Part shown: positions 1 to 57,546 of the stretch, piece after piece
How the letters are laid out: each line of letters starts with the position of its first letter
Numbering within the stretch: the first letter of the stretch is position 1
Virus record (IMG/VR): IMGVR_UViG_3300046171_000107
Location: 1 to 57,546 of that record
Source of the DNA: a virus
Taxonomy: Duplodnaviria > Caudoviricetes
Length of the DNA stretch: 57,546 nucleotides
Reading direction: 5' to 3' (one strand)
Made by a program: the position numbers and the translations under genes
The notes under the pieces: model-generated
Databases searched by the model: none
What the model saw: only the letters and a program-made list of their open reading frames with translations
Told to the model about the DNA's origin: nothing

Positions 1-301
1 GGCCCTTGCCTGCGCAGCCAGAGCCCGTGGCCGCGTTGCGCGATTTTTGGTAAATGATTGATTTATCACGGTTTTTGACCCGATACCGGAATCCTAGTTT
101 TTAAGGCCGCCGCCCGCGTTTCGACGCCCGCCGCCCGCGTATCATGCGCCGCGCTATTCGCCCCGCGTTGCCCGTGCCGCGTTCCGCCGCCCGTGAAAAT
201 TTTTAAAAATACCGACGCCCGCGCCCCGCGTTTTTTGGATTGCGCCCCGCCGTGATTTTTCCGCCGTATGTTTTACGCAATCCCCGCCCCGCCGCCCGCG
301 G
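1..301. repeat. Terminal direct repeat, left copy (identical to 57246-57546)
   Basis: Base-by-base comparison shows identity with the last 301 nt. Either a physical DTR or a circular-assembly overlap. Confidence 0.95.
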
Positions 302-348
302 CATGATTAACTCTAATAAACGCCCTAGGAAGCCCGACAAGCGGGCAT

Positions 349-382
349 AAAAAAACCCCGCTAGGGTTATAGCCTAGCGGGG
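349..382 (-). terminator. Rho-independent terminator
   Basis: Minus strand CCCCGCTAGG-ctataac-CCTAGCGGGG followed by a T-run, downstream of ORF 415-678. Confidence 0.85.
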
Positions 383-414
383 CGTTGCGGGCGTTGTATG
401 GGGCTTAAATCGCC

Positions 415-678
415 CTAAAATGTAAACCCGACAAAGACGGGCGTTTCTTCCGATAAGAATATTTCACGGTTGCTATCGTCAAAAGGCGAAAGCGAATAAT
501 AAGCGGGCTTGCCGCGTTTCGCACGTTCACGAAAATTAATAATATAAACGGTTTTAGAATTAACCGCCCGCTTTATAAAATCGCCCGCGCCCATATTGCC
601 AAGCGCAATTTCCCTCACGACGTCGCCATCATTAGTCTGGAATAGTTTAGATCGTTTAAGCATGATTTTAATTCCCAT
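415..678 (-). CDS. Hypothetical early protein
   Basis: 87-aa ORF flanked by terminators. The true start may be the second Met. Confidence 0.7.
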   Translation of the reverse strand: MGIKIMLKRSKLFQTNDGDVVREIALGNMGAGDFIKRAVNSKTVYIINFRERAKRGKPAYYSLSPFDDSNREIFLSEETPVFVGFTF

Positions 679-718
679 ATAAAGTTAATGAAGCCCCGTT
701 ATCGCATAAAATCGCATA

Positions 719-749
719 AAAGAAAAGCCCCGCATTTAAACGGGGCTTA
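719..749 (-). terminator. Rho-independent terminator
   Basis: AAGCCCCG-tttaaatg-CGGGGCTT followed by TTCTTT on the minus strand. Confidence 0.75.
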
Positions 750-770
750 TTCGGGGCAAGCGGGGCGGGT

Positions 771-1493
771 TTATTCTTTTCCGATATCGCCCGCCACATG
801 ATGCCGAATAATTGACCGCGGCGGCAATGTTTTAACAAAAGCCCGCAATTTTTCGCCGTCGGTTTTCCCGTCGTCGGCGGCGTCGGTGACGGCTTGCCAA
901 TGAATGCGGGTTTTTCCGCCGTCGGCATAACAGCCGCCCGCGTCGTCGGGGTTGCCCGCTTTCTTTTTGCCCGCCCCATGCGCCGTAAACATGACAAAAA
1001 AATCACGGTCTAGACGGGCGCATAATGGGGCTTTTTCCCCGCCGCAATTAACGCAACCGACGCCCGCCAAATATTCGGCGGGGCAACGCACGCCCCGCAC
1101 GCCGTCGGCGGTTGTGTTTTTCGCATTCCCGTTCTTTTTCCAAAAATCAGTGGCAACGACGACAACGGCTGGAACGCCCGACGCAACCGACGCGGCGGCG
1201 GCTTTAATAGAGGCGGCGGAAAAGTTTATCACCGTTTTAAGCGGGCTTAATTTATGCGCCCAGAAAAGCGGGTTAAAATGGGAGTATGTAAACCCATGCC
1301 CGCCGCGTGGCTTGCTATCCAGAACGGCGTCTAGATATTCGGCGTCTATTTCCGACGGGGCGCAACCGCGCCCGCTTGCGTTTAATTCGCATGAAGCGGG
1401 GCAGGTATCATATTTGTTAGCCTTGCCCGCCCGATAGGTAACGGCGCAACCCGCCGTCTTATTCGCTTGTGATAATTTAACAGTTTTAAGCAT
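771..1493 (-). CDS. Cys-rich DUF7227/gp88-like protein (probable metal or Fe-S binding) with rearranged motif order
   Basis: Motifs TCPASC, GFTYSH, INFSA, CPAE..CxxC..LC, FTAHG, GCYA..HW, RHHVAGD. Confidence 0.65.
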   Translation of the reverse strand: MLKTVKLSQANKTAGCAVTYRAGKANKYDTCPASCELNASGRGCAPSEIDAEYLDAVLDSKPRGGHGFTYSHFNPLFWAHKLSPLKTVINFSAASIKAAAASVASGVPAVVVVATDFWKKNGNAKNTTADGVRGVRCPAEYLAGVGCVNCGGEKAPLCARLDRDFFVMFTAHGAGKKKAGNPDDAGGCYADGGKTRIHWQAVTDAADDGKTDGEKLRAFVKTLPPRSIIRHHVAGDIGKE

Positions 1494-1564
1494 GGTAAGC
1501 CCCTTTAGAAAATTTAAAACTTTCCGCTTTATCTCATATTATCCCATATATGGCAAGCCCTAAC

Positions 1565-1593
1565 AAAAAGCCCCGCTTTTTAAGGCGGGGCTT
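1565..1593 (-). terminator. Rho-independent terminator
   Basis: AAGCCCCGC-cttaaaaa-GCGGGGCTT followed by TTTG, after the DUF932 gene. Confidence 0.8.
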
Positions 1594-1614
1594 GTCGTCG
1601 TTATATGGGGCGAT

Positions 1615-2754
1615 TTATGCCGCAATGGCAACCCGTTGCCAGTCGGCGGGACGCATGGATAGCAACGCGCCGCCGCGTTGTTGCCACAAGTCGACGTCGT
1701 CGGCGTCGGCTTTATGTGAAACGGCGGTTACGGCGTTAATGAGGGTTGCACGGGAAAGCGGCTTTTCCCGTTCATAGCCCGCTTGCCCGATAGTATCAAG
1801 CAACCCGTTTAAAACGTCGCCTGTTTCTTTTTTGGTTAATTTCATAACCGCGCCCAAATTATCGACGACGGCGGCCTTGTCGGCGTCGGCGTCTATAACG
1901 TCGGCGGCGGCGGCTTTCATGCTTTCCAAAACGGCGTCAAAACTATCGCGACTTGAATAAACCCCGACAAGGTCACGGATTTTTAATTCAAGGGCGCGGT
2001 TGTCGGCGTCCTTGGCCTGATCGGAAAGCAAGCCCCAGTCGTCGGCATCCCGCCCGCTTGTAATATGCGACGAACGGGTTTTATTTTGGGTTTGCATTCC
2101 ATTAAGGCAAGCCAAAGTCCATGCGATTTGATAAACAGAAACAGAACCCGCCCCGACTTCGCTATTCTGCAAGCCGATACCGTTCGCCATGATATCACCG
2201 ACGCCCGCGCCCTCGCCCATATGGACAAGGGATTTAAGGCGCAGATATAACCGCTTATCGGTCACGGTTGCGTTTACAACTTGAAAGCGGGCGTCGCTTT
2301 CCATAAGTTGAGGCAACGCCGATTGAAGCAAGTTGACGTTGTCAAAAGTTTTAAACTTGTCTGAGACGAAAGCCCGCAATTTACCGCGCCCGCCGTCGGT
2401 TAGGGCAAGCCCCTCATATGAGCGCAACATACGCACCGACGGTTCTTTTTGCCAAATAGCGTTGATAAGCCCGTCGAATTGATCCGCATAGCCCACTTGA
2501 AGGCGGCGGGCGGTTCTAACATCAATTCCCGCATGACCCGCTATCTGCCCAAATGAAACGTCGTTTACATCCAGAATGGTTGTCGGAACGCCGCCCCGTT
2601 GCTCAATAACAACTTGCGGAACGCCGTTAGCGTCGGTTGTTTTTTGCAAGTCATGCGTCGGGGCAATAAAGTCGGCTTGCCGCGCCGCGTCGTCACGCAC
2701 CTTTTCCAAAAGACGTGTCAGGGTGTTTTGGCTGTTTTCGATTGAATGGTTCAT
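1615..2754 (-). CDS. DUF932-family protein
   Basis: RAFVSDKFKTFDN, NSEVGAGS and LACLNGM motifs are typical of DUF932. Confidence 0.8.
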   Translation of the reverse strand: MNHSIENSQNTLTRLLEKVRDDAARQADFIAPTHDLQKTTDANGVPQVVIEQRGGVPTTILDVNDVSFGQIAGHAGIDVRTARRLQVGYADQFDGLINAIWQKEPSVRMLRSYEGLALTDGGRGKLRAFVSDKFKTFDNVNLLQSALPQLMESDARFQVVNATVTDKRLYLRLKSLVHMGEGAGVGDIMANGIGLQNSEVGAGSVSVYQIAWTLACLNGMQTQNKTRSSHITSGRDADDWGLLSDQAKDADNRALELKIRDLVGVYSSRDSFDAVLESMKAAAADVIDADADKAAVVDNLGAVMKLTKKETGDVLNGLLDTIGQAGYEREKPLSRATLINAVTAVSHKADADDVDLWQQRGGALLSMRPADWQRVAIAA

Positions 2755-2874
2755 TTTACTATTTCCCGTAGTTTTGGGGCTAGGCCGACGCCCCGTTAAA
2801 AAAGGCCTATGCGTGTTGTCTCATATTATCGCACCCCGTGCAAGCGGAAATTTTAAAAAATACTGTCGGGGGCA

Positions 2875-2905
2875 AAAATAAACCCCGCCGTGCTAGGGCG
2901 GGGCT
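2875..2905 (-). terminator. Rho-independent terminator
   Basis: CCCCGCC-ctagcac-GGCGGGG followed by TTTATTTTT on the minus strand. Confidence 0.75.
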
Positions 2906-2913
2906 TGTTTAGT

Positions 2914-3009
2914 TTATCGACGACGCCGTCGTCGGGTTCGGGGCTTGCGGGCGTGTCTTTCCCAGTCGTCGCCATGGATCAGGCGGGCTATCCAATACAA
3001 TAAGAACAT
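2914..3009 (-). CDS. 31-aa Arg-tailed micropeptide (MFLLYWIARLIHGDDWERHARKPRTRRRRRR), not in ORF track
   Basis: TAATG overlap with the upstream gene, AGGA Shine-Dalgarno, terminator directly after the stop. Confidence 0.65.
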   Translation of the reverse strand: MFLLYWIARLIHGDDWERHARKPRTRRRRRR

Positions 3010-3230
3010 TATTCCTGCAACCCCCAGTCCGCCGCCGTCGTCATATGGATATCGGGGTCTATTGTTTGAACATGACCTGACCGTTCAAAAATTTCCCAGT
3101 TTTCCATATTGTCTAAGGTTCGCTTGAATTGCGCGACGATTTCATCCGGCGTGACTTTGTCGGGGTCAGCCTGAAAAGACGGCACGGTAAAGACAAAATC
3201 GAAGTCGTGGATATATACAGGTTTTGTCAT
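3009..3230 (-). CDS. Hypothetical acidic protein
   Basis: ATGA-coupled to the upstream ORF. Confidence 0.7.
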   Translation of the reverse strand: MTKPVYIHDFDFVFTVPSFQADPDKVTPDEIVAQFKRTLDNMENWEIFERSGHVQTIDPDIHMTTAADWGLQE

Positions 3231-3619
3231 GCCGCCACCTCATAATCATCGGTAAAGGTTGCGTTTAGCATCTCCAATATATCATCGGGCAAAAACAATT
3301 CGGGGTCAGTGTATCCGATATATTGCTCAGATATGTTTGTGACGCCGTTTTTAGTCATGCGGGCTATGGTTTCAGCATTCCATGAACCGCGTTCATCATC
3401 AAACAGGATGGATTTACCGTCTTTTTCAATATCCATAATCAGATAATTATGGCATCCCCAACCGTCCGGCACGGTGTTATAGCCAAGGGCGTCTATCGCA
3501 CGACAAACAATGTTTGTCCCGTTCCACCCATCGCCGTCGTCAAAACCAAATTTTGAAAAGGCGTCTTCCCATGTCCATTCAACTACTGTTCTAGGCATAA
3601 CGCATCCCCCTTGCATCAC
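3227..3619 (-). CDS. Hypothetical acidic protein
   Basis: Operon context. Start probably at the internal Met (MPRTVV). Confidence 0.7.
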   Translation of the reverse strand: MMQGGCVMPRTVVEWTWEDAFSKFGFDDGDGWNGTNIVCRAIDALGYNTVPDGWGCHNYLIMDIEKDGKSILFDDERGSWNAETIARMTKNGVTNISEQYIGYTDPELFLPDDILEMLNATFTDDYEVAA

Positions 3620-3923
3620 TATGGTGACCTTCCAAAACCAGTTCGACAGAATAAGTGTCGCCGTCGTTCCAACCGTGTTCTTTTAACGCAACCTCGACCG
3701 CCGCGTCAGCATCAGGGGCTTCGACCAGTTCATAAATGCTATGCGGATGGTCTAAGAAAAACAGAACAGAAAATTTTAATTTTTTCGGCACGGCAAAGCC
3801 AAAAACATATATTTTCTGGTTGTCTTCATCGTCGGTGAAATCATGGTTCACATAAACGCCTGTAGGGCAATCATCGACCCAGTCCCAAAAGCGTTGGTCT
3901 ATTGTTCTATTATTTTCAGACAT
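3591..3923 (-). CDS. Hypothetical acidic protein
   Basis: GGGAG Shine-Dalgarno within an ACTACGGGAG box. Confidence 0.75.
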   Translation of the reverse strand: MSENNRTIDQRFWDWVDDCPTGVYVNHDFTDDEDNQKIYVFGFAVPKKLKFSVLFFLDHPHSIYELVEAPDADAAVEVALKEHGWNDGDTYSVELVLEGHHSDARGMRYA

Positions 3924-3968
3924 CGTTTTTACTCCCGTAGTTTGTTAACGATGCCCCATCGTATGCGA

Positions 3969-4436
3969 TTATATAGGACTTATCAAGTCAAAAATAGTTT
4001 CCCACTGAAAAGGCTGTTCACAACGGAAAATTGGCTCGACCGCTTCAAGCCCGTCCATCTTTAAATCGACCGCCGCATTAGCGGGATACAAAAAGCATTC
4101 GGCGGGTTCTGTCGGCTTGGTTTGTTTCTTAATCAATATCCAGCAACTGGCATGGCTATGCCGCGACAGCCACGCGACTTGCGACGGTTGCAGGGTGACG
4201 GCGTTGCCCGTTAAAAATTTTAGTTCGACAAAATGAAAGTCGCCTTTTTCATCGCAGATCATCAGGTCAGGAATACCCGCCCCGACCCAGTTCTCAATCC
4301 GCGTCAGCAGAAATTTCCTGTTCGACCTCTGCGCGGCTTCCTTCACTTGCTTGTAAAAGCCTGCCTCTCGCTTTGTTGCGATTGCTGGTATTTTCGTCTT
4401 TTTCTGTCGGGGTGACGTCGATGGTGATCGGGGCAT
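3969..4436 (-). CDS. VRR-NUC / Holliday-junction-resolvase-like PD-(D/E)XK nuclease
   Basis: E..F...RIEN...GIPDL...FVELK...L.PSQVAW pattern. Start uncertain because it overlaps terS. Confidence 0.8.
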   Translation of the reverse strand: MPRSPSTSPRQKKTKIPAIATKREAGFYKQVKEAAQRSNRKFLLTRIENWVGAGIPDLMICDEKGDFHFVELKFLTGNAVTLQPSQVAWLSRHSHASCWILIKKQTKPTEPAECFLYPANAAVDLKMDGLEAVEPIFRCEQPFQWETIFDLISPI

Positions 4437-4914
4437 AACTATTTTTTATCTCCTCAAGTGCTTTCAGGACATCCTCTTTGCTCATGCTGTCGATTGACCC
4501 ATGACGGATTTCCGATTTGCTGACATAGATGTCGCCTTGCGCTTGCCCCCTGCGATACTCAGCCTGAACGGCGGCAGAATAAGCCCCGTTTTCCAACGCC
4601 ATATCCCGTATGGTCTGTAAATCTCTAAGATGACGCTGATAGGTCACCCCGTATTTTTCATCCAGTTCCCGCCGATACGCCTTTATCGCCGCGACGACAT
4701 GAGGCGACATATGCGGGTTGGTAAGTTCATAAGCCCGTGAGTGCGCCGACCCTGCGGCATAGCCCGCGTTTATCGCGGCTTCTCTCAAAGTTATCTGCCC
4801 GTCTTTGCTTACCAGTTCTTTTACAAAAAGTTCCTGCTTGCGTGTCAGGGCTTGCTCCGCAGTGGCCTTCTTTCGACCCCGCGTCTCAGTCTTTACTACA
4901 GATTTTCTCGCCAT
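4294..4914 (-). CDS. terS: Terminase small subunit
   Basis: LTRKQELFV...AAINAGYA..SAHSRAYEL..P.V is the N-terminal HTH typical of TerS. Start MARKS at 4914. Confidence 0.75.
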   Translation of the reverse strand: MARKSVVKTETRGRKKATAEQALTRKQELFVKELVSKDGQITLREAAINAGYAAGSAHSRAYELTNPHMSPHVVAAIKAYRRELDEKYGVTYQRHLRDLQTIRDMALENGAYSAAVQAEYRRGQAQGDIYVSKSEIRHGSIDSMSKEDVLKALEEIKNSYAPITIDVTPTEKDENTSNRNKARGRLLQASEGSRAEVEQEISADAD

Positions 4915-4960
4915 AATCTTTCCACAGTTAAAAAGGTCTACTTGTCTCTTTAACACAATT

Positions 4961-5192
4961 TACACCTATATAGGCTGAAAAACAAAAAATATTTTTTTTT
5001 GATTTTGGGCGCATTAAGGCAGTTTTGCTATTTAACTCTGTTACATTTTAGTAATTATTGGTGTAACACTTTATGTAACAGAAAAAACCTTTGTATTAAA
5101 ACAACTTAACTACGATGTTACATTTGTTACACCTGTTACACCTATTTTTTAACTTTTTTTATTTTTTATAATTTTGAGCCTATATAGGTGTA
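4961..5192. other. AT-rich non-coding element with 16-bp terminal inverted repeats and TGTTACA iterons; candidate replication origin
   Basis: TACACCTATATAGGCT (4961-4976) and its reverse complement (5177-5192), six TGTTACA/TGTAACA copies, long A/T tracts. Confidence 0.6.
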
Positions 5193-5269
5193 TCGCGTAA
5201 CAACGCCTTTGAAGAGGAGTATTCGTTCTCTGGGTTTTGAGCCGTGATCCGCGGACTTATCTTCGCGCT

Positions 5270-5368
5270 TCACCGATCTTTCCAAGCGTCCCAAAAAAGA
5301 TAGGCCAGCAGGGCGAACCCGCTGACCAGATAGGTGATTATGAAGATGTCATCAAATCCAAGAGCCAT
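5270..5368 (-). CDS. 32-aa hydrophobic micropeptide (MALGFDDIFIITYLVSGFALLAYLFWDAWKDR)
   Basis: Hand-translated; one TM segment and a charged C-terminus. Confidence 0.55.
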   Translation of the reverse strand: MALGFDDIFIITYLVSGFALLAYLFWDAWKDR

Positions 5369-5460
5369 TGCGTTGGTTTATACCTTTCCGCCAGCCAGAG
5401 CATTATTGCCATCGTGACAAGGAGTGTCGTTGCGCCCACGGCGTCCATGAATTTTTCCAT
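5338..5460 (-). CDS. 40-aa hydrophobic micropeptide (MEKFMDAVGATTLLVTMAIMLWLAERYKPTQWLLDLMTSS)
   Basis: Hand-translated; one TM segment; overlaps both neighbours. Confidence 0.4.
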   Translation of the reverse strand: MEKFMDAVGATTLLVTMAIMLWLAERYKPTQWLLDLMTSS

Positions 5461-5681
5461 ATCTCTGCGTCCTCAGTTAGTTTCGCTTCGATTTTTGGAT
5501 GAGATACCCAACTTTTGATGCCCAGTTCATCGGTTCGTTTGAATTGCTGGTATTGTTCGCGCCAGTATGTTGGGTCTTCATCGTTCCATTCTGCCTCTTC
5601 TGCGTAGAATTGGCAAATTTGCATACAGGCGTAACCTGTAAGCCACCCGTCGGGTGTTCTAGTTATTTGTGGTAAGCGCAT
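5403..5681 (-). CDS. Hypothetical protein
   Basis: ORF with a GGAGG Shine-Dalgarno inside the upstream gene. Confidence 0.55.
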   Translation of the reverse strand: MRLPQITRTPDGWLTGYACMQICQFYAEEAEWNDEDPTYWREQYQQFKRTDELGIKSWVSHPKIEAKLTEDAEIWKNSWTPWAQRHSLSRWQ

Positions 5682-6975
5682 TAAATACTTCCTCCAGCGG
5701 TTTATCTTTGTTTTTTAGGATCATGTCCCTGACCGTATGCACTTTTGGTATCCCGTAGGCTTCGCCTATTTCTTTGAGCGTTCGATATGTTTCGCCGTGA
5801 ATTACATAGGTGCGGTAGGGTTTGGGGCGGCTATGTGGCAGAACATCGGTGGTTAATGCGTCCTCTAATGTCCACCCGCTGTTTCTGACCCGTGAGGCGA
5901 CTAATTTGGGGTTTGCCCCGAAGGCTCGTGATGCGTGGGTCATGGACTTATATTCGACACCGAAGGCGATAACGGCTTTTAGCGGCTTATTATAAGGCGT
6001 GATCCGCGGTTCGATTTCCAAGGCTTGTTCGGCAGACCAGTTCAGCACCGCTATGCGGCGGTGGGCTGTTTTGTAGTCTACCGTGCCGAAGTAGTCGCAA
6101 GCGTCGGTCAATGTAGGGAAGATTTCCCCAGAAACGGATATGTCGGTTATTTTACGGACGGAAAACTTGGTTAGGCCGTGTTCTTTTTTAAGACGGTAGA
6201 GGGTGTGCTTAGCCATACCGTATTTTTTGGTTATATCGTCGTCGGTTGCCCCACCTTTAACCTCTTCGATTATTTGTTGGCGGACGGTGTCGTCGTATCG
6301 GACGGTCATTTCGGCGCGGGTTTTGGTTGCCCCTGCTCGTTGCAGGATTCGGTTTATGGTGCTACGCCGGACATCATATTTGTCGGCTAGTTGTTCGGTG
6401 GTGATTTTGTTTTCGGTGTAGTCGTTGATAACGGCTTGGATTTCATCATCTGACAGTTTGATACCATATCCGCCCATCGGTGCGCCGACTAAGCCGTTTA
6501 GATGGACGGCGTCGGGGAAGGCGGCTTGGACTTTGGCAATGAGCCGTGGTTCGCGGTGCGCGATCTCTGTTGCCTTGTATTTTTTACAGAAGATTTTAAT
6601 TTTGCACGGTTGGTCATTTTTTAGGAAAGCGCGGTAGATGAAGCGGTCTCTTTTATTGACGCCGTCTTTGCCGTCGCGCTTTGCTTTTTGGATGTGTTGT
6701 TTGAACCGCAGTTCGGGGTCTGCGCTTGACCCGATATATATGCCTTTTCCATCGACAGTTAAGGCATAAAGTTGGCAAGGCCTGTCGGCATGACCTGACA
6801 GTTCGGCGGGCGCGAGGGGCTTGAGCCCCAGTTTTTTGCCCCAGTTACGGACGATAGCGTAGTCGTTGTTGGACAGGCCTTTATTTCGGCAGGCCTGTAA
6901 CACGGAGATTTTTTCCTGCGCCGCGTGTTCATACATATCGCGGATTTGTTTGTCGGAAAACTTACGACGGGGCAT
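5659..6975 (-). CDS. GIY-YIG homing-endonuclease-like protein with multiple HTH/NUMOD DNA-binding repeats
   Basis: LYAL...IYIGSS....RFKQH, a conserved E and LN, followed by HTH and F.TL..A...G repeats. Confidence 0.8.
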   Translation of the reverse strand: MPRRKFSDKQIRDMYEHAAQEKISVLQACRNKGLSNNDYAIVRNWGKKLGLKPLAPAELSGHADRPCQLYALTVDGKGIYIGSSADPELRFKQHIQKAKRDGKDGVNKRDRFIYRAFLKNDQPCKIKIFCKKYKATEIAHREPRLIAKVQAAFPDAVHLNGLVGAPMGGYGIKLSDDEIQAVINDYTENKITTEQLADKYDVRRSTINRILQRAGATKTRAEMTVRYDDTVRQQIIEEVKGGATDDDITKKYGMAKHTLYRLKKEHGLTKFSVRKITDISVSGEIFPTLTDACDYFGTVDYKTAHRRIAVLNWSAEQALEIEPRITPYNKPLKAVIAFGVEYKSMTHASRAFGANPKLVASRVRNSGWTLEDALTTDVLPHSRPKPYRTYVIHGETYRTLKEIGEAYGIPKVHTVRDMILKNKDKPLEEVFNALTTNN

Positions 6976-7462
6976 CGTTTGCTCCCTTCAGATACCAGCG
7001 GCGGCGCGTGTCGGTTGACCAGTAGTCATTGTCATACGGATAGTCATTGTCATACGGATATGTTTTTTGCCGGAAGCATTCGTAGACCACGCAGACCTCA
7101 GACTGTGTGTCTTCATCTTTCCAGACGCAGAGGTCGAACATCCGCTCACCGACTTGGATGCCATACCAGTCCATATCATCACTGTCGCGCCCACTATGCT
7201 CATTTTGGATATGGGCATCACTTTCGTAGAACGCGGTCAGATAGCCCTTTTCATAGTCGGACAAAACCAGTTCGTCGTCATCAGAACCGTGATCCGCGGA
7301 CTGCGGGTATTGGTTATCCCAAGTGATTTCCTTTTGAGCGACATCTTCGGCGGTTGAGATAGCCAGAGCAATGTTTCTCCAGCCGTCATCCGCGTGTTCT
7401 GATTGGTCATCACAAATGTCGTATAGATCGGTCAGTTTTTTCAACACTTCCTGCTTTTTCAT
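6962..7462 (-). CDS. Hypothetical acidic protein
   Basis: Own promoter and RBS box; internal YPYDND duplication. Confidence 0.75.
   Translation of the reverse strand: MKKQEVLKKLTDLYDICDDQSEHADDGWRNIALAISTAEDVAQKEITWDNQYPQSADHGSDDDELVLSDYEKGYLTAFYESDAHIQNEHSGRDSDDMDWYGIQVGERMFDLCVWKDEDTQSEVCVVYECFRQKTYPYDNDYPYDNDYWSTDTRRRWYLKGANDAPS
7023..7058. repeat. Perfect in-frame 18-bp tandem duplication
   Basis: TAGTCATTGTCATACGGA x2. Confidence 0.9.
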
Positions 7463-7511
7463 ATCATTCTCCCGTAGTTGATATAAGATTTATCCCATAC
7501 ATAATATAAAT

Positions 7512-7531
7512 AAAAAGGGGCGTCAAGCCCC
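7512..7531 (-). terminator. Terminator hairpin whose loop is TTGAC (a -35 box)
   Basis: GGGGC-TTGAC-GCCCC-TTTTT on the minus strand. Confidence 0.65.
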
Positions 7532-7798
7532 TTAGTGTTTGGTCTCTGCATCATAATCATATGCGGCGGCGATTACTGCCGCTTGGTTCATGGCGGATGA
7601 CAGCATACCCATTGTGGTATTTGTGTCGGGGCTTTGCACCATAAGACGGAACAGAAGCGCGGTCAGCGCACCGCCCATCACGGCTCCTGCGTTATAGCCT
7701 TCGGCTTCCATTTCATCTAGCAGGGCGTTCATTTCATCCCCTGCAAAATCAAAATCGCGTTCTAGGTCGTTTTTCATCCCCGTTGTATCCTTTGCCAA
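7532..7798 (-). CDS. Hypothetical protein
   Basis: ORF in operon context. Start may be the internal ATG coupled to the upstream stop. Confidence 0.7.
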   Translation of the reverse strand: MAKDTTGMKNDLERDFDFAGDEMNALLDEMEAEGYNAGAVMGGALTALLFRLMVQSPDTNTTMGMLSSAMNQAAVIAAAYDYDAETKH

Positions 7799-7959
7799 GC
7801 CGCCTGTATTTCGGCGGAGCGTTCAACGGCTTCACGGCTAAATTGGCCTTCTGCCGCGATCCGTGATGCGTAGAGCGAGACCACCTGATTGAGGTGTTGA
7901 ACGGCTGTTTGCCAGTCCATCGCCCGTGCCTTCTCATTTACGATATCAGATTTCTTCAT
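7774..7959 (-). CDS. Hypothetical protein
   Basis: AGGA Shine-Dalgarno and operon context. Confidence 0.65.
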   Translation of the reverse strand: MKKSDIVNEKARAMDWQTAVQHLNQVVSLYASRIAAEGQFSREAVERSAEIQAAWQRIQRG

Positions 7960-8089
7960 TTTTGTCTTCCTTTACATAGAATTGGATTTCGACGAGCCCT
8001 TCTTCGGTTCGGCTACAATGCCAGACATCCTGATGGAGGTTTTCAAACAAAAGCAGATACAGTTCTTCGCGAGTTAGTTCTTTAATCAT
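7946..8089 (-). CDS. 47-aa hypothetical protein (MIKELTREELYLLLFENLHQDVW...), not in ORF track
   Basis: GGGAG Shine-Dalgarno and a consensus promoter immediately upstream. Confidence 0.7.
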   Translation of the reverse strand: MIKELTREELYLLLFENLHQDVWHCSRTEEGLVEIQFYVKEDKNEEI

Positions 8090-8121
8090 CTTATTCTCCC
8101 GTAGTTATATAAGATAACTCC

Positions 8122-8150
8122 TATATAGACTTACTACTACATATTGTCAA
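8122..8150 (-). promoter_or_regulatory. Sigma70-type promoter
   Basis: TTGACA-17 nt-TATATA on the minus strand. Confidence 0.8.
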
Positions 8151-8155
8151 CAAGT

Positions 8156-8225
8156 AAAAAAAGACCCCCAGAGCCTGAACTCTGAGGGTCTCACTACGGG
8201 AATGTAAAGCTTGGGGGCTCTACAA
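8156..8225 (-). ncRNA. Candidate trans-acting antisense sRNA (seed UUCCCGUAGU plus terminator)
   Basis: Promoter TTGCAA-16-TATATT (8258-8231), no ORF, seed at 8193-8202, 11-bp terminator stem (8163-8190) and a U7 tail. Seed is complementary to six RBS boxes. Confidence 0.7.
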
Positions 8226-8329
8226 ACCCTAATATAAGCGACTGTATGGGAATTGCAACATATATTTGGGTAATTTAATGGATTATTTTTGCTTAACTTT
8301 TGAATTAAATTAAGTCTTTAGCACGGGAG

Positions 8330-8749
8330 GTGTTTTTGGGGGCTTTTGAAGCGGGTAAACTTGGTGAGTATATCTGTGCGTCGCGGTTGATGAAGTTAGG
8401 TGTTTCCTGCGAAGTAGTCAATTTAGACACAGTGGACATTGTGGCTTATGTCGATCAGCGGCTGATCCGCATACAGGTGAAATCTAGCGTTTTAAAAAAG
8501 CACGGCAAGTCGCTGGGGTATCAGTTTGCTACCAGCATGGGCGGCAGAAAAAAGCCGCTCACTGTAGAGCATTGCGATATAGTGGCTCTTGTGGCTACTG
8601 ATTGTGAACGGGTGCTGTTTAAGCCCGTAGAATGTTTAAAGGGGCAGGTTACTAAGCGTATCCTGCCCCGTAAATTTGATAGAGACGACTTAGAATATAA
8701 GTCTTGGCATCACTGCATGGATTATCTCAATCAAGATCGTCAGGGTTGA
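8330..8749 (+). CDS. PD-(D/E)XK endonuclease (group I intron-associated / I-Ssp6803I-like)
   Basis: G.LGE...L...D.V....RIQVKS motif; GGAGG Shine-Dalgarno with GTG start. Confidence 0.75.
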   Translation: MFLGAFEAGKLGEYICASRLMKLGVSCEVVNLDTVDIVAYVDQRLIRIQVKSSVLKKHGKSLGYQFATSMGGRKKPLTVEHCDIVALVATDCERVLFKPVECLKGQVTKRILPRKFDRDDLEYKSWHHCMDYLNQDRQG

Positions 8750-9062
8750 TCCAGCCCTTTTCTAAGGCGTCCAACAGTTCGTCGTCAGATAGTCGGTCAA
8801 TGGCTGACGCCGAATACATTTTCTTTTTTTGGCGGCGTTTTGCCACTACTTGTTTTTGGACGGGTTTTGCCACTACTTGCGCTTCGGTAGGTGGTTCTAC
8901 ATCCACTACCTTTTTAATATCCGCTGATACCTCAATTGTGGCATAACGGTGGCTACATTTAAGACACTCCCTGTTCCGGCGAATTGTGCCGTCGTCCGTG
9001 GGTCGCGAGTTGTAGACCTTACTCTTTGATTTGCATTTTGGACATATCACGATAGTCTCCAA
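8727..9062 (-). CDS. NrdR-like N-terminal zinc-ribbon protein lacking the ATP-cone
   Basis: CPKC...SKVYNSR....TIRRNRECLKCSHRYATIE matches the NrdR Zn ribbon. Confidence 0.75.
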   Translation of the reverse strand: METIVICPKCKSKSKVYNSRPTDDGTIRRNRECLKCSHRYATIEVSADIKKVVDVEPPTEAQVVAKPVQKQVVAKRRQKKKMYSASAIDRLSDDELLDALEKGWINPDDLD

Positions 9063-9204
9063 TAGTTAGTAGGCAGACCTTACAGGTTACTGACCCGTCG
9101 TCCGCGGGCTCTGGCAGGTTAATCAGGCACTTTGGGCATCTGCCCGCGTCTAACGCCTTTTGTATTACACCAGCATCCCCGAAGGGTTCCCTATTCTTCG
9201 TCAT
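9019..9204 (-). CDS. Small Zn-ribbon protein
   Basis: CPKC...CKVC. Confidence 0.65.
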   Translation of the reverse strand: MTKNREPFGDAGVIQKALDAGRCPKCLINLPEPADDGSVTCKVCLLTIGDYRDMSKMQIKE

Positions 9205-9355
9205 TTTCGACCTCCCCTGACCCGCCGCAGAGTTCGCACTCCATCATACGGCCTTCTAGCCAGCCGCCGCGCCATGCCATAGGGGCGGGGACAGCGACTT
9301 CATATTCACACTGTCCCTCACCCCCGCACTCAGGGCAAGTAATATACTCAGGCAC
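9191..9355 (-). CDS. 54-aa DnaJ-type Zn-finger protein, not in ORF track
   Basis: GTG start; CPECGGEG...CELCGGSG (two CxxCxGxG repeats). Confidence 0.75.
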   Translation of the reverse strand: MPEYITCPECGGEGQCEYEVAVPAPMAWRGGWLEGRMMECELCGGSGEVENDEE

Positions 9356-9758
9356 GGCCTAGATCCCTCTGGCGTTGATACCAATTACGGTTGTGCTGTT
9401 TTACGCGCTCATTATTATTTTTGTTCCAATGCTTTTTGGAGCATTTCTTTGAACAAAACTTGCGCTGTTGACCCGTGAGCCGCGTTCCGCAGTTCGCGCA
9501 GTTTTTTCTGCCGTTCTTGCGCTTTTTAATTGGTGCGCGTTCCGGCATTGACACGACATTAGTAGGCGGGGCAGGTTCTGCGGCCTGTTTTTTAGCCTTT
9601 TCCCTAGCAAGGGCTTCGGCTACTTCGCCTTCAATTTCATAACGGAGCAAGATAGCCCGTGCGCCCAGCATTTCCATCGTGCGACGGCTCACGGCTCCTG
9701 TTTCGTCATACTCGTGCAGAACAAACTGCAAGGCATAAAGTGTATTGTGCTTTTCCAT
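9348..9758 (-). CDS. Hypothetical protein with C-terminal treble-clef Zn finger
   Basis: CANCG...RKFCSKKC; GGGAG Shine-Dalgarno. Confidence 0.75.
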   Translation of the reverse strand: MEKHNTLYALQFVLHEYDETGAVSRRTMEMLGARAILLRYEIEGEVAEALAREKAKKQAAEPAPPTNVVSMPERAPIKKRKNGRKNCANCGTRLTGQQRKFCSKKCSKKHWNKNNNERVKQHNRNWYQRQRDLGRA

Positions 9759-9838
9759 TCCGGTCTCCCGTATAAGAGTTGATAGAAATTATCCCATACC
9801 ATAGGTAAAAAAAGAGGTCAACTACATATAGTAGTTGA

Positions 9839-9997
9839 CTACTTATTTTTTAAATATTCGATACGGGTTTCTTTATAGACTTCCCACATAATGCGAAGTT
9901 GGCCGCTAATCGTGCGGCCTTCTGCTTTTGCGATTGTCTTTATCTGCTCGTAGACCTCTATCGGCACGAGAACAGACTTCCATTTGGTGATATCCAT
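9839..9997 (-). CDS. 52-aa ribbon-helix-helix (Arc/CopG-like) DNA-binding protein, not in ORF track
   Basis: MDITKWKSVLVPIEVYEQIKTIAKAEGRTISGQLRIMWEVYK...: beta strand, helix, G-R-T/S turn, helix. Confidence 0.75.
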   Translation of the reverse strand: MDITKWKSVLVPIEVYEQIKTIAKAEGRTISGQLRIMWEVYKETRIEYLKNK

Positions 9998-10061
9998 TAA
10001 ATTTATCCCAATATATTGTGTTCTGTAAGCGAATATATAGGAGATATAGTATTAAGGCAAG

Positions 10062-10093
10062 CAAAAATGTGGCTCTAGGCAATGCCTAGAGCC
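10062..10093 (-). terminator. Rho-independent terminator
   Basis: GGCTCTAGGC-att-GCCTAGAGCC followed by acatttttg. Confidence 0.75.
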
Positions 10094-10118
10094 GAGTTTA
10101 GGGAGGAAATGCGTAAAA

Positions 10119-10205
10119 CTACTTACTTTTGAGTTGGTAAATGATAATAAGCATCAGGGCTATCTGAATAGCGTCGATCCAAGGAACCCCAAAACCCGTT
10201 GTCAT
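10119..10205 (-). CDS. 28-aa membrane micropeptide (MTTGFGVPWIDAIQIALMLIIIYQLKSK)
   Basis: Starts 2 nt after the pol stop; single TM helix with a basic tail. Confidence 0.6.
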   Translation of the reverse strand: MTTGFGVPWIDAIQIALMLIIIYQLKSK

Positions 10206-10206
10206 A

Positions 10207-12099
10207 TCATTCCGCCTCTCCCCAGCTTGGGCCGATCTCGACGTCACACTTGCTGGGTATCTCTAATGGTACAGCATTTTCCATAATTTTGGCAATACTT
10301 TCTGCATCTTCACGATTTTTCACAGAAATTGCTATCTCATCGTGGATTTGAATGAGCGGGGTGCGCTCTTGTTCATAAATATTCACCATTGCTTGCTTTG
10401 TCATGTCTGCGGCGGACGCTTGGATAAGCCTGTTCAGGGCTTTGTAGGTGTATGCCCGCTTCAAACGGGTGGTCTCACCGTATTCTTTGACGGCATCTTG
10501 GTAGGGCAGAGCCTTATTCATGGCGAATGTATCGGGCTCCCAGAGGTCAAAACGGCACTTTCTGCCCAGTATAGAGCGGACAGAGCCGCTTGAGCCGCGG
10601 TCGTTGAGCCGCGCTTGGACGCCATTCATCAGGCCTTTAACAAAGGGGACACGCTCATGGTACTGACGGACTAGGCCTTTGGCTTCATCTACATCAATAT
10701 CTAGCTGGTCAGACAGTTTGTTCACCCCCATGCCATACATCATGCCAAGATTGATTGTCTTTGCCTGTTTGCGCGGGATCGACGCCATTTCTGCCACCAT
10801 CGTATGGAAGTCCATATTGGGGTCGTTGCGGTAGGCATCGACAAATTCTTCGACGCCAGCCATCTGCTTGCCGCGGGATTTGCCATATACATATGAGTAA
10901 TGCACCAAGATGCGTGGTTCCTGTTGCGAGAAATCAATCGCCGCCCACTGTTCCCCCTCTTCCGGCAGGAACAGGCTACGGATCATCGGGCCAAGTTCTG
11001 GGTCGCGGGCAGGGATTTGCTGCAAATTGGGGTTGGACATGGATATGCGCCCCGATACCGTGCCGCCGTCATCGGAGCGGATCTGGTTGATATGCCCGTG
11101 GATACGCCCGTCACTACGGCAATGCTTCATAATCGTGTTGATAAAGGTGCCGCTGGTCTTGTTCAAGTTGCGGGCTTTAACAATTAGCTGAGCCAGTTCA
11201 TGCGGATGGTCTGCAAGAAATGATTTCGTAAAAGACGGTGCGCCTTTTTCTGTGCGCGGGTAGGCAATGCTTAATTTATCAAAGGCCTTGGCTATTGACG
11301 CCGCCGCCCAGAGCTCTACATCAGAACCAGCCACGGATTTAATCCGTTTGATAACCTCTTTTTCCTGCTTAATTAAATAATTTCTGGTGCGCTCGACACG
11401 GTCTTGGTCAACGCGGACGCCGCGCCATGTCATGTCGATCAGGCAGGGCAGGAGTTTTAGTTCGAGTTCGGCGATAGGCCAGAGGTCTTCTTTAGTCAGT
11501 TGCGTAGACAAGTGATTCCACAAGTCGAGCGTGATTTCTGCGTCGTTCTGGGCATACGGCCCGACATACATAGCGGGCATCTTCCACATCTCAGCTTTTG
11601 GGTCGAGCCCGAACTCGCGGGCGGCCTCCTGTAGTGTCTTCTCTGTTTTAATTTTGCCCAGAAGGTCGTAACAGAGGCTGTTCAGGCTGTAACTGAAGCG
11701 GTTCTCGTCGAGTAGCGCGGCGATTAGCATCGTGTCGATGATTTTGCCGTTTAGCGTGAAGCCCATACGGCGTATCCAGCCCGCATCATATTGTGCGTTG
11801 TGCATGATCTTGTCGGCGGGGCACTCAAATACTTTCTTGAGCCATTTGTTGACGATGCGTTCGTCGAGATTGCCGCCACCAAGGTGGCGGATCGGGATAT
11901 ATCCTGCCCAATCCGCTACCGCGATAGCGTAGCCCACTACCTCACCATCTCCCGTAGGCCATCCGGGGCCGTTTGTCTTGATGTTTGGGTCGCGGGTCTC
12001 GACATCTATAGCAATTTGCTTTGCATCAAAGATGTCGGGTAGCTCTGCGGGTGGCACCCATTCACTCTTGGGGCCGAACATGGTCATCTGTAGTGCCAT
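10207..12099 (-). CDS. polA: Family A DNA polymerase with 3'-5' exonuclease
   Basis: DVET, HNAQYD, YAQND exonuclease motifs; DFSQQEPR, KTINLGMMYG, IHDE polymerase motifs; start coupled TGATG. Confidence 0.95.
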   Translation of the reverse strand: MALQMTMFGPKSEWVPPAELPDIFDAKQIAIDVETRDPNIKTNGPGWPTGDGEVVGYAIAVADWAGYIPIRHLGGGNLDERIVNKWLKKVFECPADKIMHNAQYDAGWIRRMGFTLNGKIIDTMLIAALLDENRFSYSLNSLCYDLLGKIKTEKTLQEAAREFGLDPKAEMWKMPAMYVGPYAQNDAEITLDLWNHLSTQLTKEDLWPIAELELKLLPCLIDMTWRGVRVDQDRVERTRNYLIKQEKEVIKRIKSVAGSDVELWAAASIAKAFDKLSIAYPRTEKGAPSFTKSFLADHPHELAQLIVKARNLNKTSGTFINTIMKHCRSDGRIHGHINQIRSDDGGTVSGRISMSNPNLQQIPARDPELGPMIRSLFLPEEGEQWAAIDFSQQEPRILVHYSYVYGKSRGKQMAGVEEFVDAYRNDPNMDFHTMVAEMASIPRKQAKTINLGMMYGMGVNKLSDQLDIDVDEAKGLVRQYHERVPFVKGLMNGVQARLNDRGSSGSVRSILGRKCRFDLWEPDTFAMNKALPYQDAVKEYGETTRLKRAYTYKALNRLIQASAADMTKQAMVNIYEQERTPLIQIHDEIAISVKNREDAESIAKIMENAVPLEIPSKCDVEIGPSWGEAE

Positions 12100-12200
12100 C
12101 AATCTTTCCTTACTGTGGCCATTTCCTTGCCACATTTAATGAGCACCCAGCCTTGGGCTAGGTACTCTTCCAAATGTTGTATCGGGATGAAGCGAACCAT
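12099..12200 (-). CDS. 33-aa hypothetical protein (MVRFIPIQHLEEYLAQGWVLIKCG...)
   Basis: Fills the gap with TAATG and TGATG overlaps on both sides. Confidence 0.65.
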   Translation of the reverse strand: MVRFIPIQHLEEYLAQGWVLIKCGKEMATVRKD

Positions 12201-12469
12201 TAGTCCTCTCCACCCAGTGCGCCGTAGCCGCAGATATCTACCCAGCTATCTTCATGTTCTGGGGTTACGACGAGCCGTGCCAATTTGACCGCCACCATAC
12301 ATTGGTAGACTTGCGAGACAGAAACCTCTTTGTCCAGAAGCACAGACCACATCTTGGCAATGCGCTCATGGTTTTCGTAGGCATCGCCATAGGCTTTGGC
12401 CCGTGGGCCGTTGACTAGGCTCTCTGCCTTATTAAGAATTTCTTCGCGTTTCATTGCCGAGCTCTTCAT
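12200..12469 (-). CDS. DUF6378-family protein
   Basis: R...YGD...N..RIA..WS...M...KLAR....H.DSWVDICGY. Confidence 0.8.
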   Translation of the reverse strand: MKSSAMKREEILNKAESLVNGPRAKAYGDAYENHERIAKMWSVLLDKEVSVSQVYQCMVAVKLARLVVTPEHEDSWVDICGYGALGGED

Positions 12470-12683
12470 CTAAATTTTGAATGTATCCCCCCCAAAATTC
12501 GTCAATGTCGATTTTTGTGCTGGGGCAGGTGTGGTAAAGCTTTTGTAACAAAGACGCCACCAAATTAGTGTGCGGTTTATGCCAGCCCACATCATTTAAT
12601 TTATGTTCCGCAAGAATGCGAAAAGGCACGGGATCATTAGGGTCTACATCATAATAGCCGTCTGGTTTCATAGTCATATCCAA
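12432..12683 (-). CDS. Hypothetical protein
   Basis: ORF in operon context. Confidence 0.55.
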   Translation of the reverse strand: MDMTMKPDGYYDVDPNDPVPFRILAEHKLNDVGWHKPHTNLVASLLQKLYHTCPSTKIDIDEFWGGYIQNLDEELGNETRRNS

Positions 12684-14203
12684 TAACTCCTGTTCGTGTC
12701 TTCGGGTTCAACCAAGTAGAGGTTCTGCTTGGTTCTGGTTACACCTACATAAAACACTCTATGCAGGTCATCTGGCGCGTGTTCCGCGGCGGATGCGGCG
12801 GCAGGAGACAAGTCTGTATATAGCACAACATTGTCTGCTTCGCCTCCTTTAGATCCGTGGATCGTGGACAATTCAATGCGGGGTATGGCGTTAAACTTTT
12901 CGCCGCGCCGCAGAAGAGCCGTGATGTACGCACGGTCGCTGTCGGGCAATTTATCCATTGCCTCGTGCCATATCATGTCGATAGTGGCTAGCAGGCCGTG
13001 GTTTTGTTGCAGTTCTTCTAGGCTGACTGTTTCGTCGTCATCTACAGCGGGTAATTTCTTAAATCCGCGCTTGACTCTGTCACCGACTGACATATAACTG
13101 TACACGGTTCGTGCGGCCTTTCCGGTTATTCGCTTGCCTTTTCTCATTTGTTCCCAGCCATTGACGGCTTCACTTAGTCTTTCTGAGATTGAGCGATAGC
13201 CTTTCCGGCTAAAAAGGAATCCACGGCTTTTCAAGTCTTCCGCAGTGGAGTCAAGAAAGTATCCGGCTTGAGCCAGCACGAGCCACGAACCCTCAGAAAA
13301 ATCTAGCTGTCCAGTATCTATGATGCGCTGTACTTTGCCTGCGTCTTTGCGTGGCAAGTAGGTCTTTGGTACGCGGCGTCTGATGCGTTGGACAATGCGC
13401 TCTGCTAGCGGATGTACGGTAGCAGGTACGCGGTAGGACTGCTCTAACACTTCGTAGCCGCCATTGAGGCCGATAAAGTGTTCGACATCGGCACCTGCCC
13501 AGCGGTAGATGGCTTGGTCGTCATCCCCAGCGCAGTAGATGCGGTCTGAGTGCTGTTCTAGCACATGAGCCACGTCCCACTGTAGGGGCGACAAGTCCTG
13601 CGCTTCGTCGATGAAAGTTATGGCTAGGCGGGGGCAGAACCCTGCGCCGTCACGCACAAACACTTCCAACATATCGGTGAAGTCGTAGAGGTTAAACCTG
13701 TTCTTATATTCCTGTAAGCCGTCGGCTACATATTTGACATAGCTCCACGACATCGACATTTGTGTCTCGTCATATTGTTGCCGCAAATCAACTTTGCGTA
13801 GGCGGGCGAGGTTAATCAGGCTGATTAGTGGGTTACTATTTTTGTTCAGGTCGAACAGTTCGTCGCCGCTGATCTGAGTTGCATCTACCCGCAAGTCAAT
13901 GCCGCCCAAGGCATGGCCTAGTTCTTTGTAGTGCTCTGCCTGCATGACCTGTTCTTGGCGAATACCGGACAACTTTAAGGCAAAACTGTGCAGAGTGCGG
14001 AACCACGGCAGTTGTGATTTATCTAGTTTGAAGCGAGTGCAAGCGCGTTCGACAGCCTCGTTAGCCGCTTGGCGGGTAAAGGCAAAGTAGCCGATATGAG
14101 CGGGGTTTACGCCTGCTTCTAACGCCTCGTCTACTTTGTTGAGCAGGGCGGTAGTCTTTCCTGTTCCGGGCGGGCCGTATATACGGAATATCTTAGTATC
14201 CAT
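12674..14203 (-). CDS. UvrD-like SF1 DNA helicase
   Basis: GPPGTGKT, TLHS, DEAQD, GDDDQAIY, QSYR, TIHGSKGGEAD, YVGVTR. Confidence 0.92.
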   Translation of the reverse strand: MDTKIFRIYGPPGTGKTTALLNKVDEALEAGVNPAHIGYFAFTRQAANEAVERACTRFKLDKSQLPWFRTLHSFALKLSGIRQEQVMQAEHYKELGHALGGIDLRVDATQISGDELFDLNKNSNPLISLINLARLRKVDLRQQYDETQMSMSWSYVKYVADGLQEYKNRFNLYDFTDMLEVFVRDGAGFCPRLAITFIDEAQDLSPLQWDVAHVLEQHSDRIYCAGDDDQAIYRWAGADVEHFIGLNGGYEVLEQSYRVPATVHPLAERIVQRIRRRVPKTYLPRKDAGKVQRIIDTGQLDFSEGSWLVLAQAGYFLDSTAEDLKSRGFLFSRKGYRSISERLSEAVNGWEQMRKGKRITGKAARTVYSYMSVGDRVKRGFKKLPAVDDDETVSLEELQQNHGLLATIDMIWHEAMDKLPDSDRAYITALLRRGEKFNAIPRIELSTIHGSKGGEADNVVLYTDLSPAAASAAEHAPDDLHRVFYVGVTRTKQNLYLVEPEDTNRSYWI

Positions 14204-14561
14204 CGGGTAACTCGTAACCGTGTTGAGCTAACTTTGTTTTAATCTCCCGCAGACTTACTTTGCCTAAGTTTGGTATCCTGCGAAGGTCGTTTGTTTTGGT
14301 GTATTCAACAAACTCCGCTAGGAACATCGGCGTGAGGTTTTCGTTACGTAGGCAGTTATACGTCCTGCGAGTCCATTGAATGTTGAAAACCCGAACAGGT
14401 GTTTCTGGAAAGTTTTTCTCAAGCTCGTTATCTTTGCCCACTTTTCTTACTATTTGGCGTACCCGCTCACGACTAATTGCATATTTATTGGCAATAGCTT
14501 GAAGCGTTCTCTTTTCTTCTACCCGTTCTCTGTAGATTTCCTGATTTCTAGTCAACATCAT
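14193..14561 (-). CDS. Sigma70 region 4 HTH fused to an RNA polymerase alpha-CTD-like domain
   Basis: TLQAIANKYAISRERVRQI (sigma4) plus RTYNCLRNE...LRRIPNLGKVSLREIK (alpha-CTD). Confidence 0.8.
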   Translation of the reverse strand: MMLTRNQEIYRERVEEKRTLQAIANKYAISRERVRQIVRKVGKDNELEKNFPETPVRVFNIQWTRRTYNCLRNENLTPMFLAEFVEYTKTNDLRRIPNLGKVSLREIKTKLAQHGYELPDGY

Positions 14562-14790
14562 ACAACTCCTCCACGTTGTTGACTCGCTTCACAAACAAAG
14601 GTGTGGTATCTCCCACCCATGCCCCGACTACGTTGTAGTACATAAAGTCCACAGCCTCATCTATGCTCATGTTGTCTCGCTCACATAGAATGGCTACGCA
14701 TTTATCAAAGTCATACACCACTATGGGGGGTTGCCCCGCCCTTTCTCCCATGCCGATAACGGCATCATTAAATCCGTCCGCTAGTAACAT
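14548..14790 (-). CDS. Conserved phage hypothetical protein
   Basis: ADGF.DA.IG...VYD...EA.DF..YNV.GAWVG..TP pattern. Confidence 0.75.
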   Translation of the reverse strand: MLLADGFNDAVIGMGERAGQPPIVVYDFDKCVAILCERDNMSIDEAVDFMYYNVVGAWVGDTTPLFVKRVNNVEELYDVD

Positions 14791-16331
14791 TAGAAAGGTG
14801 CCTCCGTTTGTTCTGACCCAAAGTTAGGGCTGTTAAACTCAATATCTCCTGACTCAAATGCTGGAACCTGCCATACCCTGACAGTTCGAGACTTGATGCG
14901 CAGAACAGTGCTGTCGCCGCCCCTGTCCCGTAGACGCTGGGCTATCTTGTGTGACTTGTACTCAAAGAACTTGTTGCGCTTCAGGAAGGACTCAAAGTCT
15001 TTAAGGCGGAAATATGTCACGCCCTCTTCCTCATCTGTCCAAGGCCGCTTGAGCAGGATCTCCTCTTTGTCATTAGCCTTCTGCATATGAGCGCAGAACT
15101 CTTCCAAGTAATCGTAGAATTGACCGCTGATGCTGGCATCTTCCGCCACTTCCATAATTGCGCTTTCGTTGTCGCGCATCTCATTCATCAAAGCACCGAT
15201 ACGCCCCTCCCAAATCTGCTTGCTGACAGAGCGTGGCATGAAGTTAAGTTGCTCCATACAGGCCTTCTGGAATACCGGCTGGCTCATCAGAGCCTCTGTA
15301 TCAAGTTCTACGGGCTCCCCGTTTACATCCACAAACCAGACGGGCGGGACAGAGTTGTATTTACGCAGGTTAGCGATAGCCGCGCCTTGAATAGCCGCCC
15401 CGACACCGTGCTTACGGGTCTGACACAATTCTTTGTTACAGTGCGCGTTGATAGGCGCATCACTACACTTATATGTGTAGTCTTTGCGGTTTAGCTGCTT
15501 GGTTATCACAGTGACTTCGTTGATAGCCAAGGGCGGATCTAAGTATTGCAGGTTGTATGTCATAATTTCGGTCTCCCAGCTATCTGGGTAGGCCTTGCGT
15601 ACATACACGCCTAAATTAAACAGCCCGTTGTTGCGGGCACCTTCGCCTATTTTGTTTTTAACCAGAAACTGTAGACAGGGCGGCCCGTCTTTTAGCGTGG
15701 CAGACTCCGCCTCGTCACCTATTTGCAGTTGCAGTAACTGCTCTGGTGTCTGCTTGTGCGTCTCATATAACTCAAAGAACTCGTCGAGCGTGGCAGACGT
15801 GCCGTCATCTTTAATCGCGTAGCGTAGGCCGTCTTCCGCGTCGTAATAAGGTAGGTTCAGGAAGTTGCCAACATCGTCGCGGTCAAGATGCAGTTTTACC
15901 TGCTTTGGAAATATCTCACTGCCGCCATATCCCAATGCGGCAGAAATCTGTTGCAGGGTAGCCTGCATATCTTTGGCTTCTACCCACTCTGTAGTGAACA
16001 GGAAGCAGTGTGCGCCGCCGGACTTAGAGCGGCAGACAACAAGCGGTAGTTTTAACTTACGGATCTTTTCTACCAGTAGCTTGTGGTCAAGCGGATACTG
16101 GTCAACATCAATACAACCCCAGACACAGTTGTTGTCTTCGTTAATCGGAATAATACCAATAGCACGGCCTTTGCCGGACAGGTGCCCTTCCCAAAGTGCC
16201 GTGGTGCGCGGTTCGCGCATGATAGCGGCACGGCCCGTGTTCTTCCCGTTGGCCTGCTTCTTTTCGACTTTATATGTGCCGTAGGCCAACTGTAGGCCAT
16301 TAAATACGGCGGAAAACTTTTCTACAGACAT
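14790..16331 (-). CDS. AEP-superfamily primase with PriCT-like domain
   Basis: CIDVD, SKSGGAH, GNFLNLPY, GARNNGLF motifs. Confidence 0.8.
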   Translation of the reverse strand: MSVEKFSAVFNGLQLAYGTYKVEKKQANGKNTGRAAIMREPRTTALWEGHLSGKGRAIGIIPINEDNNCVWGCIDVDQYPLDHKLLVEKIRKLKLPLVVCRSKSGGAHCFLFTTEWVEAKDMQATLQQISAALGYGGSEIFPKQVKLHLDRDDVGNFLNLPYYDAEDGLRYAIKDDGTSATLDEFFELYETHKQTPEQLLQLQIGDEAESATLKDGPPCLQFLVKNKIGEGARNNGLFNLGVYVRKAYPDSWETEIMTYNLQYLDPPLAINEVTVITKQLNRKDYTYKCSDAPINAHCNKELCQTRKHGVGAAIQGAAIANLRKYNSVPPVWFVDVNGEPVELDTEALMSQPVFQKACMEQLNFMPRSVSKQIWEGRIGALMNEMRDNESAIMEVAEDASISGQFYDYLEEFCAHMQKANDKEEILLKRPWTDEEEGVTYFRLKDFESFLKRNKFFEYKSHKIAQRLRDRGGDSTVLRIKSRTVRVWQVPAFESGDIEFNSPNFGSEQTEAPF

Positions 16332-16340
16332 GACGCCCCC

Positions 16341-16381
16341 AAAAGAAAAAGGGTGACGTTATAACGCTATAACGCCACCCC
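16341..16381 (-). terminator. Rho-independent terminator
   Basis: GGGTGGCGTTATA-gcgt-TATAACGTCACCC followed by TTTTTCTTTT. Confidence 0.8.
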
Positions 16382-16387
16382 AGTTAC

Positions 16388-17179
16388 TTAGAACGGCACG
16401 TCGTCGGAGAGGTTTTCTCCGCTAACATTATCGTCCTGATGCTTCACAACAACGTCACCTGACTGGATACTTGCGTTGAACTCTTTTGCACGGTTGTACA
16501 GGTTCATATCCTCGACAGGACCGACGCGGCTCATTTCCCAGCCGTGCCAGCTACCTTTGCTGTTTTCTTCCAGTTGCGTCTTGAGGTGGTAAACATGGCT
16601 AAAACGTGGCGGGGTAAACGGCCCATTCTTGCCCTGCATTGTTACCGAAGACACCATGCTGTTCCATTTTCTGGACTTCTTTAGCTGGGTGGACTTCATC
16701 GCAATCAACGCAGTCTCAGCAGAGCCGTCGTCGTTAAGGACGATGACAAAGTGCTGGTGCGTCTCTTCGATGTACTGACCGGATCCGTCGTTGACGTATT
16801 CCTTGTTGTCATCAACAGACCGCTCAGTTTTTGGCATCTTTTCACCCGGTGAGTAGATAGCCACGGGAGCGCCCGTTCCTTCGCCTCTAGGGGCCCATTG
16901 GATGAACCGACGCTGGTAGGCTACCGGAATGACGTTGATGCCATCCTTGCCTTTGTAAACCATGCCAGAGACACTGTTCAGGATGTCACCCTTACGGGCG
17001 TCTTCTAGGTCGTCAAGCTCCTTGCTCATACCACCCAGAATTTTCAGGAATGGCAGGGCAAGATCATCTTGACCCATATTTTCCAGACCAACACCAGCAT
17101 CGGCCTCAAACATAGTTGGGTCGAACTGGACGATTTCAGCAGTTTTCTGCTCTGCTACAGCATTCTTTTTCTCAGCCAT
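16388..17179 (-). CDS. Putative single-stranded DNA-binding protein
   Basis: Located in the replication module; acidic DDVPF C-terminus; start MAEKK with GAGGAG Shine-Dalgarno. Confidence 0.65.
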   Translation of the reverse strand: MAEKKNAVAEQKTAEIVQFDPTMFEADAGVGLENMGQDDLALPFLKILGGMSKELDDLEDARKGDILNSVSGMVYKGKDGINVIPVAYQRRFIQWAPRGEGTGAPVAIYSPGEKMPKTERSVDDNKEYVNDGSGQYIEETHQHFVIVLNDDGSAETALIAMKSTQLKKSRKWNSMVSSVTMQGKNGPFTPPRFSHVYHLKTQLEENSKGSWHGWEMSRVGPVEDMNLYNRAKEFNASIQSGDVVVKHQDDNVSGENLSDDVPF

Positions 17180-17180
17180 T

Positions 17181-17759
17181 TTATTTGCTCCTCTTAACAA
17201 CGGCTCGTTGACCAATGTAGGCTCCAAACAATTCCATCGGGAAATCGTCTCCGTTCTCGACGCGCTCTTTAACAAAGGCACGAAGTGTCTGCGGGTGGAT
17301 TTCCGTTTTCTGTTCTGCAAGGAAACCTTCTTTTTCAGCAAACTCCTTAAAGGCGGATGCCTTGTCGTCTTCACCGCGGCCAAACTGACACGCGATTGTA
17401 TTTTTGATGATGTCATCATAGCCTCGCTCCCGTAGCCACTCGTATGCCGCCGGACGATTGTCCACCAGAATGCTTGCGCCGTAGGTTTGCTTGACTGTAA
17501 CTTCTGAGCCGTCATCAAGTTTCATGCTAGACAGACCAATTTCCGCTAACATAGTAGGTAGGTCTTCATCCGTCATTTTGAGCAAAACTTTCTTCTCGTC
17601 CTTCAGCTTCTGCTCAAGGTCGTTGATTGCTTTCTCCTTATCACGGATTGCTCTGGCCATCCCAGCGACTGTAGTTAAGTCGCCTTGGTCCAGTTTTTCG
17701 ACTGATGTAGCCAAACTGTCTTCAAAGTCTTGCTCCATCTGTTCAAAGATATCGCTCAT
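17181..17759 (-). CDS. Conserved replication-module protein (coiled-coil N-terminus, HPQTLRAFVKE motif)
   Basis: AGGAG Shine-Dalgarno; motif typical of genes adjacent to the SSB. Confidence 0.8.
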   Translation of the reverse strand: MSDIFEQMEQDFEDSLATSVEKLDQGDLTTVAGMARAIRDKEKAINDLEQKLKDEKKVLLKMTDEDLPTMLAEIGLSSMKLDDGSEVTVKQTYGASILVDNRPAAYEWLRERGYDDIIKNTIACQFGRGEDDKASAFKEFAEKEGFLAEQKTEIHPQTLRAFVKERVENGDDFPMELFGAYIGQRAVVKRSK

Positions 17760-17798
17760 CGCGTTTCTCCTATCGTGGTTAAAGGCACCGTTCGGGCC

Positions 17799-17839
17799 TT
17801 GACAATGTTATATATATGCTTATATTGTCTTAGTGTCAA
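17799..17839. promoter_or_regulatory. Overlapping divergent sigma70 promoters
   Basis: Plus strand TTGACA-16-TATATT; minus strand TTGACA-17-TATATA. Confidence 0.75.
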
Positions 17840-17850
17840 GGAGAAAAATC

Positions 17851-19299
17851 ATGCGGGATTATAATTTTAAAACGAAGCCGTTCGACCACCAGCAGAAAGC
17901 GTGGGAAGACTCGTGGGCCGCGGACTATTACGCACTGTTCATGGAGATGGGAACAGGTAAGTCCAAGGTGGCGATTGACACTATCGGTGCCTTATATAAG
18001 GCAAAGCGGATTAGTGCTGCTTTAATTCTAGCCCCTAAAGGCGTGTATGACAACTGGGTAAAAGGCGAGATACCTACTCACCTGCCCGATGACATTGAGC
18101 GCATGATCGTGCGCTGGACACCATCTACCGCTAAAAAGTTTCAAGAAGACATGAAGGAACTTGTGTATGGCGAGTTTGACGGGCTCAAGGTGTTTGTAAT
18201 GAACGTCGAGGCGCTGTCCACGCCGCGTGGTACGAAGGCCGCATATTTTTTTCTGAAAGAAAATCCTGACAACATAATGGTGGTGGATGAAAGCACGACG
18301 ATCAAAAACCGCAAAGCGACACGCACCAAAAACATTATGATGCTGGCGAAAGACGCCACATATAAACGCATCCTGACGGGATCCCCCGTGACTAAGTCAC
18401 CGATGGATTTGTACTCACAATGTATGTTCCTGTCCCCCGAAGCGCTGGGCTTTAGTAGCTACTATGCCTTTCAGAACCGCTATGCGCTGGTGCAAAAGCG
18501 CAAGATGGGCACTCGTGCCTTTCAGGAAATTGTCGGCTATCGACGGCTGGATGAACTCAACCTCAAACTGGACCGCTTTAGTAACCGCATCCTGAAAGAG
18601 CAGTGCTTGGATTTACCTGATAAGATGTATATACGGCGCGACGTTGAACTGACGGATGAGCAGAAGCGCGTCTACAAGCAGATGAAGAAACTGGCACTTG
18701 CTAAGTTGGAGAATGGGGAGTTAGCTACTACGGCTAGTGTGCTGACACAGATTATGCGGCTACAACAGATATGTTGTGGTCACCTTCAACCGGATGAAGG
18801 GGAAATTCAGGCTCTGGACAACAACCGCTTGCGGGAGTTGCTGGAGATTACTGACGAGTTACAGGGTAAGGCTATCATTTGGGCGACGTATACACACGAC
18901 ATTCAACAGGTAGCCAATGCCCTGCGCGACCGCTTTGGGCCCGAAGCGGTCGCAACCTATTACGGCGCTACGCCGCAAGATGAACGGCAGGAGATCGTGG
19001 AGCGCTTCCAAGAGAAGGACGGGCCGCTACGGTTTTTTGTCGGTCAGCCCAAGACGGGCGGCTACGGCATCACCCTGACTGCGGCGAATACGGTCATTTA
19101 TTACAGCAATAGTTACGACTTAGAGATACGGTTGCAGTCCGAAGATCGCGCACACCGCATTGGGCAGAGCCGTAAGGTGACTTATATCGACTTGGTGTCG
19201 CCCGACACTATCGACGAGAAGGTGCTGAAAGCCTTGCGTAGTAAGATTGACCTCGCCGGTAAAGTGCTAGGCGAAGAGGCTAGGGCTTGGCTGCTTTAA
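17851..19299 (+). CDS. SNF2-family (SF2) helicase
   Basis: MEMGTGKS, DEST, LTGSP, GGYGITLT, QSEDRAHRIGQ; AGGAG Shine-Dalgarno before ATG 17851. Confidence 0.92.
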   Translation: MRDYNFKTKPFDHQQKAWEDSWAADYYALFMEMGTGKSKVAIDTIGALYKAKRISAALILAPKGVYDNWVKGEIPTHLPDDIERMIVRWTPSTAKKFQEDMKELVYGEFDGLKVFVMNVEALSTPRGTKAAYFFLKENPDNIMVVDESTTIKNRKATRTKNIMMLAKDATYKRILTGSPVTKSPMDLYSQCMFLSPEALGFSSYYAFQNRYALVQKRKMGTRAFQEIVGYRRLDELNLKLDRFSNRILKEQCLDLPDKMYIRRDVELTDEQKRVYKQMKKLALAKLENGELATTASVLTQIMRLQQICCGHLQPDEGEIQALDNNRLRELLEITDELQGKAIIWATYTHDIQQVANALRDRFGPEAVATYYGATPQDERQEIVERFQEKDGPLRFFVGQPKTGGYGITLTAANTVIYYSNSYDLEIRLQSEDRAHRIGQSRKVTYIDLVSPDTIDEKVLKALRSKIDLAGKVLGEEARAWLL

Positions 19300-20633
19300 C
19301 CGAAATTAGTGCGGGCTAACTGGAGGCCTCCGGGGCTCGCTGACATTAAACTGGGGGAGCCTAGAGCCAAAGAATTACTTTGTGGCGGGGGTGCCATCAT
19401 CGTCGGGTTGCCCCCTGTTTGAACAATGTGGTTTAAGTACGCTTGAACTTCCGGTGGCTTTACATCGCGTTGTGCTAAACGGCCTTGAGCCATTTGAACT
19501 AAACGGTCTGGTGATAAAGTCATCGGCCCGTAAGCTGATTGACCACCGTCGCCGGGATTAAAATAGCTTTGGGCGCTCCCCGCAAAATCAGGAAGGCCGC
19601 CTGCGGCTGCAAGGCTATTGTAGATAAGCGGGTTCATAGGTGTCGGATCGTAAGGCAACTGCATAGGAGGCCCAGCAAACTCCCCGTCATACCCCATACC
19701 CACTGTTGGCCCACCCGGTGTTAGCGGGTCATTAAACCCGGGTTTTTGTGGGGTTGGAAAACCACCATAAAAATCTAACGGCCCCTGTGTAACGCTTCCA
19801 AAACCGTCATTGCCCAAACCTACCGTTGGCCCACCCGGTGTTAGTGGATCATTAAAGCCGGGTTTTTGTGGGGTCGGAAAACCACCAAACCCAAACGCGG
19901 GGTCGTCTTGAGGCCGCCCATCGGGGACAGGTAGCGGTCCGCCACCAAACAAGCCTTCTGGAATATTTGGTTCAGGGCGCTCATATATTGGTTGAGGCAT
20001 ATTAGGAAACGGGTTGCTAAAGTCAAACCCTTGGTCAGGGTTAGGTAAACCGCCACCACCCTTGTAAAATCCACCAGAGAAAAAGCCGCCGCCTTGATCC
20101 GGCTTGATACCAAACTCCTGATACGCGGCATTAGATACGGTTTCCAGAAACGGATCCACGCGCTGCACGTCAATCTGCTCGTTCAAGTAATCGCCAAACG
20201 GCTGAAGCACCGACATAATTCCGCCACTATTTCCGCCGCCGCCGTAACTTGGATACGCAGGCACCATGCCGCCCTCACGAAAACCAAATCCACCAAAGCC
20301 GTAAGCCTCCGGGTTCTGAGCCACGTTGACGGCTGTCTGTAACTGGCTCTGCCGCTGTGTAGCACGGCCCAAAGCCTCACCTTGAAAAGCATCAATATCG
20401 TCTTGTGTAAAGCCCGGCTGGTCTGGTGCAGTCGGCTCAACACCCTCGAACGGGCTAGTGCGGGGGCCCGCGTTCCAATCTTCTATTGCCTTGTTGTAGT
20501 CTTCGACCTGCTGTTTGTAGGTGTCGTAATTGCCCTTATAGGCGTCAATTTGACTTTGGTAGTCATTTAATTGCGCTAAGTCTTCGCTACGAAGTCGGCG
20601 AGGAATAAATATATGTCCCTGATAAAGCGCCAT
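19296..20633 (-). CDS. Pro/Gly-rich putative virion protein with internal duplication
   Basis: Low complexity; GGFPTPQKPGFNDPLTPGGPTVG x2; FREGGMV motif. Confidence 0.7.
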   Translation of the reverse strand: MALYQGHIFIPRRLRSEDLAQLNDYQSQIDAYKGNYDTYKQQVEDYNKAIEDWNAGPRTSPFEGVEPTAPDQPGFTQDDIDAFQGEALGRATQRQSQLQTAVNVAQNPEAYGFGGFGFREGGMVPAYPSYGGGGNSGGIMSVLQPFGDYLNEQIDVQRVDPFLETVSNAAYQEFGIKPDQGGGFFSGGFYKGGGGLPNPDQGFDFSNPFPNMPQPIYERPEPNIPEGLFGGGPLPVPDGRPQDDPAFGFGGFPTPQKPGFNDPLTPGGPTVGLGNDGFGSVTQGPLDFYGGFPTPQKPGFNDPLTPGGPTVGMGYDGEFAGPPMQLPYDPTPMNPLIYNSLAAAGGLPDFAGSAQSYFNPGDGGQSAYGPMTLSPDRLVQMAQGRLAQRDVKPPEVQAYLNHIVQTGGNPTMMAPPPQSNSLALGSPSLMSASPGGLQLARTNFG

Positions 20634-21322
20634 TACCGTCTCCGCATCAAACTACCAATGCCTTGGTGGACCTCGCCACCTTTGGCAAATTTCATGCCGT
20701 AGCCAATACCTATATCACCCGACAAGTTTGTGCCAATGCCCAAAGTGCCGGGGCCTACTTGTGTGTTATAACCGAAAGTGTCTGTTCCCGGCACGGAGCC
20801 AAAACCTAAGTTTTGTGCGTTCGCTATTGCCTGCCCAACGGAAGTAGGGGTAGATGGTGCGGATATAGATGGTGCAGCCATAGATATGTCTGCCAGTGAC
20901 GGCATACTAAAAGAAGGCCCAAAACTAGCTGTCTGTGCCGCCGAAGGTGAAGGGCCGGGAGCCGCGGTCTGCGGTCCGGGTGCCATAGCAGTTGGTGCCA
21001 TGTCAGCTAGACTTATTCCGGCAACAGGTGCCTGCGGGCCAACATCAAAAAAGCCACTGTCAAAAACTGCACTGCCCACGGCATCTTGAATGCCCTGCGC
21101 AACAGCCTGTTTTTCTGCTGATATAGCGGACATTTCGGGGGCGGGAGAAGTAGGGCGTCCACGTTCTGGCTCTTGAGCAGACGGATCATATCCCGGCTTT
21201 GTAGAGCCTCCCCCACCAGAAGAGCCGCCGTCACCGCCAAAGCAGCCGAACTTGAGTTCAAATTCGTTTAGATGCTCGAAATCATCGTGTAGGCCGTCCG
21301 ACCAACGCTTTTTATACAGCAC
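20633..21322 (-). CDS. Putative ejected virion protein with leader + CFGG motif
   Basis: ...FELKFG-CFGGDGGSSGGGG; C-terminal FAKGGEV..GIGSL. Confidence 0.7.
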   Translation of the reverse strand: MLYKKRWSDGLHDDFEHLNEFELKFGCFGGDGGSSGGGGSTKPGYDPSAQEPERGRPTSPAPEMSAISAEKQAVAQGIQDAVGSAVFDSGFFDVGPQAPVAGISLADMAPTAMAPGPQTAAPGPSPSAAQTASFGPSFSMPSLADISMAAPSISAPSTPTSVGQAIANAQNLGFGSVPGTDTFGYNTQVGPGTLGIGTNLSGDIGIGYGMKFAKGGEVHQGIGSLMRRR

Positions 21323-21761
21323 AGCAATATCTCCTTACATCTAGCTCTGACTGTACGCCGGTGGCATACCCAACACGCTTGCCTTTCATCTGGCGGATGA
21401 AGTTAGCTCCATCAAATGGATAGGTTTCAATATAACGCTCTGTCAGCCTTTTCTGTACAAATCTTCCTAATTTAAGTGCGTTCTGATACGGCGCAATGAA
21501 ATCTATCACATACAGCATACCATCTTTTGGTCCGAAGCTCCATATCTTAGCAGGCAGTTTTGCCGTTCCGTTTACATATCCTTCGCGTATATCCTGCGGC
21601 AGAAACGCATATGTGAAGAGGCCCGTGGGCCGCGAGTCTTCATACATGATCTCCAATTTGCCTTCCGCGATAGCCGGAAGAACAAGCCGGTCTAAGTCTG
21701 CAATGTACCAGTCCCGGTGCATATCTGATCTCAGCATCAGGTCTAGTGCGTCATAAATCAT
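21312..21761 (-). CDS. RTX toxin-activating lysine acyltransferase (HlyC/TAAT family)
   Basis: L..S..HRDW, VLPAI, P.G..TYA.L, W, LYVIDFIAPY match HlyC signature motifs. Confidence 0.8.
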   Translation of the reverse strand: MIYDALDLMLRSDMHRDWYIADLDRLVLPAIAEGKLEIMYEDSRPTGLFTYAFLPQDIREGYVNGTAKLPAKIWSFGPKDGMLYVIDFIAPYQNALKLGRFVQKRLTERYIETYPFDGANFIRQMKGKRVGYATGVQSELDVRRYCCAV

Positions 21762-24700
21762 CCCATAAGGCTCCCAATGCCCTGTTGACGGATCATTGAT
21801 GATGCAATGTCAGTTGGGAACATTGCGGCATAACGGCTCCTGTCCACAGGTCCGCTAGCCACGGGAGGAGGCGCAACGGGCTGTGGTTGAACAGGAGCAG
21901 CCGACGCTAAAGCGGTCGTGGGAGGTGCCACCTGTTGCGTCGGAACTTGTTGAGGTATGAGTGAAGGATCAATAGAAGTCTGGTCTCCGATTTCATTTAA
22001 AAACTCTTCTTCAGAAACGCCCGTTCCAGTGTCCTCCTCTTCCGCCCCTTCTCTAAGCAGATACGGCTGCATTGCTGCGCCACGAACACCAAACTGCTCC
22101 TGTAGAAACCGATTAACCTTCGAGAAAACGCGGGCCTTATCTTTTTGGTTTTGCGGCTTAGCCATTAAAGAAACAGTAAGATCTGGGTCTAAAAAGGTAA
22201 GCTCAAGGAGCTCTAACTTTCTTGAGGCCGGAACACGCATCAATATGTCTTTAGTCATAGACGAGCCGCTTTGCGCCATTTTCAGAGCACCGGGTCCGGG
22301 TTGGCCGCCCGTCAATGTAGAACCTAACTTCGTACCTAACGCAGAACCGGCTATACTCGTATAAAAATCCAAAATGGGGCCTGCTTGTGCCATAAATTCT
22401 GGGTCGTTTAGTTTTCCAGCGGCGTCCGCAGCCTCTACTCGAACAAGCTGTTTGGAAATAAAACGCATTCTACGCATATCTTGCTTAGACATAATATCAT
22501 AGGATTCCATTAAGTCTGCAAGACTAGTTCTGGGATGGTTAGGCAAAGGCTCAAACATAAACCGGTAGAAGGCACTGGGGCTAAATCCTGTACCTTGGCC
22601 GCCCGCTTCCATTAAACCCCTCTGCAAAATAGCTGTTTGCCACGCCTGCTGGATTTGAGGCTTTTCGTCTTTTAAGCTTTTTAACGAAGTAAGACGGAAA
22701 AGTTTCCTGAACTCGTTTATAGGGTTCTTGCTAGAATAAGCGTCATTTATGGCAACGGTAGGCGAAACACCATCAATTAAATCTGACAGATAAGTTTGGT
22801 TTTCTGCTTTTTTCAGTCCCGCATTAGCTCTTTTTGACATTACGTCAAAAGTAGCTTGAGCCGACGCCGCGTTTTCTAAGTCCAGCTTTAGTTGCGGGAA
22901 CAACTCCAACAAATCAGCATTTTCTTTTTTCCAATCAGTCAACCTTTTTGCATTTACGGTAAGTGTTCTTGTTCCGTCGGGGTTAATTTTTTCAGTCAAA
23001 GCTTTCTTCTGGGCATCTCGAAGAGCAGACTCGACCAAATTGTCTACGGTTGTGAAGCTTTCTGAAACGCCCTCAAAGCCTTGATTTTTTGCAAAATCAT
23101 TGATGGCCTGCAACTGCTTCACGCGCAAGCCTGTGATGGAGGCGTTTGACTTTACAAACTCTTCCACCAGCAGTTCCATCGGAACACGTCGTTCACCTGT
23201 CCCCATCTTAGAAAAAGTTTTGCCCAAGATGCCGCGGGTGTATACATCGTTTAATGCTGCGGAATACGCTCGTGCAGCATCGTAGGCGGCCATACCCTCC
23301 GGCACAGCGTTCAAATCATCTAAGATTGCTTCGGCAAACTCTCCCGCAATTCTAGCTGCATCCCGGTTTGGGTTTTGACCACTAGATAGACTTTTTGCTA
23401 AACTCAAGGCGGTAGAGCGCATTTCAATCAGTTCAGACGCGGTCAGCGGCTTCACTTCACGGGAGCCGACCTGCTTACTTAAAGCGTCTAACTCCCGCAG
23501 TTTCCGGTTAAATAAAACAGAAACGGGCAAGTTGGTGGTGCCTTGTTGTGCGGCTTCAATACGGGCTATGTTTTCTGGGCTGAAGTCATTCAAGTCCAGA
23601 CCTTCCGTTAGCTCATCAAATTTCTTACGAGCTTGCGGGTTAGTCTCTTTATATAGGGTGTTGAAAACACCCGTCTCCGGAACAGGGTCCGGAGCCTGTA
23701 GTCCCAACTCAACCCTAGAGTTGTTAACAAACTTAGTTATAGGTTTAAGCGCCTCGTTTATAGTCTCTTGATTTTCTGGACGTTTTTTCTGGTTTTTTTG
23801 CCATGACTGCAAAAAACTAGGCAACGGGCCCCCGGGTTCGATGTTTTCAAACACGGGCACGTCTTCAACGGCCTGCCAAAGTTGTTTTTCTTGTTTGCGG
23901 GCAAAACCAAGTTGTTGGTCTATTACATTACCAAGTTGAAGGGATAAATTAGCGCGAGAAACATTAGCTGTTTGACCCGGTTGATCGGACAACCTTTGTC
24001 TAGCAGTTATTAAATCGTCTACAGCGTTTCTAAGACGAGTGTTGATGGTATCTTCAAACATTGATTTGCGTAGACGAGCAGCCTCCCGCAAAGATGTTTC
24101 GGAGCCTTCTTGAATTAAAGAGTTGATAAATAATAAGCCAAATTCTTTAGCATCCGCATCAGCTTTTTGTCGAGCAGCATCCAACTTCATATTATTAGAC
24201 GCCTGCGCGGACTCCACCGCCATGAGAACAGGATCACCTGTTCTTTGCGCGGCGGTAAACTTAACTCCGGGAAAGAGTTCGTCAAACAGCCCCCTGATCT
24301 CAGGGTTGTTTAACTCTTCCGTAAGTTTTACATAATCGCCGCCATACGTTTCGTAAATTTCATTTATACGATCAAATATACGTTTTTGACGTGCGTTAAT
24401 AGCCTGCTGTTCAATACTTTGAGGGTCCGCCGTCTCAATAATTTTTTCCATTCGAGCCAGTGTTGTAGGCAACGCTCTTGCAACAAACGAGGCAAAAGTG
24501 TTGCCCCCTGCGAACTCGCCAAAAAGACGTGCAGGAGTAGACCCCGGTGCAATACTTTCCGCACCATACGCACCCAAAGATGCACCACCCCCCACAACAG
24601 TTTCTGCAAAAATTGTTGATTTTGGAGCGGCCCTACTTGTTTTACCAAGGTTGCCAAGAAGCTCTTCTGCCGCCGCAGAAAAACGCATTGCTTTGTTAGG

Positions 24701-25375
24701 TTTAACACCTTCAGATAATCCGTTCAAAAGGTTAGCCGCACCCCACCCAACATCTTTTCGGATTTGAAAACCAAAAGACAACCCCCCTATTGACCCGCCC
24801 AGTGTTCGCGCCATTTCTAGTGCAGGGCGTTGTCCGGGTGGAACAACTTGGTCGGGGCCCAAAAGTTGTTCTTCAATGTCGTCCATAAAGTCGTATGTGA
24901 GGAAAGATGCCCCAATTCCGGCGACAACCGGAGTTCCCAACTGCACGGTAGCAGACAGCCAGTTTGTAGGAGGCCGCTTTAAAGTTCGAGCCCCGACAAA
25001 TTTTGCGGTTTCCATTCCAACAGCCACACTAGGGGCCGTCTTGAACATCTCCCCAAAGAACCCTCTCTTTAAGTCGGCGGGCTCCGCGTTGCTAAAAAGA
25101 ACAATAATGTCGTCGGGCATCAACGTCCGATCAATAGGCGGCTTATCTGAATAACCGGGTAACCGATCCAAGATACCCGCGGTGCCGTCTTGCAGCCCTT
25201 CGTAAGTAAGGAAATTTGGGTCTTGTTCTAATTCCGTGGCAAAGTCGCCTTGGAAAGTGTTCACCAAATCCTTTGCAAGTGCTTCTGACGGCTCGTTAGT
25301 AAACAGACGGAAATCGTCAATTACTTCGGGGGTCAGTTGTACACGGTTGCCTTCAAGGCTAATCATATCCGACAT
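21758..25375 (-). CDS. Large internal virion/ejection protein
   Basis: 1205 aa, helical, in the typical podovirus ejectosome position; ends in GIGSLMG. Confidence 0.65.
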   Translation of the reverse strand: MSDMISLEGNRVQLTPEVIDDFRLFTNEPSEALAKDLVNTFQGDFATELEQDPNFLTYEGLQDGTAGILDRLPGYSDKPPIDRTLMPDDIIVLFSNAEPADLKRGFFGEMFKTAPSVAVGMETAKFVGARTLKRPPTNWLSATVQLGTPVVAGIGASFLTYDFMDDIEEQLLGPDQVVPPGQRPALEMARTLGGSIGGLSFGFQIRKDVGWGAANLLNGLSEGVKPNKAMRFSAAAEELLGNLGKTSRAAPKSTIFAETVVGGGASLGAYGAESIAPGSTPARLFGEFAGGNTFASFVARALPTTLARMEKIIETADPQSIEQQAINARQKRIFDRINEIYETYGGDYVKLTEELNNPEIRGLFDELFPGVKFTAAQRTGDPVLMAVESAQASNNMKLDAARQKADADAKEFGLLFINSLIQEGSETSLREAARLRKSMFEDTINTRLRNAVDDLITARQRLSDQPGQTANVSRANLSLQLGNVIDQQLGFARKQEKQLWQAVEDVPVFENIEPGGPLPSFLQSWQKNQKKRPENQETINEALKPITKFVNNSRVELGLQAPDPVPETGVFNTLYKETNPQARKKFDELTEGLDLNDFSPENIARIEAAQQGTTNLPVSVLFNRKLRELDALSKQVGSREVKPLTASELIEMRSTALSLAKSLSSGQNPNRDAARIAGEFAEAILDDLNAVPEGMAAYDAARAYSAALNDVYTRGILGKTFSKMGTGERRVPMELLVEEFVKSNASITGLRVKQLQAINDFAKNQGFEGVSESFTTVDNLVESALRDAQKKALTEKINPDGTRTLTVNAKRLTDWKKENADLLELFPQLKLDLENAASAQATFDVMSKRANAGLKKAENQTYLSDLIDGVSPTVAINDAYSSKNPINEFRKLFRLTSLKSLKDEKPQIQQAWQTAILQRGLMEAGGQGTGFSPSAFYRFMFEPLPNHPRTSLADLMESYDIMSKQDMRRMRFISKQLVRVEAADAAGKLNDPEFMAQAGPILDFYTSIAGSALGTKLGSTLTGGQPGPGALKMAQSGSSMTKDILMRVPASRKLELLELTFLDPDLTVSLMAKPQNQKDKARVFSKVNRFLQEQFGVRGAAMQPYLLREGAEEEDTGTGVSEEEFLNEIGDQTSIDPSLIPQQVPTQQVAPPTTALASAAPVQPQPVAPPPVASGPVDRSRYAAMFPTDIASSMIRQQGIGSLMG

Positions 25376-25381
25376 TTGATT

Positions 25382-28372
25382 TTACCCCCTATCCAAATCT
25401 TTAGTTTTAGAGGTGTTTTGAACACCGCTGCTACCAAGGAACCGCTCATAGCCCAAAATTGCGCCCGTTGTCTCGCCGATCATGTTTTGCAACTGTGGTA
25501 AAAGGCGTCGTGCGTCACCAACATCTGCTTTTGAATATTCTTCCGGGTTATCCAAAATCATTTTGGTTTCAACATATGTTCGAGCTAAAGTGTTTCTAAC
25601 CACTTTTAACGACTCCAATGCACCCACATCTGTCTTAAACAGACTTGGACGGAAGCCCGAGACCTGATCTTTTAACAACTCCATGTCTAAGGCGAACAAT
25701 TTACCGCTTAACCCTGACCGCTCCAAACGTATTACGTCTTTAGCAAGTTGTTCTAGCTGTTTATCGGCTCTGGCAGTAATTTTACCGGCTTGACCAGCAT
25801 AACCTGAACCAATTCCAATCTCAGAAGCCTGACCGGCAACCGCGTTAAAGAAGCGCTGAATACCGGAAGTAAAGCCTTGAGACTTGGTGTAATCCACCCC
25901 AGTGATAACAAAGGTCGGGTCCGCGGTAGCTACATCAATATTGACTTTGTTTGTCTCTGGATCGACCAGCGGCTTATCTTGAGGCACAAGTTGAGCAAAC
26001 TCTGTTGAAGTAAACCCAAGACTTTGCAACGGAACCGGAGAAGTTAACTCAGGGTTGTTTAACAGTCGTGTACGGATGGCTTGTTTTACATACTCTGGAA
26101 GAGGCCGTTTCTGCATCAAGCCACGAGCATCTGGAACTCCAGCAGTATACAGCGTGATAAATGTCTCCATTTTATCGTCTTTTGCGCCTTGTGCGTATAA
26201 ATCCAATGCGCGAACCCCGTCAATTTCTGCGGTAGCGAAGTATTTAGCTGCTTTATCGGCGCTTCCGCTACCAAAGATATCCGGGGGAGTTTCGGCTTTT
26301 TCATATTTAGTAAGAGCATCTACGCCGTTGTCTTCTTGCACCTGTGCGATTTGACTGTCACTGAGATATATGGGCGTACCCGGTGCAACGGTAACGTCAT
26401 TCACAGTTATTGGCTTCGTGTTGACTACGATTTTAGTAGTTTCGGGTTTAGGTTCTCCTGTAGCGGTTCCTAGCGTCCAACCCTGTTGCGCCAAGCTGTA
26501 ATATTCGGTAGATCCTTCTGGTACGGACTTTGCGTCATCGCCCTTACGCATATTAACAAGCGGCGCAGTTTTAGGATCAAACGCCCCGCGAAGAGTTGCC
26601 CCATCTTTAATAGCCTTCCAATACTCAGGGCTATTCTTTTCAAACGCCTTAACTTCTGTCCCGCCGCCTTCTTTCGGCACGTTCAAGTTGACCGCGTCTT
26701 TCGTTGTGACGGGCACAGAACCAGAAAGCAAGCCGCCTTTTCCGCCTTCAGAAACAGGCTTAATGGCCTTAAGGTAAGGGTCTGTTCCGGGCGTCATAAC
26801 CTGCTGTGACCCGTCGGGGAATATTATGTTTACGTCGCCATTCTTTTCTGGTGCTTTGTAGGGAACGGTAGAGGTCTCAAAACCGTCAATTGTGGTAGCT
26901 TGATCGGGGGTGACGTTAATTACATCGCCTACCGATAGAGTAGCACCTTCATAGATAACCGGTTTAGTAACAGTATATGCCTTCGCGGCAGAGCCCTCGC
27001 CGGGTTTTTCCCACGGCTTCAAAGCATCTGGTTCTACCCTTGCCACCTGTGCGGGCCGCAAGTTCAATAGTTGCCCCGCGGGGTAAGTTTTATCCCCAAT
27101 GGTTACTTGTCTTGTAGTAACAAAGGGTTTAGACGCCTTTACCGCAGTTGTCTCGTTTTTAAGCTTTTGCAAATCACGGGCCTGTTCCGCGGCCACTTCC
27201 GCCGCCAACTTAGTTTCAGCCGACTGCAATGCCGCCAAATCAACTGCCCGCTCTTCCTTCTTAGCCGCTTTCTGCAACTCAAGCTGCTGTTGAGCACGTG
27301 CGCCAATAGTTTGTGGCAGTTTTGTACTAGAAGCCGCCATAGCTAAGCGCTCTGCGGGGCTCAAACCTCTACGCTCACCTTGCATTGGAGCCGCAAAAGT
27401 AAGCGCTGTCTGAGCAATGTCGAACAGCATTTGAGCTTGAGTTAGCTTCTTCTGTTCTTCAAGATCCGCGGCGCGTGATGCGGCGTCCCCTAATCCATAT
27501 TCCCGGTAAATTTCTTTTTGCGCGTCCATCAACTGACGCAAACGACTGCCGTCGCTTTGCGCAGGTGTGTTGCTGGCGGCGTCTATCTTAGCGCGTAAAT
27601 CCTGAAGTTGCTTGGGCGTCGTTCCTATCTGCGGCCCAAAATAAGGGGTTAACGCATCAAAGTCTACGCCGCCATTGGCAAAGTATTTTACCGGCTGGTT
27701 GTCTCCGCGGCGGACCAGCCCGCCTTGATTAAAATTTACGGGCGGGGGACCCCCCATCCCCGCTGGTGGCATCGAAGGAGCCATTTCTGCCGGAGGCGGA
27801 GGAGCTACAGTAGACATAATGCCTTCTGCCATCGCGCCTTCAACGGGCGCGGTCATCTCTTCCGCCGCCAAGCCCCCAATACCTTGGTCAACTGCTGCCA
27901 TCATCATAACCGGCTGAACGAGCGCAAGAACAGACTCTGGAGTCTGACGCGCATCTTCCGGCCCAACAACGCCAGAAAGTTCGTCATAACGATCTTCTAG
28001 CGTGGCATTGTCACCACGTATTACATTCATTACTTGTTCGTAGTCTTCAACTTCGTCCAAGTTTTCTAAATTATCTGCAACCTGCGCAAGCATACCCTGC
28101 ATCGCGCCAGTATCCATTGTTTGTGCGCCCATTGCCTCTGCCTGCTCTTCAGGAACCCCGGAGGCCGCACCCATCATTGCACCAGAAGGTGGCATCATCG
28201 GAGGCATACCTTGTGGAGGCATCATTGGAGCCATACCACCCTCTTGCATCGGGATAACGCCCCGACCCATTAGGATGTCTTTTTGTGTGATCTGGCCGTC
28301 GCCACTATAGTCAGGGAACGCTGCCCCGCCTTTAGCAAACATCTGCCGGTTCATTACGCCTCTGTTCATCAT
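25382..28372 (-). CDS. Internal virion/ejection protein
   Basis: 996 aa; four xxGG motifs; EF-hand/dockerin-like loop DYSGDGQITQKD. Confidence 0.65.
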   Translation of the reverse strand: MMNRGVMNRQMFAKGGAAFPDYSGDGQITQKDILMGRGVIPMQEGGMAPMMPPQGMPPMMPPSGAMMGAASGVPEEQAEAMGAQTMDTGAMQGMLAQVADNLENLDEVEDYEQVMNVIRGDNATLEDRYDELSGVVGPEDARQTPESVLALVQPVMMMAAVDQGIGGLAAEEMTAPVEGAMAEGIMSTVAPPPPAEMAPSMPPAGMGGPPPVNFNQGGLVRRGDNQPVKYFANGGVDFDALTPYFGPQIGTTPKQLQDLRAKIDAASNTPAQSDGSRLRQLMDAQKEIYREYGLGDAASRAADLEEQKKLTQAQMLFDIAQTALTFAAPMQGERRGLSPAERLAMAASSTKLPQTIGARAQQQLELQKAAKKEERAVDLAALQSAETKLAAEVAAEQARDLQKLKNETTAVKASKPFVTTRQVTIGDKTYPAGQLLNLRPAQVARVEPDALKPWEKPGEGSAAKAYTVTKPVIYEGATLSVGDVINVTPDQATTIDGFETSTVPYKAPEKNGDVNIIFPDGSQQVMTPGTDPYLKAIKPVSEGGKGGLLSGSVPVTTKDAVNLNVPKEGGGTEVKAFEKNSPEYWKAIKDGATLRGAFDPKTAPLVNMRKGDDAKSVPEGSTEYYSLAQQGWTLGTATGEPKPETTKIVVNTKPITVNDVTVAPGTPIYLSDSQIAQVQEDNGVDALTKYEKAETPPDIFGSGSADKAAKYFATAEIDGVRALDLYAQGAKDDKMETFITLYTAGVPDARGLMQKRPLPEYVKQAIRTRLLNNPELTSPVPLQSLGFTSTEFAQLVPQDKPLVDPETNKVNIDVATADPTFVITGVDYTKSQGFTSGIQRFFNAVAGQASEIGIGSGYAGQAGKITARADKQLEQLAKDVIRLERSGLSGKLFALDMELLKDQVSGFRPSLFKTDVGALESLKVVRNTLARTYVETKMILDNPEEYSKADVGDARRLLPQLQNMIGETTGAILGYERFLGSSGVQNTSKTKDLDRG

Positions 28373-30204
28373 CCGAATAACCCTGCTTTCTGAGCCCCTG
28401 CTGCCGCTGACAGACCCGCTATGCCCAGCCCCATAAATTGTTGAGCCGGTGATACGCTTGGTGCCGTCGAAGCGGCAATAGTCTGCTGTGTTGACGGAGC
28501 ACCCTTATAAATGTCTGACAAGAATGACAGACGTTGATACGGCTCGTAAAGCTGCGCCAAATCGCTTTGACGCTTGGCTTCCAGAGTCGCCTGTTGCTGA
28601 GCCTGCTGCCGCCCGCCAAGCTCGTATTGAGTTTGTAGGTTACGCAACCCAGTCTGCTGAGCCAGTTCACCAAGGCTAGCCTGCTGAAGACCCAATGTAC
28701 CCAACGCTTGACCGGCTTGCAACCCAAGCTGACCCAGAGCCTGACCGCCCTGTAGACCAAACTGACCGTACTGAAGCCCGATGTCGCCCATCTGACCAGC
28801 CATACCAGCCAGTGCCTGCTGACCCTGAAGGCCAAGCTGACCGCCTGCTTGTGCGCCGGAAAGACCAAGTTGTGCTTGCGCCTGACCCAACTGACCGCCC
28901 TGCTGAGCGATCTGAGCGGCAAGCTGTTCTGTAGAAATACCCAGACGTGCAGCCTGTTCTGCCATAGCCGCCTGCTGTTGTGCGGCGGACAGACCCAACT
29001 GACCCGACTGTAGCCCTGTTTGTGCGGCAAGTTGCTCTGCGGACAGACCCAACTGACCTGCGGCTTGACCCGCTCCAATTCCAAGTTGTGCTTGCGACTG
29101 ACCAAGAGCGCCAGCCTGCTGTGCCGCCTGAAGCGCTGAACCCGCACCAGCTTGACCAAGCTGACCGGTAAGACCTGCCGCCTGTAGCTGACGTGCCCGT
29201 GCCTGCTCGAAAGCGGCCTGTGCCTGTTGCGCTGCACTCTGATAACCCTGCGCCCGCATTTGTGCGGCTGTACGACCCTGCTGCTCCAACTGAGCACGGG
29301 CTGTTTCTGCCGCCTGAACACCAGCGCGAGAACCGCCAAAAGCCCCAGCACCCACCGCCTGTGCGGCCTGCTGTTGCTGCATAATCTGCCCCTGACGCGC
29401 AATATCCTGCATAGCCTGCTGAACTGCGGCATCTTCATAAGGGCTCATATATTGAGCAATCGTAGATGGGTCAAACTGTTGTGCGCCACCGGCAAGACCG
29501 GCTATACCCGCTTGTGCGGCACCCATGCCCATACGTCCGGCGGCCTGCGCCTGACGAATAGCGGCCTGAGTTCCGGGGGCCGCGGCCCCTGCTGCGCCTA
29601 GAATTTGCCGACCGGCTTGTCCCGTGATACCACGAGCGCCCTGAATTGCCTGCTGTGCACCGGTTTGCGCCGTGCCAAGTTGACCCGGAACGAGCCCTGC
29701 GGCTGCTAAAATACTACCAATACCGGCTTGCGATTGGCCGCGGGCCGCGAGAGATGCTGCGTCCATCGCGCTCAACGCGCCGCCAGTTACACCCTGACCA
29801 TATTGAAGTGCGCCTTCAATCCCCTGCTGTGCTGCACCAACCTGAGTTGGAACACCCTGCATCGCGCCCAAAAGGCCCGCTTCTGCCGCCTGACGATAGG
29901 GGTCGGCGGTCTGCATAGCCCCTGTAATATAAGGTGAAGCTGCACCGTATACACCGCCAAGCTGCTGCTGAGCATCGCCCATCGTGTAGCCCGCTTCGGT
30001 GAGATACGGCATATAACCGCCAATACCGCCAGCTTGTTGAGCGGCGGCAAAGGCTAAGTCTTGAAGACCCGTAAACCCAGCTACTTGCTGGGTAGGGAGC
30101 GTAATCCCTTTATCAGAGAGATCTTTTGCAGACTGAAGAAGCCCTAGTTTATAGGCTTCAATCTCCGGGGCTTCGCGGACTATCTGTTCGGTAACTTCAG
30201 CCAT
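28369..30204 (-). CDS. Gln/Ala/Gly-rich ejection (DNA transfer/pilot) protein
   Basis: About 11-residue QAGQLGL repeats; QYMSPY, GAFGGSR, PYQRLSF motifs; hydrophobic C-terminus. Confidence 0.7.
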   Translation of the reverse strand: MAEVTEQIVREAPEIEAYKLGLLQSAKDLSDKGITLPTQQVAGFTGLQDLAFAAAQQAGGIGGYMPYLTEAGYTMGDAQQQLGGVYGAASPYITGAMQTADPYRQAAEAGLLGAMQGVPTQVGAAQQGIEGALQYGQGVTGGALSAMDAASLAARGQSQAGIGSILAAAGLVPGQLGTAQTGAQQAIQGARGITGQAGRQILGAAGAAAPGTQAAIRQAQAAGRMGMGAAQAGIAGLAGGAQQFDPSTIAQYMSPYEDAAVQQAMQDIARQGQIMQQQQAAQAVGAGAFGGSRAGVQAAETARAQLEQQGRTAAQMRAQGYQSAAQQAQAAFEQARARQLQAAGLTGQLGQAGAGSALQAAQQAGALGQSQAQLGIGAGQAAGQLGLSAEQLAAQTGLQSGQLGLSAAQQQAAMAEQAARLGISTEQLAAQIAQQGGQLGQAQAQLGLSGAQAGGQLGLQGQQALAGMAGQMGDIGLQYGQFGLQGGQALGQLGLQAGQALGTLGLQQASLGELAQQTGLRNLQTQYELGGRQQAQQQATLEAKRQSDLAQLYEPYQRLSFLSDIYKGAPSTQQTIAASTAPSVSPAQQFMGLGIAGLSAAAGAQKAGLFG

Positions 30205-31955
30205 TATGCCATCGCCTTTCCACGAGACTCAAGACCGCGCATCATGTCATACATATTATTGATGCCCTGCCTCATGTTCCCGTTACCCAGACCACGAACC
30301 GCGTCGGTAGTCATTACAAATTCACCCGGCATCAGCATAGCGCGGACGCTGTCCTGACCCGGAATACCCTCATCTGGCATAATGCCGCCCACACGACGTG
30401 GGAAAATCTCGCCGCCTTCTGCCGCATATTGCCCATCAAAAGCATAAATGGGTTGATCTTGTGGCTTCATAAACGGATTAACAAATGTGCCCTGACCGGG
30501 GACAATCGTATACGGAGATGCAATTTCTGTTGGACCGGTCGAATACCGCGGATCAAGGTTTTGAACGCGATACTTTTCAGGGTCTGCCGCAATCAGGTCT
30601 TCACCAGTCGGGCCAGTATACTGAGACATATCTAGCTCTTCCTGCTCTGGAGCAGTAAAGAAGCCTGCACCTGCTGCAAGCGCTGTGCCTGCCGCGGCGG
30701 CTGGGCCAAAGGTGCGGAGAAGACCGGGGCCAATGCTGGAAGCAGTTACGTTTTTCATAGCCTCTAACCCTGCCGCTGCCGCTTGAGACTCTGTAGCCCC
30801 CGGAAGAGCTTTAACCGCATTAAACGCGTCGCTATACGCAGTATTTTTAGCCAAAGCTACTTGAGCTTCAGTCGGGCCTGCGGGCATAAACAGTTCTTTA
30901 CTTGCATCTAAGAAGCTCTTGTCCCCCGTCCCAACGTCCGTAAACATATCAGTTAAGGTATCGCTAATCGTGCTAGGCTTATAGGCTTGAGTTACCGCCT
31001 CCTTCGTAGTAATCGGAACTTCTTTAAGAGTGTCTGTCACCGAATCACGGGTAATCAACTTGTCTGCGAGTTGGTCGGTGCTAGTTGGTGTAGACACCGT
31101 TTTCTTACCAGCCACATCAAAGGTCTGAACCTCTGGACCGGAAAGCTGAGCGCCTTCTGACAGCGCCTTGTATGAAGTGCCCCCTTCTGAAGCAGGGCCG
31201 CCCTTCATGTTAGCAAAAGAAGCACCAGAGAAGTCGCCCGTAAACGCCTTACCGATGTTTGAGAAGCCTTCCGTCAAGTTAGCTGGGTTAGCAGCGTTAG
31301 AAATGCCTGACATGAAGCCTTCACCAGAAATCGCGCCAGATACGCCCGAGAACAGGGCACCTGTACCACCCGAAATCAATGCCGACTTAAAGGCGTCTTT
31401 TATATTTCCGCCATTTATCAAGGTAGCGATACCAGAACCAAGTGCGGCACCGTAAATAGGACCCATGAACATAGACCCGACAATCGGCAGAACAATCGGG
31501 GCTACTTTCTTGATGACCTTTTTGACCGACTTAACAACCTTCTTGACGGCCTTTTTAACTTTACGAAAAATCTTTTTAAGAAAAAACTCTGGCAAACCCG
31601 TGTCTGGGTTAATTGAGTTAGCGTCAGAACCAACAACATAGCGCTCTGGGTCTTCAATACCCATATCGCGCAAATGGTCAAAAATAGAATCCCTGAGTTC
31701 AGGGTTGTCTTCAATCAGAGCTTTTGGAACAATCAATTCACCGGTTTCAGCGTGAACCAGTTTATCGTCACCATAACGGCCATAAGAAGCCATTCGAGAG
31801 GCAACATCCTGAAAATTAGCAATACCTGCGCCGCCAAACTCGCGTTCAGCGTCGGCGCGGTTCATCGCCTCAAATTCATCATCATCTAAATAAAAGTCAG
31901 CAATACCCCCTGCTGGGATGACTAACTCTTCTTCTTTTAATGCTGCATCTGCCAT
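30204..31955 (-). CDS. Ejection/pilot protein with N-terminal pro-domain, cationic amphipathic helix and TM segments
   Basis: GRYGD..VH..GE...NPDTGLPEF-FLKKIFRKVKKAVKK...; C-terminal G..DSVRAML.PGEFV; TAATG-coupled start. Confidence 0.7.
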   Translation of the reverse strand: MADAALKEEELVIPAGGIADFYLDDDEFEAMNRADAEREFGGAGIANFQDVASRMASYGRYGDDKLVHAETGELIVPKALIEDNPELRDSIFDHLRDMGIEDPERYVVGSDANSINPDTGLPEFFLKKIFRKVKKAVKKVVKSVKKVIKKVAPIVLPIVGSMFMGPIYGAALGSGIATLINGGNIKDAFKSALISGGTGALFSGVSGAISGEGFMSGISNAANPANLTEGFSNIGKAFTGDFSGASFANMKGGPASEGGTSYKALSEGAQLSGPEVQTFDVAGKKTVSTPTSTDQLADKLITRDSVTDTLKEVPITTKEAVTQAYKPSTISDTLTDMFTDVGTGDKSFLDASKELFMPAGPTEAQVALAKNTAYSDAFNAVKALPGATESQAAAAGLEAMKNVTASSIGPGLLRTFGPAAAAGTALAAGAGFFTAPEQEELDMSQYTGPTGEDLIAADPEKYRVQNLDPRYSTGPTEIASPYTIVPGQGTFVNPFMKPQDQPIYAFDGQYAAEGGEIFPRRVGGIMPDEGIPGQDSVRAMLMPGEFVMTTDAVRGLGNGNMRQGINNMYDMMRGLESRGKAMA

Positions 31956-32188
31956 TAGCCTGCTCCACCGGACATAGATTCCGGCATAGTTACCGTAATC
32001 ATTGTACTTCTTTTTTCGCTTCCCGTCCATGAATTACCGCAATTTGGGCAATTCCCGCTTGGATACGACAGGATTTCAGCCGGAGTGTCCACTTCGTTGT
32101 CGCAAGAAGCACAACTTACAATGTCCCGGCTCGTTGATGGACGCCACTTACTGCCATCCGCCATAGTAATAATAGTCTCGTCACTCAT
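31955..32188 (-). CDS. Small Zn-binding protein
   Basis: CASC...CPNC. Confidence 0.7.
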   Translation of the reverse strand: MSDETIITMADGSKWRPSTSRDIVSCASCDNEVDTPAEILSYPSGNCPNCGNSWTGSEKRSTMITVTMPESMSGGAG

Positions 32189-32481
32189 GGTGTTGATACC
32201 GTGACGCTGCCCACGGCCCCTGTTGCTGTGGATCCGCGTGGATAGGGCTTATTAGATACCGTTATCCGTAACTCGTCTCCATGTTGAAATATATCTCCTA
32301 CGCGAAGCTCAAAATTGTCTTGCTGCAAATCCGGCAACGCTAAAGCAGACGCCTGCCACGGCCCCGGATTGTTAACTTGCTGCAAGAATACCGAAAACGC
32401 CCGCACAACCTCTGCCATGAACCGCGGGTCGTATTCCTGCGGTGCGTTTGGAAACAGCGGTTGTACTAGACCCCTCGACAT
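32185..32481 (-). CDS. Hypothetical tail-associated protein
   Basis: Coupled ORF; P.AP.EYD motif. Confidence 0.7.
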   Translation of the reverse strand: MSRGLVQPLFPNAPQEYDPRFMAEVVRAFSVFLQQVNNPGPWQASALALPDLQQDNFELRVGDIFQHGDELRITVSNKPYPRGSTATGAVGSVTVSTP

Positions 32482-34406
32482 TAGCGCCTACCATCTGGTC
32501 GTATATCTACTCGCGGCGAACCCAATCGCCACGCTACACCCATATCACTAGACTCAATCTTCATAGCAAAAGAGCGGCCACGAAGCCTCAAATTCACCTG
32601 ATTAGTAAACTGTTCCACGGGCACCGTAGCTGTCCGTGTTACCGCATCCGTGCTAGTTTGCAGGTACGGGCCGCCCGGATAATTTCTTGTCTGCAAGATA
32701 AAATCAGCTTGTGGCGACGCCGCCGTAGACGCATCGAAGGTCAAATCCGGTATCAAACGGCGCATAAAGATGAAATTCTCCCCATCACCGATGTCCATCT
32801 GACTGCTCTCAATATATGAGGTAATAGCGCTAGCGGGGCTTGTGCTGCCGTCATCAAGGCCTTTTTCATGCAGGTAGAGGTAGCCGTCCTGACTTGCCGC
32901 AATCGGGAACTGGTTAATCCCACGGTCAAGCCATACAGACCGGGCAAGAGCGCCATAATACCAGACCTGCTCTTGGTAATTGTAAATCACATAGCGGTCG
33001 ATATCATCTGAATTAGCCGACGGATACAACCACCAGATCTCAGAGAAACTGCTGTTAATCCCTGCGGTTACTTTTTCTGCCTGCGCGGAGTTAAAGTCAT
33101 TAAACACATATGACCGCACCGCACAAGGCAACTTTTGAACCTGCCCGTTGTAGACATAAAACTCCTCGCGGCCCATCCAGAACACGGTGTCTTCTACCGC
33201 AATAGACGCCAAAGGCCCTGCAATGGTGAGGTTAGTGGATATCTCACTAATACCAAAAGTAAACGGAGGCCCCAAATACTGCATCGCGTGAAGCGACACG
33301 TCCGTAAACACCAGCACCTGCTGCCTTGTTTCAACAGCCGTTACAATCTGTGAGCCAGAGCCGATCCGCAGATCACCGGCAGTGTTGGTAGCCAGAGACT
33401 CCCATGTAGTCGGGCTTTCTTGGCTAGAAAACCGAATAAGTAGCGGATCCTGCACCCCAATGTCATTCTGCGGGTCACATCCAAAAGCAATGATGTGCCT
33501 GTCTCTGTCTGAAACCAAGACCTGCTTTGCAATAGTGGGGGTCGTCGCGTCTGCGCCAGCTAGGTCAGAAAGCGCTACCGCACGGGCAAAAGGAGCCGAA
33601 CTCGTGCTTTTATCCCAATAATAGATGCCGCCATCGCGGATGTTGAAGACCAAGTCTTCACCGAAGTTGTCGTGACCCCAAATCCGTAAAATGTCGCCAA
33701 CCGCCGTCAGACTAGCCGCCGAACCCCAGCCGCCGCGGCCCCATGTGCCTGCACCCCAACCAGTGCCCGCCACAGTCGTGTCCAAGCCGGTATTTACTTG
33801 ATACGCGCCGACTACAGCCGCGCCACCGTTGCCGGTATCTGACGCATTTGCCACGACAAGCGTGGGCGTATATTGCCCATCAATAGTAATGTCCGCCAGA
33901 GTAGCTACTGCGCGGGCTTCAATTTCGTATGTGTTGGAATTTACAATCGCGGTAATCTGATACTCTTGGTTGAGTATGTCCGCGGTAATGTCGCCCCCAA
34001 GCGTTACAGCGCCACTAAATGTCACAAAGTCGTTTTCTAACGCCCCGTGGTTGGTATCCGTTACTGTAATAGTAGACGACCCATTGGTGGCGGCAAAGGT
34101 AACATCGCCTGCCGCAGTAGTTTGCCGCAAAGGCGTAATGTCGTTATACGCGCCGCCCTCGTTGATGTAGTACTTGAGGTGCGTACCCACACTTAGATAC
34201 GACTCCCCGGAGAGTGCTACAAACGGGTGAAGCGCACGACAGGTGCCTAAAAAGCTGTTTACCGACTGTTTTTCCCAGCCGCCTATCTTTTCAGGCGTAC
34301 CAAACCGAAAACGAACCTTGTCACAGTCGAACCACCCGCCCTCATTGGTGTATGAGGTGGTTTCTCTGTTAACACCCGGTCTGAATTGCAGCTTGGTTAA
34401 AGGCAT
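32481..34406 (-). CDS. Tail nozzle / packaged-DNA stabilization protein (P22 gp10-like beta-propeller)
   Basis: Propeller-like repeats (IRFSSQE, EIWWLYPS, RYVIYNY..WYYG); genomic position. Confidence 0.7.
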   Translation of the reverse strand: MPLTKLQFRPGVNRETTSYTNEGGWFDCDKVRFRFGTPEKIGGWEKQSVNSFLGTCRALHPFVALSGESYLSVGTHLKYYINEGGAYNDITPLRQTTAAGDVTFAATNGSSTITVTDTNHGALENDFVTFSGAVTLGGDITADILNQEYQITAIVNSNTYEIEARAVATLADITIDGQYTPTLVVANASDTGNGGAAVVGAYQVNTGLDTTVAGTGWGAGTWGRGGWGSAASLTAVGDILRIWGHDNFGEDLVFNIRDGGIYYWDKSTSSAPFARAVALSDLAGADATTPTIAKQVLVSDRDRHIIAFGCDPQNDIGVQDPLLIRFSSQESPTTWESLATNTAGDLRIGSGSQIVTAVETRQQVLVFTDVSLHAMQYLGPPFTFGISEISTNLTIAGPLASIAVEDTVFWMGREEFYVYNGQVQKLPCAVRSYVFNDFNSAQAEKVTAGINSSFSEIWWLYPSANSDDIDRYVIYNYQEQVWYYGALARSVWLDRGINQFPIAASQDGYLYLHEKGLDDGSTSPASAITSYIESSQMDIGDGENFIFMRRLIPDLTFDASTAASPQADFILQTRNYPGGPYLQTSTDAVTRTATVPVEQFTNQVNLRLRGRSFAMKIESSDMGVAWRLGSPRVDIRPDGRR

Positions 34407-34412
34407 TGCACA

Positions 34413-34646
34413 TTAGTTCGCTATAGCTGCTTCTTGCTCACCTTCATCGCCGCCTTCTTCAACGGACTGAATGAGCGCAGTAGTAAATGCGTCCTGTGCT
34501 ACCTGCACTTGGTCAAGCTGGAAACGAAGAGAACCGGCCTTTGCTTGCAGATCACGGATCTGATTAATCAGATACATCTGCTGCGCGTCCATAGTGGACT
34601 CTTCATATTCCTTACCTGCAATGGTAATTACGTTTGACTCACTCAT
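34413..34646 (-). CDS. Coiled-coil hypothetical protein (possible fibre chaperone)
   Basis: Downstream of the tail fibre. Confidence 0.65.
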   Translation of the reverse strand: MSESNVITIAGKEYEESTMDAQQMYLINQIRDLQAKAGSLRFQLDQVQVAQDAFTTALIQSVEEGGDEGEQEAAIAN

Positions 34647-34885
34647 GCTGTGTAGGCCTTCCCTGCTGAAATAGCGGCATTGACTGCTGTCATGTCTTCT
34701 GAAGTCCAGAAGTCTTTGGCGACCATAATTTCCAGATGCTCAACATTCCTGTCAACGCAATCTTGCTTTTCAGTTGCATCAAGTTCTTCCCCTGCTGTGC
34801 CAGCAATAATATCATTGATAAGGTCAACGCTGTGACCCATTGCTGTGTAGTGCTGTGCGATTTGTTCTGCTGTGATTTCGTCCAT
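34643..34885 (-). CDS. Hypothetical protein (possible fibre assembly)
   Basis: AAGGAG Shine-Dalgarno; downstream of the fibre. Confidence 0.7.
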   Translation of the reverse strand: MDEITAEQIAQHYTAMGHSVDLINDIIAGTAGEELDATEKQDCVDRNVEHLEIMVAKDFWTSEDMTAVNAAISAGKAYTA

Positions 34886-34896
34886 TTTAATCTCCT

Positions 34897-37800
34897 TTAG
34901 TTGGACTCAAGTGCGGCTATACGAGCATTAGCCTCATCTAGCTGTTGTTTCAGTTCTTTAACTGCATTAACCAGATACCAAGTCATGTTATCTGGGTCTA
35001 CGGACAGAACGCCTGTAGATTCTTCTTTTACCATATCTGGTAATACTTGCTGTATCTCTTGTGCGATTACACCAAGCTGTAAGCCTTTTTTCCTGATAAC
35101 ATTTTGAGCATCAAGTTCTGTAATTTCATCTTCAGTGCGATACTCAAAGTTACGAACTTGAACTTGTGTGATTGCATCAAGACCAATTGTGTTGTCTACA
35201 ATGTTTTTCTTCAGTCTGCGATCAGATGTTGTTGACCACGAAGATGAGTTGTTTCCTTGATAAACACCACCACCGCCGGGATAAATAAATCCAGTTGATG
35301 TTCCTTTGTCAGTAATGTCTGTGTTATCAGCAACAATGTTGATTGCGTAGTTTGCAGTGCCACTCGACCTTGCTCTACGACCAATATAAACATTACCACT
35401 ACCTGTCGTCAGGCTGACACCAGACCTGTAACCAATAGCCACATTGTCTGTGCCAGTTGTTGTGGTGTATGCAGAATCAGCACCTACATATGTGTTACGT
35501 GCGCCTGTGGTCATTGCCCCACCAGCATAATAACCTAAACCAGTATTAAGTGTGCCTGTGCTAGTCGTGAGAGCACTTCTACCAACAGCAGTGCTATAGT
35601 TAGAAGTTGTATTCGAGTTTAATGCATTGTCTCCAACAGCCGTATTTTGACTGCCTGTGGTATTATCTTGCAGTGCCAGATAACCCACTGCCGTGTTGTT
35701 ACCCCCAATGGTGTTGGAGTATAGCGATTGACCACCAAGTGCAGTGTTGGCTGAACCTGTTGTGTTGCTATAAAGAGGGCGATAACGACCTACAGCAGTG
35801 TTTGCTGTTCCAGTGGTGTTATTGTATCCTGCTTCATAGCCAAAAGCCGCAATGTTGCCTGATGTAGTAGAAAATGCAGCCCTATAGCCAACAGCCGTAA
35901 GATAATTGGCTGTTGTGGTATAACCAGCCTGATAGCCCACCGCTGTGTTAGCACCTACCGTAGTGGAACTAGTCAATGCTTGATGCCCAACAGCGACAGA
36001 ATAATTACCTGTAGTCATCGCATCTAGTGAAAACCCACCAATGGCGACATTATAACCACCAGTGGTGTTGTTGAGCAGGGCATTTTTACCCAAAGCAACA
36101 TTGTTAGCACCTGTTGTGTTACTGGATAATGCGTCAGCACCTACAGCAGTTAGATAAAGACCTGTTGTGTGGTCTCGCCCCGCATTTCGTCCAACAGCAG
36201 TGTTGTTGGTGCCAGTAGTCTGCTCCAATGCGGATTGTCCAATGGCAGTGTTGTGATCACCTGTAACATTTGAAGTGAGTGCGGATCCACCTAAAGCTGT
36301 GTTGTTAGCCCCAGTGGTTGTTGATTGAGCCGCATACCGACCAACAACGGTATTGTTCTGACCTGTAGAAATATTTTGACCAGCGTGAGAACCAATGGCA
36401 GTGGTGTAGGATCCAGTTGTAAGGCTAGACCCTGCTACAAAACCGACTGCTGTGGTTTGGGTGGCAGTAGTGAGGGTGGATAAGGCTGAACGGCCAACTC
36501 CAGTATTACTATCCCCCGTAGTACAAGCGTCTAAGACTAGTCCACCTACTGCTGTATTGTCGGAGCCAGTGGTGTTGTTTTTAAGGGCATCATAGCCCAC
36601 TGCGACCATATAATTATTAGAGGCTACAGTTGGAGCGTGACTCAACAGAGCCTGATAACCGACAGCGGTGTTTCTTTCACCTAATGTGTTTGCTTCAAGT
36701 GCATTATAGCCAAATGCAGTGTTATCTGATGCGGTGGTGTTGCTAGCCAAAGCACCCCTACCAACACCTGTATTACCATCTCCAGTGGTGTTTTCACCTA
36801 AAGCAACATACCCAACTGCTGTATTTGTGGTGCCAGTGGTGTTAGAATAAAGTGCTTGATAGCCAATTGCCGTCATGCTGTGACCAGTGGTGGAGGCCTC
36901 ACCTGCTTTATAACCCATAGCGGTGTTGTTGTTGCCTGTATAGGCTTCTAAAGCCTGAGAACCGACAGCAGTGTTGCCTACTCCTGTAATATTTGAGGCA
37001 ATTGCAAGATAGCCTATACCAGTGTTGTTGGAGGCAGTTGTTTGTGCGCCAAGAGCAGACACACCCATTGCCACATTGTTTCCACCTGTCGTGTTTGCAT
37101 CCGCAGCGTTTAAGCCAACAGCGGTGTTACTGTTTCCGGTAGTGTTTGCCCCAAGTGCATTTGCACCTACGCCCGTGTTCCATATGGCTGTCGTGTTTGC
37201 ATCTAAAGCAGATTGTCCAACTGCGGTGTTCTGATAACCAGTAGAATTTGAGGTAAGAGCCTGATATCCAACAGCAGTGTTGTTATCACCTGTGGTATTC
37301 GTGCCTAAAGCCCCTCGTCCAACAGCCACGCCATTGTTGCCTGTCGTGTTGTTTGTCAGAGCTACATATCCAACTGCTACAAGGCTGCTGCCGGTGGTGT
37401 TGTCGTAACCAGCCTGATAACCTACGGCTGTATTGTTGCCTGCGGTGGTGTTACTCTCAAGTGCCTGATGACCAAGTGCTGTATTATTACTGCCTGTTGT
37501 GTAACGCAGTGCATAGTTACCCGCTGCTACATTTTTTGTGCCAGTGATATTGCTAAATAAAGCATTACTACCAAAAGCCACATTGTCACTAGCTGTGGTG
37601 TTGCTGGATAGTGCTGAATTACCAAAAGCGTTATTGCGTGTGCCAGTGGTGTTTGCATCTAACGAGTATACACCCACTGCTGTGTTGTTAGATGCGGTGG
37701 TGTTTGAAGTTAAAGATTGAAAACCTACGGCGACATTGTTTGAGCCATCGGTGTTTGCCTCAAGAGCCTCTCCACCAACAGCCACGTTTTGTGCGCCAAT

Positions 37801-38820
37801 GGTATTATTTTCCAAAGAAAAAATACCAAAAGCAGAGTTATTACCACCAGTAGTATTTGCCCCTAAAGAATGAACACCTACGGCTGTGTTTTTCTCGCCT
37901 GTGGTGTTAGCGTCCATTGAACGATAACCCATTGCCGTATTTTCTTGACCAGTAGTGTTGGACAACAAGGCTTCATAGCCAACAGCCGTACCAGTTCCGC
38001 CAGTAGTATTGCTAGAAAGGGCTGAATAACCTACTGCGGTTATGTTGTTTGTGGCGTTTACTTTTAGCGCATCTTTACCTACAGCCGTGTTGTTACTCGT
38101 TGTGGTATTATCACGAAGTGCGCCTGTTCCAATACCGGTGTTATTGCTGCCAGTTGTGTTTGAAGACAACGCAACCCTACCTACACCAGTATTTTGGTCG
38201 CCCGTAGTGTTTGCAGTTAAAGCATTTGACCCAATAGCGGTATTTTCATCACCGCCAGTTTGAACACTGTCAAGAGCAGTATCACCCAACGCCACGTTGT
38301 TTGCCCCTGTCGGATAGTTACCGTCCAGTTTAATCGTGCCACCGTCAGAAGTAATGCCGCCCATCTGAACCTGCGACAGAACCTGCGTTACAGTAGCGGA
38401 AGCCCCGCCGCCGTCGAACTTCAAAAGAACATCGTGGCCGTTTTCAATCTCAAAATCATTAGAAGCATTGTAAGTACCCTGAAATACAATCAGGTTACGT
38501 GAGCCAGACAAGCTGTTGCGGATGTGCACGACTTTTTCAGCATCATTGGGGTCAAGCTGAACATATGCCGTTGCGCCAAGATCCGCGCCGTCATTAAACT
38601 CAATAAAGCGATTGCGCCCGTCAGATAGAGCGCCGTTGTTAATTAGCAGGGTGTTAGGTGAGCCCGAAGTACCCGCAGCGGCTAGCGTGACAGTGGCAAT
38701 ACCATTAGTCGCTTGGTCAATAATGTCGAAGTTAGTGTTAGTCGTTACACCCCATGTGCCCGACTGATCGCCGGTCCCCGGCTTCTCAATGCCAATATTG
38801 ACTGTATATGTACTTGCCAT
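34897..38820 (-). CDS. Long tail fibre with YadA-head-like beta-roll repeats and C-terminal S74 intramolecular chaperone
   Basis: Dozens of 17-aa NTTG..NTAVG..AL repeats; SDRRLKKNI...GVIAQE...LVNAVKEL. Confidence 0.85.
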   Translation of the reverse strand: MASTYTVNIGIEKPGTGDQSGTWGVTTNTNFDIIDQATNGIATVTLAAAGTSGSPNTLLINNGALSDGRNRFIEFNDGADLGATAYVQLDPNDAEKVVHIRNSLSGSRNLIVFQGTYNASNDFEIENGHDVLLKFDGGGASATVTQVLSQVQMGGITSDGGTIKLDGNYPTGANNVALGDTALDSVQTGGDENTAIGSNALTANTTGDQNTGVGRVALSSNTTGSNNTGIGTGALRDNTTTSNNTAVGKDALKVNATNNITAVGYSALSSNTTGGTGTAVGYEALLSNTTGQENTAMGYRSMDANTTGEKNTAVGVHSLGANTTGGNNSAFGIFSLENNTIGAQNVAVGGEALEANTDGSNNVAVGFQSLTSNTTASNNTAVGVYSLDANTTGTRNNAFGNSALSSNTTASDNVAFGSNALFSNITGTKNVAAGNYALRYTTGSNNTALGHQALESNTTAGNNTAVGYQAGYDNTTGSSLVAVGYVALTNNTTGNNGVAVGRGALGTNTTGDNNTAVGYQALTSNSTGYQNTAVGQSALDANTTAIWNTGVGANALGANTTGNSNTAVGLNAADANTTGGNNVAMGVSALGAQTTASNNTGIGYLAIASNITGVGNTAVGSQALEAYTGNNNTAMGYKAGEASTTGHSMTAIGYQALYSNTTGTTNTAVGYVALGENTTGDGNTGVGRGALASNTTASDNTAFGYNALEANTLGERNTAVGYQALLSHAPTVASNNYMVAVGYDALKNNTTGSDNTAVGGLVLDACTTGDSNTGVGRSALSTLTTATQTTAVGFVAGSSLTTGSYTTAIGSHAGQNISTGQNNTVVGRYAAQSTTTGANNTALGGSALTSNVTGDHNTAIGQSALEQTTGTNNTAVGRNAGRDHTTGLYLTAVGADALSSNTTGANNVALGKNALLNNTTGGYNVAIGGFSLDAMTTGNYSVAVGHQALTSSTTVGANTAVGYQAGYTTTANYLTAVGYRAAFSTTSGNIAAFGYEAGYNNTTGTANTAVGRYRPLYSNTTGSANTALGGQSLYSNTIGGNNTAVGYLALQDNTTGSQNTAVGDNALNSNTTSNYSTAVGRSALTTSTGTLNTGLGYYAGGAMTTGARNTYVGADSAYTTTTGTDNVAIGYRSGVSLTTGSGNVYIGRRARSSGTANYAINIVADNTDITDKGTSTGFIYPGGGGVYQGNNSSSWSTTSDRRLKKNIVDNTIGLDAITQVQVRNFEYRTEDEITELDAQNVIRKKGLQLGVIAQEIQQVLPDMVKEESTGVLSVDPDNMTWYLVNAVKELKQQLDEANARIAALESN

Positions 38821-38832
38821 GCTCTTAACCCC

Positions 38833-39735
38833 TTAAGCTGCTATTTGACCCCAACCCGGCGTCTGGGATGGTACTTCATCCGACCAAGTTGGCGTCTGAC
38901 TTGGGTCAATGCTATTATACCCTGCATTTTGATTTGGCACAATAGTTCCCCAAACTAATACTTGTCCTACGTTTCCAGTGGCTTGCAGGCCTGCTGGATA
39001 CACGTTCCCCTTTGCGTCAACGGTGACATCACCGACATCCGCAGTGGCTTCAAGACCCGTAACAAAAACAAAAGTCTCTGTTTCTACCGTTACAGAGCCC
39101 ACCGACATAGTGGCTTCAAGACCCGTGACCGGTGCCGTTGCACCAGCATTGACGACAATAAAGCCGCCGTAAACAAAGCCTTGCGCTTGGACACCGCTAG
39201 GTATCTCAACTACCGCCCCGGCATCTACAGTAACGGACCCTACGTTGCCCGTGGCTGAAATACCGGTAACCGGCACGTTTGCATCGCCGCTTACCGTAGC
39301 AGTACCGATTTCACCGGTGCCTGCAACCCCCGTCACATTGATGTTAGCCGCAGCGGAGACTGTGACTGAACCTACGCCGCTAGTCGCTTCAATACCCGTG
39401 ACAGGGACATTCGCGTCGCCACTTACTGTGGCAGTGCCTATTTGACCCGTAGCCGCAACACCTGTCGGATAGACATTCGCCGCAGCTATCGTTGTAACAG
39501 AGCCTACCTCGCCAGTAGCGGATACTCCTGTTACGCCTATGTTTGCGTCGGCCTGTACTGTGACAGAGCCGACATTACCCGTTGCCGCCAATCCCGTGAC
39601 TGGTGCATTCGCTTCAGCAACAACCGTTACCGAACCTACATTACCAGTGGCCTTTGGTAGGTCTGTTTGGCCCCAAGGCATTTCGCCCCAGCCAAAGCGA
39701 CCCCAGCCGCCAAGTGGGACGACGACATCGGTCAT
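38833..39735 (-). CDS. Repetitive structural (fibre-like) protein
   Basis: 21-aa VTG..ATG.VGSVTV repeats; WGRFGWG motif. Confidence 0.75.
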   Translation of the reverse strand: MTDVVVPLGGWGRFGWGEMPWGQTDLPKATGNVGSVTVVAEANAPVTGLAATGNVGSVTVQADANIGVTGVSATGEVGSVTTIAAANVYPTGVAATGQIGTATVSGDANVPVTGIEATSGVGSVTVSAAANINVTGVAGTGEIGTATVSGDANVPVTGISATGNVGSVTVDAGAVVEIPSGVQAQGFVYGGFIVVNAGATAPVTGLEATMSVGSVTVETETFVFVTGLEATADVGDVTVDAKGNVYPAGLQATGNVGQVLVWGTIVPNQNAGYNSIDPSQTPTWSDEVPSQTPGWGQIAA

Positions 39736-40184
39736 TAGGCTATCCGAATGATCGCGTTACTTGCATCTGCGGTTGGGAAAACAACCGTAAAGTCACCTGC
39801 CGTCGAAGTTTTATCCGCGCCAAAGTCCAAAACCACTACCGATGGATTGGTAACAGCAATAGACGTTGTGTTTGGCGTTGAGTTGTAAATCAACGCGCCA
39901 CGTGCGGTAATTGTCGCCGTCGTCCAAGTCTCGTCATCAAAATCAGTTAGCGCCGTAGTGCCGCTAGTTGACGGATCCACATTAGTCAGCGCCTGTCCAC
40001 CAGCAGAATAGCCTGTTCCACTAACTTCATTGGTAGCAGAATAAGCCGTTGTGCTAGCATCCAGCGTAGCTGAGCTAGTATATAGCGCCATATACATAGT
40101 ATCCGCGCCATTTGCAAAATCGTGTACACCAAACAAGAGTTCTTTCTTGAAAGATGTACACATATAGTTTCCTGAAAACGCCAT
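39735..40184 (-). CDS. Putative tail structural protein
   Basis: ALYT...NEVSGTGY.AGG...LDFG motif. Confidence 0.7.
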   Translation of the reverse strand: MAFSGNYMCTSFKKELLFGVHDFANGADTMYMALYTSSATLDASTTAYSATNEVSGTGYSAGGQALTNVDPSTSGTTALTDFDDETWTTATITARGALIYNSTPNTTSIAVTNPSVVVLDFGADKTSTAGDFTVVFPTADASNAIIRIA

Positions 40185-40185
40185 G

Positions 40186-40479
40186 TCACAGTCTCCTTAT
40201 AAGTTCGGCCAAATCTTTATGGCCTGCGTCATTCAGTGCGTTGTACACCGTTGTTCTATCACTTCTTATGGCTTCGCGCATATAGAAAGTTAGTGTCCTA
40301 ACTAGCTGTTGGCGAAAAGCCCTTGCTTGGTCACGAATAGCTGGGTTAGCGTTGTCAGAGATAGAAATAATCTTATCCGCGCAGCGCTCCGCAACCTCTT
40401 CAGGTGTAAAGCCCCTACCACTTGTGGTGTGAACCTCTACCTGAAACTCTGGATTTATCTGTAATGCTTCTACTTTCAT
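40186..40479 (-). CDS. Hypothetical protein
   Basis: ORF in the structural operon. Confidence 0.75.
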   Translation of the reverse strand: MKVEALQINPEFQVEVHTTSGRGFTPEEVAERCADKIISISDNANPAIRDQARAFRQQLVRTLTFYMREAIRSDRTTVYNALNDAGHKDLAELIRRL

Positions 40480-41126
40480 TGTTTCGGCCTAATTACCATT
40501 CCTGTGCGATACTGGTCAGTAACTTCCTTAGACTCACCAAACATCTTGAGACCCATAATCGACTCACCAAACCGCTTTTCATACAGCGCCTGCATATCCG
40601 CCTCACCCTTCATAAAGATGTAAGCTTCCATCAAACTGCCATACAGCATCGCAAGTTCAGCGTTCTCGCTGAGCCATGTCGTTCCTGTACCGGCCCCCGC
40701 AGTTAAACTGGCCGGTCTATAGAAATAGTGCAGTTCTACCGCATAACTACTGTCCGGCGTAGGTCCAATAATAAAGTTGGTTAAATCGAAAACAGCATAA
40801 TACCGCGGCCCACCCTCTACCGTTGGATCCGGGTTAAACTGTTGGACATAATCCGCGTCCTTAAAATCAAGGAAATTTGCGTCATTTCCGGCATCTGTGT
40901 AGGCCAAAGAATACGGTGCAAGAAAGTCTGTAGGACAAGTCAAAAACTTGTTTGAGGCTGTCATGTTACCCGACACGTTCTTCCGAAACAGGCTAAGCTG
41001 CACATTCTTGAGAATGCGCTCTTCAGTGTTACGAATAAACACAGGTATGTTGTTGATGAAAGTCGTTTCATCGTTTTCAGTGTAATCCTGAATAGCCTGC
41101 TGTAGTTCCGCATATGTAAAACTCAT
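40476..41126 (-). CDS. Head-tail adaptor-like protein
   Basis: TY.EL..I....FI..E.RI...P.DF...GPTPD..Y.VELHY...LYGSL.EA..FMK. Confidence 0.7.
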   Translation of the reverse strand: MSFTYAELQQAIQDYTENDETTFINNIPVFIRNTEERILKNVQLSLFRKNVSGNMTASNKFLTCPTDFLAPYSLAYTDAGNDANFLDFKDADYVQQFNPDPTVEGGPRYYAVFDLTNFIIGPTPDSSYAVELHYFYRPASLTAGAGTGTTWLSENAELAMLYGSLMEAYIFMKGEADMQALYEKRFGESIMGLKMFGESKEVTDQYRTGMVIRPKQ

Positions 41127-41425
41127 ACTGTCACCGTAACACTACCAACTTGCCCAAAACCCTGTGCGGGCAGCAAGTTAGGTGCCTCTACTAAAGGAAC
41201 CCCAACAAACACGTCTAGCGGCTCCGTTCTATCGGGACGCGCTTCCTTCAACGCTTCCGCATCTACAACCTTACGAAAAGGCCCTAGCTGCGGGTGTTTT
41301 GGCTCCCATTCATCTTTGCCGACAAGCAAACCGTTCCACTCTTTACGCATATCCTTATACCGATACCGGAACCCGGAACGGTCAGATATGGCATATGAGT
41401 CTTTACCTGTCGCATATTTAGACAT
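41123..41425 (-). CDS. Conserved phage protein
   Basis: DRSGFRY...EWNG..V..DE.EPKHPQ motif. Confidence 0.75.
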   Translation of the reverse strand: MSKYATGKDSYAISDRSGFRYRYKDMRKEWNGLLVGKDEWEPKHPQLGPFRKVVDAEALKEARPDRTEPLDVFVGVPLVEAPNLLPAQGFGQVGSVTVTV

Positions 41426-42093
41426 CAGGTCGTCCTAAAATACTGGTATTGAGGAACGACATTAAAGGAAGCCCGATCCCGGTCTTCTGTAGCCGCCCGC
41501 TCAAATTCTTCTTCATAAATAGCCTTCAAAAGCTGCACTCGATTTGGTGCGCGTTTGACTGCAATGTAATAAGCCAGACCCGCCGCCAAGCACGGATAGA
41601 ACCGGAACGGCACTTCCATCGTATTGATGAAGGTGTCGGCGTCCTCAATGCGTGTCAGCGCATCATAGATAACCACGTCCGTGCTGTTATCTGGAACAGG
41701 CCAAAGCTTTAGTTCTGGTGTAATCTGACGATCCAAGAAGAACTGGTTAGCCCTGCTTTCCGTAGTTTTGGTCGGGATAGACAAGTATTCATCCCGGCTG
41801 AGCCTCTCCAGCGCATAATCAGTGCCGCTGCGCCGCACGATAACAGACAAGATGTCAATCACGTCTGTGCCGAGCGAGTAATTACCGGTGCCTTGCGTTA
41901 CCGTTATGCTGCGCTGGGCAATAGTCCACTGGTTCAACCCACGGTTAGCCCAATCCGCCAACATGAGGTTGAGCGACCGCTTTGCAGACTTAAGGTCATA
42001 ACCAGTACGAACCTCAAGACCACAGCGCTCAAACGCCTCCTCAATATAATCGGAAACGTCTAACTCAAAATCTGTGCTGCCGGATGTAGCCAT
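41425..42093 (-). CDS. Head-tail adaptor / tail tubular protein
   Basis: IEEAFERCG...RSLNLM..W.N...LWPVPD...GLAYY. Confidence 0.7.
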   Translation of the reverse strand: MATSGSTDFELDVSDYIEEAFERCGLEVRTGYDLKSAKRSLNLMLADWANRGLNQWTIAQRSITVTQGTGNYSLGTDVIDILSVIVRRSGTDYALERLSRDEYLSIPTKTTESRANQFFLDRQITPELKLWPVPDNSTDVVIYDALTRIEDADTFINTMEVPFRFYPCLAAGLAYYIAVKRAPNRVQLLKAIYEEEFERAATEDRDRASFNVVPQYQYFRTT

Positions 42094-42094
42094 C

Positions 42095-42232
42095 TTACTT
42101 CTTCTTTACCATTCCGCCGCCGCGCATCTTTTTAACCATGCCACCGCCGCGCATTTTCTTTACCATACCGCCGCCGCGCATCTTTTTGACCGCGCCGCCT
42201 TTCTTCATCATCTTACGGGGTTTCATTGCCAT
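42095..42232 (-). CDS. 45-aa basic repeat peptide (KKMRGGGMV)n, not in ORF track
   Basis: MAMKPRKMMKKGGAVKKMRGGGMVKKMRGGGMVKKMRGGGMVKKK; the 27-nt repeats vary only at synonymous sites; AGGAG Shine-Dalgarno. Confidence 0.8.
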   Translation of the reverse strand: MAMKPRKMMKKGGAVKKMRGGGMVKKMRGGGMVKKMRGGGMVKKK

Positions 42233-42800
42233 TTTTCAGTCTCCTGTAAAGATCGTTGCGCCTCTGAAAGATATCTTCTGCGTTATACTCCTCCAGATAC
42301 CTGTCATAATAGCCTTTTTTAACCAGTTTGTCTGCTGATTCCTGCACTTTGGACAAACGCTGCACAAAAATCATTGCATACTCGTCTTCAACTAAGTGCA
42401 TAAAGCTCTGGTCGTCAATGAAGTCATTGGCCTCATCGTGTGGGTGAAAACCCATCAACCAGATGTCCCTGTCTATAAAAACGCCTTCAGATATAGCGTC
42501 GTTCATACTTTCCAGATACTCATGAAAGTCATCGGGATCCTTCTTAAACGCCATGTCTACAATAATAACTAAATCAAATGTGTCTTCCCACTGGGATATC
42601 GTGCTGTACAACACCTGCATATTGGTGTCATACTTAAACAAAATAAGGACTTTATCTTCTTCCCACGCCTTCTGGGCATAAGGACAGGGCGGTAACCCGT
42701 TATAATACGGATTAGGCTTTTGCAAGGTATGCGCTGACCAAGCTAAAATTTCTTGGCATATCTCGCTTTCTTTATCTATGTAAAATGCTGTGTTGTTCAT
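42213..42800 (-). CDS. DUF1415-like protein
   Basis: PCPYA, GFHP, Y..IFVQR motifs; ATGA-coupled start. Confidence 0.6.
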   Translation of the reverse strand: MNNTAFYIDKESEICQEILAWSAHTLQKPNPYYNGLPPCPYAQKAWEEDKVLILFKYDTNMQVLYSTISQWEDTFDLVIIVDMAFKKDPDDFHEYLESMNDAISEGVFIDRDIWLMGFHPHDEANDFIDDQSFMHLVEDEYAMIFVQRLSKVQESADKLVKKGYYDRYLEEYNAEDIFQRRNDLYRRLKNGNETP

Positions 42801-43183
42801 GCTTGTGACACCGATCCTTTCGTTCTTTTGCGCCGCCCGTTCATAACAGCGCCACAACCACGTGCCACAGCCGTTCCGGGGATACTACTGCCACGAAATG
42901 GGCGCTTTGCCCTTGTCTCGTAGCCTGCAACGCCCCCATTAGCCATCTTTTTTACTTTAGCCGCTTTGGTATTAGCGACGACAGTCTTTCCCTTAGAGCC
43001 TTCACGCTTCTTTTTACGCGCTGTCGCAGCGCGTTCACTTTTCGATAAACTGCTAGCCTTACGTCTAGGCAAACAACGGTCAGGGTTACGCTTATCCTTT
43101 GACGTACCGCACGGCCCCGCGATATTGCCTTTGCTATCAATTCGGACCCAATCTTCATCTAACCACTCCTTTAATCCGCCCAT
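42797..43183 (-). CDS. Basic conserved phage protein (DUF5872-like)
   Basis: L..W..EDW...CG...CLP..KA..LS..ER; KMANGG. Confidence 0.65.
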   Translation of the reverse strand: MGGLKEWLDEDWVRIDSKGNIAGPCGTSKDKRNPDRCLPRRKASSLSKSERAATARKKKREGSKGKTVVANTKAAKVKKMANGGVAGYETRAKRPFRGSSIPGTAVARGCGAVMNGRRKRTKGSVSQA

Positions 43184-43410
43184 TATTTACCCTTTCGCTT
43201 ACCGCCTTTAGACTTTTTGGCGTAATTAGGGTCTTTACAATATTTAGAGGCGGCTAAATTAGCGTAAGCCGAGGGATAGGTATCAAACGTGCGCTTTGCC
43301 CACGCCTTACCTTCAGGGCATATCGTGCCGCCCTTCTTCATCTTAACGACGCCACCTTTTGCCATTTTTCTAACGGAGCAAGCGCCTGCGCCTAAATTAA
43401 CTCGTGTCAT
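43183..43410 (-). CDS. Basic conserved phage protein
   Basis: AKRTF..YPSAYAN motif; KMAKGG/KMKKGG. Confidence 0.7.
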   Translation of the reverse strand: MTRVNLGAGACSVRKMAKGGVVKMKKGGTICPEGKAWAKRTFDTYPSAYANLAASKYCKDPNYAKKSKGGKRKGK

Positions 43411-43604
43411 GTCAACACCGCCACTAATGCTATTACTGTTGCCGCAAGTTGCAGAGCAATGCCGCCAAGAATAGCCCAGACCTTTACATCCAGACGATCT
43501 ATGTCTTTTTGCATATGAGCAAGATGGTTGGTCTCCAACCGGTGTAAAACGGCTGTGATTACTTCAACCTTCTTGTCTAGTTCTGCAACTGTTGGCTTGC
43601 TCAT
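43407..43604 (-). CDS. Small coiled-coil protein with C-terminal TM helix
   Basis: NHLAH..D + hydrophobic tail. Confidence 0.7.
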   Translation of the reverse strand: MSKPTVAELDKKVEVITAVLHRLETNHLAHMQKDIDRLDVKVWAILGGIALQLAATVIALVAVLT

Positions 43605-43605
43605 T

Positions 43606-43893
43606 TTAACATTTCCACCTTTTACGCGCCTGCCTCAAACGGCTGTTTGGATTTTTTGCCGCTTTAGGAAACTTTTTCATTTGTCCCGCAGAACGCGCAC
43701 AGAAAGACTTACGACGCTTTGCATCCTTACTACCTTTTTTGACCTTGCCTGTTACGGCGGTCTTTAACTTTGAGCCGGGGTTTGCCTTTCTGTATGCGGC
43801 TACTCCAGCTTTAGTCATCCCGGCCCCTTTTTTAGTAGGGCGGAAATTCTTCTTGTTGCGCGGGGGCATTTTGGCTTTTTTGCGTTCAGCCAT
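43606..43893 (-). CDS. Basic protein (DUF6321-like)
   Basis: G.T..G...Y...NPGSKL...RRKSFCARS.G...R.W.C. Confidence 0.7.
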   Translation of the reverse strand: MAERKKAKMPPRNKKNFRPTKKGAGMTKAGVAAYRKANPGSKLKTAVTGKVKKGSKDAKRRKSFCARSAGQMKKFPKAAKNPNSRLRQARKRWKC

Positions 43894-44642
43894 TACAGAG
43901 CATCCCCGTTGCCGATTAACACGCCATTAAAAGATGCGGACAAAGCGTTCGCTTGGTTTTTATTACAAATACCCCGAACCTCAACGTCGGACTTTTCGGT
44001 TACCTTAATTGGGTAGGCAAACGGATAATAAATCTGACTTTCCACAACATCTATCTTAACTTGCGTTCTAAACACCCCACCAAAAGGCTTTACCAAGAAA
44101 CGCACAGTCATAAACACCCCACCAGATGTTCCGGTGCCGTGTGTGGCAATGCCTTCGTTAATGTAGAGAGTTTTACCCGCAGGAACGGTATATACCGCCA
44201 TTAGCGTTTGGTTTTCACCATTTGTGATCTGAGCATAGGTAGTGCCGCCGTTAGCTATGGTGATATTACCGGTAGGAGAAGTTGAACCGCTTACATACGC
44301 CCTAAAGACACGAAGAAACAGCCCACTGGTGGTAGCTGTCCCGCTAGCGTTCAAAGTTACTTCTTCGTCCAATTCGGCATAATTTGCGTCAAGACCAGAT
44401 ACCAGTACCTTTACACCAGAATCTGTAGCACCCCCTGCGGAGGTGACTGTCATAGCTACAGCGGAACCCGGATAAGCGTATAAGCCACCGGCATCCCAAA
44501 TAGTTTCACTTACATTGATGATGTTAGGATTATAACCGTATTTGAACAGCGTGTTGTGATACGCTATTTGGTCACGAGAAGACTGAAGCTCAAACGGCTC
44601 CGAAGTCCCTACTCTTGATATGGAACTAACTTCACGAGCCAT
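43893..44642 (-). CDS. Putative structural protein
   Basis: Beta-rich; QT.MAVYTVPAG motif. Confidence 0.7.
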   Translation of the reverse strand: MAREVSSISRVGTSEPFELQSSRDQIAYHNTLFKYGYNPNIINVSETIWDAGGLYAYPGSAVAMTVTSAGGATDSGVKVLVSGLDANYAELDEEVTLNASGTATTSGLFLRVFRAYVSGSTSPTGNITIANGGTTYAQITNGENQTLMAVYTVPAGKTLYINEGIATHGTGTSGGVFMTVRFLVKPFGGVFRTQVKIDVVESQIYYPFAYPIKVTEKSDVEVRGICNKNQANALSASFNGVLIGNGDAL

Positions 44643-44654
44643 TCGAGCCTCCTG

Positions 44655-44945
44655 TTATGACAAGAAGACAGTCACGCTATCCAAAGCGGTTTCGTCTATA
44701 TACAGGTCTGTATCGAAACGAATGCCGTCATCTGGAATGTTGACTGAAAAAGTGTCACTTGTTTGAAGGTCAAGTTGTAGCCTGACCGTGCCACTGGCTC
44801 CGCCATCCTTTAAAATGATGGCAGGCGAACCTGCGGCTTCGGTATTTACCGTAAGCTGGCGCAAACGGCACGGTCCACTATAGATCGTGCCGTCTCCGGC
44901 TGTGCCTACGTCCCGATATTTGGAAAATATCAGAGATCCAGCCAT
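44655..44945 (-). CDS. Small beta-rich structural protein
   Basis: IP.DGI.F motif. Confidence 0.7.
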   Translation of the reverse strand: MAGSLIFSKYRDVGTAGDGTIYSGPCRLRQLTVNTEAAGSPAIILKDGGASGTVRLQLDLQTSDTFSVNIPDDGIRFDTDLYIDETALDSVTVFLS

Positions 44946-44948
44946 ATC

Positions 44949-45032
44949 TTACCCCTCTTTCTTTGTTACAGCCTTTTTCACGGCCTTTACGGCCTTTTTA
45001 AGAGGCTTTTTGCTACCGTTAAGCTTACCCAT
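44949..45032 (-). CDS. 27-aa Lys-rich micropeptide (MGKLNGSKKPLKKAVKAVKKAVTKKEG)
   Basis: Fills the intergenic gap exactly; histone-H1-like composition. Confidence 0.6.
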   Translation of the reverse strand: MGKLNGSKKPLKKAVKAVKKAVTKKEG

Positions 45033-45044
45033 GATAAGCCCCTA

Positions 45045-45524
45045 TTAAACAGCAGCAGAGAAAGGAGTAGCTTCTGTGCCAGTGGCCGCAGTGCGGACTG
45101 CAACAGAAAACTTGTTGCTAGCAACGTCCTGAATTTCTACCTGCGCACCAAGAATACCGCCAGTTGTTGTACCGTCCATAGTGATGGTGTCGGTGTCAGC
45201 AGCAGTTTCAAAGATAGACGCAGTGTCGCCACCGTCGTTAGCTACAATAGCCATACCAGACATTGTGTCGCTAGAATTAGCAACCTGAATGATATAGTCG
45301 TTTGAAGTAACGGTGGTTGCTACAAAGAACTTGTAGATGTTGCCTGTTCCGCTAGCAGCAGGAAGAGTGACAGTCGCACCGCTTGCAATATCCAAAACCA
45401 TAGTACGGCCTGCGTTTGCGGCAGATGTCATAGTAGCGTTAGCTGTTACGGAAACGAGAGAGTCGGAGCCAGAAATAAAACCGGCAGTGGAGGTCACGGG
45501 ACCCGAAAAAGTTGTAGAAGCCAT
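45045..45524 (-). CDS. Putative capsid decoration / minor structural protein
   Basis: MASTTFSGPV N-terminus, TLPAA motif, located after the capsid gene. Confidence 0.65.
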   Translation of the reverse strand: MASTTFSGPVTSTAGFISGSDSLVSVTANATMTSAANAGRTMVLDIASGATVTLPAASGTGNIYKFFVATTVTSNDYIIQVANSSDTMSGMAIVANDGGDTASIFETAADTDTITMDGTTTGGILGAQVEIQDVASNKFSVAVRTAATGTEATPFSAAV

Positions 45525-45529
45525 TTTAT

Positions 45530-45616
45530 CACCTCTTGCACAAGGGTTCGCTCTGTAGTCCGTGCAATGTCAGGTGGGCTTGGATCCTGTCTACAAAGCT
45601 AAAATTACGCCCAAAC
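45530..45616 (-). ncRNA. Structured RNA, candidate Mu-gpT-DE motif
   Basis: GCUUUGUAG/CUACAGAGC stem, inner CAGG/CCUG stem, two pseudoknot-type pairings; directly downstream of a Mu-gpT-like capsid gene. Confidence 0.6.
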
Positions 45617-45628
45617 TCAGTATATAAC

Positions 45629-45658
45629 AAAAAAGGACGACTGTGAAGCCGTCCTTTT
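45629..45658 (-). terminator. Terminator after the major capsid gene
   Basis: AAAAGGACGG-cttcacag-TCGTCCTTTT followed by TTG. Confidence 0.8.
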
Positions 45659-45680
45659 AAGTATCTCAAAAGAGAATTTT

Positions 45681-46586
45681 TTATGCGCCCGGTGTACCGA
45701 ACACACAACGCCAGTCAGAAACGCCAAAGCTGTAACGCTCACGTGCCTTGAACCGCATATTACCGGTGTCAAAATCGCCTTCCATGGCGGTCTTGATTGG
45801 TGCACGGTTGAAGTACTTGAAGCCGTTTGGTGCATCTGTCTTGATGAAGAAGGCATCAGTATCCGTCAGGAAGTGGTTAACCACTGCACCCTCTGGAAGC
45901 ATACCCATGCTCTTCATTGCGTTCAGATCGTTGTCAGCAGTAGCTGAGCGCAGGTTTGAGTTGATTACCCGCTCTGCAATGAATTGCAGTTCTTTCGGGA
46001 TAATCAGCTTCATGCCGCGTACAGCAACCTTCAGACCACGCTCATCAGTGAAGCCTGCAATGTCAATCAGCATCTGCTCAAGAGAAGTCTCGTTGAGGTC
46101 AGCGGCAGTTGACAGCAAGTTACTCTGTGAGCCTGAAAGTGAAGGGTGTGCTGAAGAGCAAAGTGCTGCACCGTCGCCGATTGGGCTGCCCGTGCTGAAC
46201 GCATTGTTCAGGATGGAAGCAGCTTTAATCTGCTTGGTCTGGGCCATTGAGCGGGCCAGAGCCTTGGTGTAGCGTGATGCCAGACGGTCGTACAAGTTGT
46301 CTTCGATAGCTTCCTCAGTGATTGAGAACGCCAGAGCGATTGTTTCATGTGTGTACCGTGCTGTGTAGGTCTCTTGAGCATCGTCAAAGTTGATGGCAGC
46401 GCCTTCACCTTTAACTGGTGCTGTTGAAAAACCACCGAGCATCACCTCTTCTTCAAATGCACGATCTGAAGACTCTTCATCGAAGATTTCAGCGTGTTCA
46501 TTTTCGTAGCGATCATACTCAAGACCGAACAAGGCATTTAGTCCGGGCTCAAGCTCTTTCGCTAGTTGTGCGCGAGAAATAGCCAT
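45681..46586 (-). CDS. Major capsid protein (Mu gpT-like, HK97 fold)
   Basis: MAISRAQLAKELEPGLNALFG, ITEEAIEDNLY, ARERYSFG.SDWR. Confidence 0.9.
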   Translation of the reverse strand: MAISRAQLAKELEPGLNALFGLEYDRYENEHAEIFDEESSDRAFEEEVMLGGFSTAPVKGEGAAINFDDAQETYTARYTHETIALAFSITEEAIEDNLYDRLASRYTKALARSMAQTKQIKAASILNNAFSTGSPIGDGAALCSSAHPSLSGSQSNLLSTAADLNETSLEQMLIDIAGFTDERGLKVAVRGMKLIIPKELQFIAERVINSNLRSATADNDLNAMKSMGMLPEGAVVNHFLTDTDAFFIKTDAPNGFKYFNRAPIKTAMEGDFDTGNMRFKARERYSFGVSDWRCVFGTPGA

Positions 46587-46601
46587 TTTCTATGTCCCTC
46601 C

Positions 46602-47249
46602 TTAAATGCCAGTGCTTGCTGCTGTAGTCTGAGAGTCAGAGCTAGAGCATGGAGCATTGTGGTGGAAATTAAACCGAACGACGTAATTTACACCTGCTGC
46701 ATCGTAATCGAGGTTAGCACTGTCACCAGTGAGACCTACGACACGCATGAACAGTGTTGCTGTAGTAGCAACTGTGGAAATGTCGAGTTCAGCAGTGGAA
46801 CGTCCATTGTCGGTTGAACCGGACGTTGCGGTTGCCAAAGATGCGTTAGCAAAGATGTTTGACAGTGCAGTTGCACGGTCAGTTGAGCTACCATCTGCGG
46901 CTACCATGAACAACTGGTTTGGATTGTCAGCAACGAAAGCCTTCACAGGGAAGTTTGTGTCTACGCTTACGCTGTTGGCACCGGGCCAGTAGTTGATGAA
47001 GACAGGTTTCTTAGAAACACTATCCACGTACTCTACGCCCATCAGAACCCCAAGTGCGGGAACCGTACCACCGTTTGCATTACCAACAATGTCGATAACA
47101 CCAGCCGCCAGTGGAATTACTGGCGAATACTGATAAATCGCATTAGTGTTGGCTGCTGCAATCTCATATTGAGTTACACCAGTAGTGTTGGCACCTGCGC
47201 CATTAAGCCCGATAGGACGAAGACCAAAGGCAGTATCTTGATTTGCCAT
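46602..47249 (-). CDS. Putative capsid-associated (cement) protein
   Basis: MAN.D.AFGLRP N-terminus; upstream of the capsid gene. Confidence 0.65.
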   Translation of the reverse strand: MANQDTAFGLRPIGLNGAGANTTGVTQYEIAAANTNAIYQYSPVIPLAAGVIDIVGNANGGTVPALGVLMGVEYVDSVSKKPVFINYWPGANSVSVDTNFPVKAFVADNPNQLFMVAADGSSTDRATALSNIFANASLATATSGSTDNGRSTAELDISTVATTATLFMRVVGLTGDSANLDYDAAGVNYVVRFNFHHNAPCSSSDSQTTAASTGI

Positions 47250-47275
47250 TTTTGTTTCTCCTAATCAGAGCGACC

Positions 47276-47764
47276 CTATCTCTGTGGGCCGCCAAAGGTT
47301 ACACGAGATTGACGATCAGGTTTGTTGATCGTCATGGTTGAATGTGCATTCGTGCTCATCATGTCATTATCAACAGCCTGCATCTGATCCGCGTTCCTCT
47401 GAGAGAAGTACTCGTTTCGTTCTGCAACCGTTTCCAATGGAATACGAGCAAGAATAAGTCCACCTACTCCAAACACACCTTCGTATTTACCTGATTCGAC
47501 TACCGGGGCCTCAAAGTCAGGGTACTCATCCTTACGAACCAGTTCCCAACCTTCGCGCATCTTAGCGCTGACGTTTTTAGTATCGTCAAAACCACGGGTT
47601 TCAGCCCGGATCCAACGATGCTTAAAACCATCCGGTGCAGGTGGTGCATCTAACATAGACGGGGGAGCCCACGGCTTACGCCTTGCCGTTTTTTCCCTAG
47701 ATTGATTTGCGCGAGAAGTACGTTTGATTTCGCCTTCAAACATTTCGTTTTGATCTTCAGCCAT
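47276..47764 (-). CDS. Conserved head-module protein
   Basis: W.PPS.LDAP...RWIR...EGWE...VGGL.L. Confidence 0.75.
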   Translation of the reverse strand: MAEDQNEMFEGEIKRTSRANQSREKTARRKPWAPPSMLDAPPAPDGFKHRWIRAETRGFDDTKNVSAKMREGWELVRKDEYPDFEAPVVESGKYEGVFGVGGLILARIPLETVAERNEYFSQRNADQMQAVDNDMMSTNAHSTMTINKPDRQSRVTFGGPQR

Positions 47765-47769
47765 CTCTC

Positions 47770-48636
47770 TTACTCCTTCACGTATTTCGCGTATTCTTCA
47801 AGCGGCACACCCAATTTCTTCGCTATCGCGACTTGGCTAGGGGTGAGTCTAACCTTTTTCCCACTACTGCGCCCAGATGTACTGCGGGATACGGAAGCAA
47901 CCGTCTGAGCGGGCCGTTTGCTACCACCGTTAAGCTTATGCGGAAACTCTGTCTGCATACGCCTGTCAAGTTCATTATAGTAGTCATTTGACTGCGGGTC
48001 AAATCCTTCGTCCTCAACAAGCTTTTTATGTATGCCAAAAGCAGCATATGTCATCGCCTCATCTTCACCAAACCACGCATTTTTCTGAGCCCATTGTTCT
48101 GCTTTAGGGTCAGGCCTACGAGGCTGTTGTTGAGGCATAGGTTGACGTACAGCCGCCTGCTGCTGTGCTTGGATTTGCTGTGCATAGCGTTGCTGCTGTG
48201 CTTTAGCTTGAGTAGCGCGGTCATTTTCAATAGCCAGACGGGTAATCGCCCGTTGAGCCTCAATAACGCCATTTGTGTCGCCCATCTCAATAGCTTTAGC
48301 CAATTTTTCTTCGGCAGAAGCTATCTGTGACTCAACACGAGTGCTGTACTCATTGACATAGTTGGTATCCAGCGTATCCATGCGCTGTTTTAGCTGCTGT
48401 GCTTCAGCCTGCACGTTCTGAGCATACTTCAACGCTTCTTCGCGCTGGCGCTCTGCTTCGCGCATTTTCTTTGTTAGGCGGTCAATGCGCTTTTGCGTGG
48501 CATTCTCCGCTTTGTCAAAATTATCGTCTTCTGACGCCTGCTGGGTCTCTTGACCCTCATCGTCATTAGCTACGTCAACCTCAGTTTCCTGAGAGTCGTC
48601 CAGATCCAGTTCAATCTGTTCTTTTTCTTCTGCCAT
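47770..48636 (-). CDS. Capsid scaffolding protein
   Basis: Acidic coiled coil; KRIDRLT, W...N.WFG, LT.SQ.AIAKKLGV..EEYA. Confidence 0.75.
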   Translation of the reverse strand: MAEEKEQIELDLDDSQETEVDVANDDEGQETQQASEDDNFDKAENATQKRIDRLTKKMREAERQREEALKYAQNVQAEAQQLKQRMDTLDTNYVNEYSTRVESQIASAEEKLAKAIEMGDTNGVIEAQRAITRLAIENDRATQAKAQQQRYAQQIQAQQQAAVRQPMPQQQPRRPDPKAEQWAQKNAWFGEDEAMTYAAFGIHKKLVEDEGFDPQSNDYYNELDRRMQTEFPHKLNGGSKRPAQTVASVSRSTSGRSSGKKVRLTPSQVAIAKKLGVPLEEYAKYVKE

Positions 48637-48645
48637 TTTTAACTC

Positions 48646-49098
48646 CTAGAAATGCAAAATGTCTTCAGGTTCTTGAATACGCGCCAAAATCTCGTCATCG
48701 TTCAAGATGCGGACTTCGCCACCATCAATCTTAAATCGCGAACCGGCATAACGGGCAAACATCACCCAGTTACCCTTTTCGCACCACGGACCAGACGGAA
48801 ACTTTTCCGCGTCCTTGTAAGCTAGGGGCCCTACCTTCAGGACATAGCCAACCTGTGTAGATACATTTTGCTCATCCAAAACTTGGTTTGGTAGGTAAAT
48901 ACCGCCATCGGTCTTACCTTTGCCGCGATACGGCAAAATAAGCAAACGCCAGCCCGTCGGGTCTGGCAATCTTTCTAGGAGGGAACCGCCGATTTTTTCG
49001 GGGTCTAATGCTTTATCAGTTACGTCAACGTAAGCTTCCGCGAGGTTTGCGACGCCTTCACTTACGCCTTCGAGATCAAGTTTTTGCGCTTCAGTCAT
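48646..49098 (-). CDS. groES: Co-chaperonin GroES
   Basis: P.GWRLL...KT.GGIYL...VLKVGP...F.RYAG...I.G...RILNDDEILA. Confidence 0.85.
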   Translation of the reverse strand: MTEAQKLDLEGVSEGVANLAEAYVDVTDKALDPEKIGGSLLERLPDPTGWRLLILPYRGKGKTDGGIYLPNQVLDEQNVSTQVGYVLKVGPLAYKDAEKFPSGPWCEKGNWVMFARYAGSRFKIDGGEVRILNDDEILARIQEPEDILHF

Positions 49099-49288
49099 TG
49101 CTTCGCTCCTGTTTTTCTAGCAGGCCCTTGAGTTCCTGTTCCACGTGATCCAGAGATTTTAAATTTCCCATGAGCTCACGATACTGCTCGATGTTCTTGA
49201 CGTTGTCATAAATTAACAAGTCTTGAACTGCCCTCCGCCGCTCTTTGATAATCCGAAAAGCGGCTTCGGCAAAATATATTTCATCCAC
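49091..49288 (-). CDS. Hypothetical protein
   Basis: YRELMG motif; commonly seen upstream of phage groES. Confidence 0.7.
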   Translation of the reverse strand: MDEIYFAEAAFRIIKERRRAVQDLLIYDNVKNIEQYRELMGNLKSLDHVEQELKGLLEKQERSND

Positions 49289-49320
49289 TCGTATATCTCC
49301 GCGTTAAATCTGATATATTA

Positions 49321-49833
49321 TTATACCATCTCTAGCGCAAAGTCACGTGTTTCTTTGTTCCTTCTTAGCCAACCCTTACCAAAAGTGTTAAACGTCCGAA
49401 GGCTCTTGTAAAAAGCCTCGCGCTCATCAGCCACCGCCTTAATCGTTTCCGCCGCGTCAGCGGCTTCTACAGCTTCTAGGGTCTTGGGGCCTATCGCACC
49501 GTCCGCAGTCGCTCCTACGGCTTTCTGTAGCGCTTTAGCAGCCCTTCCGGGGCCAGAGTTAACCGCCCAATCAAAGATAGCAAAGTCCAGACCCGAAGGC
49601 AGATTATCGCCCTTCACCTTGTCCCAGTAGCCCTGCTTGTAAATCAACTGCACATGATCGTCAGGAATGTTCTTCAACTCATCCACATCTTCCAACGGCC
49701 TGCCCAAGAAATCTGAGTAGGTTTTGTGCGTAATCCCCTTATTAGTTGCCCCACCGGGATCATCCGGGTGGTCAACAAAGCCGCCTTCGTGCTTTAGCAC
49801 CATCTCTAGGCTTTTGAAGAAATTGGCTTCCAT
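49321..49833 (-). CDS. Endolysin, glycoside hydrolase family 108 with peptidoglycan-binding domain
   Basis: HEGG.VDHPDDPGGATNKGIT, FD.AVNSG, DG.IGPKTL, FGKGW.RR. Confidence 0.9.
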   Translation of the reverse strand: MEANFFKSLEMVLKHEGGFVDHPDDPGGATNKGITHKTYSDFLGRPLEDVDELKNIPDDHVQLIYKQGYWDKVKGDNLPSGLDFAIFDWAVNSGPGRAAKALQKAVGATADGAIGPKTLEAVEAADAAETIKAVADEREAFYKSLRTFNTFGKGWLRRNKETRDFALEMV

Positions 49834-50297
49834 TAACGACCTTTCATATACTTGCTCACAGCGCGGTTACCGAACCAAAATGACATAATGGCGGCAAACA
49901 GGCCTTGAGTCTCCGGAGTCCACATAAGCGTTACAGCGTCTTTCCAATCGCCGCCAGACTCCAATACTTTCACAATAATCACGACTTCCGTCGCAGCGAA
50001 CATCAAGAAGAAGGCATAAGTAATAACAGGCCTAACACTACCGCGCAGAGCGTTGACAAATCCGCCAGCGTCAATGCTTCGATCATGCTCATAGATGCCC
50101 TTCGTCTCGGCTATGTCCGCCTGTTTGTCGAGCTCCTCTAATTTTAGCGCGGAGCGCTTCTCCATCAACTCGGCTTCCATCTTCATGGTTTCGAGTTTCT
50201 GTTTGTGCTCCTGCCCCGCCTTGAAGAAATTCAGTACTTCCGGGAGAAAGCTTGTCCCAAAGCCCAGTAAACTCCCAAGCAAACTCATCATTTTCAA
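49833..50297 (-). CDS. Putative holin (3TM-type)
   Basis: LRGSVRP.ITY, TM segments, FWFG.R; adjacent to the endolysin. Confidence 0.65.
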   Translation of the reverse strand: MKMMSLLGSLLGFGTSFLPEVLNFFKAGQEHKQKLETMKMEAELMEKRSALKLEELDKQADIAETKGIYEHDRSIDAGGFVNALRGSVRPVITYAFFLMFAATEVVIIVKVLESGGDWKDAVTLMWTPETQGLFAAIMSFWFGNRAVSKYMKGR

Positions 50298-50344
50298 GTC
50301 TCCTCTTCATCTCCGCTATGCGGCGTTTCAAATCTGCCACTACC

Positions 50345-50818
50345 TCATCCATCGGTAATCGTAAACCGCACATTCGGATGATCCGGGTAATTAACAACCA
50401 CCGGACCTTCAGGACACATATAGTCAATGTGCGCCAACAAAGTGGCTTCACCGGTAGCAACCTTGCTACGATGACGCTCATCAATCGTTATCTTGTAGCC
50501 AAACTTGTCTATTTTATCGTTAGCTGGACCGCTAAACTTAGCTATGCTTGGAACTGCCGGATGCACGATGTATTCGCTATCCCGAACCTCCAACCGAAAA
50601 CTCTCAACGGTACAGTCATCACGCAGCTTCTCCCGCGCAACAATGACCTTAAACTCACCAGTTACCGGGCCGTCTGAAATCTCAAAATATTCGGGAGCCC
50701 ATTCTAAGACAGGGTCTTCAAAACCAATCTTGTCATAAAGAGTGTATCCGCCGCCTATCAAAGCAAACGTGGCGGTGACAACGCCAATCCCTTTTGTGAT
50801 GTTTTCAAAGTCCATCAA
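50345..50818 (-). CDS. Membrane-anchored hypothetical protein
   Basis: N-terminal TM helix and two Cys. Confidence 0.65.
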   Translation of the reverse strand: MMDFENITKGIGVVTATFALIGGGYTLYDKIGFEDPVLEWAPEYFEISDGPVTGEFKVIVAREKLRDDCTVESFRLEVRDSEYIVHPAVPSIAKFSGPANDKIDKFGYKITIDERHRSKVATGEATLLAHIDYMCPEGPVVVNYPDHPNVRFTITDG

Positions 50819-51042
50819 TACACCTTTACCGAACCGTCCTTTATGTGTTTAGGCACACAATAGGCCGTCACCCTGTCATCCGGGTGTAGATAATCCAAGC
50901 TCCTATAATTCCCATATCTTTTACTTACCTGAGAAGCATAATAATTACAATCAATTATGCTGGCAAAGTACATATCGTTGCTGACGAGCCTTCGGTCATC
51001 CCCCGTGCCTAAATAAACCATCAACAAAAATACGTGGATCAT
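50815..51042 (-). CDS. Small secreted-type Cys protein
   Basis: Hydrophobic N-terminus; F.S..DC...AYCVP. Confidence 0.65.
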   Translation of the reverse strand: MIHVFLLMVYLGTGDDRRLVSNDMYFASIIDCNYYASQVSKRYGNYRSLDYLHPDDRVTAYCVPKHIKDGSVKVY

Positions 51043-51251
51043 TCACTTGGCTTTGCACCCTTGCTGTTTACATACAAACCAAACCACGCGGCCCCCGCGC
51101 CAACGATCACACTGACAAATCCCGCCTGTGCGTTATTCGGGTCGGGCAAGGCCATAAACCAAGTACACGTCTTGTAAAACACAATCATGTAACTGAGGAT
51201 GAGCAACCGCGGAACAATCCGCCACGCATCCAATTTTTCCGGGGTAATCAT
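51039..51251 (-). CDS. Two-TM holin-like protein
   Basis: LDAWRIVPR...WFM.L..P...Q..FVS.I.GA...WFGLYV; ATGA-coupled start. Confidence 0.65.
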   Translation of the reverse strand: MITPEKLDAWRIVPRLLILSYMIVFYKTCTWFMALPDPNNAQAGFVSVIVGAGAAWFGLYVNSKGAKPSE

Positions 51252-51724
51252 GCAGAACCTTTCGTTTTGACAAGCCAAATAAACCCTATCAGAACCACTG
51301 CTCCAATAAGGATTGACCCAATTATAACACAAATCTCAATAAATTTCTGCCTGCGCTCACGCTGACGATACAGCGTCTCCTGCCGCTGCTTACGGATGTT
51401 GCCCTCCATGCGAATGAGCTCGTCCCAAGCAGATATACCCATAGTCAGGCTAATCCATTGTTTTAATTCATCTCTTTGGGCTTGCGCTTTGCGTTTAGCA
51501 GCAAAGGCCTCAATGGCCTCCTGCTCTACAGACTTGCCGTTAAATAATTTTTTGAATATAGGGGGGTTCTTGGCTTCTTTTTCCGCTTGGTCAATATCAG
51601 AAAGAGCGCCCATCCATCTGGACAGGTCGCCCACCATTGACTCAACGTCACGCCCTACTGCAAAACCTTTTTTAAGTGCCCCAAACGCCGCTGACGCGGT
51701 CGCCATCGCCGAAACTGGATCCAT
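51248..51724 (-). CDS. Conserved membrane protein (lysis region)
   Basis: MDPVS.. N-terminus, coiled coil, C-terminal TM helix; RBS carries the ACTACGGGAA box. Confidence 0.75.
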   Translation of the reverse strand: MDPVSAMATASAAFGALKKGFAVGRDVESMVGDLSRWMGALSDIDQAEKEAKNPPIFKKLFNGKSVEQEAIEAFAAKRKAQAQRDELKQWISLTMGISAWDELIRMEGNIRKQRQETLYRQRERRQKFIEICVIIGSILIGAVVLIGFIWLVKTKGSA

Positions 51725-51751
51725 AACTATTTCCCGTAGTTATAATAAACA

Positions 51752-51901
51752 TTATACTCTCTTCTTTTTCTTTTTTGGCTTAGACTTCCCAGCTTCAGAC
51801 AAAGCAATAGCGATAGCCTGCTTCTGCTTGTAGCCCTCGTCCATCAGCTTACTAATGTTCTTGCTGATGGTGGCCTGACTTGATCCCCGTGCTAACGGCA
51901 T
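51752..51901 (-). CDS. 49-aa basic protein (DUF6496-like), not in ORF track
   Basis: [17 protein letters not shown]...[15 protein letters not shown]; TAATG-coupled. Confidence 0.7.
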
Positions 51902-52095
51902 TAGCTACAACTATTGTAGCCGCCACCTTTTACAGCAGCACCCATGCCACGAGCCGTTGCACGACCCATGCTCATTGGAACCTTTACGTCGGCTGTCTTG
52001 CCATAAGGAATGCGACCCTGACCCTTAATGTCAGCATATTCTACTGCCTTGGGTGCCGCCCCCGGCTTATTCGTTACGATTTTTACTGCGCCCAT
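51901..52095 (-). CDS. 64-aa basic protein
   Basis: MGAVKIV...[10 protein letters not shown]; GAGGAGG Shine-Dalgarno; the longer track ORF overlaps the portal. Confidence 0.7.
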
Positions 52096-52096
52096 T

Positions 52097-54538
52097 CTAC
52101 TGGCCTCCTCTGCCAAGTTTAAGTAATTCACGCTCCATAGCAGACTGGATACGTGCCTGTGTCTGCCGCTCTTGCGCCGCCAACCTCTGCTGGAACTGAT
52201 CCGCCCGCAACTGCTGGTTCTGTGCATCAAGCTGCAATTTGGCTTGGTCATTCTGTGCGTCCGCCTGCTCAGCCTGTGCCTTAATCTGAAGCTCCTGCTC
52301 TTTAAGCTGAACCAACGGATCAGGGCCCTGACCAGACACTTGTGCAGACATCTCTTTGACCATCTGCATACCTTCAGCAACAAACTGTGCTGTAAGTCCC
52401 TCAATTTGCAGCATCTCGTCCTCAGTAGCCGCCTCGCCGCCCGCGGCCTGCCTGCTCTGAATAAACTGCACCGCCGCCTTCTCACGAGCAGCAATCCGAA
52501 CGTGCTCCATGATGTGCTTCTGCAACGACATCGCAATGGCAGGCATACCACCAACCATAGGCGTCGAACCAAAGACCATATGCGCCATAATGTGCGCCTG
52601 ATGCTCCTGACCCTCAAAAGCCTTCAGCGGTATCATGTCCATCGCGTCAATGTTTTCCTGCGCCGGATCCTTCGGAGTCGGCTCATCGTCAGGAATGCGC
52701 CGCATAATACGGTCCACGTCCCGCACACCAAGCGCATCGTACATATCCCGATACACCTCATACATATTGTGCATCTCAGGAGCCGCACCAGCCAACTGCA
52801 ACTTGGTCTGTGCCAAAGCAATCCGCTGCGCCTGACTAAATACATTCGGATCAGAGACCGGTATGATGTCCACGCGGTCATCAAAGTCCTTACGCATCAC
52901 AGTAGCGTCCGCACCCTCTACAGAATACGGATACTCCTGCGGCAAGCTCTCACTCATCACACGAGCCAAAATCCTGAACTCAACCCGCATCGCGTTGTGC
53001 AAGCGCTTATGCACCGCACTCATCACACGAGAGCCCTGCTCCAGCATCGCGATAGTCGTACCAACAGCAGCCTGCTGATTACCATCGCCCACCTTCATGT
53101 CAGTAATGGTCGCGAACCGCTGACCCGCCTGTACTACAAAGCCAAGCAAGTTAAACAGGGTTTGGTCCGGGCCCTTGAATGGCAGCGGCATCAGGCTGTC
53201 ACGAATAGCCCCACCGGGAGCGTCCACATCGCGGAACTCTCCGGGCTGCAACGGGTCGTCGTCATCCCTGATACGCAGTCCACGGGCTTTGAAACCCGCT
53301 GGGAGGTTGGACAATGTACCAGCGTCGATCAACTGTCGCAGCGCCGCCGTGGCAGTCCGTGACAGACCGCCAATGGTGTGAATAAGGCCCAAACCATAAA
53401 AACCAAAGCCCGGAAGGAACTTATAATGCACAAAATACTGTATCTTGCGCTTTAACTCGTCATCCTCACGGTAATTTCGGCGAATTGCCAATACCTGCCC
53501 GTTGTCCTGACTGATGGTGACAACATATGGTACTTTAATACCTGTCGGCTCACCGTCATCGTCAAGCTCCTCATACCCCTCAAGGTCTAAATCAACGTGA
53601 CACTCCAAAATAGTGCAGTCATAGTCAATCTGCGTAGCTGATGTGCCGTCAATACGGTCAATCTCATCACCCACACTGTCCATTTCTGCCTGCGCCGGAA
53701 TAACCGGCACGTCCAAGTAGAACCCCGCAACCTGCTTCTTCCGCAAATCGTTCAATGACATCCGAACAACCTGCGTAATATTTGGGCAAGTGTCCAAATC
53801 TGCCGTCTCATACGGCACAATCAAGTTCTCAGCAGGGATAAACTTACTTACTGCACGGCCCAAAGTCTCGTCATAGTAGACTTTCTTGAATGTACTACCC
53901 GCCAACGGTAAGTAGAACAACATCTGGTCCATGTCAGGGGTGTAATCCTCCATCACATTCGTGATGTAGTAATTCATAAAATGCCTTACGCGCTGCGCTT
54001 GGGACTGCTTTTCTCGTGTCTCGCTTCCCATAATAGCAGTTCGCACGGGGCCGCTGGCAGGCAACAACTCATTGAACGCCTGCGCTTGAAACTGCGTAGC
54101 CGCCTCGGCAAGCAACGGGTGCGTAACCCCAGAAGCTCCTCTAAAAGGCTGGGTCCTCTCCTCGTAGTTGAACCCAAGAAGCTCCAAACCGTTTGCATAA
54201 GCATCTTCCCAATCCTGTCGGCCAGCCTTGTTGGCCTCAAACTCGCCCAACAACTCACCGGCTATACGACCAAGTTCCCTGTCGGGCATCTCCTCGGCCA
54301 AGTTAGTATAAAAATCATCACTCTCGCCGCGCTGATCCGCAGGCTCAAAATCAATAGTGACACCGCCATCCTCTTCCGGCGATATCTCAATTTCCATATT
54401 CTCCGCCGCGCCCTCAAAAGCCACGACATTGTCCATGCTGCCCGGAACCTCTAGCTCCACTTCAGCCGCTAAATCCTCTGGATCCAACTGCGACGGGACA
54501 TTCTTGTCCATCATTCCGCCAATAGGTTCACGTGCCAT
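52097..54538 (-). CDS. Portal protein
   Basis: HPLLAEA..QFQA, LPLAGS.FKKVY, FYGLGL, RQLIDAGTL.N.P.GF; Gln-rich C-terminal barrel. Confidence 0.9.
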   Translation of the reverse strand: MAREPIGGMMDKNVPSQLDPEDLAAEVELEVPGSMDNVVAFEGAAENMEIEISPEEDGGVTIDFEPADQRGESDDFYTNLAEEMPDRELGRIAGELLGEFEANKAGRQDWEDAYANGLELLGFNYEERTQPFRGASGVTHPLLAEAATQFQAQAFNELLPASGPVRTAIMGSETREKQSQAQRVRHFMNYYITNVMEDYTPDMDQMLFYLPLAGSTFKKVYYDETLGRAVSKFIPAENLIVPYETADLDTCPNITQVVRMSLNDLRKKQVAGFYLDVPVIPAQAEMDSVGDEIDRIDGTSATQIDYDCTILECHVDLDLEGYEELDDDGEPTGIKVPYVVTISQDNGQVLAIRRNYREDDELKRKIQYFVHYKFLPGFGFYGLGLIHTIGGLSRTATAALRQLIDAGTLSNLPAGFKARGLRIRDDDDPLQPGEFRDVDAPGGAIRDSLMPLPFKGPDQTLFNLLGFVVQAGQRFATITDMKVGDGNQQAAVGTTIAMLEQGSRVMSAVHKRLHNAMRVEFRILARVMSESLPQEYPYSVEGADATVMRKDFDDRVDIIPVSDPNVFSQAQRIALAQTKLQLAGAAPEMHNMYEVYRDMYDALGVRDVDRIMRRIPDDEPTPKDPAQENIDAMDMIPLKAFEGQEHQAHIMAHMVFGSTPMVGGMPAIAMSLQKHIMEHVRIAAREKAAVQFIQSRQAAGGEAATEDEMLQIEGLTAQFVAEGMQMVKEMSAQVSGQGPDPLVQLKEQELQIKAQAEQADAQNDQAKLQLDAQNQQLRADQFQQRLAAQERQTQARIQSAMERELLKLGRGGQ

Positions 54539-54623
54539 GCGTTATCTCCTTCAAGACTAACTTACCATAGTCCTATACATATTTCTAGCAATTGGTGATA
54601 AACGAGCCGTGGGCCGCGGTCCA

Positions 54624-55652
54624 TCAATAATACCCCGAACGACTGGTCTGGAAGAACCCCTGCTCATTGCGCGGGAAATACACGTCAAGGCCACCTTCCG
54701 GAGACCTGAATGAGCGTTCTCCCGGTTCGCGGCCCAAGATCCTGTCCAATTGCTCAAATAATTTACTATCCACCATCTTAGCTAACTGCTGCGGGGTAGC
54801 ATTAACACCTGCCTCCCTCAACAACTTCACGCCAAACGCATTGTTGCGCTTGTCCATAGCCACATCTTCAGGAGTAGCATTACCAATAAGCGGTATAGGC
54901 AAAGCGTCTATACCCTCCGCGAAATTTCCTAATTTAATCGCGGTCTCCGGGCCAAACTGCCTTGCCATCTCAGCAGACATAAGCGCATGAGCCCGCGCAT
55001 CTTCTAACTCCTGAAACGTCGGCATATCATGCCGTGGCCGCTGGTTACGAATGTCTTCGGGGGCATCACTAAACTCACGTGGAACCTCCGCATACCCATA
55101 CTTTTGCTCCAACATCTGTTCAAATGTCGGGGCCCCTTCAGGATAATATGTCTGTGAACCCTCGCTGCTCTCTCTTCCAGAGGTGCGAACAAGATTCTGA
55201 GCCTCCGCGTTTGGCGCGTTATACAAAGCAGACAAAATGCCCGCTTCCTCAATGGCCGGGTTTCCGCCTTCCTGCATATAAAGTTCCGGGGCCCCTTTGT
55301 AACCACGAAGATCCGTGGGCCGCGAACTGAAATCCGGGGTGGACTGCCGCGTCAACGGCTCAGCCATACCCTCATACGGCGAATAGCGGGGCACATCTTG
55401 TTCAAAATACTGGCCTGCCATGCCTCGACTACGAGCGTCAGACCCTAAATCAACGCGATAACCCTCTTCATCAATAAAAGGCCGCGCTTCGTCGTCTACA
55501 AAATAATAGGCTTCGCCCGTCTCAGAGTAAGAGGGCCGTGTGCGGCGGGAAATCTCTACCGGGTCGTTGGTCCCGTATAACGCCTCGTCCATCGACATAT
55601 TACCAAAATCGGTAAAACCGCCCGCCCCAAGATTTACCGCAGAATCCGCCAT
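54624..55652 (-). CDS. Hypothetical protein with C-terminal DUF6973-like domain
   Basis: DARAHALMSA...E...MDKRNNAFG. Confidence 0.55.
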   Translation of the reverse strand: MADSAVNLGAGGFTDFGNMSMDEALYGTNDPVEISRRTRPSYSETGEAYYFVDDEARPFIDEEGYRVDLGSDARSRGMAGQYFEQDVPRYSPYEGMAEPLTRQSTPDFSSRPTDLRGYKGAPELYMQEGGNPAIEEAGILSALYNAPNAEAQNLVRTSGRESSEGSQTYYPEGAPTFEQMLEQKYGYAEVPREFSDAPEDIRNQRPRHDMPTFQELEDARAHALMSAEMARQFGPETAIKLGNFAEGIDALPIPLIGNATPEDVAMDKRNNAFGVKLLREAGVNATPQQLAKMVDSKLFEQLDRILGREPGERSFRSPEGGLDVYFPRNEQGFFQTSRSGYY

Positions 55653-57097
55653 TAGTAATACGCCCTAACCCTTACATTTGTGTCCTCGTCATCCCAATCG
55701 TCACTGGGCAACTGAACAAAGTTACCTTGCCGGTAGCGCATCAAAGCCTGTGTCATACTATCAACCAAGTCATCGTGCTCCCCGTTTGGAAACGCCGCCA
55801 CCTCCTCAATCATCTCATCGGCAAAGACGGTGTCGGGGGCCCAAACCATACCAGCCTCAAACAAAGGCGATACAGAGTGAACTCGTGTTATCTTATCATT
55901 TCCTTTGCTTGGCGTAAAGTTAACAACGGGGATGCCCATGTTTCTTAATTCCTGCGTCAAAGGCAGACCAGAGGCCTTGGCTTCCACAATTACTGTGTCG
56001 GGTTCCCAATACTTATATTGCTCCAAAGCCATGTTTTTTAATTCAGGAAAATCCCACCGGTCCTTTTGGCTGTCCAAAAGTATGAGTCCCGGAGGGCCCC
56101 CAACCTCCTCTGGACGAAATACGCCCCACGTGGTTATCGCGCTAAAGTCAGCCGTCTCGCGTTTACTAAATGCCGTATCATAACTCTGAATGACATATTC
56201 AAGATTTGGAATCTTGTCTTTCTCCCAGCGCCTCCACCATTGACGTGGGATGATCGCGTTCTCTTCGCCCGTCGGATTCTGCTGATACTGCGCGTTCCAC
56301 TTGCTGGGCGGGATAGATGCTTTGACCGCGGTCAGGTCTTCGATTGACCAAAACTCAGGCCAGCACGGGACGCCATCATCAAAAATCGCAGGAAGTTCCA
56401 CAACTTCCCATTGGTCCGCTAGGGGGTCTTTAGCCATCGCCTTCAAAAGCTGGCCCGTCATATCCTTTTCTGACCACCGGGTCTGGACCAAAACAATCGA
56501 CCCACCCGGCTGGAGCCTCTGTCGGGGGCCCCCAGTGTACCAATCCCAAGCATCGTCAAACCCGTTCGCAGACATCGCCGTCTGTTCCGAATGCGGGTCA
56601 TCAATGATTACCAAGTCGCCACCACGACCCGCGAGGTTTGATCCAACACCAACGGCATAGTACATCCCGCCAGCAGAAGTGTCCCAACGACCAGAAGCTT
56701 TACTGTCAGCAGCCAATTTAACATTCGGAAACACCTCCTTAAATTCATCACTATCCAAAAGATTTTTTGTCTTACGGCCAAAGTTGACCGCAAGCTCTGT
56801 CGTGTGCGTCGCCTGAATAATCTTCATCCGCGGGTTCTTGCCCATCATCCAAGCAGGAAACAGGAAGGATGCGAACTCTGACTTCGTATGACGCGGGGCC
56901 ATGTTGATGATAAGTCGCTTTAGGTCGCCTTTTGCAACCCTTTCTAACTTTTCGGCAATAATTTTATGATGACGACCGGCAATAAATTCCGGCCACATAG
57001 ATTTTACAAAAGTCAAAAATTCTTTCTGACAAGCTTCATTCTTCTCGATTTGCGCGAGTCGCAGGCGAAGCTTTAACTCCTGATCTGAAACATCCAT
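55652..57097 (-). CDS. terL: Terminase large subunit
   Basis: MAPRHTKS, IIDDP, QTRW, YQQNP, SYDTA, EAKASG, HDDLVDS. Confidence 0.95.
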   Translation of the reverse strand: MDVSDQELKLRLRLAQIEKNEACQKEFLTFVKSMWPEFIAGRHHKIIAEKLERVAKGDLKRLIINMAPRHTKSEFASFLFPAWMMGKNPRMKIIQATHTTELAVNFGRKTKNLLDSDEFKEVFPNVKLAADSKASGRWDTSAGGMYYAVGVGSNLAGRGGDLVIIDDPHSEQTAMSANGFDDAWDWYTGGPRQRLQPGGSIVLVQTRWSEKDMTGQLLKAMAKDPLADQWEVVELPAIFDDGVPCWPEFWSIEDLTAVKASIPPSKWNAQYQQNPTGEENAIIPRQWWRRWEKDKIPNLEYVIQSYDTAFSKRETADFSAITTWGVFRPEEVGGPPGLILLDSQKDRWDFPELKNMALEQYKYWEPDTVIVEAKASGLPLTQELRNMGIPVVNFTPSKGNDKITRVHSVSPLFEAGMVWAPDTVFADEMIEEVAAFPNGEHDDLVDSMTQALMRYRQGNFVQLPSDDWDDEDTNVRVRAYY

Positions 57098-57189
57098 CGG
57101 GGGCCCCTAAAGTTGCACATATTACAGGCATAAATATGCACACTTTTTAGTCAGTTAACAAGTCCCATCTAATTGCACAAAAAATAGGC

Positions 57190-57209
57190 AATGTTTCACG
57201 TGAAACATT
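57190..57209. promoter_or_regulatory. parS: Perfect bacterial parS palindrome
   Basis: TGTTTCACGTGAAACA at 57192-57207, extended to a 20-bp palindrome (AA...TT); intergenic. Confidence 0.85.
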
Positions 57210-57245
57210 CATATCATTTTTCACATGATTATTTGAGAAAAACAT

Positions 57246-57546
57246 GGCCCTTGCCTGCGCAGCCAGAGCCCGTGGCCGCGTTGCGCGATTTTTGGTAAAT
57301 GATTGATTTATCACGGTTTTTGACCCGATACCGGAATCCTAGTTTTTAAGGCCGCCGCCCGCGTTTCGACGCCCGCCGCCCGCGTATCATGCGCCGCGCT
57401 ATTCGCCCCGCGTTGCCCGTGCCGCGTTCCGCCGCCCGTGAAAATTTTTAAAAATACCGACGCCCGCGCCCCGCGTTTTTTGGATTGCGCCCCGCCGTGA
57501 TTTTTCCGCCGTATGTTTTACGCAATCCCCGCCCCGCCGCCCGCGG
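57246..57546. repeat. Terminal direct repeat, right copy
   Basis: Identical to 1-301. Confidence 0.95.

What the first reader, a model, noticed from the sequence alone, without database searches (positions are those of the whole stretch)
8156..8258. Candidate phage-encoded multi-target antisense sRNA silencing its own genes at the RBS
Seen: an ORF-free minus-strand unit consisting of promoter TTGCAA-16-TATATT, then ...CUUUACAUUCCCGUAGU, then an 11-bp terminator stem and U7. The complementary box ACUACGGGAR forms the Shine-Dalgarno region 6-8 nt before the ATG of five genes: DUF932 (2763-2772), ORF 3923 (3932-3941), ORF 7462 (7469-7478), ORF 8089 (8096-8105) and ORF 51724 (51731-51740). A sixth gene, ORF 9758, has the 8-nt UACGGGAG (9765-9772). 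Each early target is the first gene after a promoter-like region. The copy at 8193-8202 is the only intergenic one I found in the opposite orientation. The ACUAC half is not explained by anti-SD pairing. The sRNA promoter overlaps the putative RHH operator. Inference: a repressor plus sRNA circuit that shuts off translation of an entire early regulon through one shared seed. I do not know of a description of this in such phages.
Basis: partly seen in the sequence, partly recalled or inferred. Interest (0 to 1): 0.9.

Follow-up and report, generated by a model that had tools for sequence, protein, structure and literature searches.

The report
Phage small RNA matching shared ribosome sites
A small non-coding RNA gene in an uncultured, apparently lytic phage carries the exact complement of a sequence box that forms the ribosome-binding site of several of the phage's own operons, and related phages have changed the RNA and the boxes together, which points to one RNA controlling translation of a whole set of phage genes.

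Summary
ACTACGGGAR occurs 6 times (0.15 expected): five minus-strand copies sit 6-8 nt before ATGs, and one plus-strand copy lies in an ORF-free unit with a promoter, a 5' hairpin, an 11-nt unpaired linker (AUUCCCGUAGU) and an intrinsic terminator.

The unit is a conserved gene. It has one copy per related phage, is better conserved than its flanks, and its helices covary.

The decisive evidence is comparative. Relatives fall into RBS "dialects", and the small RNA carries the matching complement in each:
- A: ACUACGGGAR with UUCCCGUAGU.
- B: UUGGAGAAUGU with ACAUUCUCCAA.
- C: GGAGAACUAA with UUAGUUCUCC.
- D: CAUACAGGAR with UUCCUGUAUG, a likely fourth in the cultured phage DSL-LC04.

 A clade without the unit has no box.

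Best reading (0.72): a trans-acting antisense sRNA that occludes the RBS of the first genes of several phage operons.

Not shown: the transcript, the sign and timing of regulation, or Hfq dependence.

It is mechanistically closest to P1/P7 c4 RNA and functionally to T4 RegA/RegB, but it belongs to no Rfam family. It is a new variant of a known kind.

The parts
8253..8258 (-). -35-like hexamer TTGCAA of the small-RNA promoter
   Evidence: Promoter scan. The position and sequence are kept (TTGCAA/TTGCAT/TTGACA/TTGACG) in relatives of all dialects.
8231..8236 (-). -10-like hexamer TATATT. It lies 16 nt after the -35 and 7 nt before the predicted first base, G at 8223.
   Evidence: In relatives the hexamer varies as TATATT, TATAAA, TATAAT, TATAGT or TAGAAT at the same place, and the 7-8 nt after it are not conserved. 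The start site is inferred, not measured.
8156..8223 (-). Predicted small RNA of about 68 nt, with no ORF
   Evidence: The covariance model R1 finds exactly one copy in the window (90.1 bits). MFE is -32.2 kcal/mol, z = -6.1. No ORF of 20 aa or more. No Rfam family.
8204..8223 (-). 5' hairpin SL1 (GUAGAGC-CCCCAA-GCUUUAC)
   Evidence: Pair 4/21 is G-U in 7 variants, G-C in 4 and A-U in 3. No pair changed on both sides.
8193..8202 (-). Seed UUCCCGUAGU, lying in the 11-nt unpaired linker 8193-8203
   Evidence: Unpaired in the MFE and the centroid structure. TTCCCGTA is invariant in 14 distinct variants. It is the exact complement of the box.
8156..8192 (-). Intrinsic terminator: stem-loop 8161-8192 and a U-run that overlaps the base of the stem
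   Evidence: Eight of its 14 pairs show changes on both sides across relatives.
8096..8105 (-). Box ACUACGGGAG, 6 nt before the ATG of ORF 7946-8089, the first gene after the small RNA
   Evidence: The box lies in the loop of a hairpin that sequesters the AUG (z = -3.1). In relatives, 63 of 67 unit rows have NNTACGGGAR before the first ATG downstream.
7469..7478 (-). Box ACUACGGGAG, 6 nt before the ATG of ORF 6962-7462
3932..3941 (-). Box ACUACGGGAG, 8 nt before the ATG of ORF 3591-3923
   Evidence: A 10-bp stem sequesters the AUG and the box is in the loop (z = -3.2).
2763..2772 (-). Box ACUACGGGAA, 8 nt before the ATG of the 379-aa ORF 1615-2754
   Evidence: The same gene carries the B box or the C box in other clades.
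51731..51740 (-). Box ACUACGGGAA, 6 nt before the ATG of ORF 51248-51724, in the structural-gene region
9765..9772 (-). Shorter box UACGGGAG, 6 nt before the ATG of ORF 9348-9758
   Evidence: The form TATACGGGAG is kept at this gene in relatives.
8323..8329 (+). Partial box ACGGGAG in the RBS of the divergent PD-(D/E)XK-like gene 8330-8749. It is a weaker candidate target.
   Evidence: Its duplex energy ranks third among 79 translation start regions. This is a prediction only.
8122..8150 (-). Promoter-like TTGACA-17-TATATA of the 8089 operon, starting 5 nt after the U-run of the small RNA
   Evidence: Read from the sequence. The scan does not list it, because TATATA lacks T at position 6. The order terminator, then TTGACA, then box gene is kept in relatives.

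Best explanation
8156-8223 (minus strand) is the gene of a trans-acting, base-pairing small RNA of about 68 nt. It is probably transcribed by host RNA polymerase from its own sigma-70-like promoter and ends at its own intrinsic terminator.

Its unpaired linker UUCCCGUAGU pairs with the box ACUACGGGAR. That box forms the Shine-Dalgarno region of the first gene of five or six separate phage operons, in several of them displayed in the loop of a hairpin whose stem holds the AUG. Pairing covers the Shine-Dalgarno sequence, so the 30S subunit cannot bind, and one RNA turns down translation of the whole set.

The seed is an anti-Shine-Dalgarno core plus a specificity extension. Related phages use other extensions, with matching boxes.

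Shown: the anatomy, its conservation, the complementarity, the co-occurrence, and the clade-wise covariation of seed and boxes.

Inferred: that the RNA is made, that pairing represses rather than activates, when it acts, and whether Hfq or an RNase takes part.
For: 1. The box is real and tied to start codons.
- 6 matches against 0.15 expected.
- 5 of 5 sense copies lie 6-8 nt before an ATG.
- It is the top recurrent 10-mer upstream of ATGs.
- Its distance to the -10 element varies from about 15 to about 58 nt while its distance to the ATG stays fixed. That makes it an RNA-level element, not a promoter-level one.
- In relatives the box also precedes genes on the opposite strand, always in gene orientation (L014, L025).

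2. The single antisense copy sits in the unpaired linker of an ORF-free unit running from promoter to terminator.

3. The unit is a conserved gene.
- It is present upstream of the PD-(D/E)XK gene in 31 of 48 related loci.
- The covariance model finds one copy per unit-bearing source (21 hits in 21 of 34 sources searched), all at E<=7e-11, and nothing below E=0.8 in the others.
- 89.7% of cells are paired. Eight pairs changed on both sides, against 3.1+-1.2 in shuffles (0 of 500 shuffles as high). Slid controls reach at most 63%.
- The promoter-to-seed stretch is 86-92% identical in 5 of 6 comparisons. The adjacent 80 nt are 51-78% identical and the neighbouring gene 65-84%.

4. Co-occurrence.
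- The 17 loci of the clade without the unit have 0 RBS boxes and no recurrent RBS 8-mer.
- 63 of 67 unit rows are followed within 110 nt by NNTACGGGAR plus ATG. The other 4 are one-mismatch variants. The first gene downstream nevertheless differs among relatives.

5. Regulon-wide covariation. Among 96 loci holding the 379-aa gene family, 65 have only A boxes, 27 only B boxes (TGGAGAAT), 1 only C boxes, 2 are mixed and 1 has none.
- Five B loci reach the site (L233, L235, L257, L261, L263). Each holds a homologous unit with the same promoter core and a related terminator. Its 5' hairpin carries ACAUUCUCCAA, the complement of UUGGAGAAUGU.
- In L235, 4 of 4 gene-strand TGGAGAAT copies are at an RBS, and the only opposite-strand copy is the unit.
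- L269 holds a unit with a hairpin loop UCUCC and the seed UUAGUUCUCC. That is the complement of GGAGAACUAA at two RBSs.
- All 10 of 10 loci with 8 kb or more upstream of the 379-aa gene hold a unit of the matching dialect.

6. The same architecture recurs in the cultured phage DSL-LC04. CATACAGGAR has 4 hits against 0.11 expected. Three are at RBSs (GGAG form). One is antisense (GGAA form, giving UUCCUGUAUG on the gene strand) and lies directly before a terminator.

7. U in the seed opposite the R of the box lets one RNA pair with both the GGGAA and GGGAG targets. All A and D antisense copies carry it.

8. Restricted to 79 translation start regions, box genes take ranks 1, 2, 4, 5 and 7 for duplex energy, at -15.6 to -19.4 kcal/mol against a median of -8.9. 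This is partly circular, because those regions contain the box.
Against: - No transcript evidence of any kind.
- A 10-bp duplex is not exceptional genome-wide. Sliding duplex energies of the boxes (-16 to -18 kcal/mol) are matched by many coding-sequence sites.
- Within clade A the seed hardly varies. Cognate sRNA-target pairs are not better matched than non-cognate ones: mean contiguous pairing is 10.16 against 9.94.
- In some A relatives most boxes are AACACGGGAG, with only 6 contiguous pairs to their sRNA (L204-L206).
- In L195, L197, L206 and L227 the first gene after the unit has an ordinary AAGGAG RBS.
- Two of 96 loci mix dialects.
- B loci L256 and L257 hold a TCCCGTAG copy inside an ORF.
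- The clade-level switches are few independent events: three or four.
- A sequence-specific DNA-binding protein would also see both orientations of a box.
- The direction of regulation is inferred from where the pairing falls.
Confidence: 0.72

Rival explanations
1. Same RNA and same pairing, but the outcome is activation or protection rather than silencing. Binding to the loop could melt the hairpin that sequesters the AUG. It could also shield the GGAG-type site from an endonuclease, or stabilise the mRNA.
For: In 4 of 6 targets the AUG lies in a stem with the box in the loop. A 10-bp duplex inside a 12-19-nt loop should strain that stem. T4 RegB shows that Shine-Dalgarno GGAG sites can be nuclease targets (PMC3014915, passages read).
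Against: The pairing covers the Shine-Dalgarno purines themselves. In dialects B and C the seed core is CUCC, the same as the ribosome's own anti-Shine-Dalgarno. A bound RNA should therefore exclude the 30S subunit even if the AUG is freed.
Confidence: 0.1
2. The unit is mainly a cis-acting leader. Read-through of its terminator would put the anti-box and the box of the next gene, about 95 nt downstream, on one transcript. The anti-box then sequesters that RBS in cis, as an attenuator of the adjacent operon only.
For: The unit is directly followed by a box-bearing first gene in 63 of 67 rows. Only about 5 nt separate the U-run from the next -35.
Against: A full promoter (TTGACA-17-TATATA) lies between the terminator and the box, so the next gene does not need read-through. 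Four to seven further boxes lie kilobases away on other operons. In L195, L197, L206 and L227 the adjacent gene lacks the box while distant genes have it. The terminator is strong, with 14 pairs and U7.
Confidence: 0.07
3. The box is a binding site for a protein. The protein could bind RNA, making the site a translational operator like those of T4 RegA or the MS2 coat protein. It could instead bind DNA, in which case the antisense copy is simply one more site. On this reading the small unit is only a terminator.
For: The boxes sit in hairpin loops, as protein operators often do. A DNA-binding protein would read either orientation. Palindromes overlap the -35 of neighbouring promoters, for example 9817-9839, so protein control of these promoters is likely anyway.
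Against: An RNA-binding protein would not recognise the complement, yet the complement is kept in every dialect at one place only. That place is always antisense, always between a conserved promoter and a terminator, and always unpaired or in a loop. The box keeps its distance to the ATG, not to the promoter. In A and D the antisense copy always has the A form, giving U in the RNA, which makes sense for G-U pairing but not for a DNA site. No candidate regulator co-varying with dialect was looked for.
Confidence: 0.07
4. Chance. On this reading, an ordinary terminator happens to be preceded by the complement of a repeated RBS.
For: One antisense 10-mer in 57.5 kb is not impossible, at about 0.1 expected. 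Ten-base-pair matches abound.
Against: The same coincidence would have to recur with three other unrelated sequences in other clades. The linker would also have to be the best-conserved part of the unit by accident.
Confidence: 0.02

Closest known systems
c4 antisense RNA of phages P1 and P7
   Same: It is a phage-encoded small RNA that acts by complementarity on the region around a ribosome-binding site of the phage's own mRNA and blocks translation. The complementary stretches are thought to lie in loops. P1 and P7 differ in specificity, which gives heteroimmunity. (Review PMC12197685, passages read.) The dialects found here are the same kind of matched change in RNA and target.
   Different: There is no sequence or structure match to any Rfam family, in gathering or E-value mode. 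This RNA has its own promoter and terminator. Its targets are the first genes of five or six separate operons rather than one operon. The genome has no integrase or resolvase, and no prophage copy was found among species-representative bacterial genomes, so this is not a lysogenic immunity setting. I recall, but did not check, that c4 is cut out of its own operon's transcript and acts on sites downstream in that transcript.
T4 RegA (translational repressor) and RegB (endonuclease cutting GGAG)
   Same: One phage factor acts on the translation start regions of many early or middle mRNAs through a shared motif at the Shine-Dalgarno region. This helps the switch away from early expression (PMC3014915, passages read). 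It is the closest functional analogue.
   Different: Those effectors are proteins. Here the candidate effector is an RNA, with specificity set by base pairing. No homologue of either protein was looked for.
cis-encoded phage antisense RNAs (P22 sar, lambda OOP and aQ)
   Same: They are small phage RNAs that lower expression of a phage gene by pairing. Sar interferes with translation initiation of ant (PMC12197685, section 4 read).
   Different: Those RNAs are transcribed from the strand opposite their single target and overlap it. This RNA lies on the same strand as its targets, overlaps none of them, and matches only a 10-nt box present at many places.
Multi-target trans-acting bacterial and prophage sRNAs with a conserved seed (for example RybB and DicF; VpdS of phage VP882)
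   Same: Shared features are an own promoter, a Rho-independent terminator with a U-tail, a short conserved unpaired seed, and several unlinked targets hit at the RBS. VpdS is reported to affect both phage and host mRNAs (PMC12197685).
   Different: The targets proposed here are a set of the phage's own operons that share one exact box, in a phage without lysogeny genes. Host targets could not be examined because the host is unknown. Hfq binding is untested. The properties of RybB are recalled. Its Rfam model scored 14.5 bits against a threshold of 40, so there is no relationship.

Membership tests
Trans-encoded base-pairing small RNA (general class) | Independent transcription unit: own promoter, own intrinsic terminator, no ORF | tested here: met
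   Promoter-like and terminator-like sites. No ORF of 20 aa or more. The -35 and -10 positions are kept across relatives while the bases between the -10 and the first hairpin vary. These are predictions from sequence only.
Trans-encoded base-pairing small RNA (general class) | Conserved secondary structure with an accessible, conserved seed | tested here: met
   z = -6.1, with the seed unpaired. Helices covary. TTCCCGTA is invariant in 14 variants. In dialects B and C the seed core is in a hairpin loop.
Trans-encoded base-pairing small RNA (general class) | Complementarity to several unlinked mRNAs at their translation start regions | tested here: met
   Five exact boxes and one 8-nt box at an RBS. 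Box genes rank top among 79 start regions. Six to eight RBS boxes per relative.
Trans-encoded base-pairing small RNA (general class) | Seed and targets change together in evolution | tested here: met
   Between clades: dialects A, B and C, and probably D. Within clade A there was no signal, apart from single cases L013-15, L153 and L165.
Trans-encoded base-pairing small RNA (general class) | The RNA exists in infected cells, and target expression responds to it | not testable with these tools
   No RNA run holding the phage was listed. There is no culture of this phage.
Hfq-dependent sRNA | Binds Hfq and needs it for action | not testable with these tools
   Only the terminator hairpin with its U-run is seen. 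The host is unknown.
c4-type antisense RNA of P1/P7 (Rfam C4) | Sequence and structure homology to the family | tested here: not met
   No Rfam match at gathering score in the window. C4 is not among the 17 weak matches at E<=10 in 8100-8300.
c4-type antisense RNA of P1/P7 (Rfam C4) | Part of a lysogenic immunity region of a temperate phage | tested here: not met
   No tyrosine or serine recombinase in a record rated 100% complete. The 12 pattern hits in bacterial genomes are chance; 0 were confirmed by the model.
c4-type antisense RNA of P1/P7 (Rfam C4) | Specificity types with matched changes in RNA and target | tested here: met
   This is a likeness in how it works, not membership.
cis-encoded antisense RNA | Transcribed opposite to, and overlapping, its target gene | tested here: not met
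   The unit is on the same strand as its targets and overlaps no ORF.
Plain intrinsic terminator of an upstream operon | Nothing conserved beyond the stem and T-run | tested here: not met
   The promoter, the 5' hairpin and the linker are better conserved than the terminator loop and the flanks.

The most novel reading that the evidence does not exclude
A family of lytic phages carries an addressable RNA master switch. One small RNA, made of an anti-Shine-Dalgarno core plus a specificity extension, controls translation of the phage's whole accessory-gene set. The extension and all its target boxes have been re-coded together into at least three or four orthogonal dialects.

On this reading the dialects are not drift. 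They would be the product of conflict between co-infecting relatives: a resident phage's RNA silences the incoming genome of the same dialect, and a new dialect escapes. That would be an RNA-based superinfection exclusion, or heteroimmunity, without lysogeny.
Probability: 0.15. Interest if true: 0.92.

Novelty: new variant of a known kind. Interest (0 to 1): 0.82.

Why it matters
Known phage regulatory RNAs fall into three groups: they act on one neighbouring gene (sar, OOP, c4), they act mainly on host genes (DicF, PreS), or they have no known function. Global shut-off of early translation is known only as the work of proteins (T4 RegA and RegB).

If the reading here holds, a single RNA does that job for a set of operons in a lytic phage. 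Its specificity would then be written in about 10 nt that evolution has rewritten several times together with all the targets.

This would matter in three ways:
- It would add a regulon-scale, RNA-only layer to phage developmental control.
- It would make sRNA-target co-evolution directly observable in natural genomes.
- It would supply ready-made orthogonal sRNA/RBS pairs for synthetic biology.

The probable dialect in the cultured phage DSL-LC04 makes the idea testable at the bench.

Four full-text searches and one review (PMC12197685: section 4 and passages) showed no such system. That review's Supplementary Table S1, which lists 38 phage sRNAs without a described function, could not be opened and might bear on this.

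Tried and rejected
- Nucleotide search of 7400-9800 against cultured phage records: no match.
- Rfam: nothing at gathering score and nothing near it in E-value mode.
- Expression: no RNA holder listed. Read laying was not used, because only two contig-only runs of unknown kind were offered.
- RNAalifold on the plain MAFFT alignment gave a poor consensus because the terminator arms were misaligned. I therefore gave the window's MFE structure to the model builder and counted pairs on the model-based alignment. That alignment leans towards the given structure.
- The genome-wide duplex-energy scan does not separate the boxes from background.
- The cognate versus non-cognate pairing test within clade A had no power.
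- TACGGGAG at 17427 looked like a seventh target, but it lies inside ORF 17181-17759. The copy at 11949 lies inside the polymerase gene.
- The extra CTACGGGAG hits in record G002 lie in a 66-nt coding repeat and in another ORF.
- Pfam found no RHH protein among 20 neighbouring ORFs and no DUF932.
- No integrase or resolvase.
- No phage RNA polymerase among 10 large ORFs. The remaining ORFs were not scanned.
- The bacterial-genome scan gave 12 pattern hits in unrelated phyla. None was confirmed by the model.
- Targets for the C-rich loop of SL1: TTGGGGGC has 6 hits against 2.9 expected, which is not significant.
- Type I toxin-antitoxin reading: the first gene downstream differs among relatives. 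The window's 47-aa ORF does not look hydrophobic, but I judged that by eye and ran no tool on it.
- Phage 023Pt_psg01, first 50 kb: no convincing box and antisense pair. HTVC023P and HTVC027P were not examined.
- In one search the coordinates I gave for L257 and L191 were wrong: they included the promoter and cut the terminator. Those two folds are not used.
- One search returned nothing because the regular expression was too strict. One search failed on a sorting error. Both were redone. In one search seven rows picked the -10 region instead of the real RBS, so one search gives the proper count.
Full report
WHAT THE WINDOW IS. The window is a complete virus record of 57,546 bp, rated 100% complete with terminal repeats. 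Nearly all its genes are on the minus strand.
- It encodes a large terminase, a portal, tail and virion proteins, a family-A DNA polymerase, a primase and helicases, and a small terminase.
- No tyrosine or serine recombinase was found.
- Its DNA has no nucleotide match among cultured phage records.
- Its polymerase is 49-54% identical to those of phage DSL-LC04, phage 023Pt_psg01 and Pelagibacter phages HTVC023P and HTVC027P.
- The host is unknown.

- ACTACGGGAR has six exact matches where 0.15 are expected.
- The five minus-strand copies lie 6-8 nt before the ATGs at 2754, 3923, 7462, 8089 and 51724. TACGGGAG lies 6 nt before the ATG at 9758.
- An unbiased count of k-mers in the 22 nt before 218 ATG-ORFs puts AACTACGGGA first, with 5 occurrences.
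- The box keeps its distance to the start codon, while its distance to the nearest -10-like element ranges from about 15 to about 58 nt.
- In relatives the box also precedes genes on the other strand, always in gene orientation. It therefore belongs to the mRNA, not to the promoter.
- Two further TACGGGAG copies are inside coding sequence.

THE ANTISENSE COPY. The only plus-strand copy (8193-8202) lies in a stretch with no ORF of 20 aa or more.
- On the minus strand this stretch reads TTGCAA-16-TATATT, then 7 nt, then a 68-nt sequence.
- That sequence folds into a 7-bp hairpin, an 11-nt unpaired linker AUUCCCGUAGU, and a 14-bp terminator with a U-run. MFE is -32.2 kcal/mol, z = -6.1.
- The seed is exactly the unpaired part.

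THE UNIT IS A CONSERVED GENE.
- The PD-(D/E)XK-like gene that diverges from it (8330-8749) brought in 49 related loci. I examined 48 of them. L049 was left out because its match starts at base 1.
- Of the 48, 31 carry the unit at the same place, although the protein is only 59-91% identical.
- A covariance model built from 14 distinct variants finds one copy in the window and one in each unit-bearing locus, at E<=7e-11. It finds none in the others.
- On the model-based alignment, 89.7% of cells pair. Eight pairs changed on both sides, against 3.1+-1.2 in shuffles (0 of 500). Slid controls pair at 63% at most. All eight of those pairs are in the terminator. The 5' hairpin shows only one-sided changes.
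- The stretch from the -35 to the seed is 86-92% identical to five of six compared relatives. The adjacent 80 nt are 51-78% identical and the neighbouring gene 65-84%.
- Pattern scans found the unit in 45 viral stretches and 74 metagenome stretches, the latter including about a dozen chance hits.
- Of 67 distinct, untruncated unit rows, 63 are followed within 110 nt by NNTACGGGAR plus ATG. The other four carry one-mismatch variants.
- More than ten different first genes follow the unit, by eye. The regulatory module is kept while the cargo changes.

CO-OCCURRENCE. The 17 loci without the unit next to the PD-(D/E)XK gene form a clade with a different upstream gene. They have no RBS box, no model hit and no recurrent RBS 8-mer.

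THE DECISIVE RESULT: DIALECTS. The 379-aa protein whose gene carries the box at 2763 has over 400 relatives in viral contigs. I saw the best 80 of each of two searches, which gave 96 distinct loci.
- Sixty-five have only A-type RBS boxes (TACGGGAR), 27 only TGGAGAAT-type boxes, one only GGAGAACTAA boxes, two are mixed and one has none.
- The same gene is preceded by ...ACTACGGGAA-8-ATG in the window, by TTGGAGAATGT-5-ATG in clade B and by TGGAGAACTAA-4-ATG in L269.
- Five B loci reach far enough upstream (L233, L235, L257, L261, L263). Each holds, 5.3-7 kb upstream, a unit with a clearly homologous promoter: TTGAC(A/G)(C/T)ATCCCATAAA(G/A)TCGC(G/T)TA..., compared with the window's TTGCAATTCCCATACAGTCGCTTA. 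The terminator is related too.
- The 5' hairpin of these B units is (A)GACAUU-CUCC(AA)-AAUGUU(U). It contains ACAUUCUCCAA, the exact complement of the B box.
- In L235 all four gene-strand TGGAGAAT copies are at an RBS, and the only opposite-strand copy is the unit.
- L269 holds a unit with the same promoter core. Its second hairpin, GUUAGU-UCUCC-GCUAAC, contains UUAGUUCUCC, the complement of its own box (z = -6.7).
- All ten loci with 8 kb or more upstream of the 379-aa gene hold a unit of the matching dialect: eight A and two B.
- Within clade A there are smaller matched shifts:
  - L013-15: seed GUAAU with boxes GUUAC and AUUAC.
  - L153: seed GUAGUAA with box UUACUAC, 12 bp.
  - L165: a seed lengthened on both sides, 11-15 bp with its six targets.
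  - L191: an RNA that has lost the 5' hairpin and starts at the seed.

A CULTURED CANDIDATE. In DSL-LC04, CATACAGGAR has four exact hits against 0.11 expected.
- Three are GGAG-form copies at RBSs on the gene strand.
- One is a GGAA-form copy in the opposite orientation. On the gene strand it reads UUCCUGUAUG, directly before an intrinsic terminator, a few bases after the stop codon of a small CDS, and upstream of another box-like gene.
- It lacks an obvious promoter of its own, so it may be a 3'-UTR-derived RNA.
- The parallel with the window is close: several sense copies, one antisense copy next to a terminator, and U opposite the variable purine.

HOW IT MOST LIKELY WORKS.
- The seed is an anti-Shine-Dalgarno core (UCCC in A, UCC in D, CUCC in B and C) with a specificity extension on one side.
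- The boxes are the Shine-Dalgarno purines with the matching extension.
- In four of six window targets the AUG is held in a stem and the box is displayed in the loop. In B and C both partners are small hairpins that mirror each other (the target hairpins are weak).
- This is the classical geometry of antisense control: loop, or single strand, meeting loop.
- Pairing over the Shine-Dalgarno should keep the 30S subunit off. One RNA would then lower translation of the first genes of several operons, and with them probably of the coupled downstream genes.
- Which genes: small proteins of unknown function, an acidic 166-aa protein followed by a GIY-YIG/HTH protein, an HNH-like protein followed by an NrdR/Ogr-like zinc-ribbon protein, the 379-aa protein, and one gene among the head genes.
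- The replication operon and most structural genes use ordinary AGGAG sites.
- Timing is open. The promoters of the RNA and of its targets look alike and share a CCCATA/TATGGG motif. That would fit a delayed self-limiting loop, in which a stable RNA accumulates and shuts the class off. This is inference.

RIVALS.
- Activation or protection instead of repression cannot be excluded from sequence (0.10).
- A purely cis-acting leader is unlikely, because a full promoter lies between the unit and the next gene, and most boxes are kilobases away (0.07).
- A protein that reads the box, as RNA or as DNA, does not explain why each dialect keeps exactly one complement, always antisense, always between a conserved promoter and a terminator (0.07).
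- Chance is excluded by the recurrence in other dialects (0.02).

WEAKNESSES.
- There is no RNA evidence.
- Ten base pairs is not unusual genome-wide.
- Within clade A there is no covariation signal.
- Some A relatives have boxes that match their RNA over only six contiguous pairs, or a first downstream gene without a box.
- Two loci mix dialects.
- The dialect switches are few independent events.
- The pair counts were made on an alignment fitted to the structure I supplied.

COMPARISON WITH WHAT IS KNOWN.
- By mechanism the closest is the c4 RNA of P1 and P7. It is an antisense RNA to the region of a ribosome-binding site, with complementary stretches in loops and specificity types that give heteroimmunity (PMC12197685, passages).
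- It is not a member of that family. There is no Rfam match, it has its own promoter and terminator, it has many operons as targets, and there is no sign of lysogeny.
- By function the closest are T4 RegA and RegB, proteins that act on shared motifs in the start regions of many early mRNAs (PMC3014915, passages).
- It is not a cis-antisense RNA like sar or OOP (PMC12197685, section 4).
- Four searches of the paper library and that review gave no description of a phage small RNA controlling a set of its own operons through one shared RBS box. The review's supplementary list of uncharacterised phage sRNAs could not be read.

VERDICT. It is a new variant of a known kind of regulator, of high interest, and testable in a cultured relative.

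Noticed in passing
window 8330-8749 (+), start region 8323-8345: This is the divergent PD-(D/E)XK-like gene (Pfam PDDEXK_5 at 24.5 bits, below the cut-off; phrog_5018). Its start region is complementary to the small RNA twice: ACGGGAG to the seed, and UUGGGGGCU (start codon and next two codons) to the C-rich loop of the 5' hairpin. The primase RBS at 16335-16342 also reads UUGGGGGC. TTGGGGGC as a whole is not significantly enriched (6 hits against 2.9 expected).
   Followed up: partly
window 9817-9839; 8128-8150; relatives: A perfect 9-5-9 palindrome, GTCAACTAC-TATAT-GTAGTTGAC, overlaps the -35 of the 9758 promoter. In relatives the -35 of the promoter after the small RNA lies in palindromes such as TGACAA-TATG-TTGTCA or TGACTA-TATG-TAGTCA. 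They look like operators of a dimeric DNA-binding protein. No such protein was identified.
   Followed up: no
window 7492-7499, 9791-9798, 1541-1548 (as TATGGGAT on the minus strand); 8243-8250; L235, L261, L263, L269 promoters: An 8-nt motif, ATCCCATA and its complement TATGGGAT, marks these promoters. It lies in the spacer of the small-RNA promoter in all dialects and in the spacer of target promoters in dialects B and C. In the window it lies in the opposite orientation at the -10 region of three operon starts (4 hits against 1.25 expected). It may be a shared regulator site or a promoter-class mark.
   Followed up: partly
window 3909-3975 (-): The leader of ORF 3923 holds ACGAUG twice, once as a decoy upstream and once at the start codon. 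CAUCGU lies between them and can pair with either copy. It looks like a two-state switch that frees or sequesters the AUG, with the box in the loop of the sequestering form. The leader is kept in relatives (tcgttaacaaACTACGGGAGtaaaaacgatg).
   Followed up: partly
window 16388-17860 (-): The long ORF 16388-17518 probably starts later, since its PHROG match begins at residue 112. Upstream lies a 192-aa gene, 17181-17759, with an ordinary AGGAGA site. Its promoter, TTGACA-17-TATATA, is bracketed by the inverted repeat CCTTGACA...TGTCAAGG at about 17800-17845.
   Followed up: partly
L276 (phage DSL-LC04, OR003939.1) 17204-17256 (-), boxes at 18036, 18625, 18856, 17130-17139: This cultured relative has its own extended RBS box, (A)CAUACAGGAG, and one antisense copy next to a terminator in the 3' UTR of a small CDS. 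It is a candidate for bench tests.
   Followed up: partly
L162 (record G002) about 10500-10900: A tail-fibre-like coding repeat with a 66-nt period contains CTACGGGAG in each unit. It is a source of false box counts in whole-record scans.
   Followed up: yes
L268 618-640: A locus with B-type boxes at two RBSs also has one A-type box, ACTACGGGAG-6-ATG, at an internal gene. It is either a mosaic of dialects or chance.
   Followed up: partly
window 8201-8206 (+): On the plus strand the antisense box copy is followed at once by ATG TAA. With no spacing to the GGGA it is unlikely to be translated. It is noted only because it looks like a start-stop pair.
   Followed up: no

Follow-up and report, generated by a model that had tools for sequence, protein, structure and literature searches.

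The window analysed here, which is the whole stretch of 57,546 bp, is a complete virus genome with terminal repeats (completeness estimate 100%), and almost all of its genes lie on the minus strand. Within its primase-helicase-polymerase operon, where stop and start codons overlap, lies the gene of a protein that we call P0001. In this protein, a helix-turn-helix (HTH) of the sigma-70 region 4 type is followed by a domain that resembles the alpha-CTD of RNA polymerase (RNAP) (Table 1). The gene is genuine: a GGAGG ribosome site precedes it, its translation is coupled to that of its neighbours, and dN/dS is about 0.1 in both domains.

Table 1. Features of the P0001 locus, with positions in the window
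Feature	Position	Strand	Remarks
P0001 gene (sigma-region-4/alpha-CTD fusion, 122 aa)	14193..14561	-	Tandem ATG ATG start, TAA stop
Shine-Dalgarno sequence GGAGGAG of P0001	14566..14572	-	4 nt before the first ATG, inside the 3' end of the preceding gene; read from the sequence
Sigma-70 region-4-type HTH (P0001 residues 5-40)	14442..14549	-	Pfam, alignment, VIA-align
Variable linker (P0001 residues about 41-55)	14397..14441	-	End of the long helix 31-49 and loop; pLDDT 70-76
RNA polymerase alpha-CTD-like helix-hairpin-helix domain (P0001 residues 56-112)	14226..14396	-	Pfam, alignment, structure match
UvrD-like helicase gene	12674..14203	-	Directly downstream of the P0001 gene; its start overlaps the end of that gene by 11 nt
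80-aa gene (phrog_13182), function unassigned	14548..14790	-	Directly upstream of the P0001 gene; its end overlaps the start of that gene by 14 nt
Primase gene (phrog_21866)	14790..16331	-	Upstream boundary of the conserved slot

Both domains of P0001 score above the gathering thresholds of Pfam. Sigma70_r4 (PF04545) matches residues 5-40 with 29.7 bits (gathering score 24.1; E 4.6e-7), and RNA_pol_A_CTD (PF03118) matches residues 56-112 with 39.1 bits (gathering score 23.8; E 6.2e-10). A six-frame search of the whole record recovered the two domains at the positions given in Table 1, PF04545 there with 30.9 bits; it found no second alpha-CTD, and the only other sigma-4-like HTHs were two sub-threshold ones, both within a GIY-YIG endonuclease gene. 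An earlier note on this DNA had described a 122-aa fusion of sigma region 4 to the alpha-CTD of RNA polymerase, and this description holds. The motifs on which that note had relied are also in place, namely the sigma70 region 4 recognition helix SRERVRQI at residues 30-37 and, in the alpha-CTD, the DNA-binding determinants R..NCL (R66 and N69-C70-L71) and NLGKVS (residues 98-103).

P0001 is neither an alpha subunit nor a sigma factor, because the NCBIfam models of both match it at their C-terminal ends only and far below cut-off. The RpoA model TIGR02027 reaches 40 bits against a cut-off of 227.8, only residues 44-119 matching the C-terminal end of the model, and the best sigma model, RpoH, reaches 26.7 bits against 323.1. 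The N-terminal domain through which alpha dimerises and assembles is absent, and no Pfam match to sigma region 2, the region of core binding and -10 recognition, was found in the 122 residues. When a profile of 22 relatives was compared with the PDB, the matches were alpha subunits (best E 2e-8) and sigma factors (RpoH, E 3.9e-4).

The folds of both domains are matched by a confident model, and both domains of the fusion are confirmed as real. The AlphaFold2 model, a check that the earlier note had proposed, was built from a 22-row alignment and has six helices, with a mean pLDDT of 88.4; its pTM is 0.55, so the orientation between the two modules is undefined in the model. VIA-align was run with this model against 48,161 PDB representatives. 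The top match was the alpha-CTD of B. subtilis (1z3e_B; Z 9.4, rmsd 2.0 A, 65 of 67 residues), which covers model residues 52-119. Residues 1-54 matched many sigma domain-4 chains over about 50 residues (Z 6-8, rmsd 1.4-2.6 A), among them sigma-E region 4 on -35 DNA (2h27_D, Z 7.5) and sigma-32 (8hkc_E, Z 6.5, rmsd 1.4 A, 37% identity). Given that a Z below 8 for a three-helix HTH can reflect a common arrangement, the sigma-4 assignment rests mainly on the Pfam score and on the identity of the recognition helix. With the whole model as query, Foldseek matched nothing in the PDB at E <= 0.001. Isolated alpha-CTD chains superpose on the model at 2.0-2.4 A rmsd, the second domain makes full-length RpoA chains align poorly, and the Foldseek matches include 3n97_C, 3n4m_B and 1lb2_E. 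A two-copy (homodimer) complex prediction of P0001 returned a score of 0.00, the predictor giving no verdict.

For residue mapping, the E. coli rpoA and rpoD proteins were aligned to the family profile. Residues 15-41 of P0001 correspond to sigma70 568-594, with S30-R31-E32-R33-V34-R35-Q36-I37 aligned to T583-R584-E585-R586-I587-R588-Q589-I590. The sigma70 residues R584, E585, R586, R588 and Q589, which reportedly contact the -35 element, are all identical in P0001, and I587 is replaced by the aliphatic V34. The recognition helix thus has the R-E-R-x-R-Q motif that marks sigma factors of groups 1-3. R31, R33, R35, Q36 and I37 are invariant in all 22 close relatives. In the second module, residues 57-118 correspond to alpha 256-314, and R66, N69, C70, N98, G100, S103 and E106 to alpha R265, N268, C269, N294, G296, S299 and E302. 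The DNA-binding 265 determinant of alpha comprises residues 265, 268, 294, 296, 298, 299 and 302, according to PMC10853779. Six of these seven residues are identical in P0001, which has V102 in place of K298; V or I occupies the K298 position in 17 of the 22 close relatives, and the R265 equivalent is lost in five.

The alpha-CTD of RNAP contacts sigma through its 261 determinant, and CAP or further activators through its 287 determinant (PMC1874639). At the former (D258/D259/E261), P0001 carries F59, N60 and Q62, and the acidic patch is not kept. The latter (the T285-L289 patch) is not kept either, the residues being T88, K89, N91, D92 and L93. Of the 22 close relatives, only 2 have D at the position of D258, 15 have P or Q at that of E261, and 18 have K or R at that of E286. 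From the counts in close and distant relatives (Table 2), therefore, the DNA-contact positions are the best kept, whereas the protein-contact surfaces of the alpha-CTD have drifted.

Table 2. Residues of sigma70 and alpha kept in relatives of P0001. The close set comprises 22 relatives; the distant set comprises 37 proteins chosen, from the 150 profile matches listed, as small proteins matched over both domains, long multi-stretch proteins being left out
Residue	Close set	Distant set
sigma70 R584	22/22	22/37
sigma70 E585	21/22	30/37
sigma70 R586	22/22	32/37
sigma70 R588	22/22	32/37
sigma70 Q589	22/22	31/37
alpha R265	17/22	33/37
alpha N268	22/22	25/37
alpha N294	21/22	31/37
alpha G296	21/22	36/37
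alpha K298	3/22	20/37
alpha S299	14/22	25/37

The family to which P0001 belongs recurs in phages. A word-indexed search gave 22 clusters at E <= 0.001 among 25 candidates (33-100% identity), and an exhaustive profile search gave 4,677 proteins at the same threshold, 259 of them with E <= 1e-10. Many of the 150 profile matches listed are proteins of 120-215 aa in which both domains are matched in a single stretch, and among these listed matches the two-domain layout is present in many 50%-identity clusters. The lineage of P0001 is a minimal form of 121-125 aa without an XRE domain, in a fixed slot between primase and helicase. IMG/VR was scanned, the best 80 of 97 relatives were kept, and synteny was assessed by tblastn with the neighbouring proteins of the window. 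The slot is kept in 67 of these best 80 loci: a primase gene is followed, sometimes after phrog_13182, by the P0001-type gene and the UvrD-like helicase gene, with a family-A DNA polymerase gene further downstream. IMG labels the relatives 'DNA-directed RNA polymerase alpha subunit', which we read as a domain-level transfer. Among representative cellular genomes, both domains were covered in only 1 of 12 matched loci (a Lachnospiraceae MAG).

The content of the slot varies in architecture. Among the 64 untruncated slot proteins, 39 have the HTH and the alpha-CTD, and 25 have the HTH alone and measure 47-68 aa. A further C-terminal HTH is found in 5 of the 39 two-domain proteins (L009-L013), and a conserved C-terminal tail motif, scored by pattern, in 18 of the 39; P0001 lacks this motif. 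The two-domain and HTH-only kinds are interleaved when ordered by primase identity, and one locus (L047) has a primase 87% identical to that of the window, yet carries the HTH only. As the slot holds the HTH alone in sister phages, the core of the function does not lie in the alpha-CTD, which is an accessory. Two-domain relatives are found beyond the slot context, too (L042, L044-L046).

Within GenBank, the nearest phage is DSL-LC04 (primase 52.7% identical), in which an 85-aa CDS in the slot is annotated as 'RNA polymerase sigma-G factor'. DSL-LC04 was assembled from a metagenome, has a predicted Pseudomonadota host and belongs to a proposed family 'Dishuiviridae', as stated in PMC10611076, and the word sigma is absent from the main text of that paper. 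The phage group of P0001 is likewise 'Dishuiviridae'-like and aquatic. In another GenBank relative, phage 023Pt_psg01, the slot is without an annotated gene, so its function is dispensable in at least one lineage. Megablast of positions 12000-17000 of the window against GenBank phages gave no match, and the only tblastn matches of P0001 there were two rpoA genes, from records that bear the label Acinetobacter phage MD-2021a.

Selection acts on both modules. For seven close alleles (21 pairs), dN/dS is 0.12 in the HTH, 0.10 in the alpha-CTD and 0.41 in the linker (residues 41-63), with an overall value of 0.19; the low values of the HTH and the alpha-CTD indicate that both are functional and constrained. 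Forty loci combine a two-domain match with one or more flanking genes; in each of them, the slot protein diverges more from P0001 than either neighbour does from its counterpart (median identity 56.8% vs 80.8%). At least among close alleles, it is mainly the linker that accounts for this excess.

The phage appears to depend on the RNAP of its host. The earlier note had supposed a phage with no polymerase of its own, and this agrees with our searches: PF00940 (T7-type RNAP) has no match in the record, control genomes being likewise without a match, and the largest unannotated ORFs of the record hold no RNAP Pfam domain. A region of small genes at 1-10 kb carries many terminator-like sites on the coding strand. 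The extended -10-like motif TGNGATAAW occurs there 9 times, against 3.0 +/- 1.9 expected, with 8 of the occurrences on the coding strand, and 1 of 100 shuffles reaches 9. Five of these sites were read as intergenic; three of them have at most 3 of 6 matches to the -35 hexamer, and two have 4 of 6, at a spacing of 16-18 nt. Candidate extended -10 promoters lie at about 1546, 2833, 7497 and 9796. The case for extended -10 promoters is circumstantial, as it is one of consensus matches. Consensus-type promoters are also seen, with TTGACA-17-TATATA at about 8150 (minus strand) and TTGACA-16-TATATT at 17799 (plus strand).

Counts of TTGACA and a search for repeats within the record identified no DNA target of P0001. 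TTGACA is not enriched in the phage, with 22 copies against 31 +/- 4.9 expected. An AT-rich, iteron-like region lies at 4957-5236, and six TGTAACA repeats cluster at 5039-5140; as this cluster is directly upstream of a small-terminase-like gene, it was dropped as a candidate target.

Three kinds of known system invite comparison. In the RNAP holoenzyme, alpha-CTD and sigma region 4 stand side by side on UP/-35 DNA (PDB 3N97; also 1LB2 and 3N4M), and P0001 shares both folds and the DNA-contacting residues. It differs in having the two modules on one 122-aa chain, sigma-4 first and alpha-CTD second, in lacking the alpha N-terminal domain and sigma regions 1-3, and in not keeping the acidic 261 determinant. 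T4 AsiA and G1 gp67 bind the region 4 protein of host sigma. If P0001 occludes promoters, the outcome would be the same, a selective loss of -35/UP-dependent transcription that spares other promoter classes. However, P0001 itself copies region 4 and the alpha-CTD and would act on the DNA side, and it has no sequence or fold relation to either protein. The sigmaA domain-4 chain of PDB 4G6D, a complex of gp67 with that domain, is among the matches of P0001 in both the profile-against-PDB and the VIA-align comparisons. Mor/C of phage Mu (PF08765) and KorA/TrfB of IncP plasmids (PF16509) also belong to the small HTH proteins with which mobile elements govern promoter use. Both score below cut-off on P0001 (Mor, 17.2 vs 24.9 bits; KorA, 16.2 vs 26.7 bits), KorA matches the model in fold with Z 6.6 in VIA-align, and, unlike P0001, these families lack an alpha-CTD module.

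We favour, at an even chance, a reading in which P0001 acts on its own as a transcription regulator that binds DNA through two modules and is made in the replication (middle) phase of infection. In the major groove, a -35-like hexamer would be read by the HTH through the base-contacting residues that it shares with sigma70; next to this hexamer, the alpha-CTD-like domain would grip an A/T-rich tract by its backbone and minor groove, using the equivalent of the 265 determinant. Joined by a flexible, fast-evolving linker, two weak binders could behave as one stronger reader of UP and -35 DNA. Because the recognition helix carries the base-reading residues of sigma70, a -35-like hexamer beside an A/T tract is the simplest predicted site. 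The most likely consequence would be competition with the sigma70 holoenzyme at -35/UP-dependent promoters, of the host or of the early phase of the phage, and the extended -10 promoters of the phage would be spared or less affected. That P0001 binds DNA, which kind of site it prefers and which way it regulates are inferred here. The HTH-only, HTH plus alpha-CTD and double-HTH forms that share the slot show the behaviour of a modular DNA binder, which fits a constant core of the sigma-4 type to which an alpha-CTD-type clamp was added in many lineages. The position of the gene in the replication operon fits a role in replication equally well.

A more specific version of the two-module regulator seems rather unlikely. 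According to it, P0001 would occupy UP and -35 elements both in strong promoters of the host, for example those of rRNA, and in the early consensus promoters of the phage, and would shut them off from the DNA side while extended -10 promoters keep firing. Captured host modules would then form a DNA-side counterpart of T4 AsiA and G1 gp67. The earlier note had pictured the fusion as a mimic that occludes strong host promoters, titrates activators or redirects RNAP. The conserved DNA contacts favour the first of these actions, occlusion or reading of DNA. The 261 and 287 determinant surfaces are not conserved, which argues against activator titration.

Three other explanations were weighed, in which P0001 would be an activator, a replication protein or a decoy, ranked in this order. 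As an activator of the Mor/C type, it would bind upstream of late or middle phage promoters that have no good -35 element and recruit or stabilise host RNAP, which we consider unlikely. Phage promoters with poor -35 hexamers do exist, and the gene is expressed with the replication genes, as late activators usually are. In PHROG, the HTH comes closest to 'late transcriptional activator' families (phrog_836, E 1.6e-4; phrog_532, E 0.036), and, besides the Pfam Mor score given above, a neighbouring ESM-Atlas cluster has Mor on 41% of its members (score 0.88), which we take as a lead only. All these matches, however, fall below the family thresholds and cover only the generic HTH, no repeated sequence that might serve as an activator site turned up upstream of the block of structural genes, and the surfaces of the alpha-CTD that contact other parts of RNAP are not conserved. 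We find it improbable that P0001 instead binds the origin or other replication-linked DNA and helps to load the UvrD-like helicase or the primase. The strict conservation of the primase-helicase position in the 67 loci and the translational coupling of P0001 to both neighbours speak for this role, as would the AT-rich iteron-like region if it were an origin; but the small-terminase-like gene directly downstream makes a packaging site at least as likely. Unlike the flanking core replication genes, moreover, the slot protein is variable in architecture and is unannotated in 023Pt_psg01, and two-domain relatives are also found outside the slot.

A decoy is very improbable; in this reading, the free modules would draw away host activators, anti-sigma-like factors or other proteins that normally dock on alpha-CTD and sigma region 4 in RNAP, or P0001 would dock on RNAP itself. 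It is mainly through these two modules that activators contact RNAP (see also PMC1874639). The slot gene also outpaces its neighbours in divergence in all 40 loci, as is typical of genes for host interaction, but this faster divergence is concentrated in the linker. Because the relevant protein-contact surfaces are not conserved, while the DNA-contact residues are kept, the decoy is the least supported of the three explanations; 25 of the 64 slot proteins, in addition, consist of the HTH alone, and without sigma region 2 and the alpha N-terminal domain P0001 would have no normal assembly into RNAP.

We found no description of a sigma-region-4/alpha-CTD fusion in the literature. The present locus adds a minimal form of this fusion, of 122 aa, in a fixed slot of the replication module, and evidence at the level of residues that the DNA contacts are constrained and the protein contacts are not. 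Sister phages with and without the alpha-CTD in one slot form a natural series for dissecting each module. Members of the family are common on phage contigs, usually under a wrong label such as 'RNA polymerase alpha subunit' or 'sigma-G factor', and a tested function would correct many annotations. If it is true that P0001 reads UP/-35-like DNA alone, phages would reuse the promoter-recognition modules of the host polymerase as a stand-alone regulator. This would be a simple route to control of transcription by promoter class, and it would also provide synthetic biology with a compact, natural two-module DNA reader.

The extended -10-like motif TGNGATAAW occurs nine times in the whole phage genome, against an expectation of 3.0. 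In the small-gene region (about 1-10 kb), these motifs sit after terminators and are accompanied by mostly poor -35 hexamers, and several of the genes downstream of the motifs are preceded by a conserved ACTACGGGAG leader. The -35 consensus hexamer itself, TTGACA, is mildly depleted in the window, with 22 copies against 31 ± 4.9 expected; 98 of 100 shuffled sequences held at least that many.

Features of the genome and of proteins related to P0001, the 122-aa sigma-region-4/alpha-CTD fusion (L, loci of related viral genes; P, related proteins)
Feature	Position or members	Strand	Remarks
Terminal direct repeat	1-202 and 57345-57546		~200 bp
Palindrome TGTTTCACGTGAAACA	downstream of terminal repeat, before large terminase gene		
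GTGCA(A/T) repeats	between terminal repeat and large terminase gene		three copies
TGNGATAAW motifs	1538-1546, 2825-2833, 7489-7497, 9788-9796, 10002-10010	-	extended -10-like
Small-terminase-like gene	4294-4956		PF03592, 27.7 bits
AT-rich non-coding region	4957-5236		280 bp
Inverted repeats	4961-4992 and 5161-5192		32 nt, flanking TGTAACA cluster
GIY-YIG protein	5659-6975	-	438 aa, nuclease domain plus several HTHs
Loci with tail motif	L022-L046, L055, L060, L061, L063, L065, L069, L070		
Proteins with tail motif	P0033, P0038, P0044, P0048, P0049, P0067		

Directly upstream of the small-terminase-like gene lies the AT-rich region, a candidate packaging site or origin, in which 6 of the 12 genomic copies of TGTAACA are clustered (5039-5140). 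The GIY-YIG protein, two of whose HTHs are weakly sigma-4-like, resembles a homing endonuclease whose gene has inserted beside this region. At the genome ends, the terminal repeat is GC-rich and contains GCGGGCGGCGG-type repeats.

Many relatives of P0001 share a conserved C-terminal tail motif of the form D-V-S-N-L-W/R-T-A-G-H-G-x-N-Y-N, possibly a protein-docking peptide, which P0001 lacks. The same tail is also joined directly to HTH-only proteins encoded in the slot between the primase and UvrD-like helicase genes. Database names are misleading for this family: two-domain relatives carry the label 'DNA-directed RNA polymerase alpha subunit', and the HTH-only form at L082 6518-6775 (OR003939) is entered as 'RNA polymerase sigma-G factor'.

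Arrays of alpha-CTD-like domains are found in the long metagenomic proteins P0024, P0039, P0045, P0053 and P0061, with 11 matched stretches in P0024 (1031 aa). P0053 combines sigma-4 with three alpha-CTD stretches, and in P0061 each of the two domains is matched in two stretches. The alpha-CTD fold is thus in wide use, beyond RpoA, as a modular DNA-binding unit.

Follow-up and report, generated by a model that had tools for sequence, protein, structure and literature searches.

The 583-residue protein encoded at positions 30204..31955 of the window (the whole 57,546-nucleotide stretch of DNA analysed here, a phage genome of 57.5 kb, complete and bounded by terminal repeats) is probably a virion-borne DNA-ejection protein that works much as tape measure or pilot proteins do, in a marine podovirus akin to the HTVC023P-type pelagiphages. 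It joins an acidic N-terminal domain, a cationic amphipathic helix, Gly-rich hydrophobic segments, and a C-terminal domain with a motif common to tape measure proteins in one conserved architecture, and its gene follows the nozzle gene at the head of a run of large genes. We infer that this protein is part of the virion, is ejected, and inserts into membranes, and it most likely helps the phage through the host envelope when the DNA is injected. The family, which is conserved, so far unnamed, and very large, occurs in relatives of the HTVC023P-type pelagiphages, called the most abundant known marine viral group in a preprint (10.1101/2019.12.14.876532). The target protein is a concrete candidate for a factor with which phages of SAR11-like and other marine hosts cross the envelope.

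The gene and its protein family

Translation starts at 31955, where a GGAG precedes the start codon by 7 nt and the end of the upstream ORF overlaps it as TAATG, and this site is also the start in 20 of 22 aligned homologues. The resulting ORF (30204-31955, minus strand, 583 aa) bears out the sequence strings and coordinates given for it in an earlier note on this DNA. We worked with three family alignments, i.e., A1 (22 homologues), A2 (60 diverse homologues), and A3 (74 sequences), and with a broader profile of the C-terminal domain, A4. The features that they delineate are as follows:

30204..31955, minus strand: entire gene with its stop codon, 583 aa (P0001)
31584..31955, minus strand: acidic domain at the N-terminus (residues 1-124, net charge -20), found conserved in both A2 and A3
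31725..31781, minus strand: N-terminal block G-R-x-G-D-D..H...G-E-L-I-V-P, residues 59-77, with invariant residues
31584..31610, minus strand: junction motif NPDTGLPEF, residues 116-124, with invariant residues; relatives without the N-terminal domain begin at or near its end
31506..31583, minus strand: Lys-rich amphipathic helix, residues 125-150, net charge +13; 26 residues long, directly following NPDTGLPEF
31221..31505, minus strand: Gly-rich hydrophobic (small-xxx-small) helices, residues 151-245; conserved Gly pattern, phrog_38799
30729..31220, minus strand: variable, poorly conserved spacer, residues 246-409, in A1 and A2
30648..30728, minus strand: second Ala/Gly-rich hydrophobic segment PGLLRTFGP...GFF, residues 410-436, from composition and A1
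30207..30443, minus strand: C-terminal domain with tape-measure-type motif, residues 505-583; PHROG and PDB tape measure matches
30309..30368, minus strand: C-terminal block G-x-P-G-Q-D-S-V-R-A-M-L-M-P-G-E-F-V-M-T, residues 530-549, with invariant residues

The family comprises 2060 proteins at E≤0.001 among 8000 candidates scored from a 90%-identity cluster library, and 5667 matches at E≤0.001 among 50%-identity cluster representatives. Short homologues were dropped as evidence of a split gene; at least one of them (P0126) ends as if by a frameshift, and many come from contig ends. The whole-family profile A2 retrieved nothing significant from the PDB (best E 0.39), and a full-length AF2 model built with 22 sequences was too poor for use (pLDDT 43.8). 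The article texts searched yielded no virion proteomics or structure of any family member, and a description of the target protein was likewise not found there.

Genomic neighborhood

The terminase, portal, capsid, fibre, and nozzle genes of this phage all lie on the minus strand, as does the target gene, and the following neighbors and landmarks are relevant to its role:

32481..34406, minus strand: nozzle protein gene, 641 aa, two small ORFs upstream of the target gene; phrog_3287 and PDB chains
21758..30204, minus strand: another three large genes, whose products of 611, 996, and 1205 aa are presumably ejection or internal proteins; conserved order
21312..21761, minus strand: homologue of HlyC-type (RTX toxin-activating) lysine acyltransferases, 149 aa; PF02794, ApxC
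49321-49833: GH108 lysozyme gene, away from the target gene

The nozzle assignment rests on matches to PDB "nozzle gp16" chains 8zkk_O and 8zkm_E (E 2.1e-7) and to 9nwi_Y (E 1.5e-13). This gene lies upstream of the target gene in 76 of 80 related loci, the other four having no upstream DNA, and the 611-aa gene lies downstream in 63 of the 80, with the remaining 17 contigs ending in or just after the target gene. Apart from DUF7210 in the 996-aa protein, no families were found for the three large downstream proteins. Placed after the nozzle gene and first of four large genes, the target gene thus has the position of a podovirus ejection block. The layout typical of the tape measure genes of long-tailed phages, which encode a helical protein of great length and are flanked by tail chaperone genes on one side and distal tail genes on the other, is not seen here, and tail tube, chaperone, and distal tail proteins had no matches among the ORFs scanned.

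An acidic domain followed by a cationic helix

The N-terminal domain is net negative in all 60 homologues of A2 (-7 to -28, family median -15), and the summed charge of domain and helix does not exceed zero in any of them. Residues G59, R60, D63, H68, and E73 are invariant in its conserved block (60 and 74 sequences). At the junction, N116, P117, T119, E123, and F124 are invariant in 74 sequences, across which a longer form, N-S-x-N-P-x-T-G-x-P-E-F, is invariant or nearly so. The target ORFs of two complete genomes, 023Pt_psg01 and HTVC027P, lack the N-terminal domain and keep the C-terminal domain; that of 023Pt_psg01 starts directly at the helix and that of HTVC027P about 18 residues before it. 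Because of these two ORFs the junction is, judged by sequence, a natural module boundary.

The N-terminal domain alone matched no Pfam, PHROG, or NCBIfam family. Its AF2 model (74 sequences) reached a pLDDT of 64, and Foldseek assigned no fold to it (best E 3.9 in the PDB and 1.0 in BFVD, the latter an uncharacterised phage protein with 34% identity). A predicted complex of this domain (residues 1-126) with the C-terminal domain (residues 500-583) scored 0.08 against a mark of 0.32 in a run without controls.

The stretch FLKKIFRKVKKAVKKVVKSVKKVIKKVAPIV (residues 125-155, nt 31491-31583) contains the helix, whose hydrophobic moment of 0.85 at 100 degrees was reached by none of 5000 shuffles (shuffle mean 0.24). 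Moments of this size are typical of membrane-active helices. A cationic helix of 15-33 residues is present in every one of the 60 diverse homologues, with net charges of +4 to +14 (family median +9) and only 2 acidic residues among 1425 positions in all, and the full-length AF2 model predicts, at low confidence, a helix at residues 123-164. The cationic amphipathic helix noticed earlier is therefore real, and it is strongly selected and adjoins membrane-type segments.

These segments, also described in the earlier note as hydrophobic and Gly-rich, contain 20% Gly at residues 153-245 and peak at a 19-residue Kyte-Doolittle value of 1.75 within residues 146-174 of a membrane-type stretch at 146-180, the only segment to pass the classical transmembrane hydropathy level. 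Small-xxx-small repeats occur at residues 161-211 and 417-435, and phrog_38799 matches residues 128-210 (E 0.003). In A1, glycines 165, 173, 175, 182, 183, 196, 199, and 204 (G165 G173 G175 G182 G183 G196 G199 G204) are conserved in the first region, and P410, P418, G431, F433, and P436 are invariant in the second. Hydrophobic membrane-type segments of this kind are a trait of tape measure proteins.

Since the N-terminal domain is anionic in all 60 homologues, it could mask the cationic helix electrostatically. A stronger version of this idea, in line with the earlier note, takes the domain for a pro-piece that cuts itself off at EF/F or is cut off there by a protease of phage or host, whereupon the exposed helix would perforate the host membrane in the manner of an antimicrobial peptide. 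The nearly invariant junction, the charge balance across the family, the two ORFs that begin at or near the helix, the hydrophobic moment, and the fact that T7 gp7.3 begins with a helix of like kind all fit such processing. However, AF2 and Foldseek (PDB and BFVD) revealed no protease fold in the N-terminal domain to back the earlier suggestion of an autoprotease, and no prohead protease was found among the 10 head-module ORFs scanned. Domain and helix charges are weakly correlated (Spearman -0.23, p 0.08, a statistic that ignores relatedness), the remainder of the target protein is acidic too so that acidity is not specific to the supposed pro-piece, and the conserved junction is equally compatible with a hinge or a docking site. 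We therefore regard cleavage of a pro-piece as unlikely.

Local likeness to T7 gp7.3

The earlier note had called the helix T7 gp7.3-like and had given the N-terminus of gp7.3 correctly; by our count, 18 of 25 residues are identical. The corresponding Pfam family PF11653 (VirionAssem_T7) scores 24.1 bits for the entire protein (E 5.2e-5), 21.4 for the fragment, and 22.1 for the six-frame translation against a gathering cut-off of 25 bits, and the match is confined to residues 131-162 and to positions 3-34 of the 99 in the profile. Of 60 family members, just 2 reach E≤0.01 with PF11653, BLASTP with composition adjustment found nothing (best E 22), and the family profile has no match in T7 at E≤0.01.

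Proteins of the gp7.3 type are short and helical, typically 100-140 aa, with basic clusters at the N- and C-termini and an A/Q/P-rich and acidic centre; six or more copies of gp7.3 sit inside the adaptor-nozzle channel and are ejected at infection. The target protein has 583 aa, an internal basic cluster (residues 125-150), and a C-terminal domain of net charge -2. Genes for gp7.3-like factors lie directly upstream of the portal gene according to a preprint (10.64898/2026.05.18.726046), while the target gene (30204-31955) and the portal gene (52097-54538) are about 20 kb apart. Because PF11653 stays below threshold and matches so few homologues, and because the gene lies away from the portal, we read the likeness to gp7.3 as convergence or low complexity and not as membership.

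It is accordingly rather improbable that the target is an enlarged orthologue of T7 gp7.3 or of the phiKMV-like gp34, i.e., a channel assembly factor or wedge that would hold the DNA end with its helix and the nozzle with its C-terminus and be ejected first without any role at membranes. Besides the near-threshold score and the identities in the helix, such an orthologue would fit the proximity to the nozzle gene, the range of 45 to 450 aa given for gp7.3-like factors in that preprint, and the position of gp7.3 inside the channel, where according to PMC11784390 the C-terminal loop rests on the nozzle and the basic part contacts the DNA. But the similarity does not extend beyond a low-complexity helix, and gp7.3 has nothing that corresponds to the conserved hydrophobic helices or to the tape measure motif. 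The comparison does bear on the helix itself, which may not act on membranes because the comparable basic N-terminal part of gp7.3 is assigned to contact with the DNA end and not to membrane lysis (PMC11784390). As to the interpretation in the earlier note, the helix and the anionic domain thus hold, whereas gp7.3 membership fails and the autoprotease is not supported.

A neighboring acyltransferase gene

The HlyC-type gene scores 59.7-59.9 bits with PF02794 (cut-off 25) and matches ApxC (4whn_A, E 2e-5). The earlier note had proposed the lysines of the helix as targets of such an enzyme, and the window does encode one, but it co-occurs with the target gene in only 3 of 25 related target-bearing records and in 0 of the 3 of those that are at least 90% complete. 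Comparing the helices of the three HlyC-positive loci with seven others (one unparsed) revealed no distinguishing feature. We see a slim chance that the acidic mask is removable or displaceable, that the helix is the first to exit the nozzle and makes an opening in the outer membrane, and that in the HlyC-bearing subclade (this window and three relatives) a lysine of the target or of a neighboring ejection protein is fatty-acylated. If true, this would make it the first phage ejection protein with a lipid attached, and the lipidation of CdiA by an HlyC-family enzyme (PMC8510554) offers a parallel. Both the arrangement of acidic mask and cationic helix and the neighboring acyltransferase are directly testable.

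The C-terminal domain carries a tape measure motif

The C-terminal domain (about 75 residues, net charge -2) has a motif of the G-P-G-T-x-x-S-D-S-I-P-A-x-L-S-x-G-E-F-V type found in siphophage tape measure proteins, and D535, A539, G544, E545, and F546 are invariant in its conserved block (60 sequences). It matches tape measure families phrog_934 (E 2.5e-6) and phrog_37649 (E 1.3e-3). Against the PDB, profile A4 matched two tape measure chains, 8zdo_S at two places (E 1.9e-10) and 8rk3_A once (E 9.3e-4); these chains were found only with this broader profile, and the domain of the window alone had no match. The ESM Atlas returned only unnamed viral clusters for residues 500-583 (0.94); a weak lead from this resource to crAss cargo protein 1 (0.79) was unconfirmed by Pfam and rejected. 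We found no literature linking tape measure proteins with a "GEFV" motif. PMC11445458 and PMC13033339 present the view that tape measure proteins leave the particle ahead of the DNA and form a channel through the membrane. The motif falls outside the built parts of the JBD30 (33 C-terminal residues) and Douge (residues 1658-1699) models.

The most conserved columns of the protein lie in the two end blocks (residues 59-77 and 530-549), which the earlier note took for a duplication. Their similarity is marginal by hhalign (P=0.013, probability 3%) and by column-shuffling (P=0.017 and 0.035), and an HMM of the C-terminal domain places N-terminal domains in that same register, the best single sequence among 74 related ones reaching E=2.8e-4. 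However, hhalign of the independent alignments A3 and A4 did not recover this match and ranked another stretch first (P=0.23). Both blocks thus exist, but their homology is weak (P about 0.01-0.04) and not reproduced, the one observation of the earlier note to fall short beside its strings, coordinates, helix, and Gly-rich segments.

A model for ejection

As an ejection protein, the target would wait inside the portal-nozzle channel or just above it, fixed there by a docking module at its C-terminus and perhaps by another at its N-terminus, with the cationic helix lying against the DNA end or neutralised by the acidic domain. Opening of the nozzle would expel it ahead of the DNA, and its amphipathic and hydrophobic helices might then insert into the host envelope and help to build a DNA conduit jointly with the three large proteins encoded downstream. 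That the target instead is a non-virion late membrane protein for lysis or superinfection exclusion, as a cationic helix followed by a hydrophobic one and a weak holin PHROG match of the homologue in phage DSL-LC04 (E 0.068) might suggest, is very improbable given that its gene lies between nozzle and large conserved genes at every locus with enough DNA, that its C-terminal motif is common to tape measure proteins, that the GH108 lysozyme gene lies elsewhere, and that 583 aa with long variable acidic regions are unlike holins or spanins.

Comparison with known systems

T7 gp7.3 (PF11653, phrog_1320) and the phiKMV-like gp34 "wedge" share with the target a Lys/Val-rich helix followed by a Gly/Ala-rich stretch, and gp7.3 is a small ejected tail-channel protein just as the target gene adjoins tail-channel genes. 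The target is six times longer than gp7.3, and its hydrophobic helices, which are conserved, and two more domains set it apart. Cationic antimicrobial peptides of the defensin and cathelicidin type are made with anionic pro-pieces, and the target similarly places an anionic segment directly before a strongly amphipathic cationic helix (-20 versus +13); unlike in these peptides, the helix sits in the interior of a large phage protein with several domains, and the sequences are unrelated.

The ejection genes of P22 (gp7/gp20/gp16) and T7 (gp14/gp15/gp16) likewise follow the hub or nozzle gene and, like the target gene, open a run of large genes. A role in a trans-envelope conduit is expected for the target as for these proteins, although searches of Pfam, PHROGs, and NCBIfam and a PDB profile search linked the target, by sequence or by profile, to none of the characterised ejection proteins of podoviruses.

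A true homologue is encoded by DSL-LC04, a metagenome-assembled phage from Dishui Lake (WJZ48115.1; profile E 8.2e-62, 33% identity over residues 348-578), with the same module order and gene neighborhood. It has 759 aa with an extra N-terminal extension, a shorter N-terminal domain, and P-Q-E for T-G-E in the block. This protein is annotated, by an automatic name, as a tail tape measure protein upstream of a "DNA transfer protein" and matches seven tape measure PHROGs at E≤0.011.

The tape measure proteins of Pseudomonas phage JBD30 (gp46, PDB 8rk3) and mycobacteriophage Douge (gp16, 8zdo/8zdq) have the motif S-D-S-[IM]-x-A-x-x-S-x-G-E-F in common with the target as well as hydrophobic, Gly-rich segments, and the Douge chain carries two copies of the motif, a precedent for its repetition. 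Unlike these proteins of 1158-1699 aa, the 583-aa target belongs to a podovirus-type genome with a nozzle gene, lacks a long coiled coil for measuring a tail, has an acidic N-terminal domain and a Lys-rich helix, and carries the motif in its last 55 residues. A tape measure motif of long-tailed phages is now linked to a short-tailed phage, and its presence in both suggests a common docking or ejection module, still uncharacterised, of long- and short-tailed phages.

A candidate ejection protein in a short-tailed marine phage

The most likely reading of the 583-aa target-gene product is that it serves a short-tailed marine phage as a tape-measure-like ejection protein. Direct terminal repeats bound the window and the 57,546-bp virus record is complete, with almost all of its genes carried on the minus strand.

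Genes of the window discussed here
55652-57097 (-), large terminase
52097-54538 (-), portal
49321-49833 (-), GH108 lysozyme with a peptidoglycan-binding domain (E 4.7e-29), inside the head-gene block
48646-49098 (-), GroES-like Cpn10 gene (E 1.8e-10), inside the head-gene block
45681-46586 (-), major capsid protein
34897-38820 (-), fibre or spike of 1307 aa with an S74 chaperone end
32481-34406 (-), nozzle of 641 aa, matching phrog_3287 ("virion structural protein")
31955-32188 (-), ORF of 77 aa containing two C-x-x-C pairs and matching zinc fingers weakly (E 0.006-0.008)
30204-31955 (-), target ORF, 583 aa
28369-30204 (-), 611-aa protein largely composed of Gln/Gly/Ala/Leu repeats (Q-L-G-L-S type), without family match
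21312-21761 (-), homologue of HlyC-type (RTX toxin-activating) lysine acyltransferases (PF02794, 59.9 bits; ApxC 4whn_A, E 2e-5)
low-coordinate end of the window, replication genes

The closest named phages, with ca. 51-53% identity of the portal protein, are 023Pt_psg01, DSL-LC04 (metagenome-assembled) and the pelagiphages HTVC027P and HTVC023P, followed by roseophages CRP-901 and CRP-902 (44%). HTVC023P likewise has a GroES gene, located after its portal gene.

A GGAG lies 7 nt ahead of the target start at 31955, whose codon shares TAATG with the stop of the preceding 77-aa ORF. The same start position is found in 20 of 22 aligned homologues, and the remaining two are longer through upstream extensions as called. 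Homologues of the 77-aa ORF occur in only part of the related loci. Two small ORFs separate the target from the 641-aa gene. Its product is identified as the tail nozzle by matches to PDB chains named "nozzle gp16" (8zkk_O and 8zkm_E, E 2.1e-7), and it also matches, at E 1.5e-13, a chain present in six copies in 9nwi under the label "Capsid and scaffold protein". This gene lies upstream of the target homologue in 76 of 80 IMG/VR loci, the other four having no upstream DNA in the record. Downstream, the Q/G/A-rich 611-aa gene, at which the window reaches its highest GC (0.587 at 28-30 kb), follows in 63 of the 80 loci, and in the other 17 the contig stops within or just past the target gene. 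Genes for proteins of 996 aa and 1205 aa come next wherever contigs reach far enough.

A conserved cationic helix followed by hydrophobic segments

The strings quoted from this protein in the earlier note are all present where it had placed them.

Features of the target protein
residues 116-124, NPDTGLPEF junction
residues 125-155, nt 31491-31583 (-), Lys-rich stretch
residues 410-436, second Ala/Gly-rich hydrophobic segment

Residues 125-150 form a predicted helix with a net charge of +13. Its hydrophobic moment peaks sharply at 100 degrees per residue with a value of 0.85, which none of 5000 shuffles attained (mean 0.24). Each of 60 diverse homologues (33-55% identity to the window protein; alignment A2) has a comparable helix of 15-33 residues with a net charge of +4 to +14 (median +9), a median moment of 0.75 and just two acidic residues in 1425 positions. 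Because helix lengths in this alignment fall at 15, 18-19, 22-23, 26-27, 29 and 33 residues, the helix gains or loses about one turn in evolution while its amphipathic phase is kept. Directly C-terminal of it comes K-K-x-A-P-I-V-L-P-I and then a region in which glycine makes up 20% of residues, some of them conserved, and small-xxx-small repeats occur; one 19-residue segment reaches a Kyte-Doolittle value of 1.75.

In some family members (the 313-aa P0170 and one sequence of A2) there is also a LysM domain (PF01476; best E 4.3e-12), which fits a protein that meets peptidoglycan.

Terminal domains and the possibility of a cleaved pro-domain

The C-domain (residues 505-583) has matches among tape measure PHROGs but none in Pfam or NCBIfam. 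A profile built from 51 diverse C-domains also finds two tape measure proteins represented in the PDB. In gp16 of mycobacteriophage Douge it aligns to residues 967-1003 and 1414-1449 (E 1.9e-10), and in gp46 of Pseudomonas phage JBD30 to residues 1020-1055 (E 9.3e-4), though both structures model the extreme C-terminus only and the motif lies outside the built parts. The motif is also found in ORFs of Caulobacter phage RW and Planktothrix phage Pag-Yong1.

The N-domain (residues 1-124) matches no family in Pfam, NCBIfam or PHROGs. It is acidic in all 60 homologues (net -7 to -28), and its negative charge exceeds the charge of the helix in every one of them. The N-domain is optional: DSL-LC04 encodes a shorter form, and the complete genomes of 023Pt_psg01 and HTVC027P have homologous ORFs that lack it and keep the C-domain, starting directly at the F-F-K-K helix start in the former and ca. 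18 residues before the helix in the latter.

The earlier note had taken the N-domain as a pro-domain that is removed at the junction to free the helix. This remains a live alternative, given that the junction is invariant, that natural forms without the N-domain exist and that an anionic N-domain is paired with a cationic helix, but we consider it unlikely. A scan of 10 head-module ORFs revealed a GroES-like protein, the GH108 lysozyme and a capsid protein but no prohead protease. The suggestion that the N-domain itself is an autoprotease found no support either, since its AlphaFold2 model (74 sequences; mostly helical, pLDDT 64) matches no fold in Foldseek, proteases included.

The same note had considered the blocks at both ends of the protein (residues 59-77 and 530-549) homologous. 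Each is the most conserved part of its domain, with G59, R60, D63, H68, E73 and P77 invariant in the N block and D535, A539, G544, E545 and F546 in the C block among the 60 sequences of A2. Several tests give weak results that agree on the register: hhalign on A2 sub-alignments ranks this pairing first among local alignments (P 0.013, probability 3%), column shuffling gives P 0.017 and 0.035, and an HMM from 51 C-domains aligns several N-domains in the same register (best per-sequence E 2.8e-4 among 74 related sequences). However, hhalign between independent alignments of the N-domain (A3) and C-domain (A4) did not recover the pairing and instead matched the helix that precedes the N block to the final helix of the C-domain (P 0.23). 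A duplication of the end blocks is thus possible from these comparisons but not established. Such repetition has precedent because the Douge tape measure protein has two copies of the C-type motif.

A second weak end-to-end likeness links residues 44-60 (G-I-A-N-F-Q-D-V-A-S-R-M-A-S-Y-G-R; nt 31776-31826) and 564-580 (G-I-N-N-M-Y-D-M-M-R-G-L-E-S-R-G-K; nt 30216-30266), and runs in an order that mirrors the G-E blocks. hhalign ranked this pair first in two comparisons, the one of A3 with A4 included, but not significantly (P 0.17 and 0.23).

Local likeness to T7 gp7.3

The N-terminus of T7 gp7.3 given in the earlier note is exact (NC_001604), and residues 131-155 of the window protein share 18 of 25 positions with it in an ungapped alignment. 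The proposed likeness holds at this local level but does not extend to family membership: PF11653 scores 24.1 bits on the target (E 5.2e-5), slightly below its cut-off of 25, spans just profile positions 3-34 of 99 and reaches E<=0.01 in just 2 of 60 family members. BLASTP with composition adjustment gave no match, nor did the target-family profile match T7 at E<=0.01. Moreover, a preprint places gp7.3-like genes upstream of the portal gene (10.64898/2026.05.18.726046), a position that the target gene does not occupy. That the target is an enlarged gp7.3 is therefore quite improbable despite the matching helix. We conclude that two K/V/A amphipathic helices resemble each other locally, which may serve as a lead on helix action. 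For T7, a cryo-EM paper (PMC11784390) has gp7.3 touch the DNA end in the tail channel through its basic N-terminal part and the nozzle through its C-terminal loop, with gp7.3 first out when the nozzle opens.

An acyltransferase gene and comparison with known systems

Placed immediately after the 1205-aa gene, the HlyC-type gene closes the presumed block of ejection-protein genes, and its alignment with ApxC keeps the H-R-x-W and I-D-x-I-A-P stretches, which we take to hold the catalytic His and Asp of such enzymes. The lysines of the helix had been suggested as its targets. The acyltransferase gene is indeed present, but it occurs in 3 of 25 related records encoding the target and in none of the three that are at least 90% complete, which rules it out as a general partner for the helix. 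Roseophage CRP-235 has an HlyC-like gene in a similar place, flanked by a fibre-like gene on one side and large unnamed genes on the other, and in a pelagiphage preprint HlyC appears without comment in a genome-map legend.

Literature searches found no functional study of a phage HlyC-type enzyme, and no description of the target family in the searchable literature. The ejection proteins of P22-like and T7-like phages are encoded at the same gene position as the target. As a tape-measure-like ejection protein, the target family would fit within this known kind of system.
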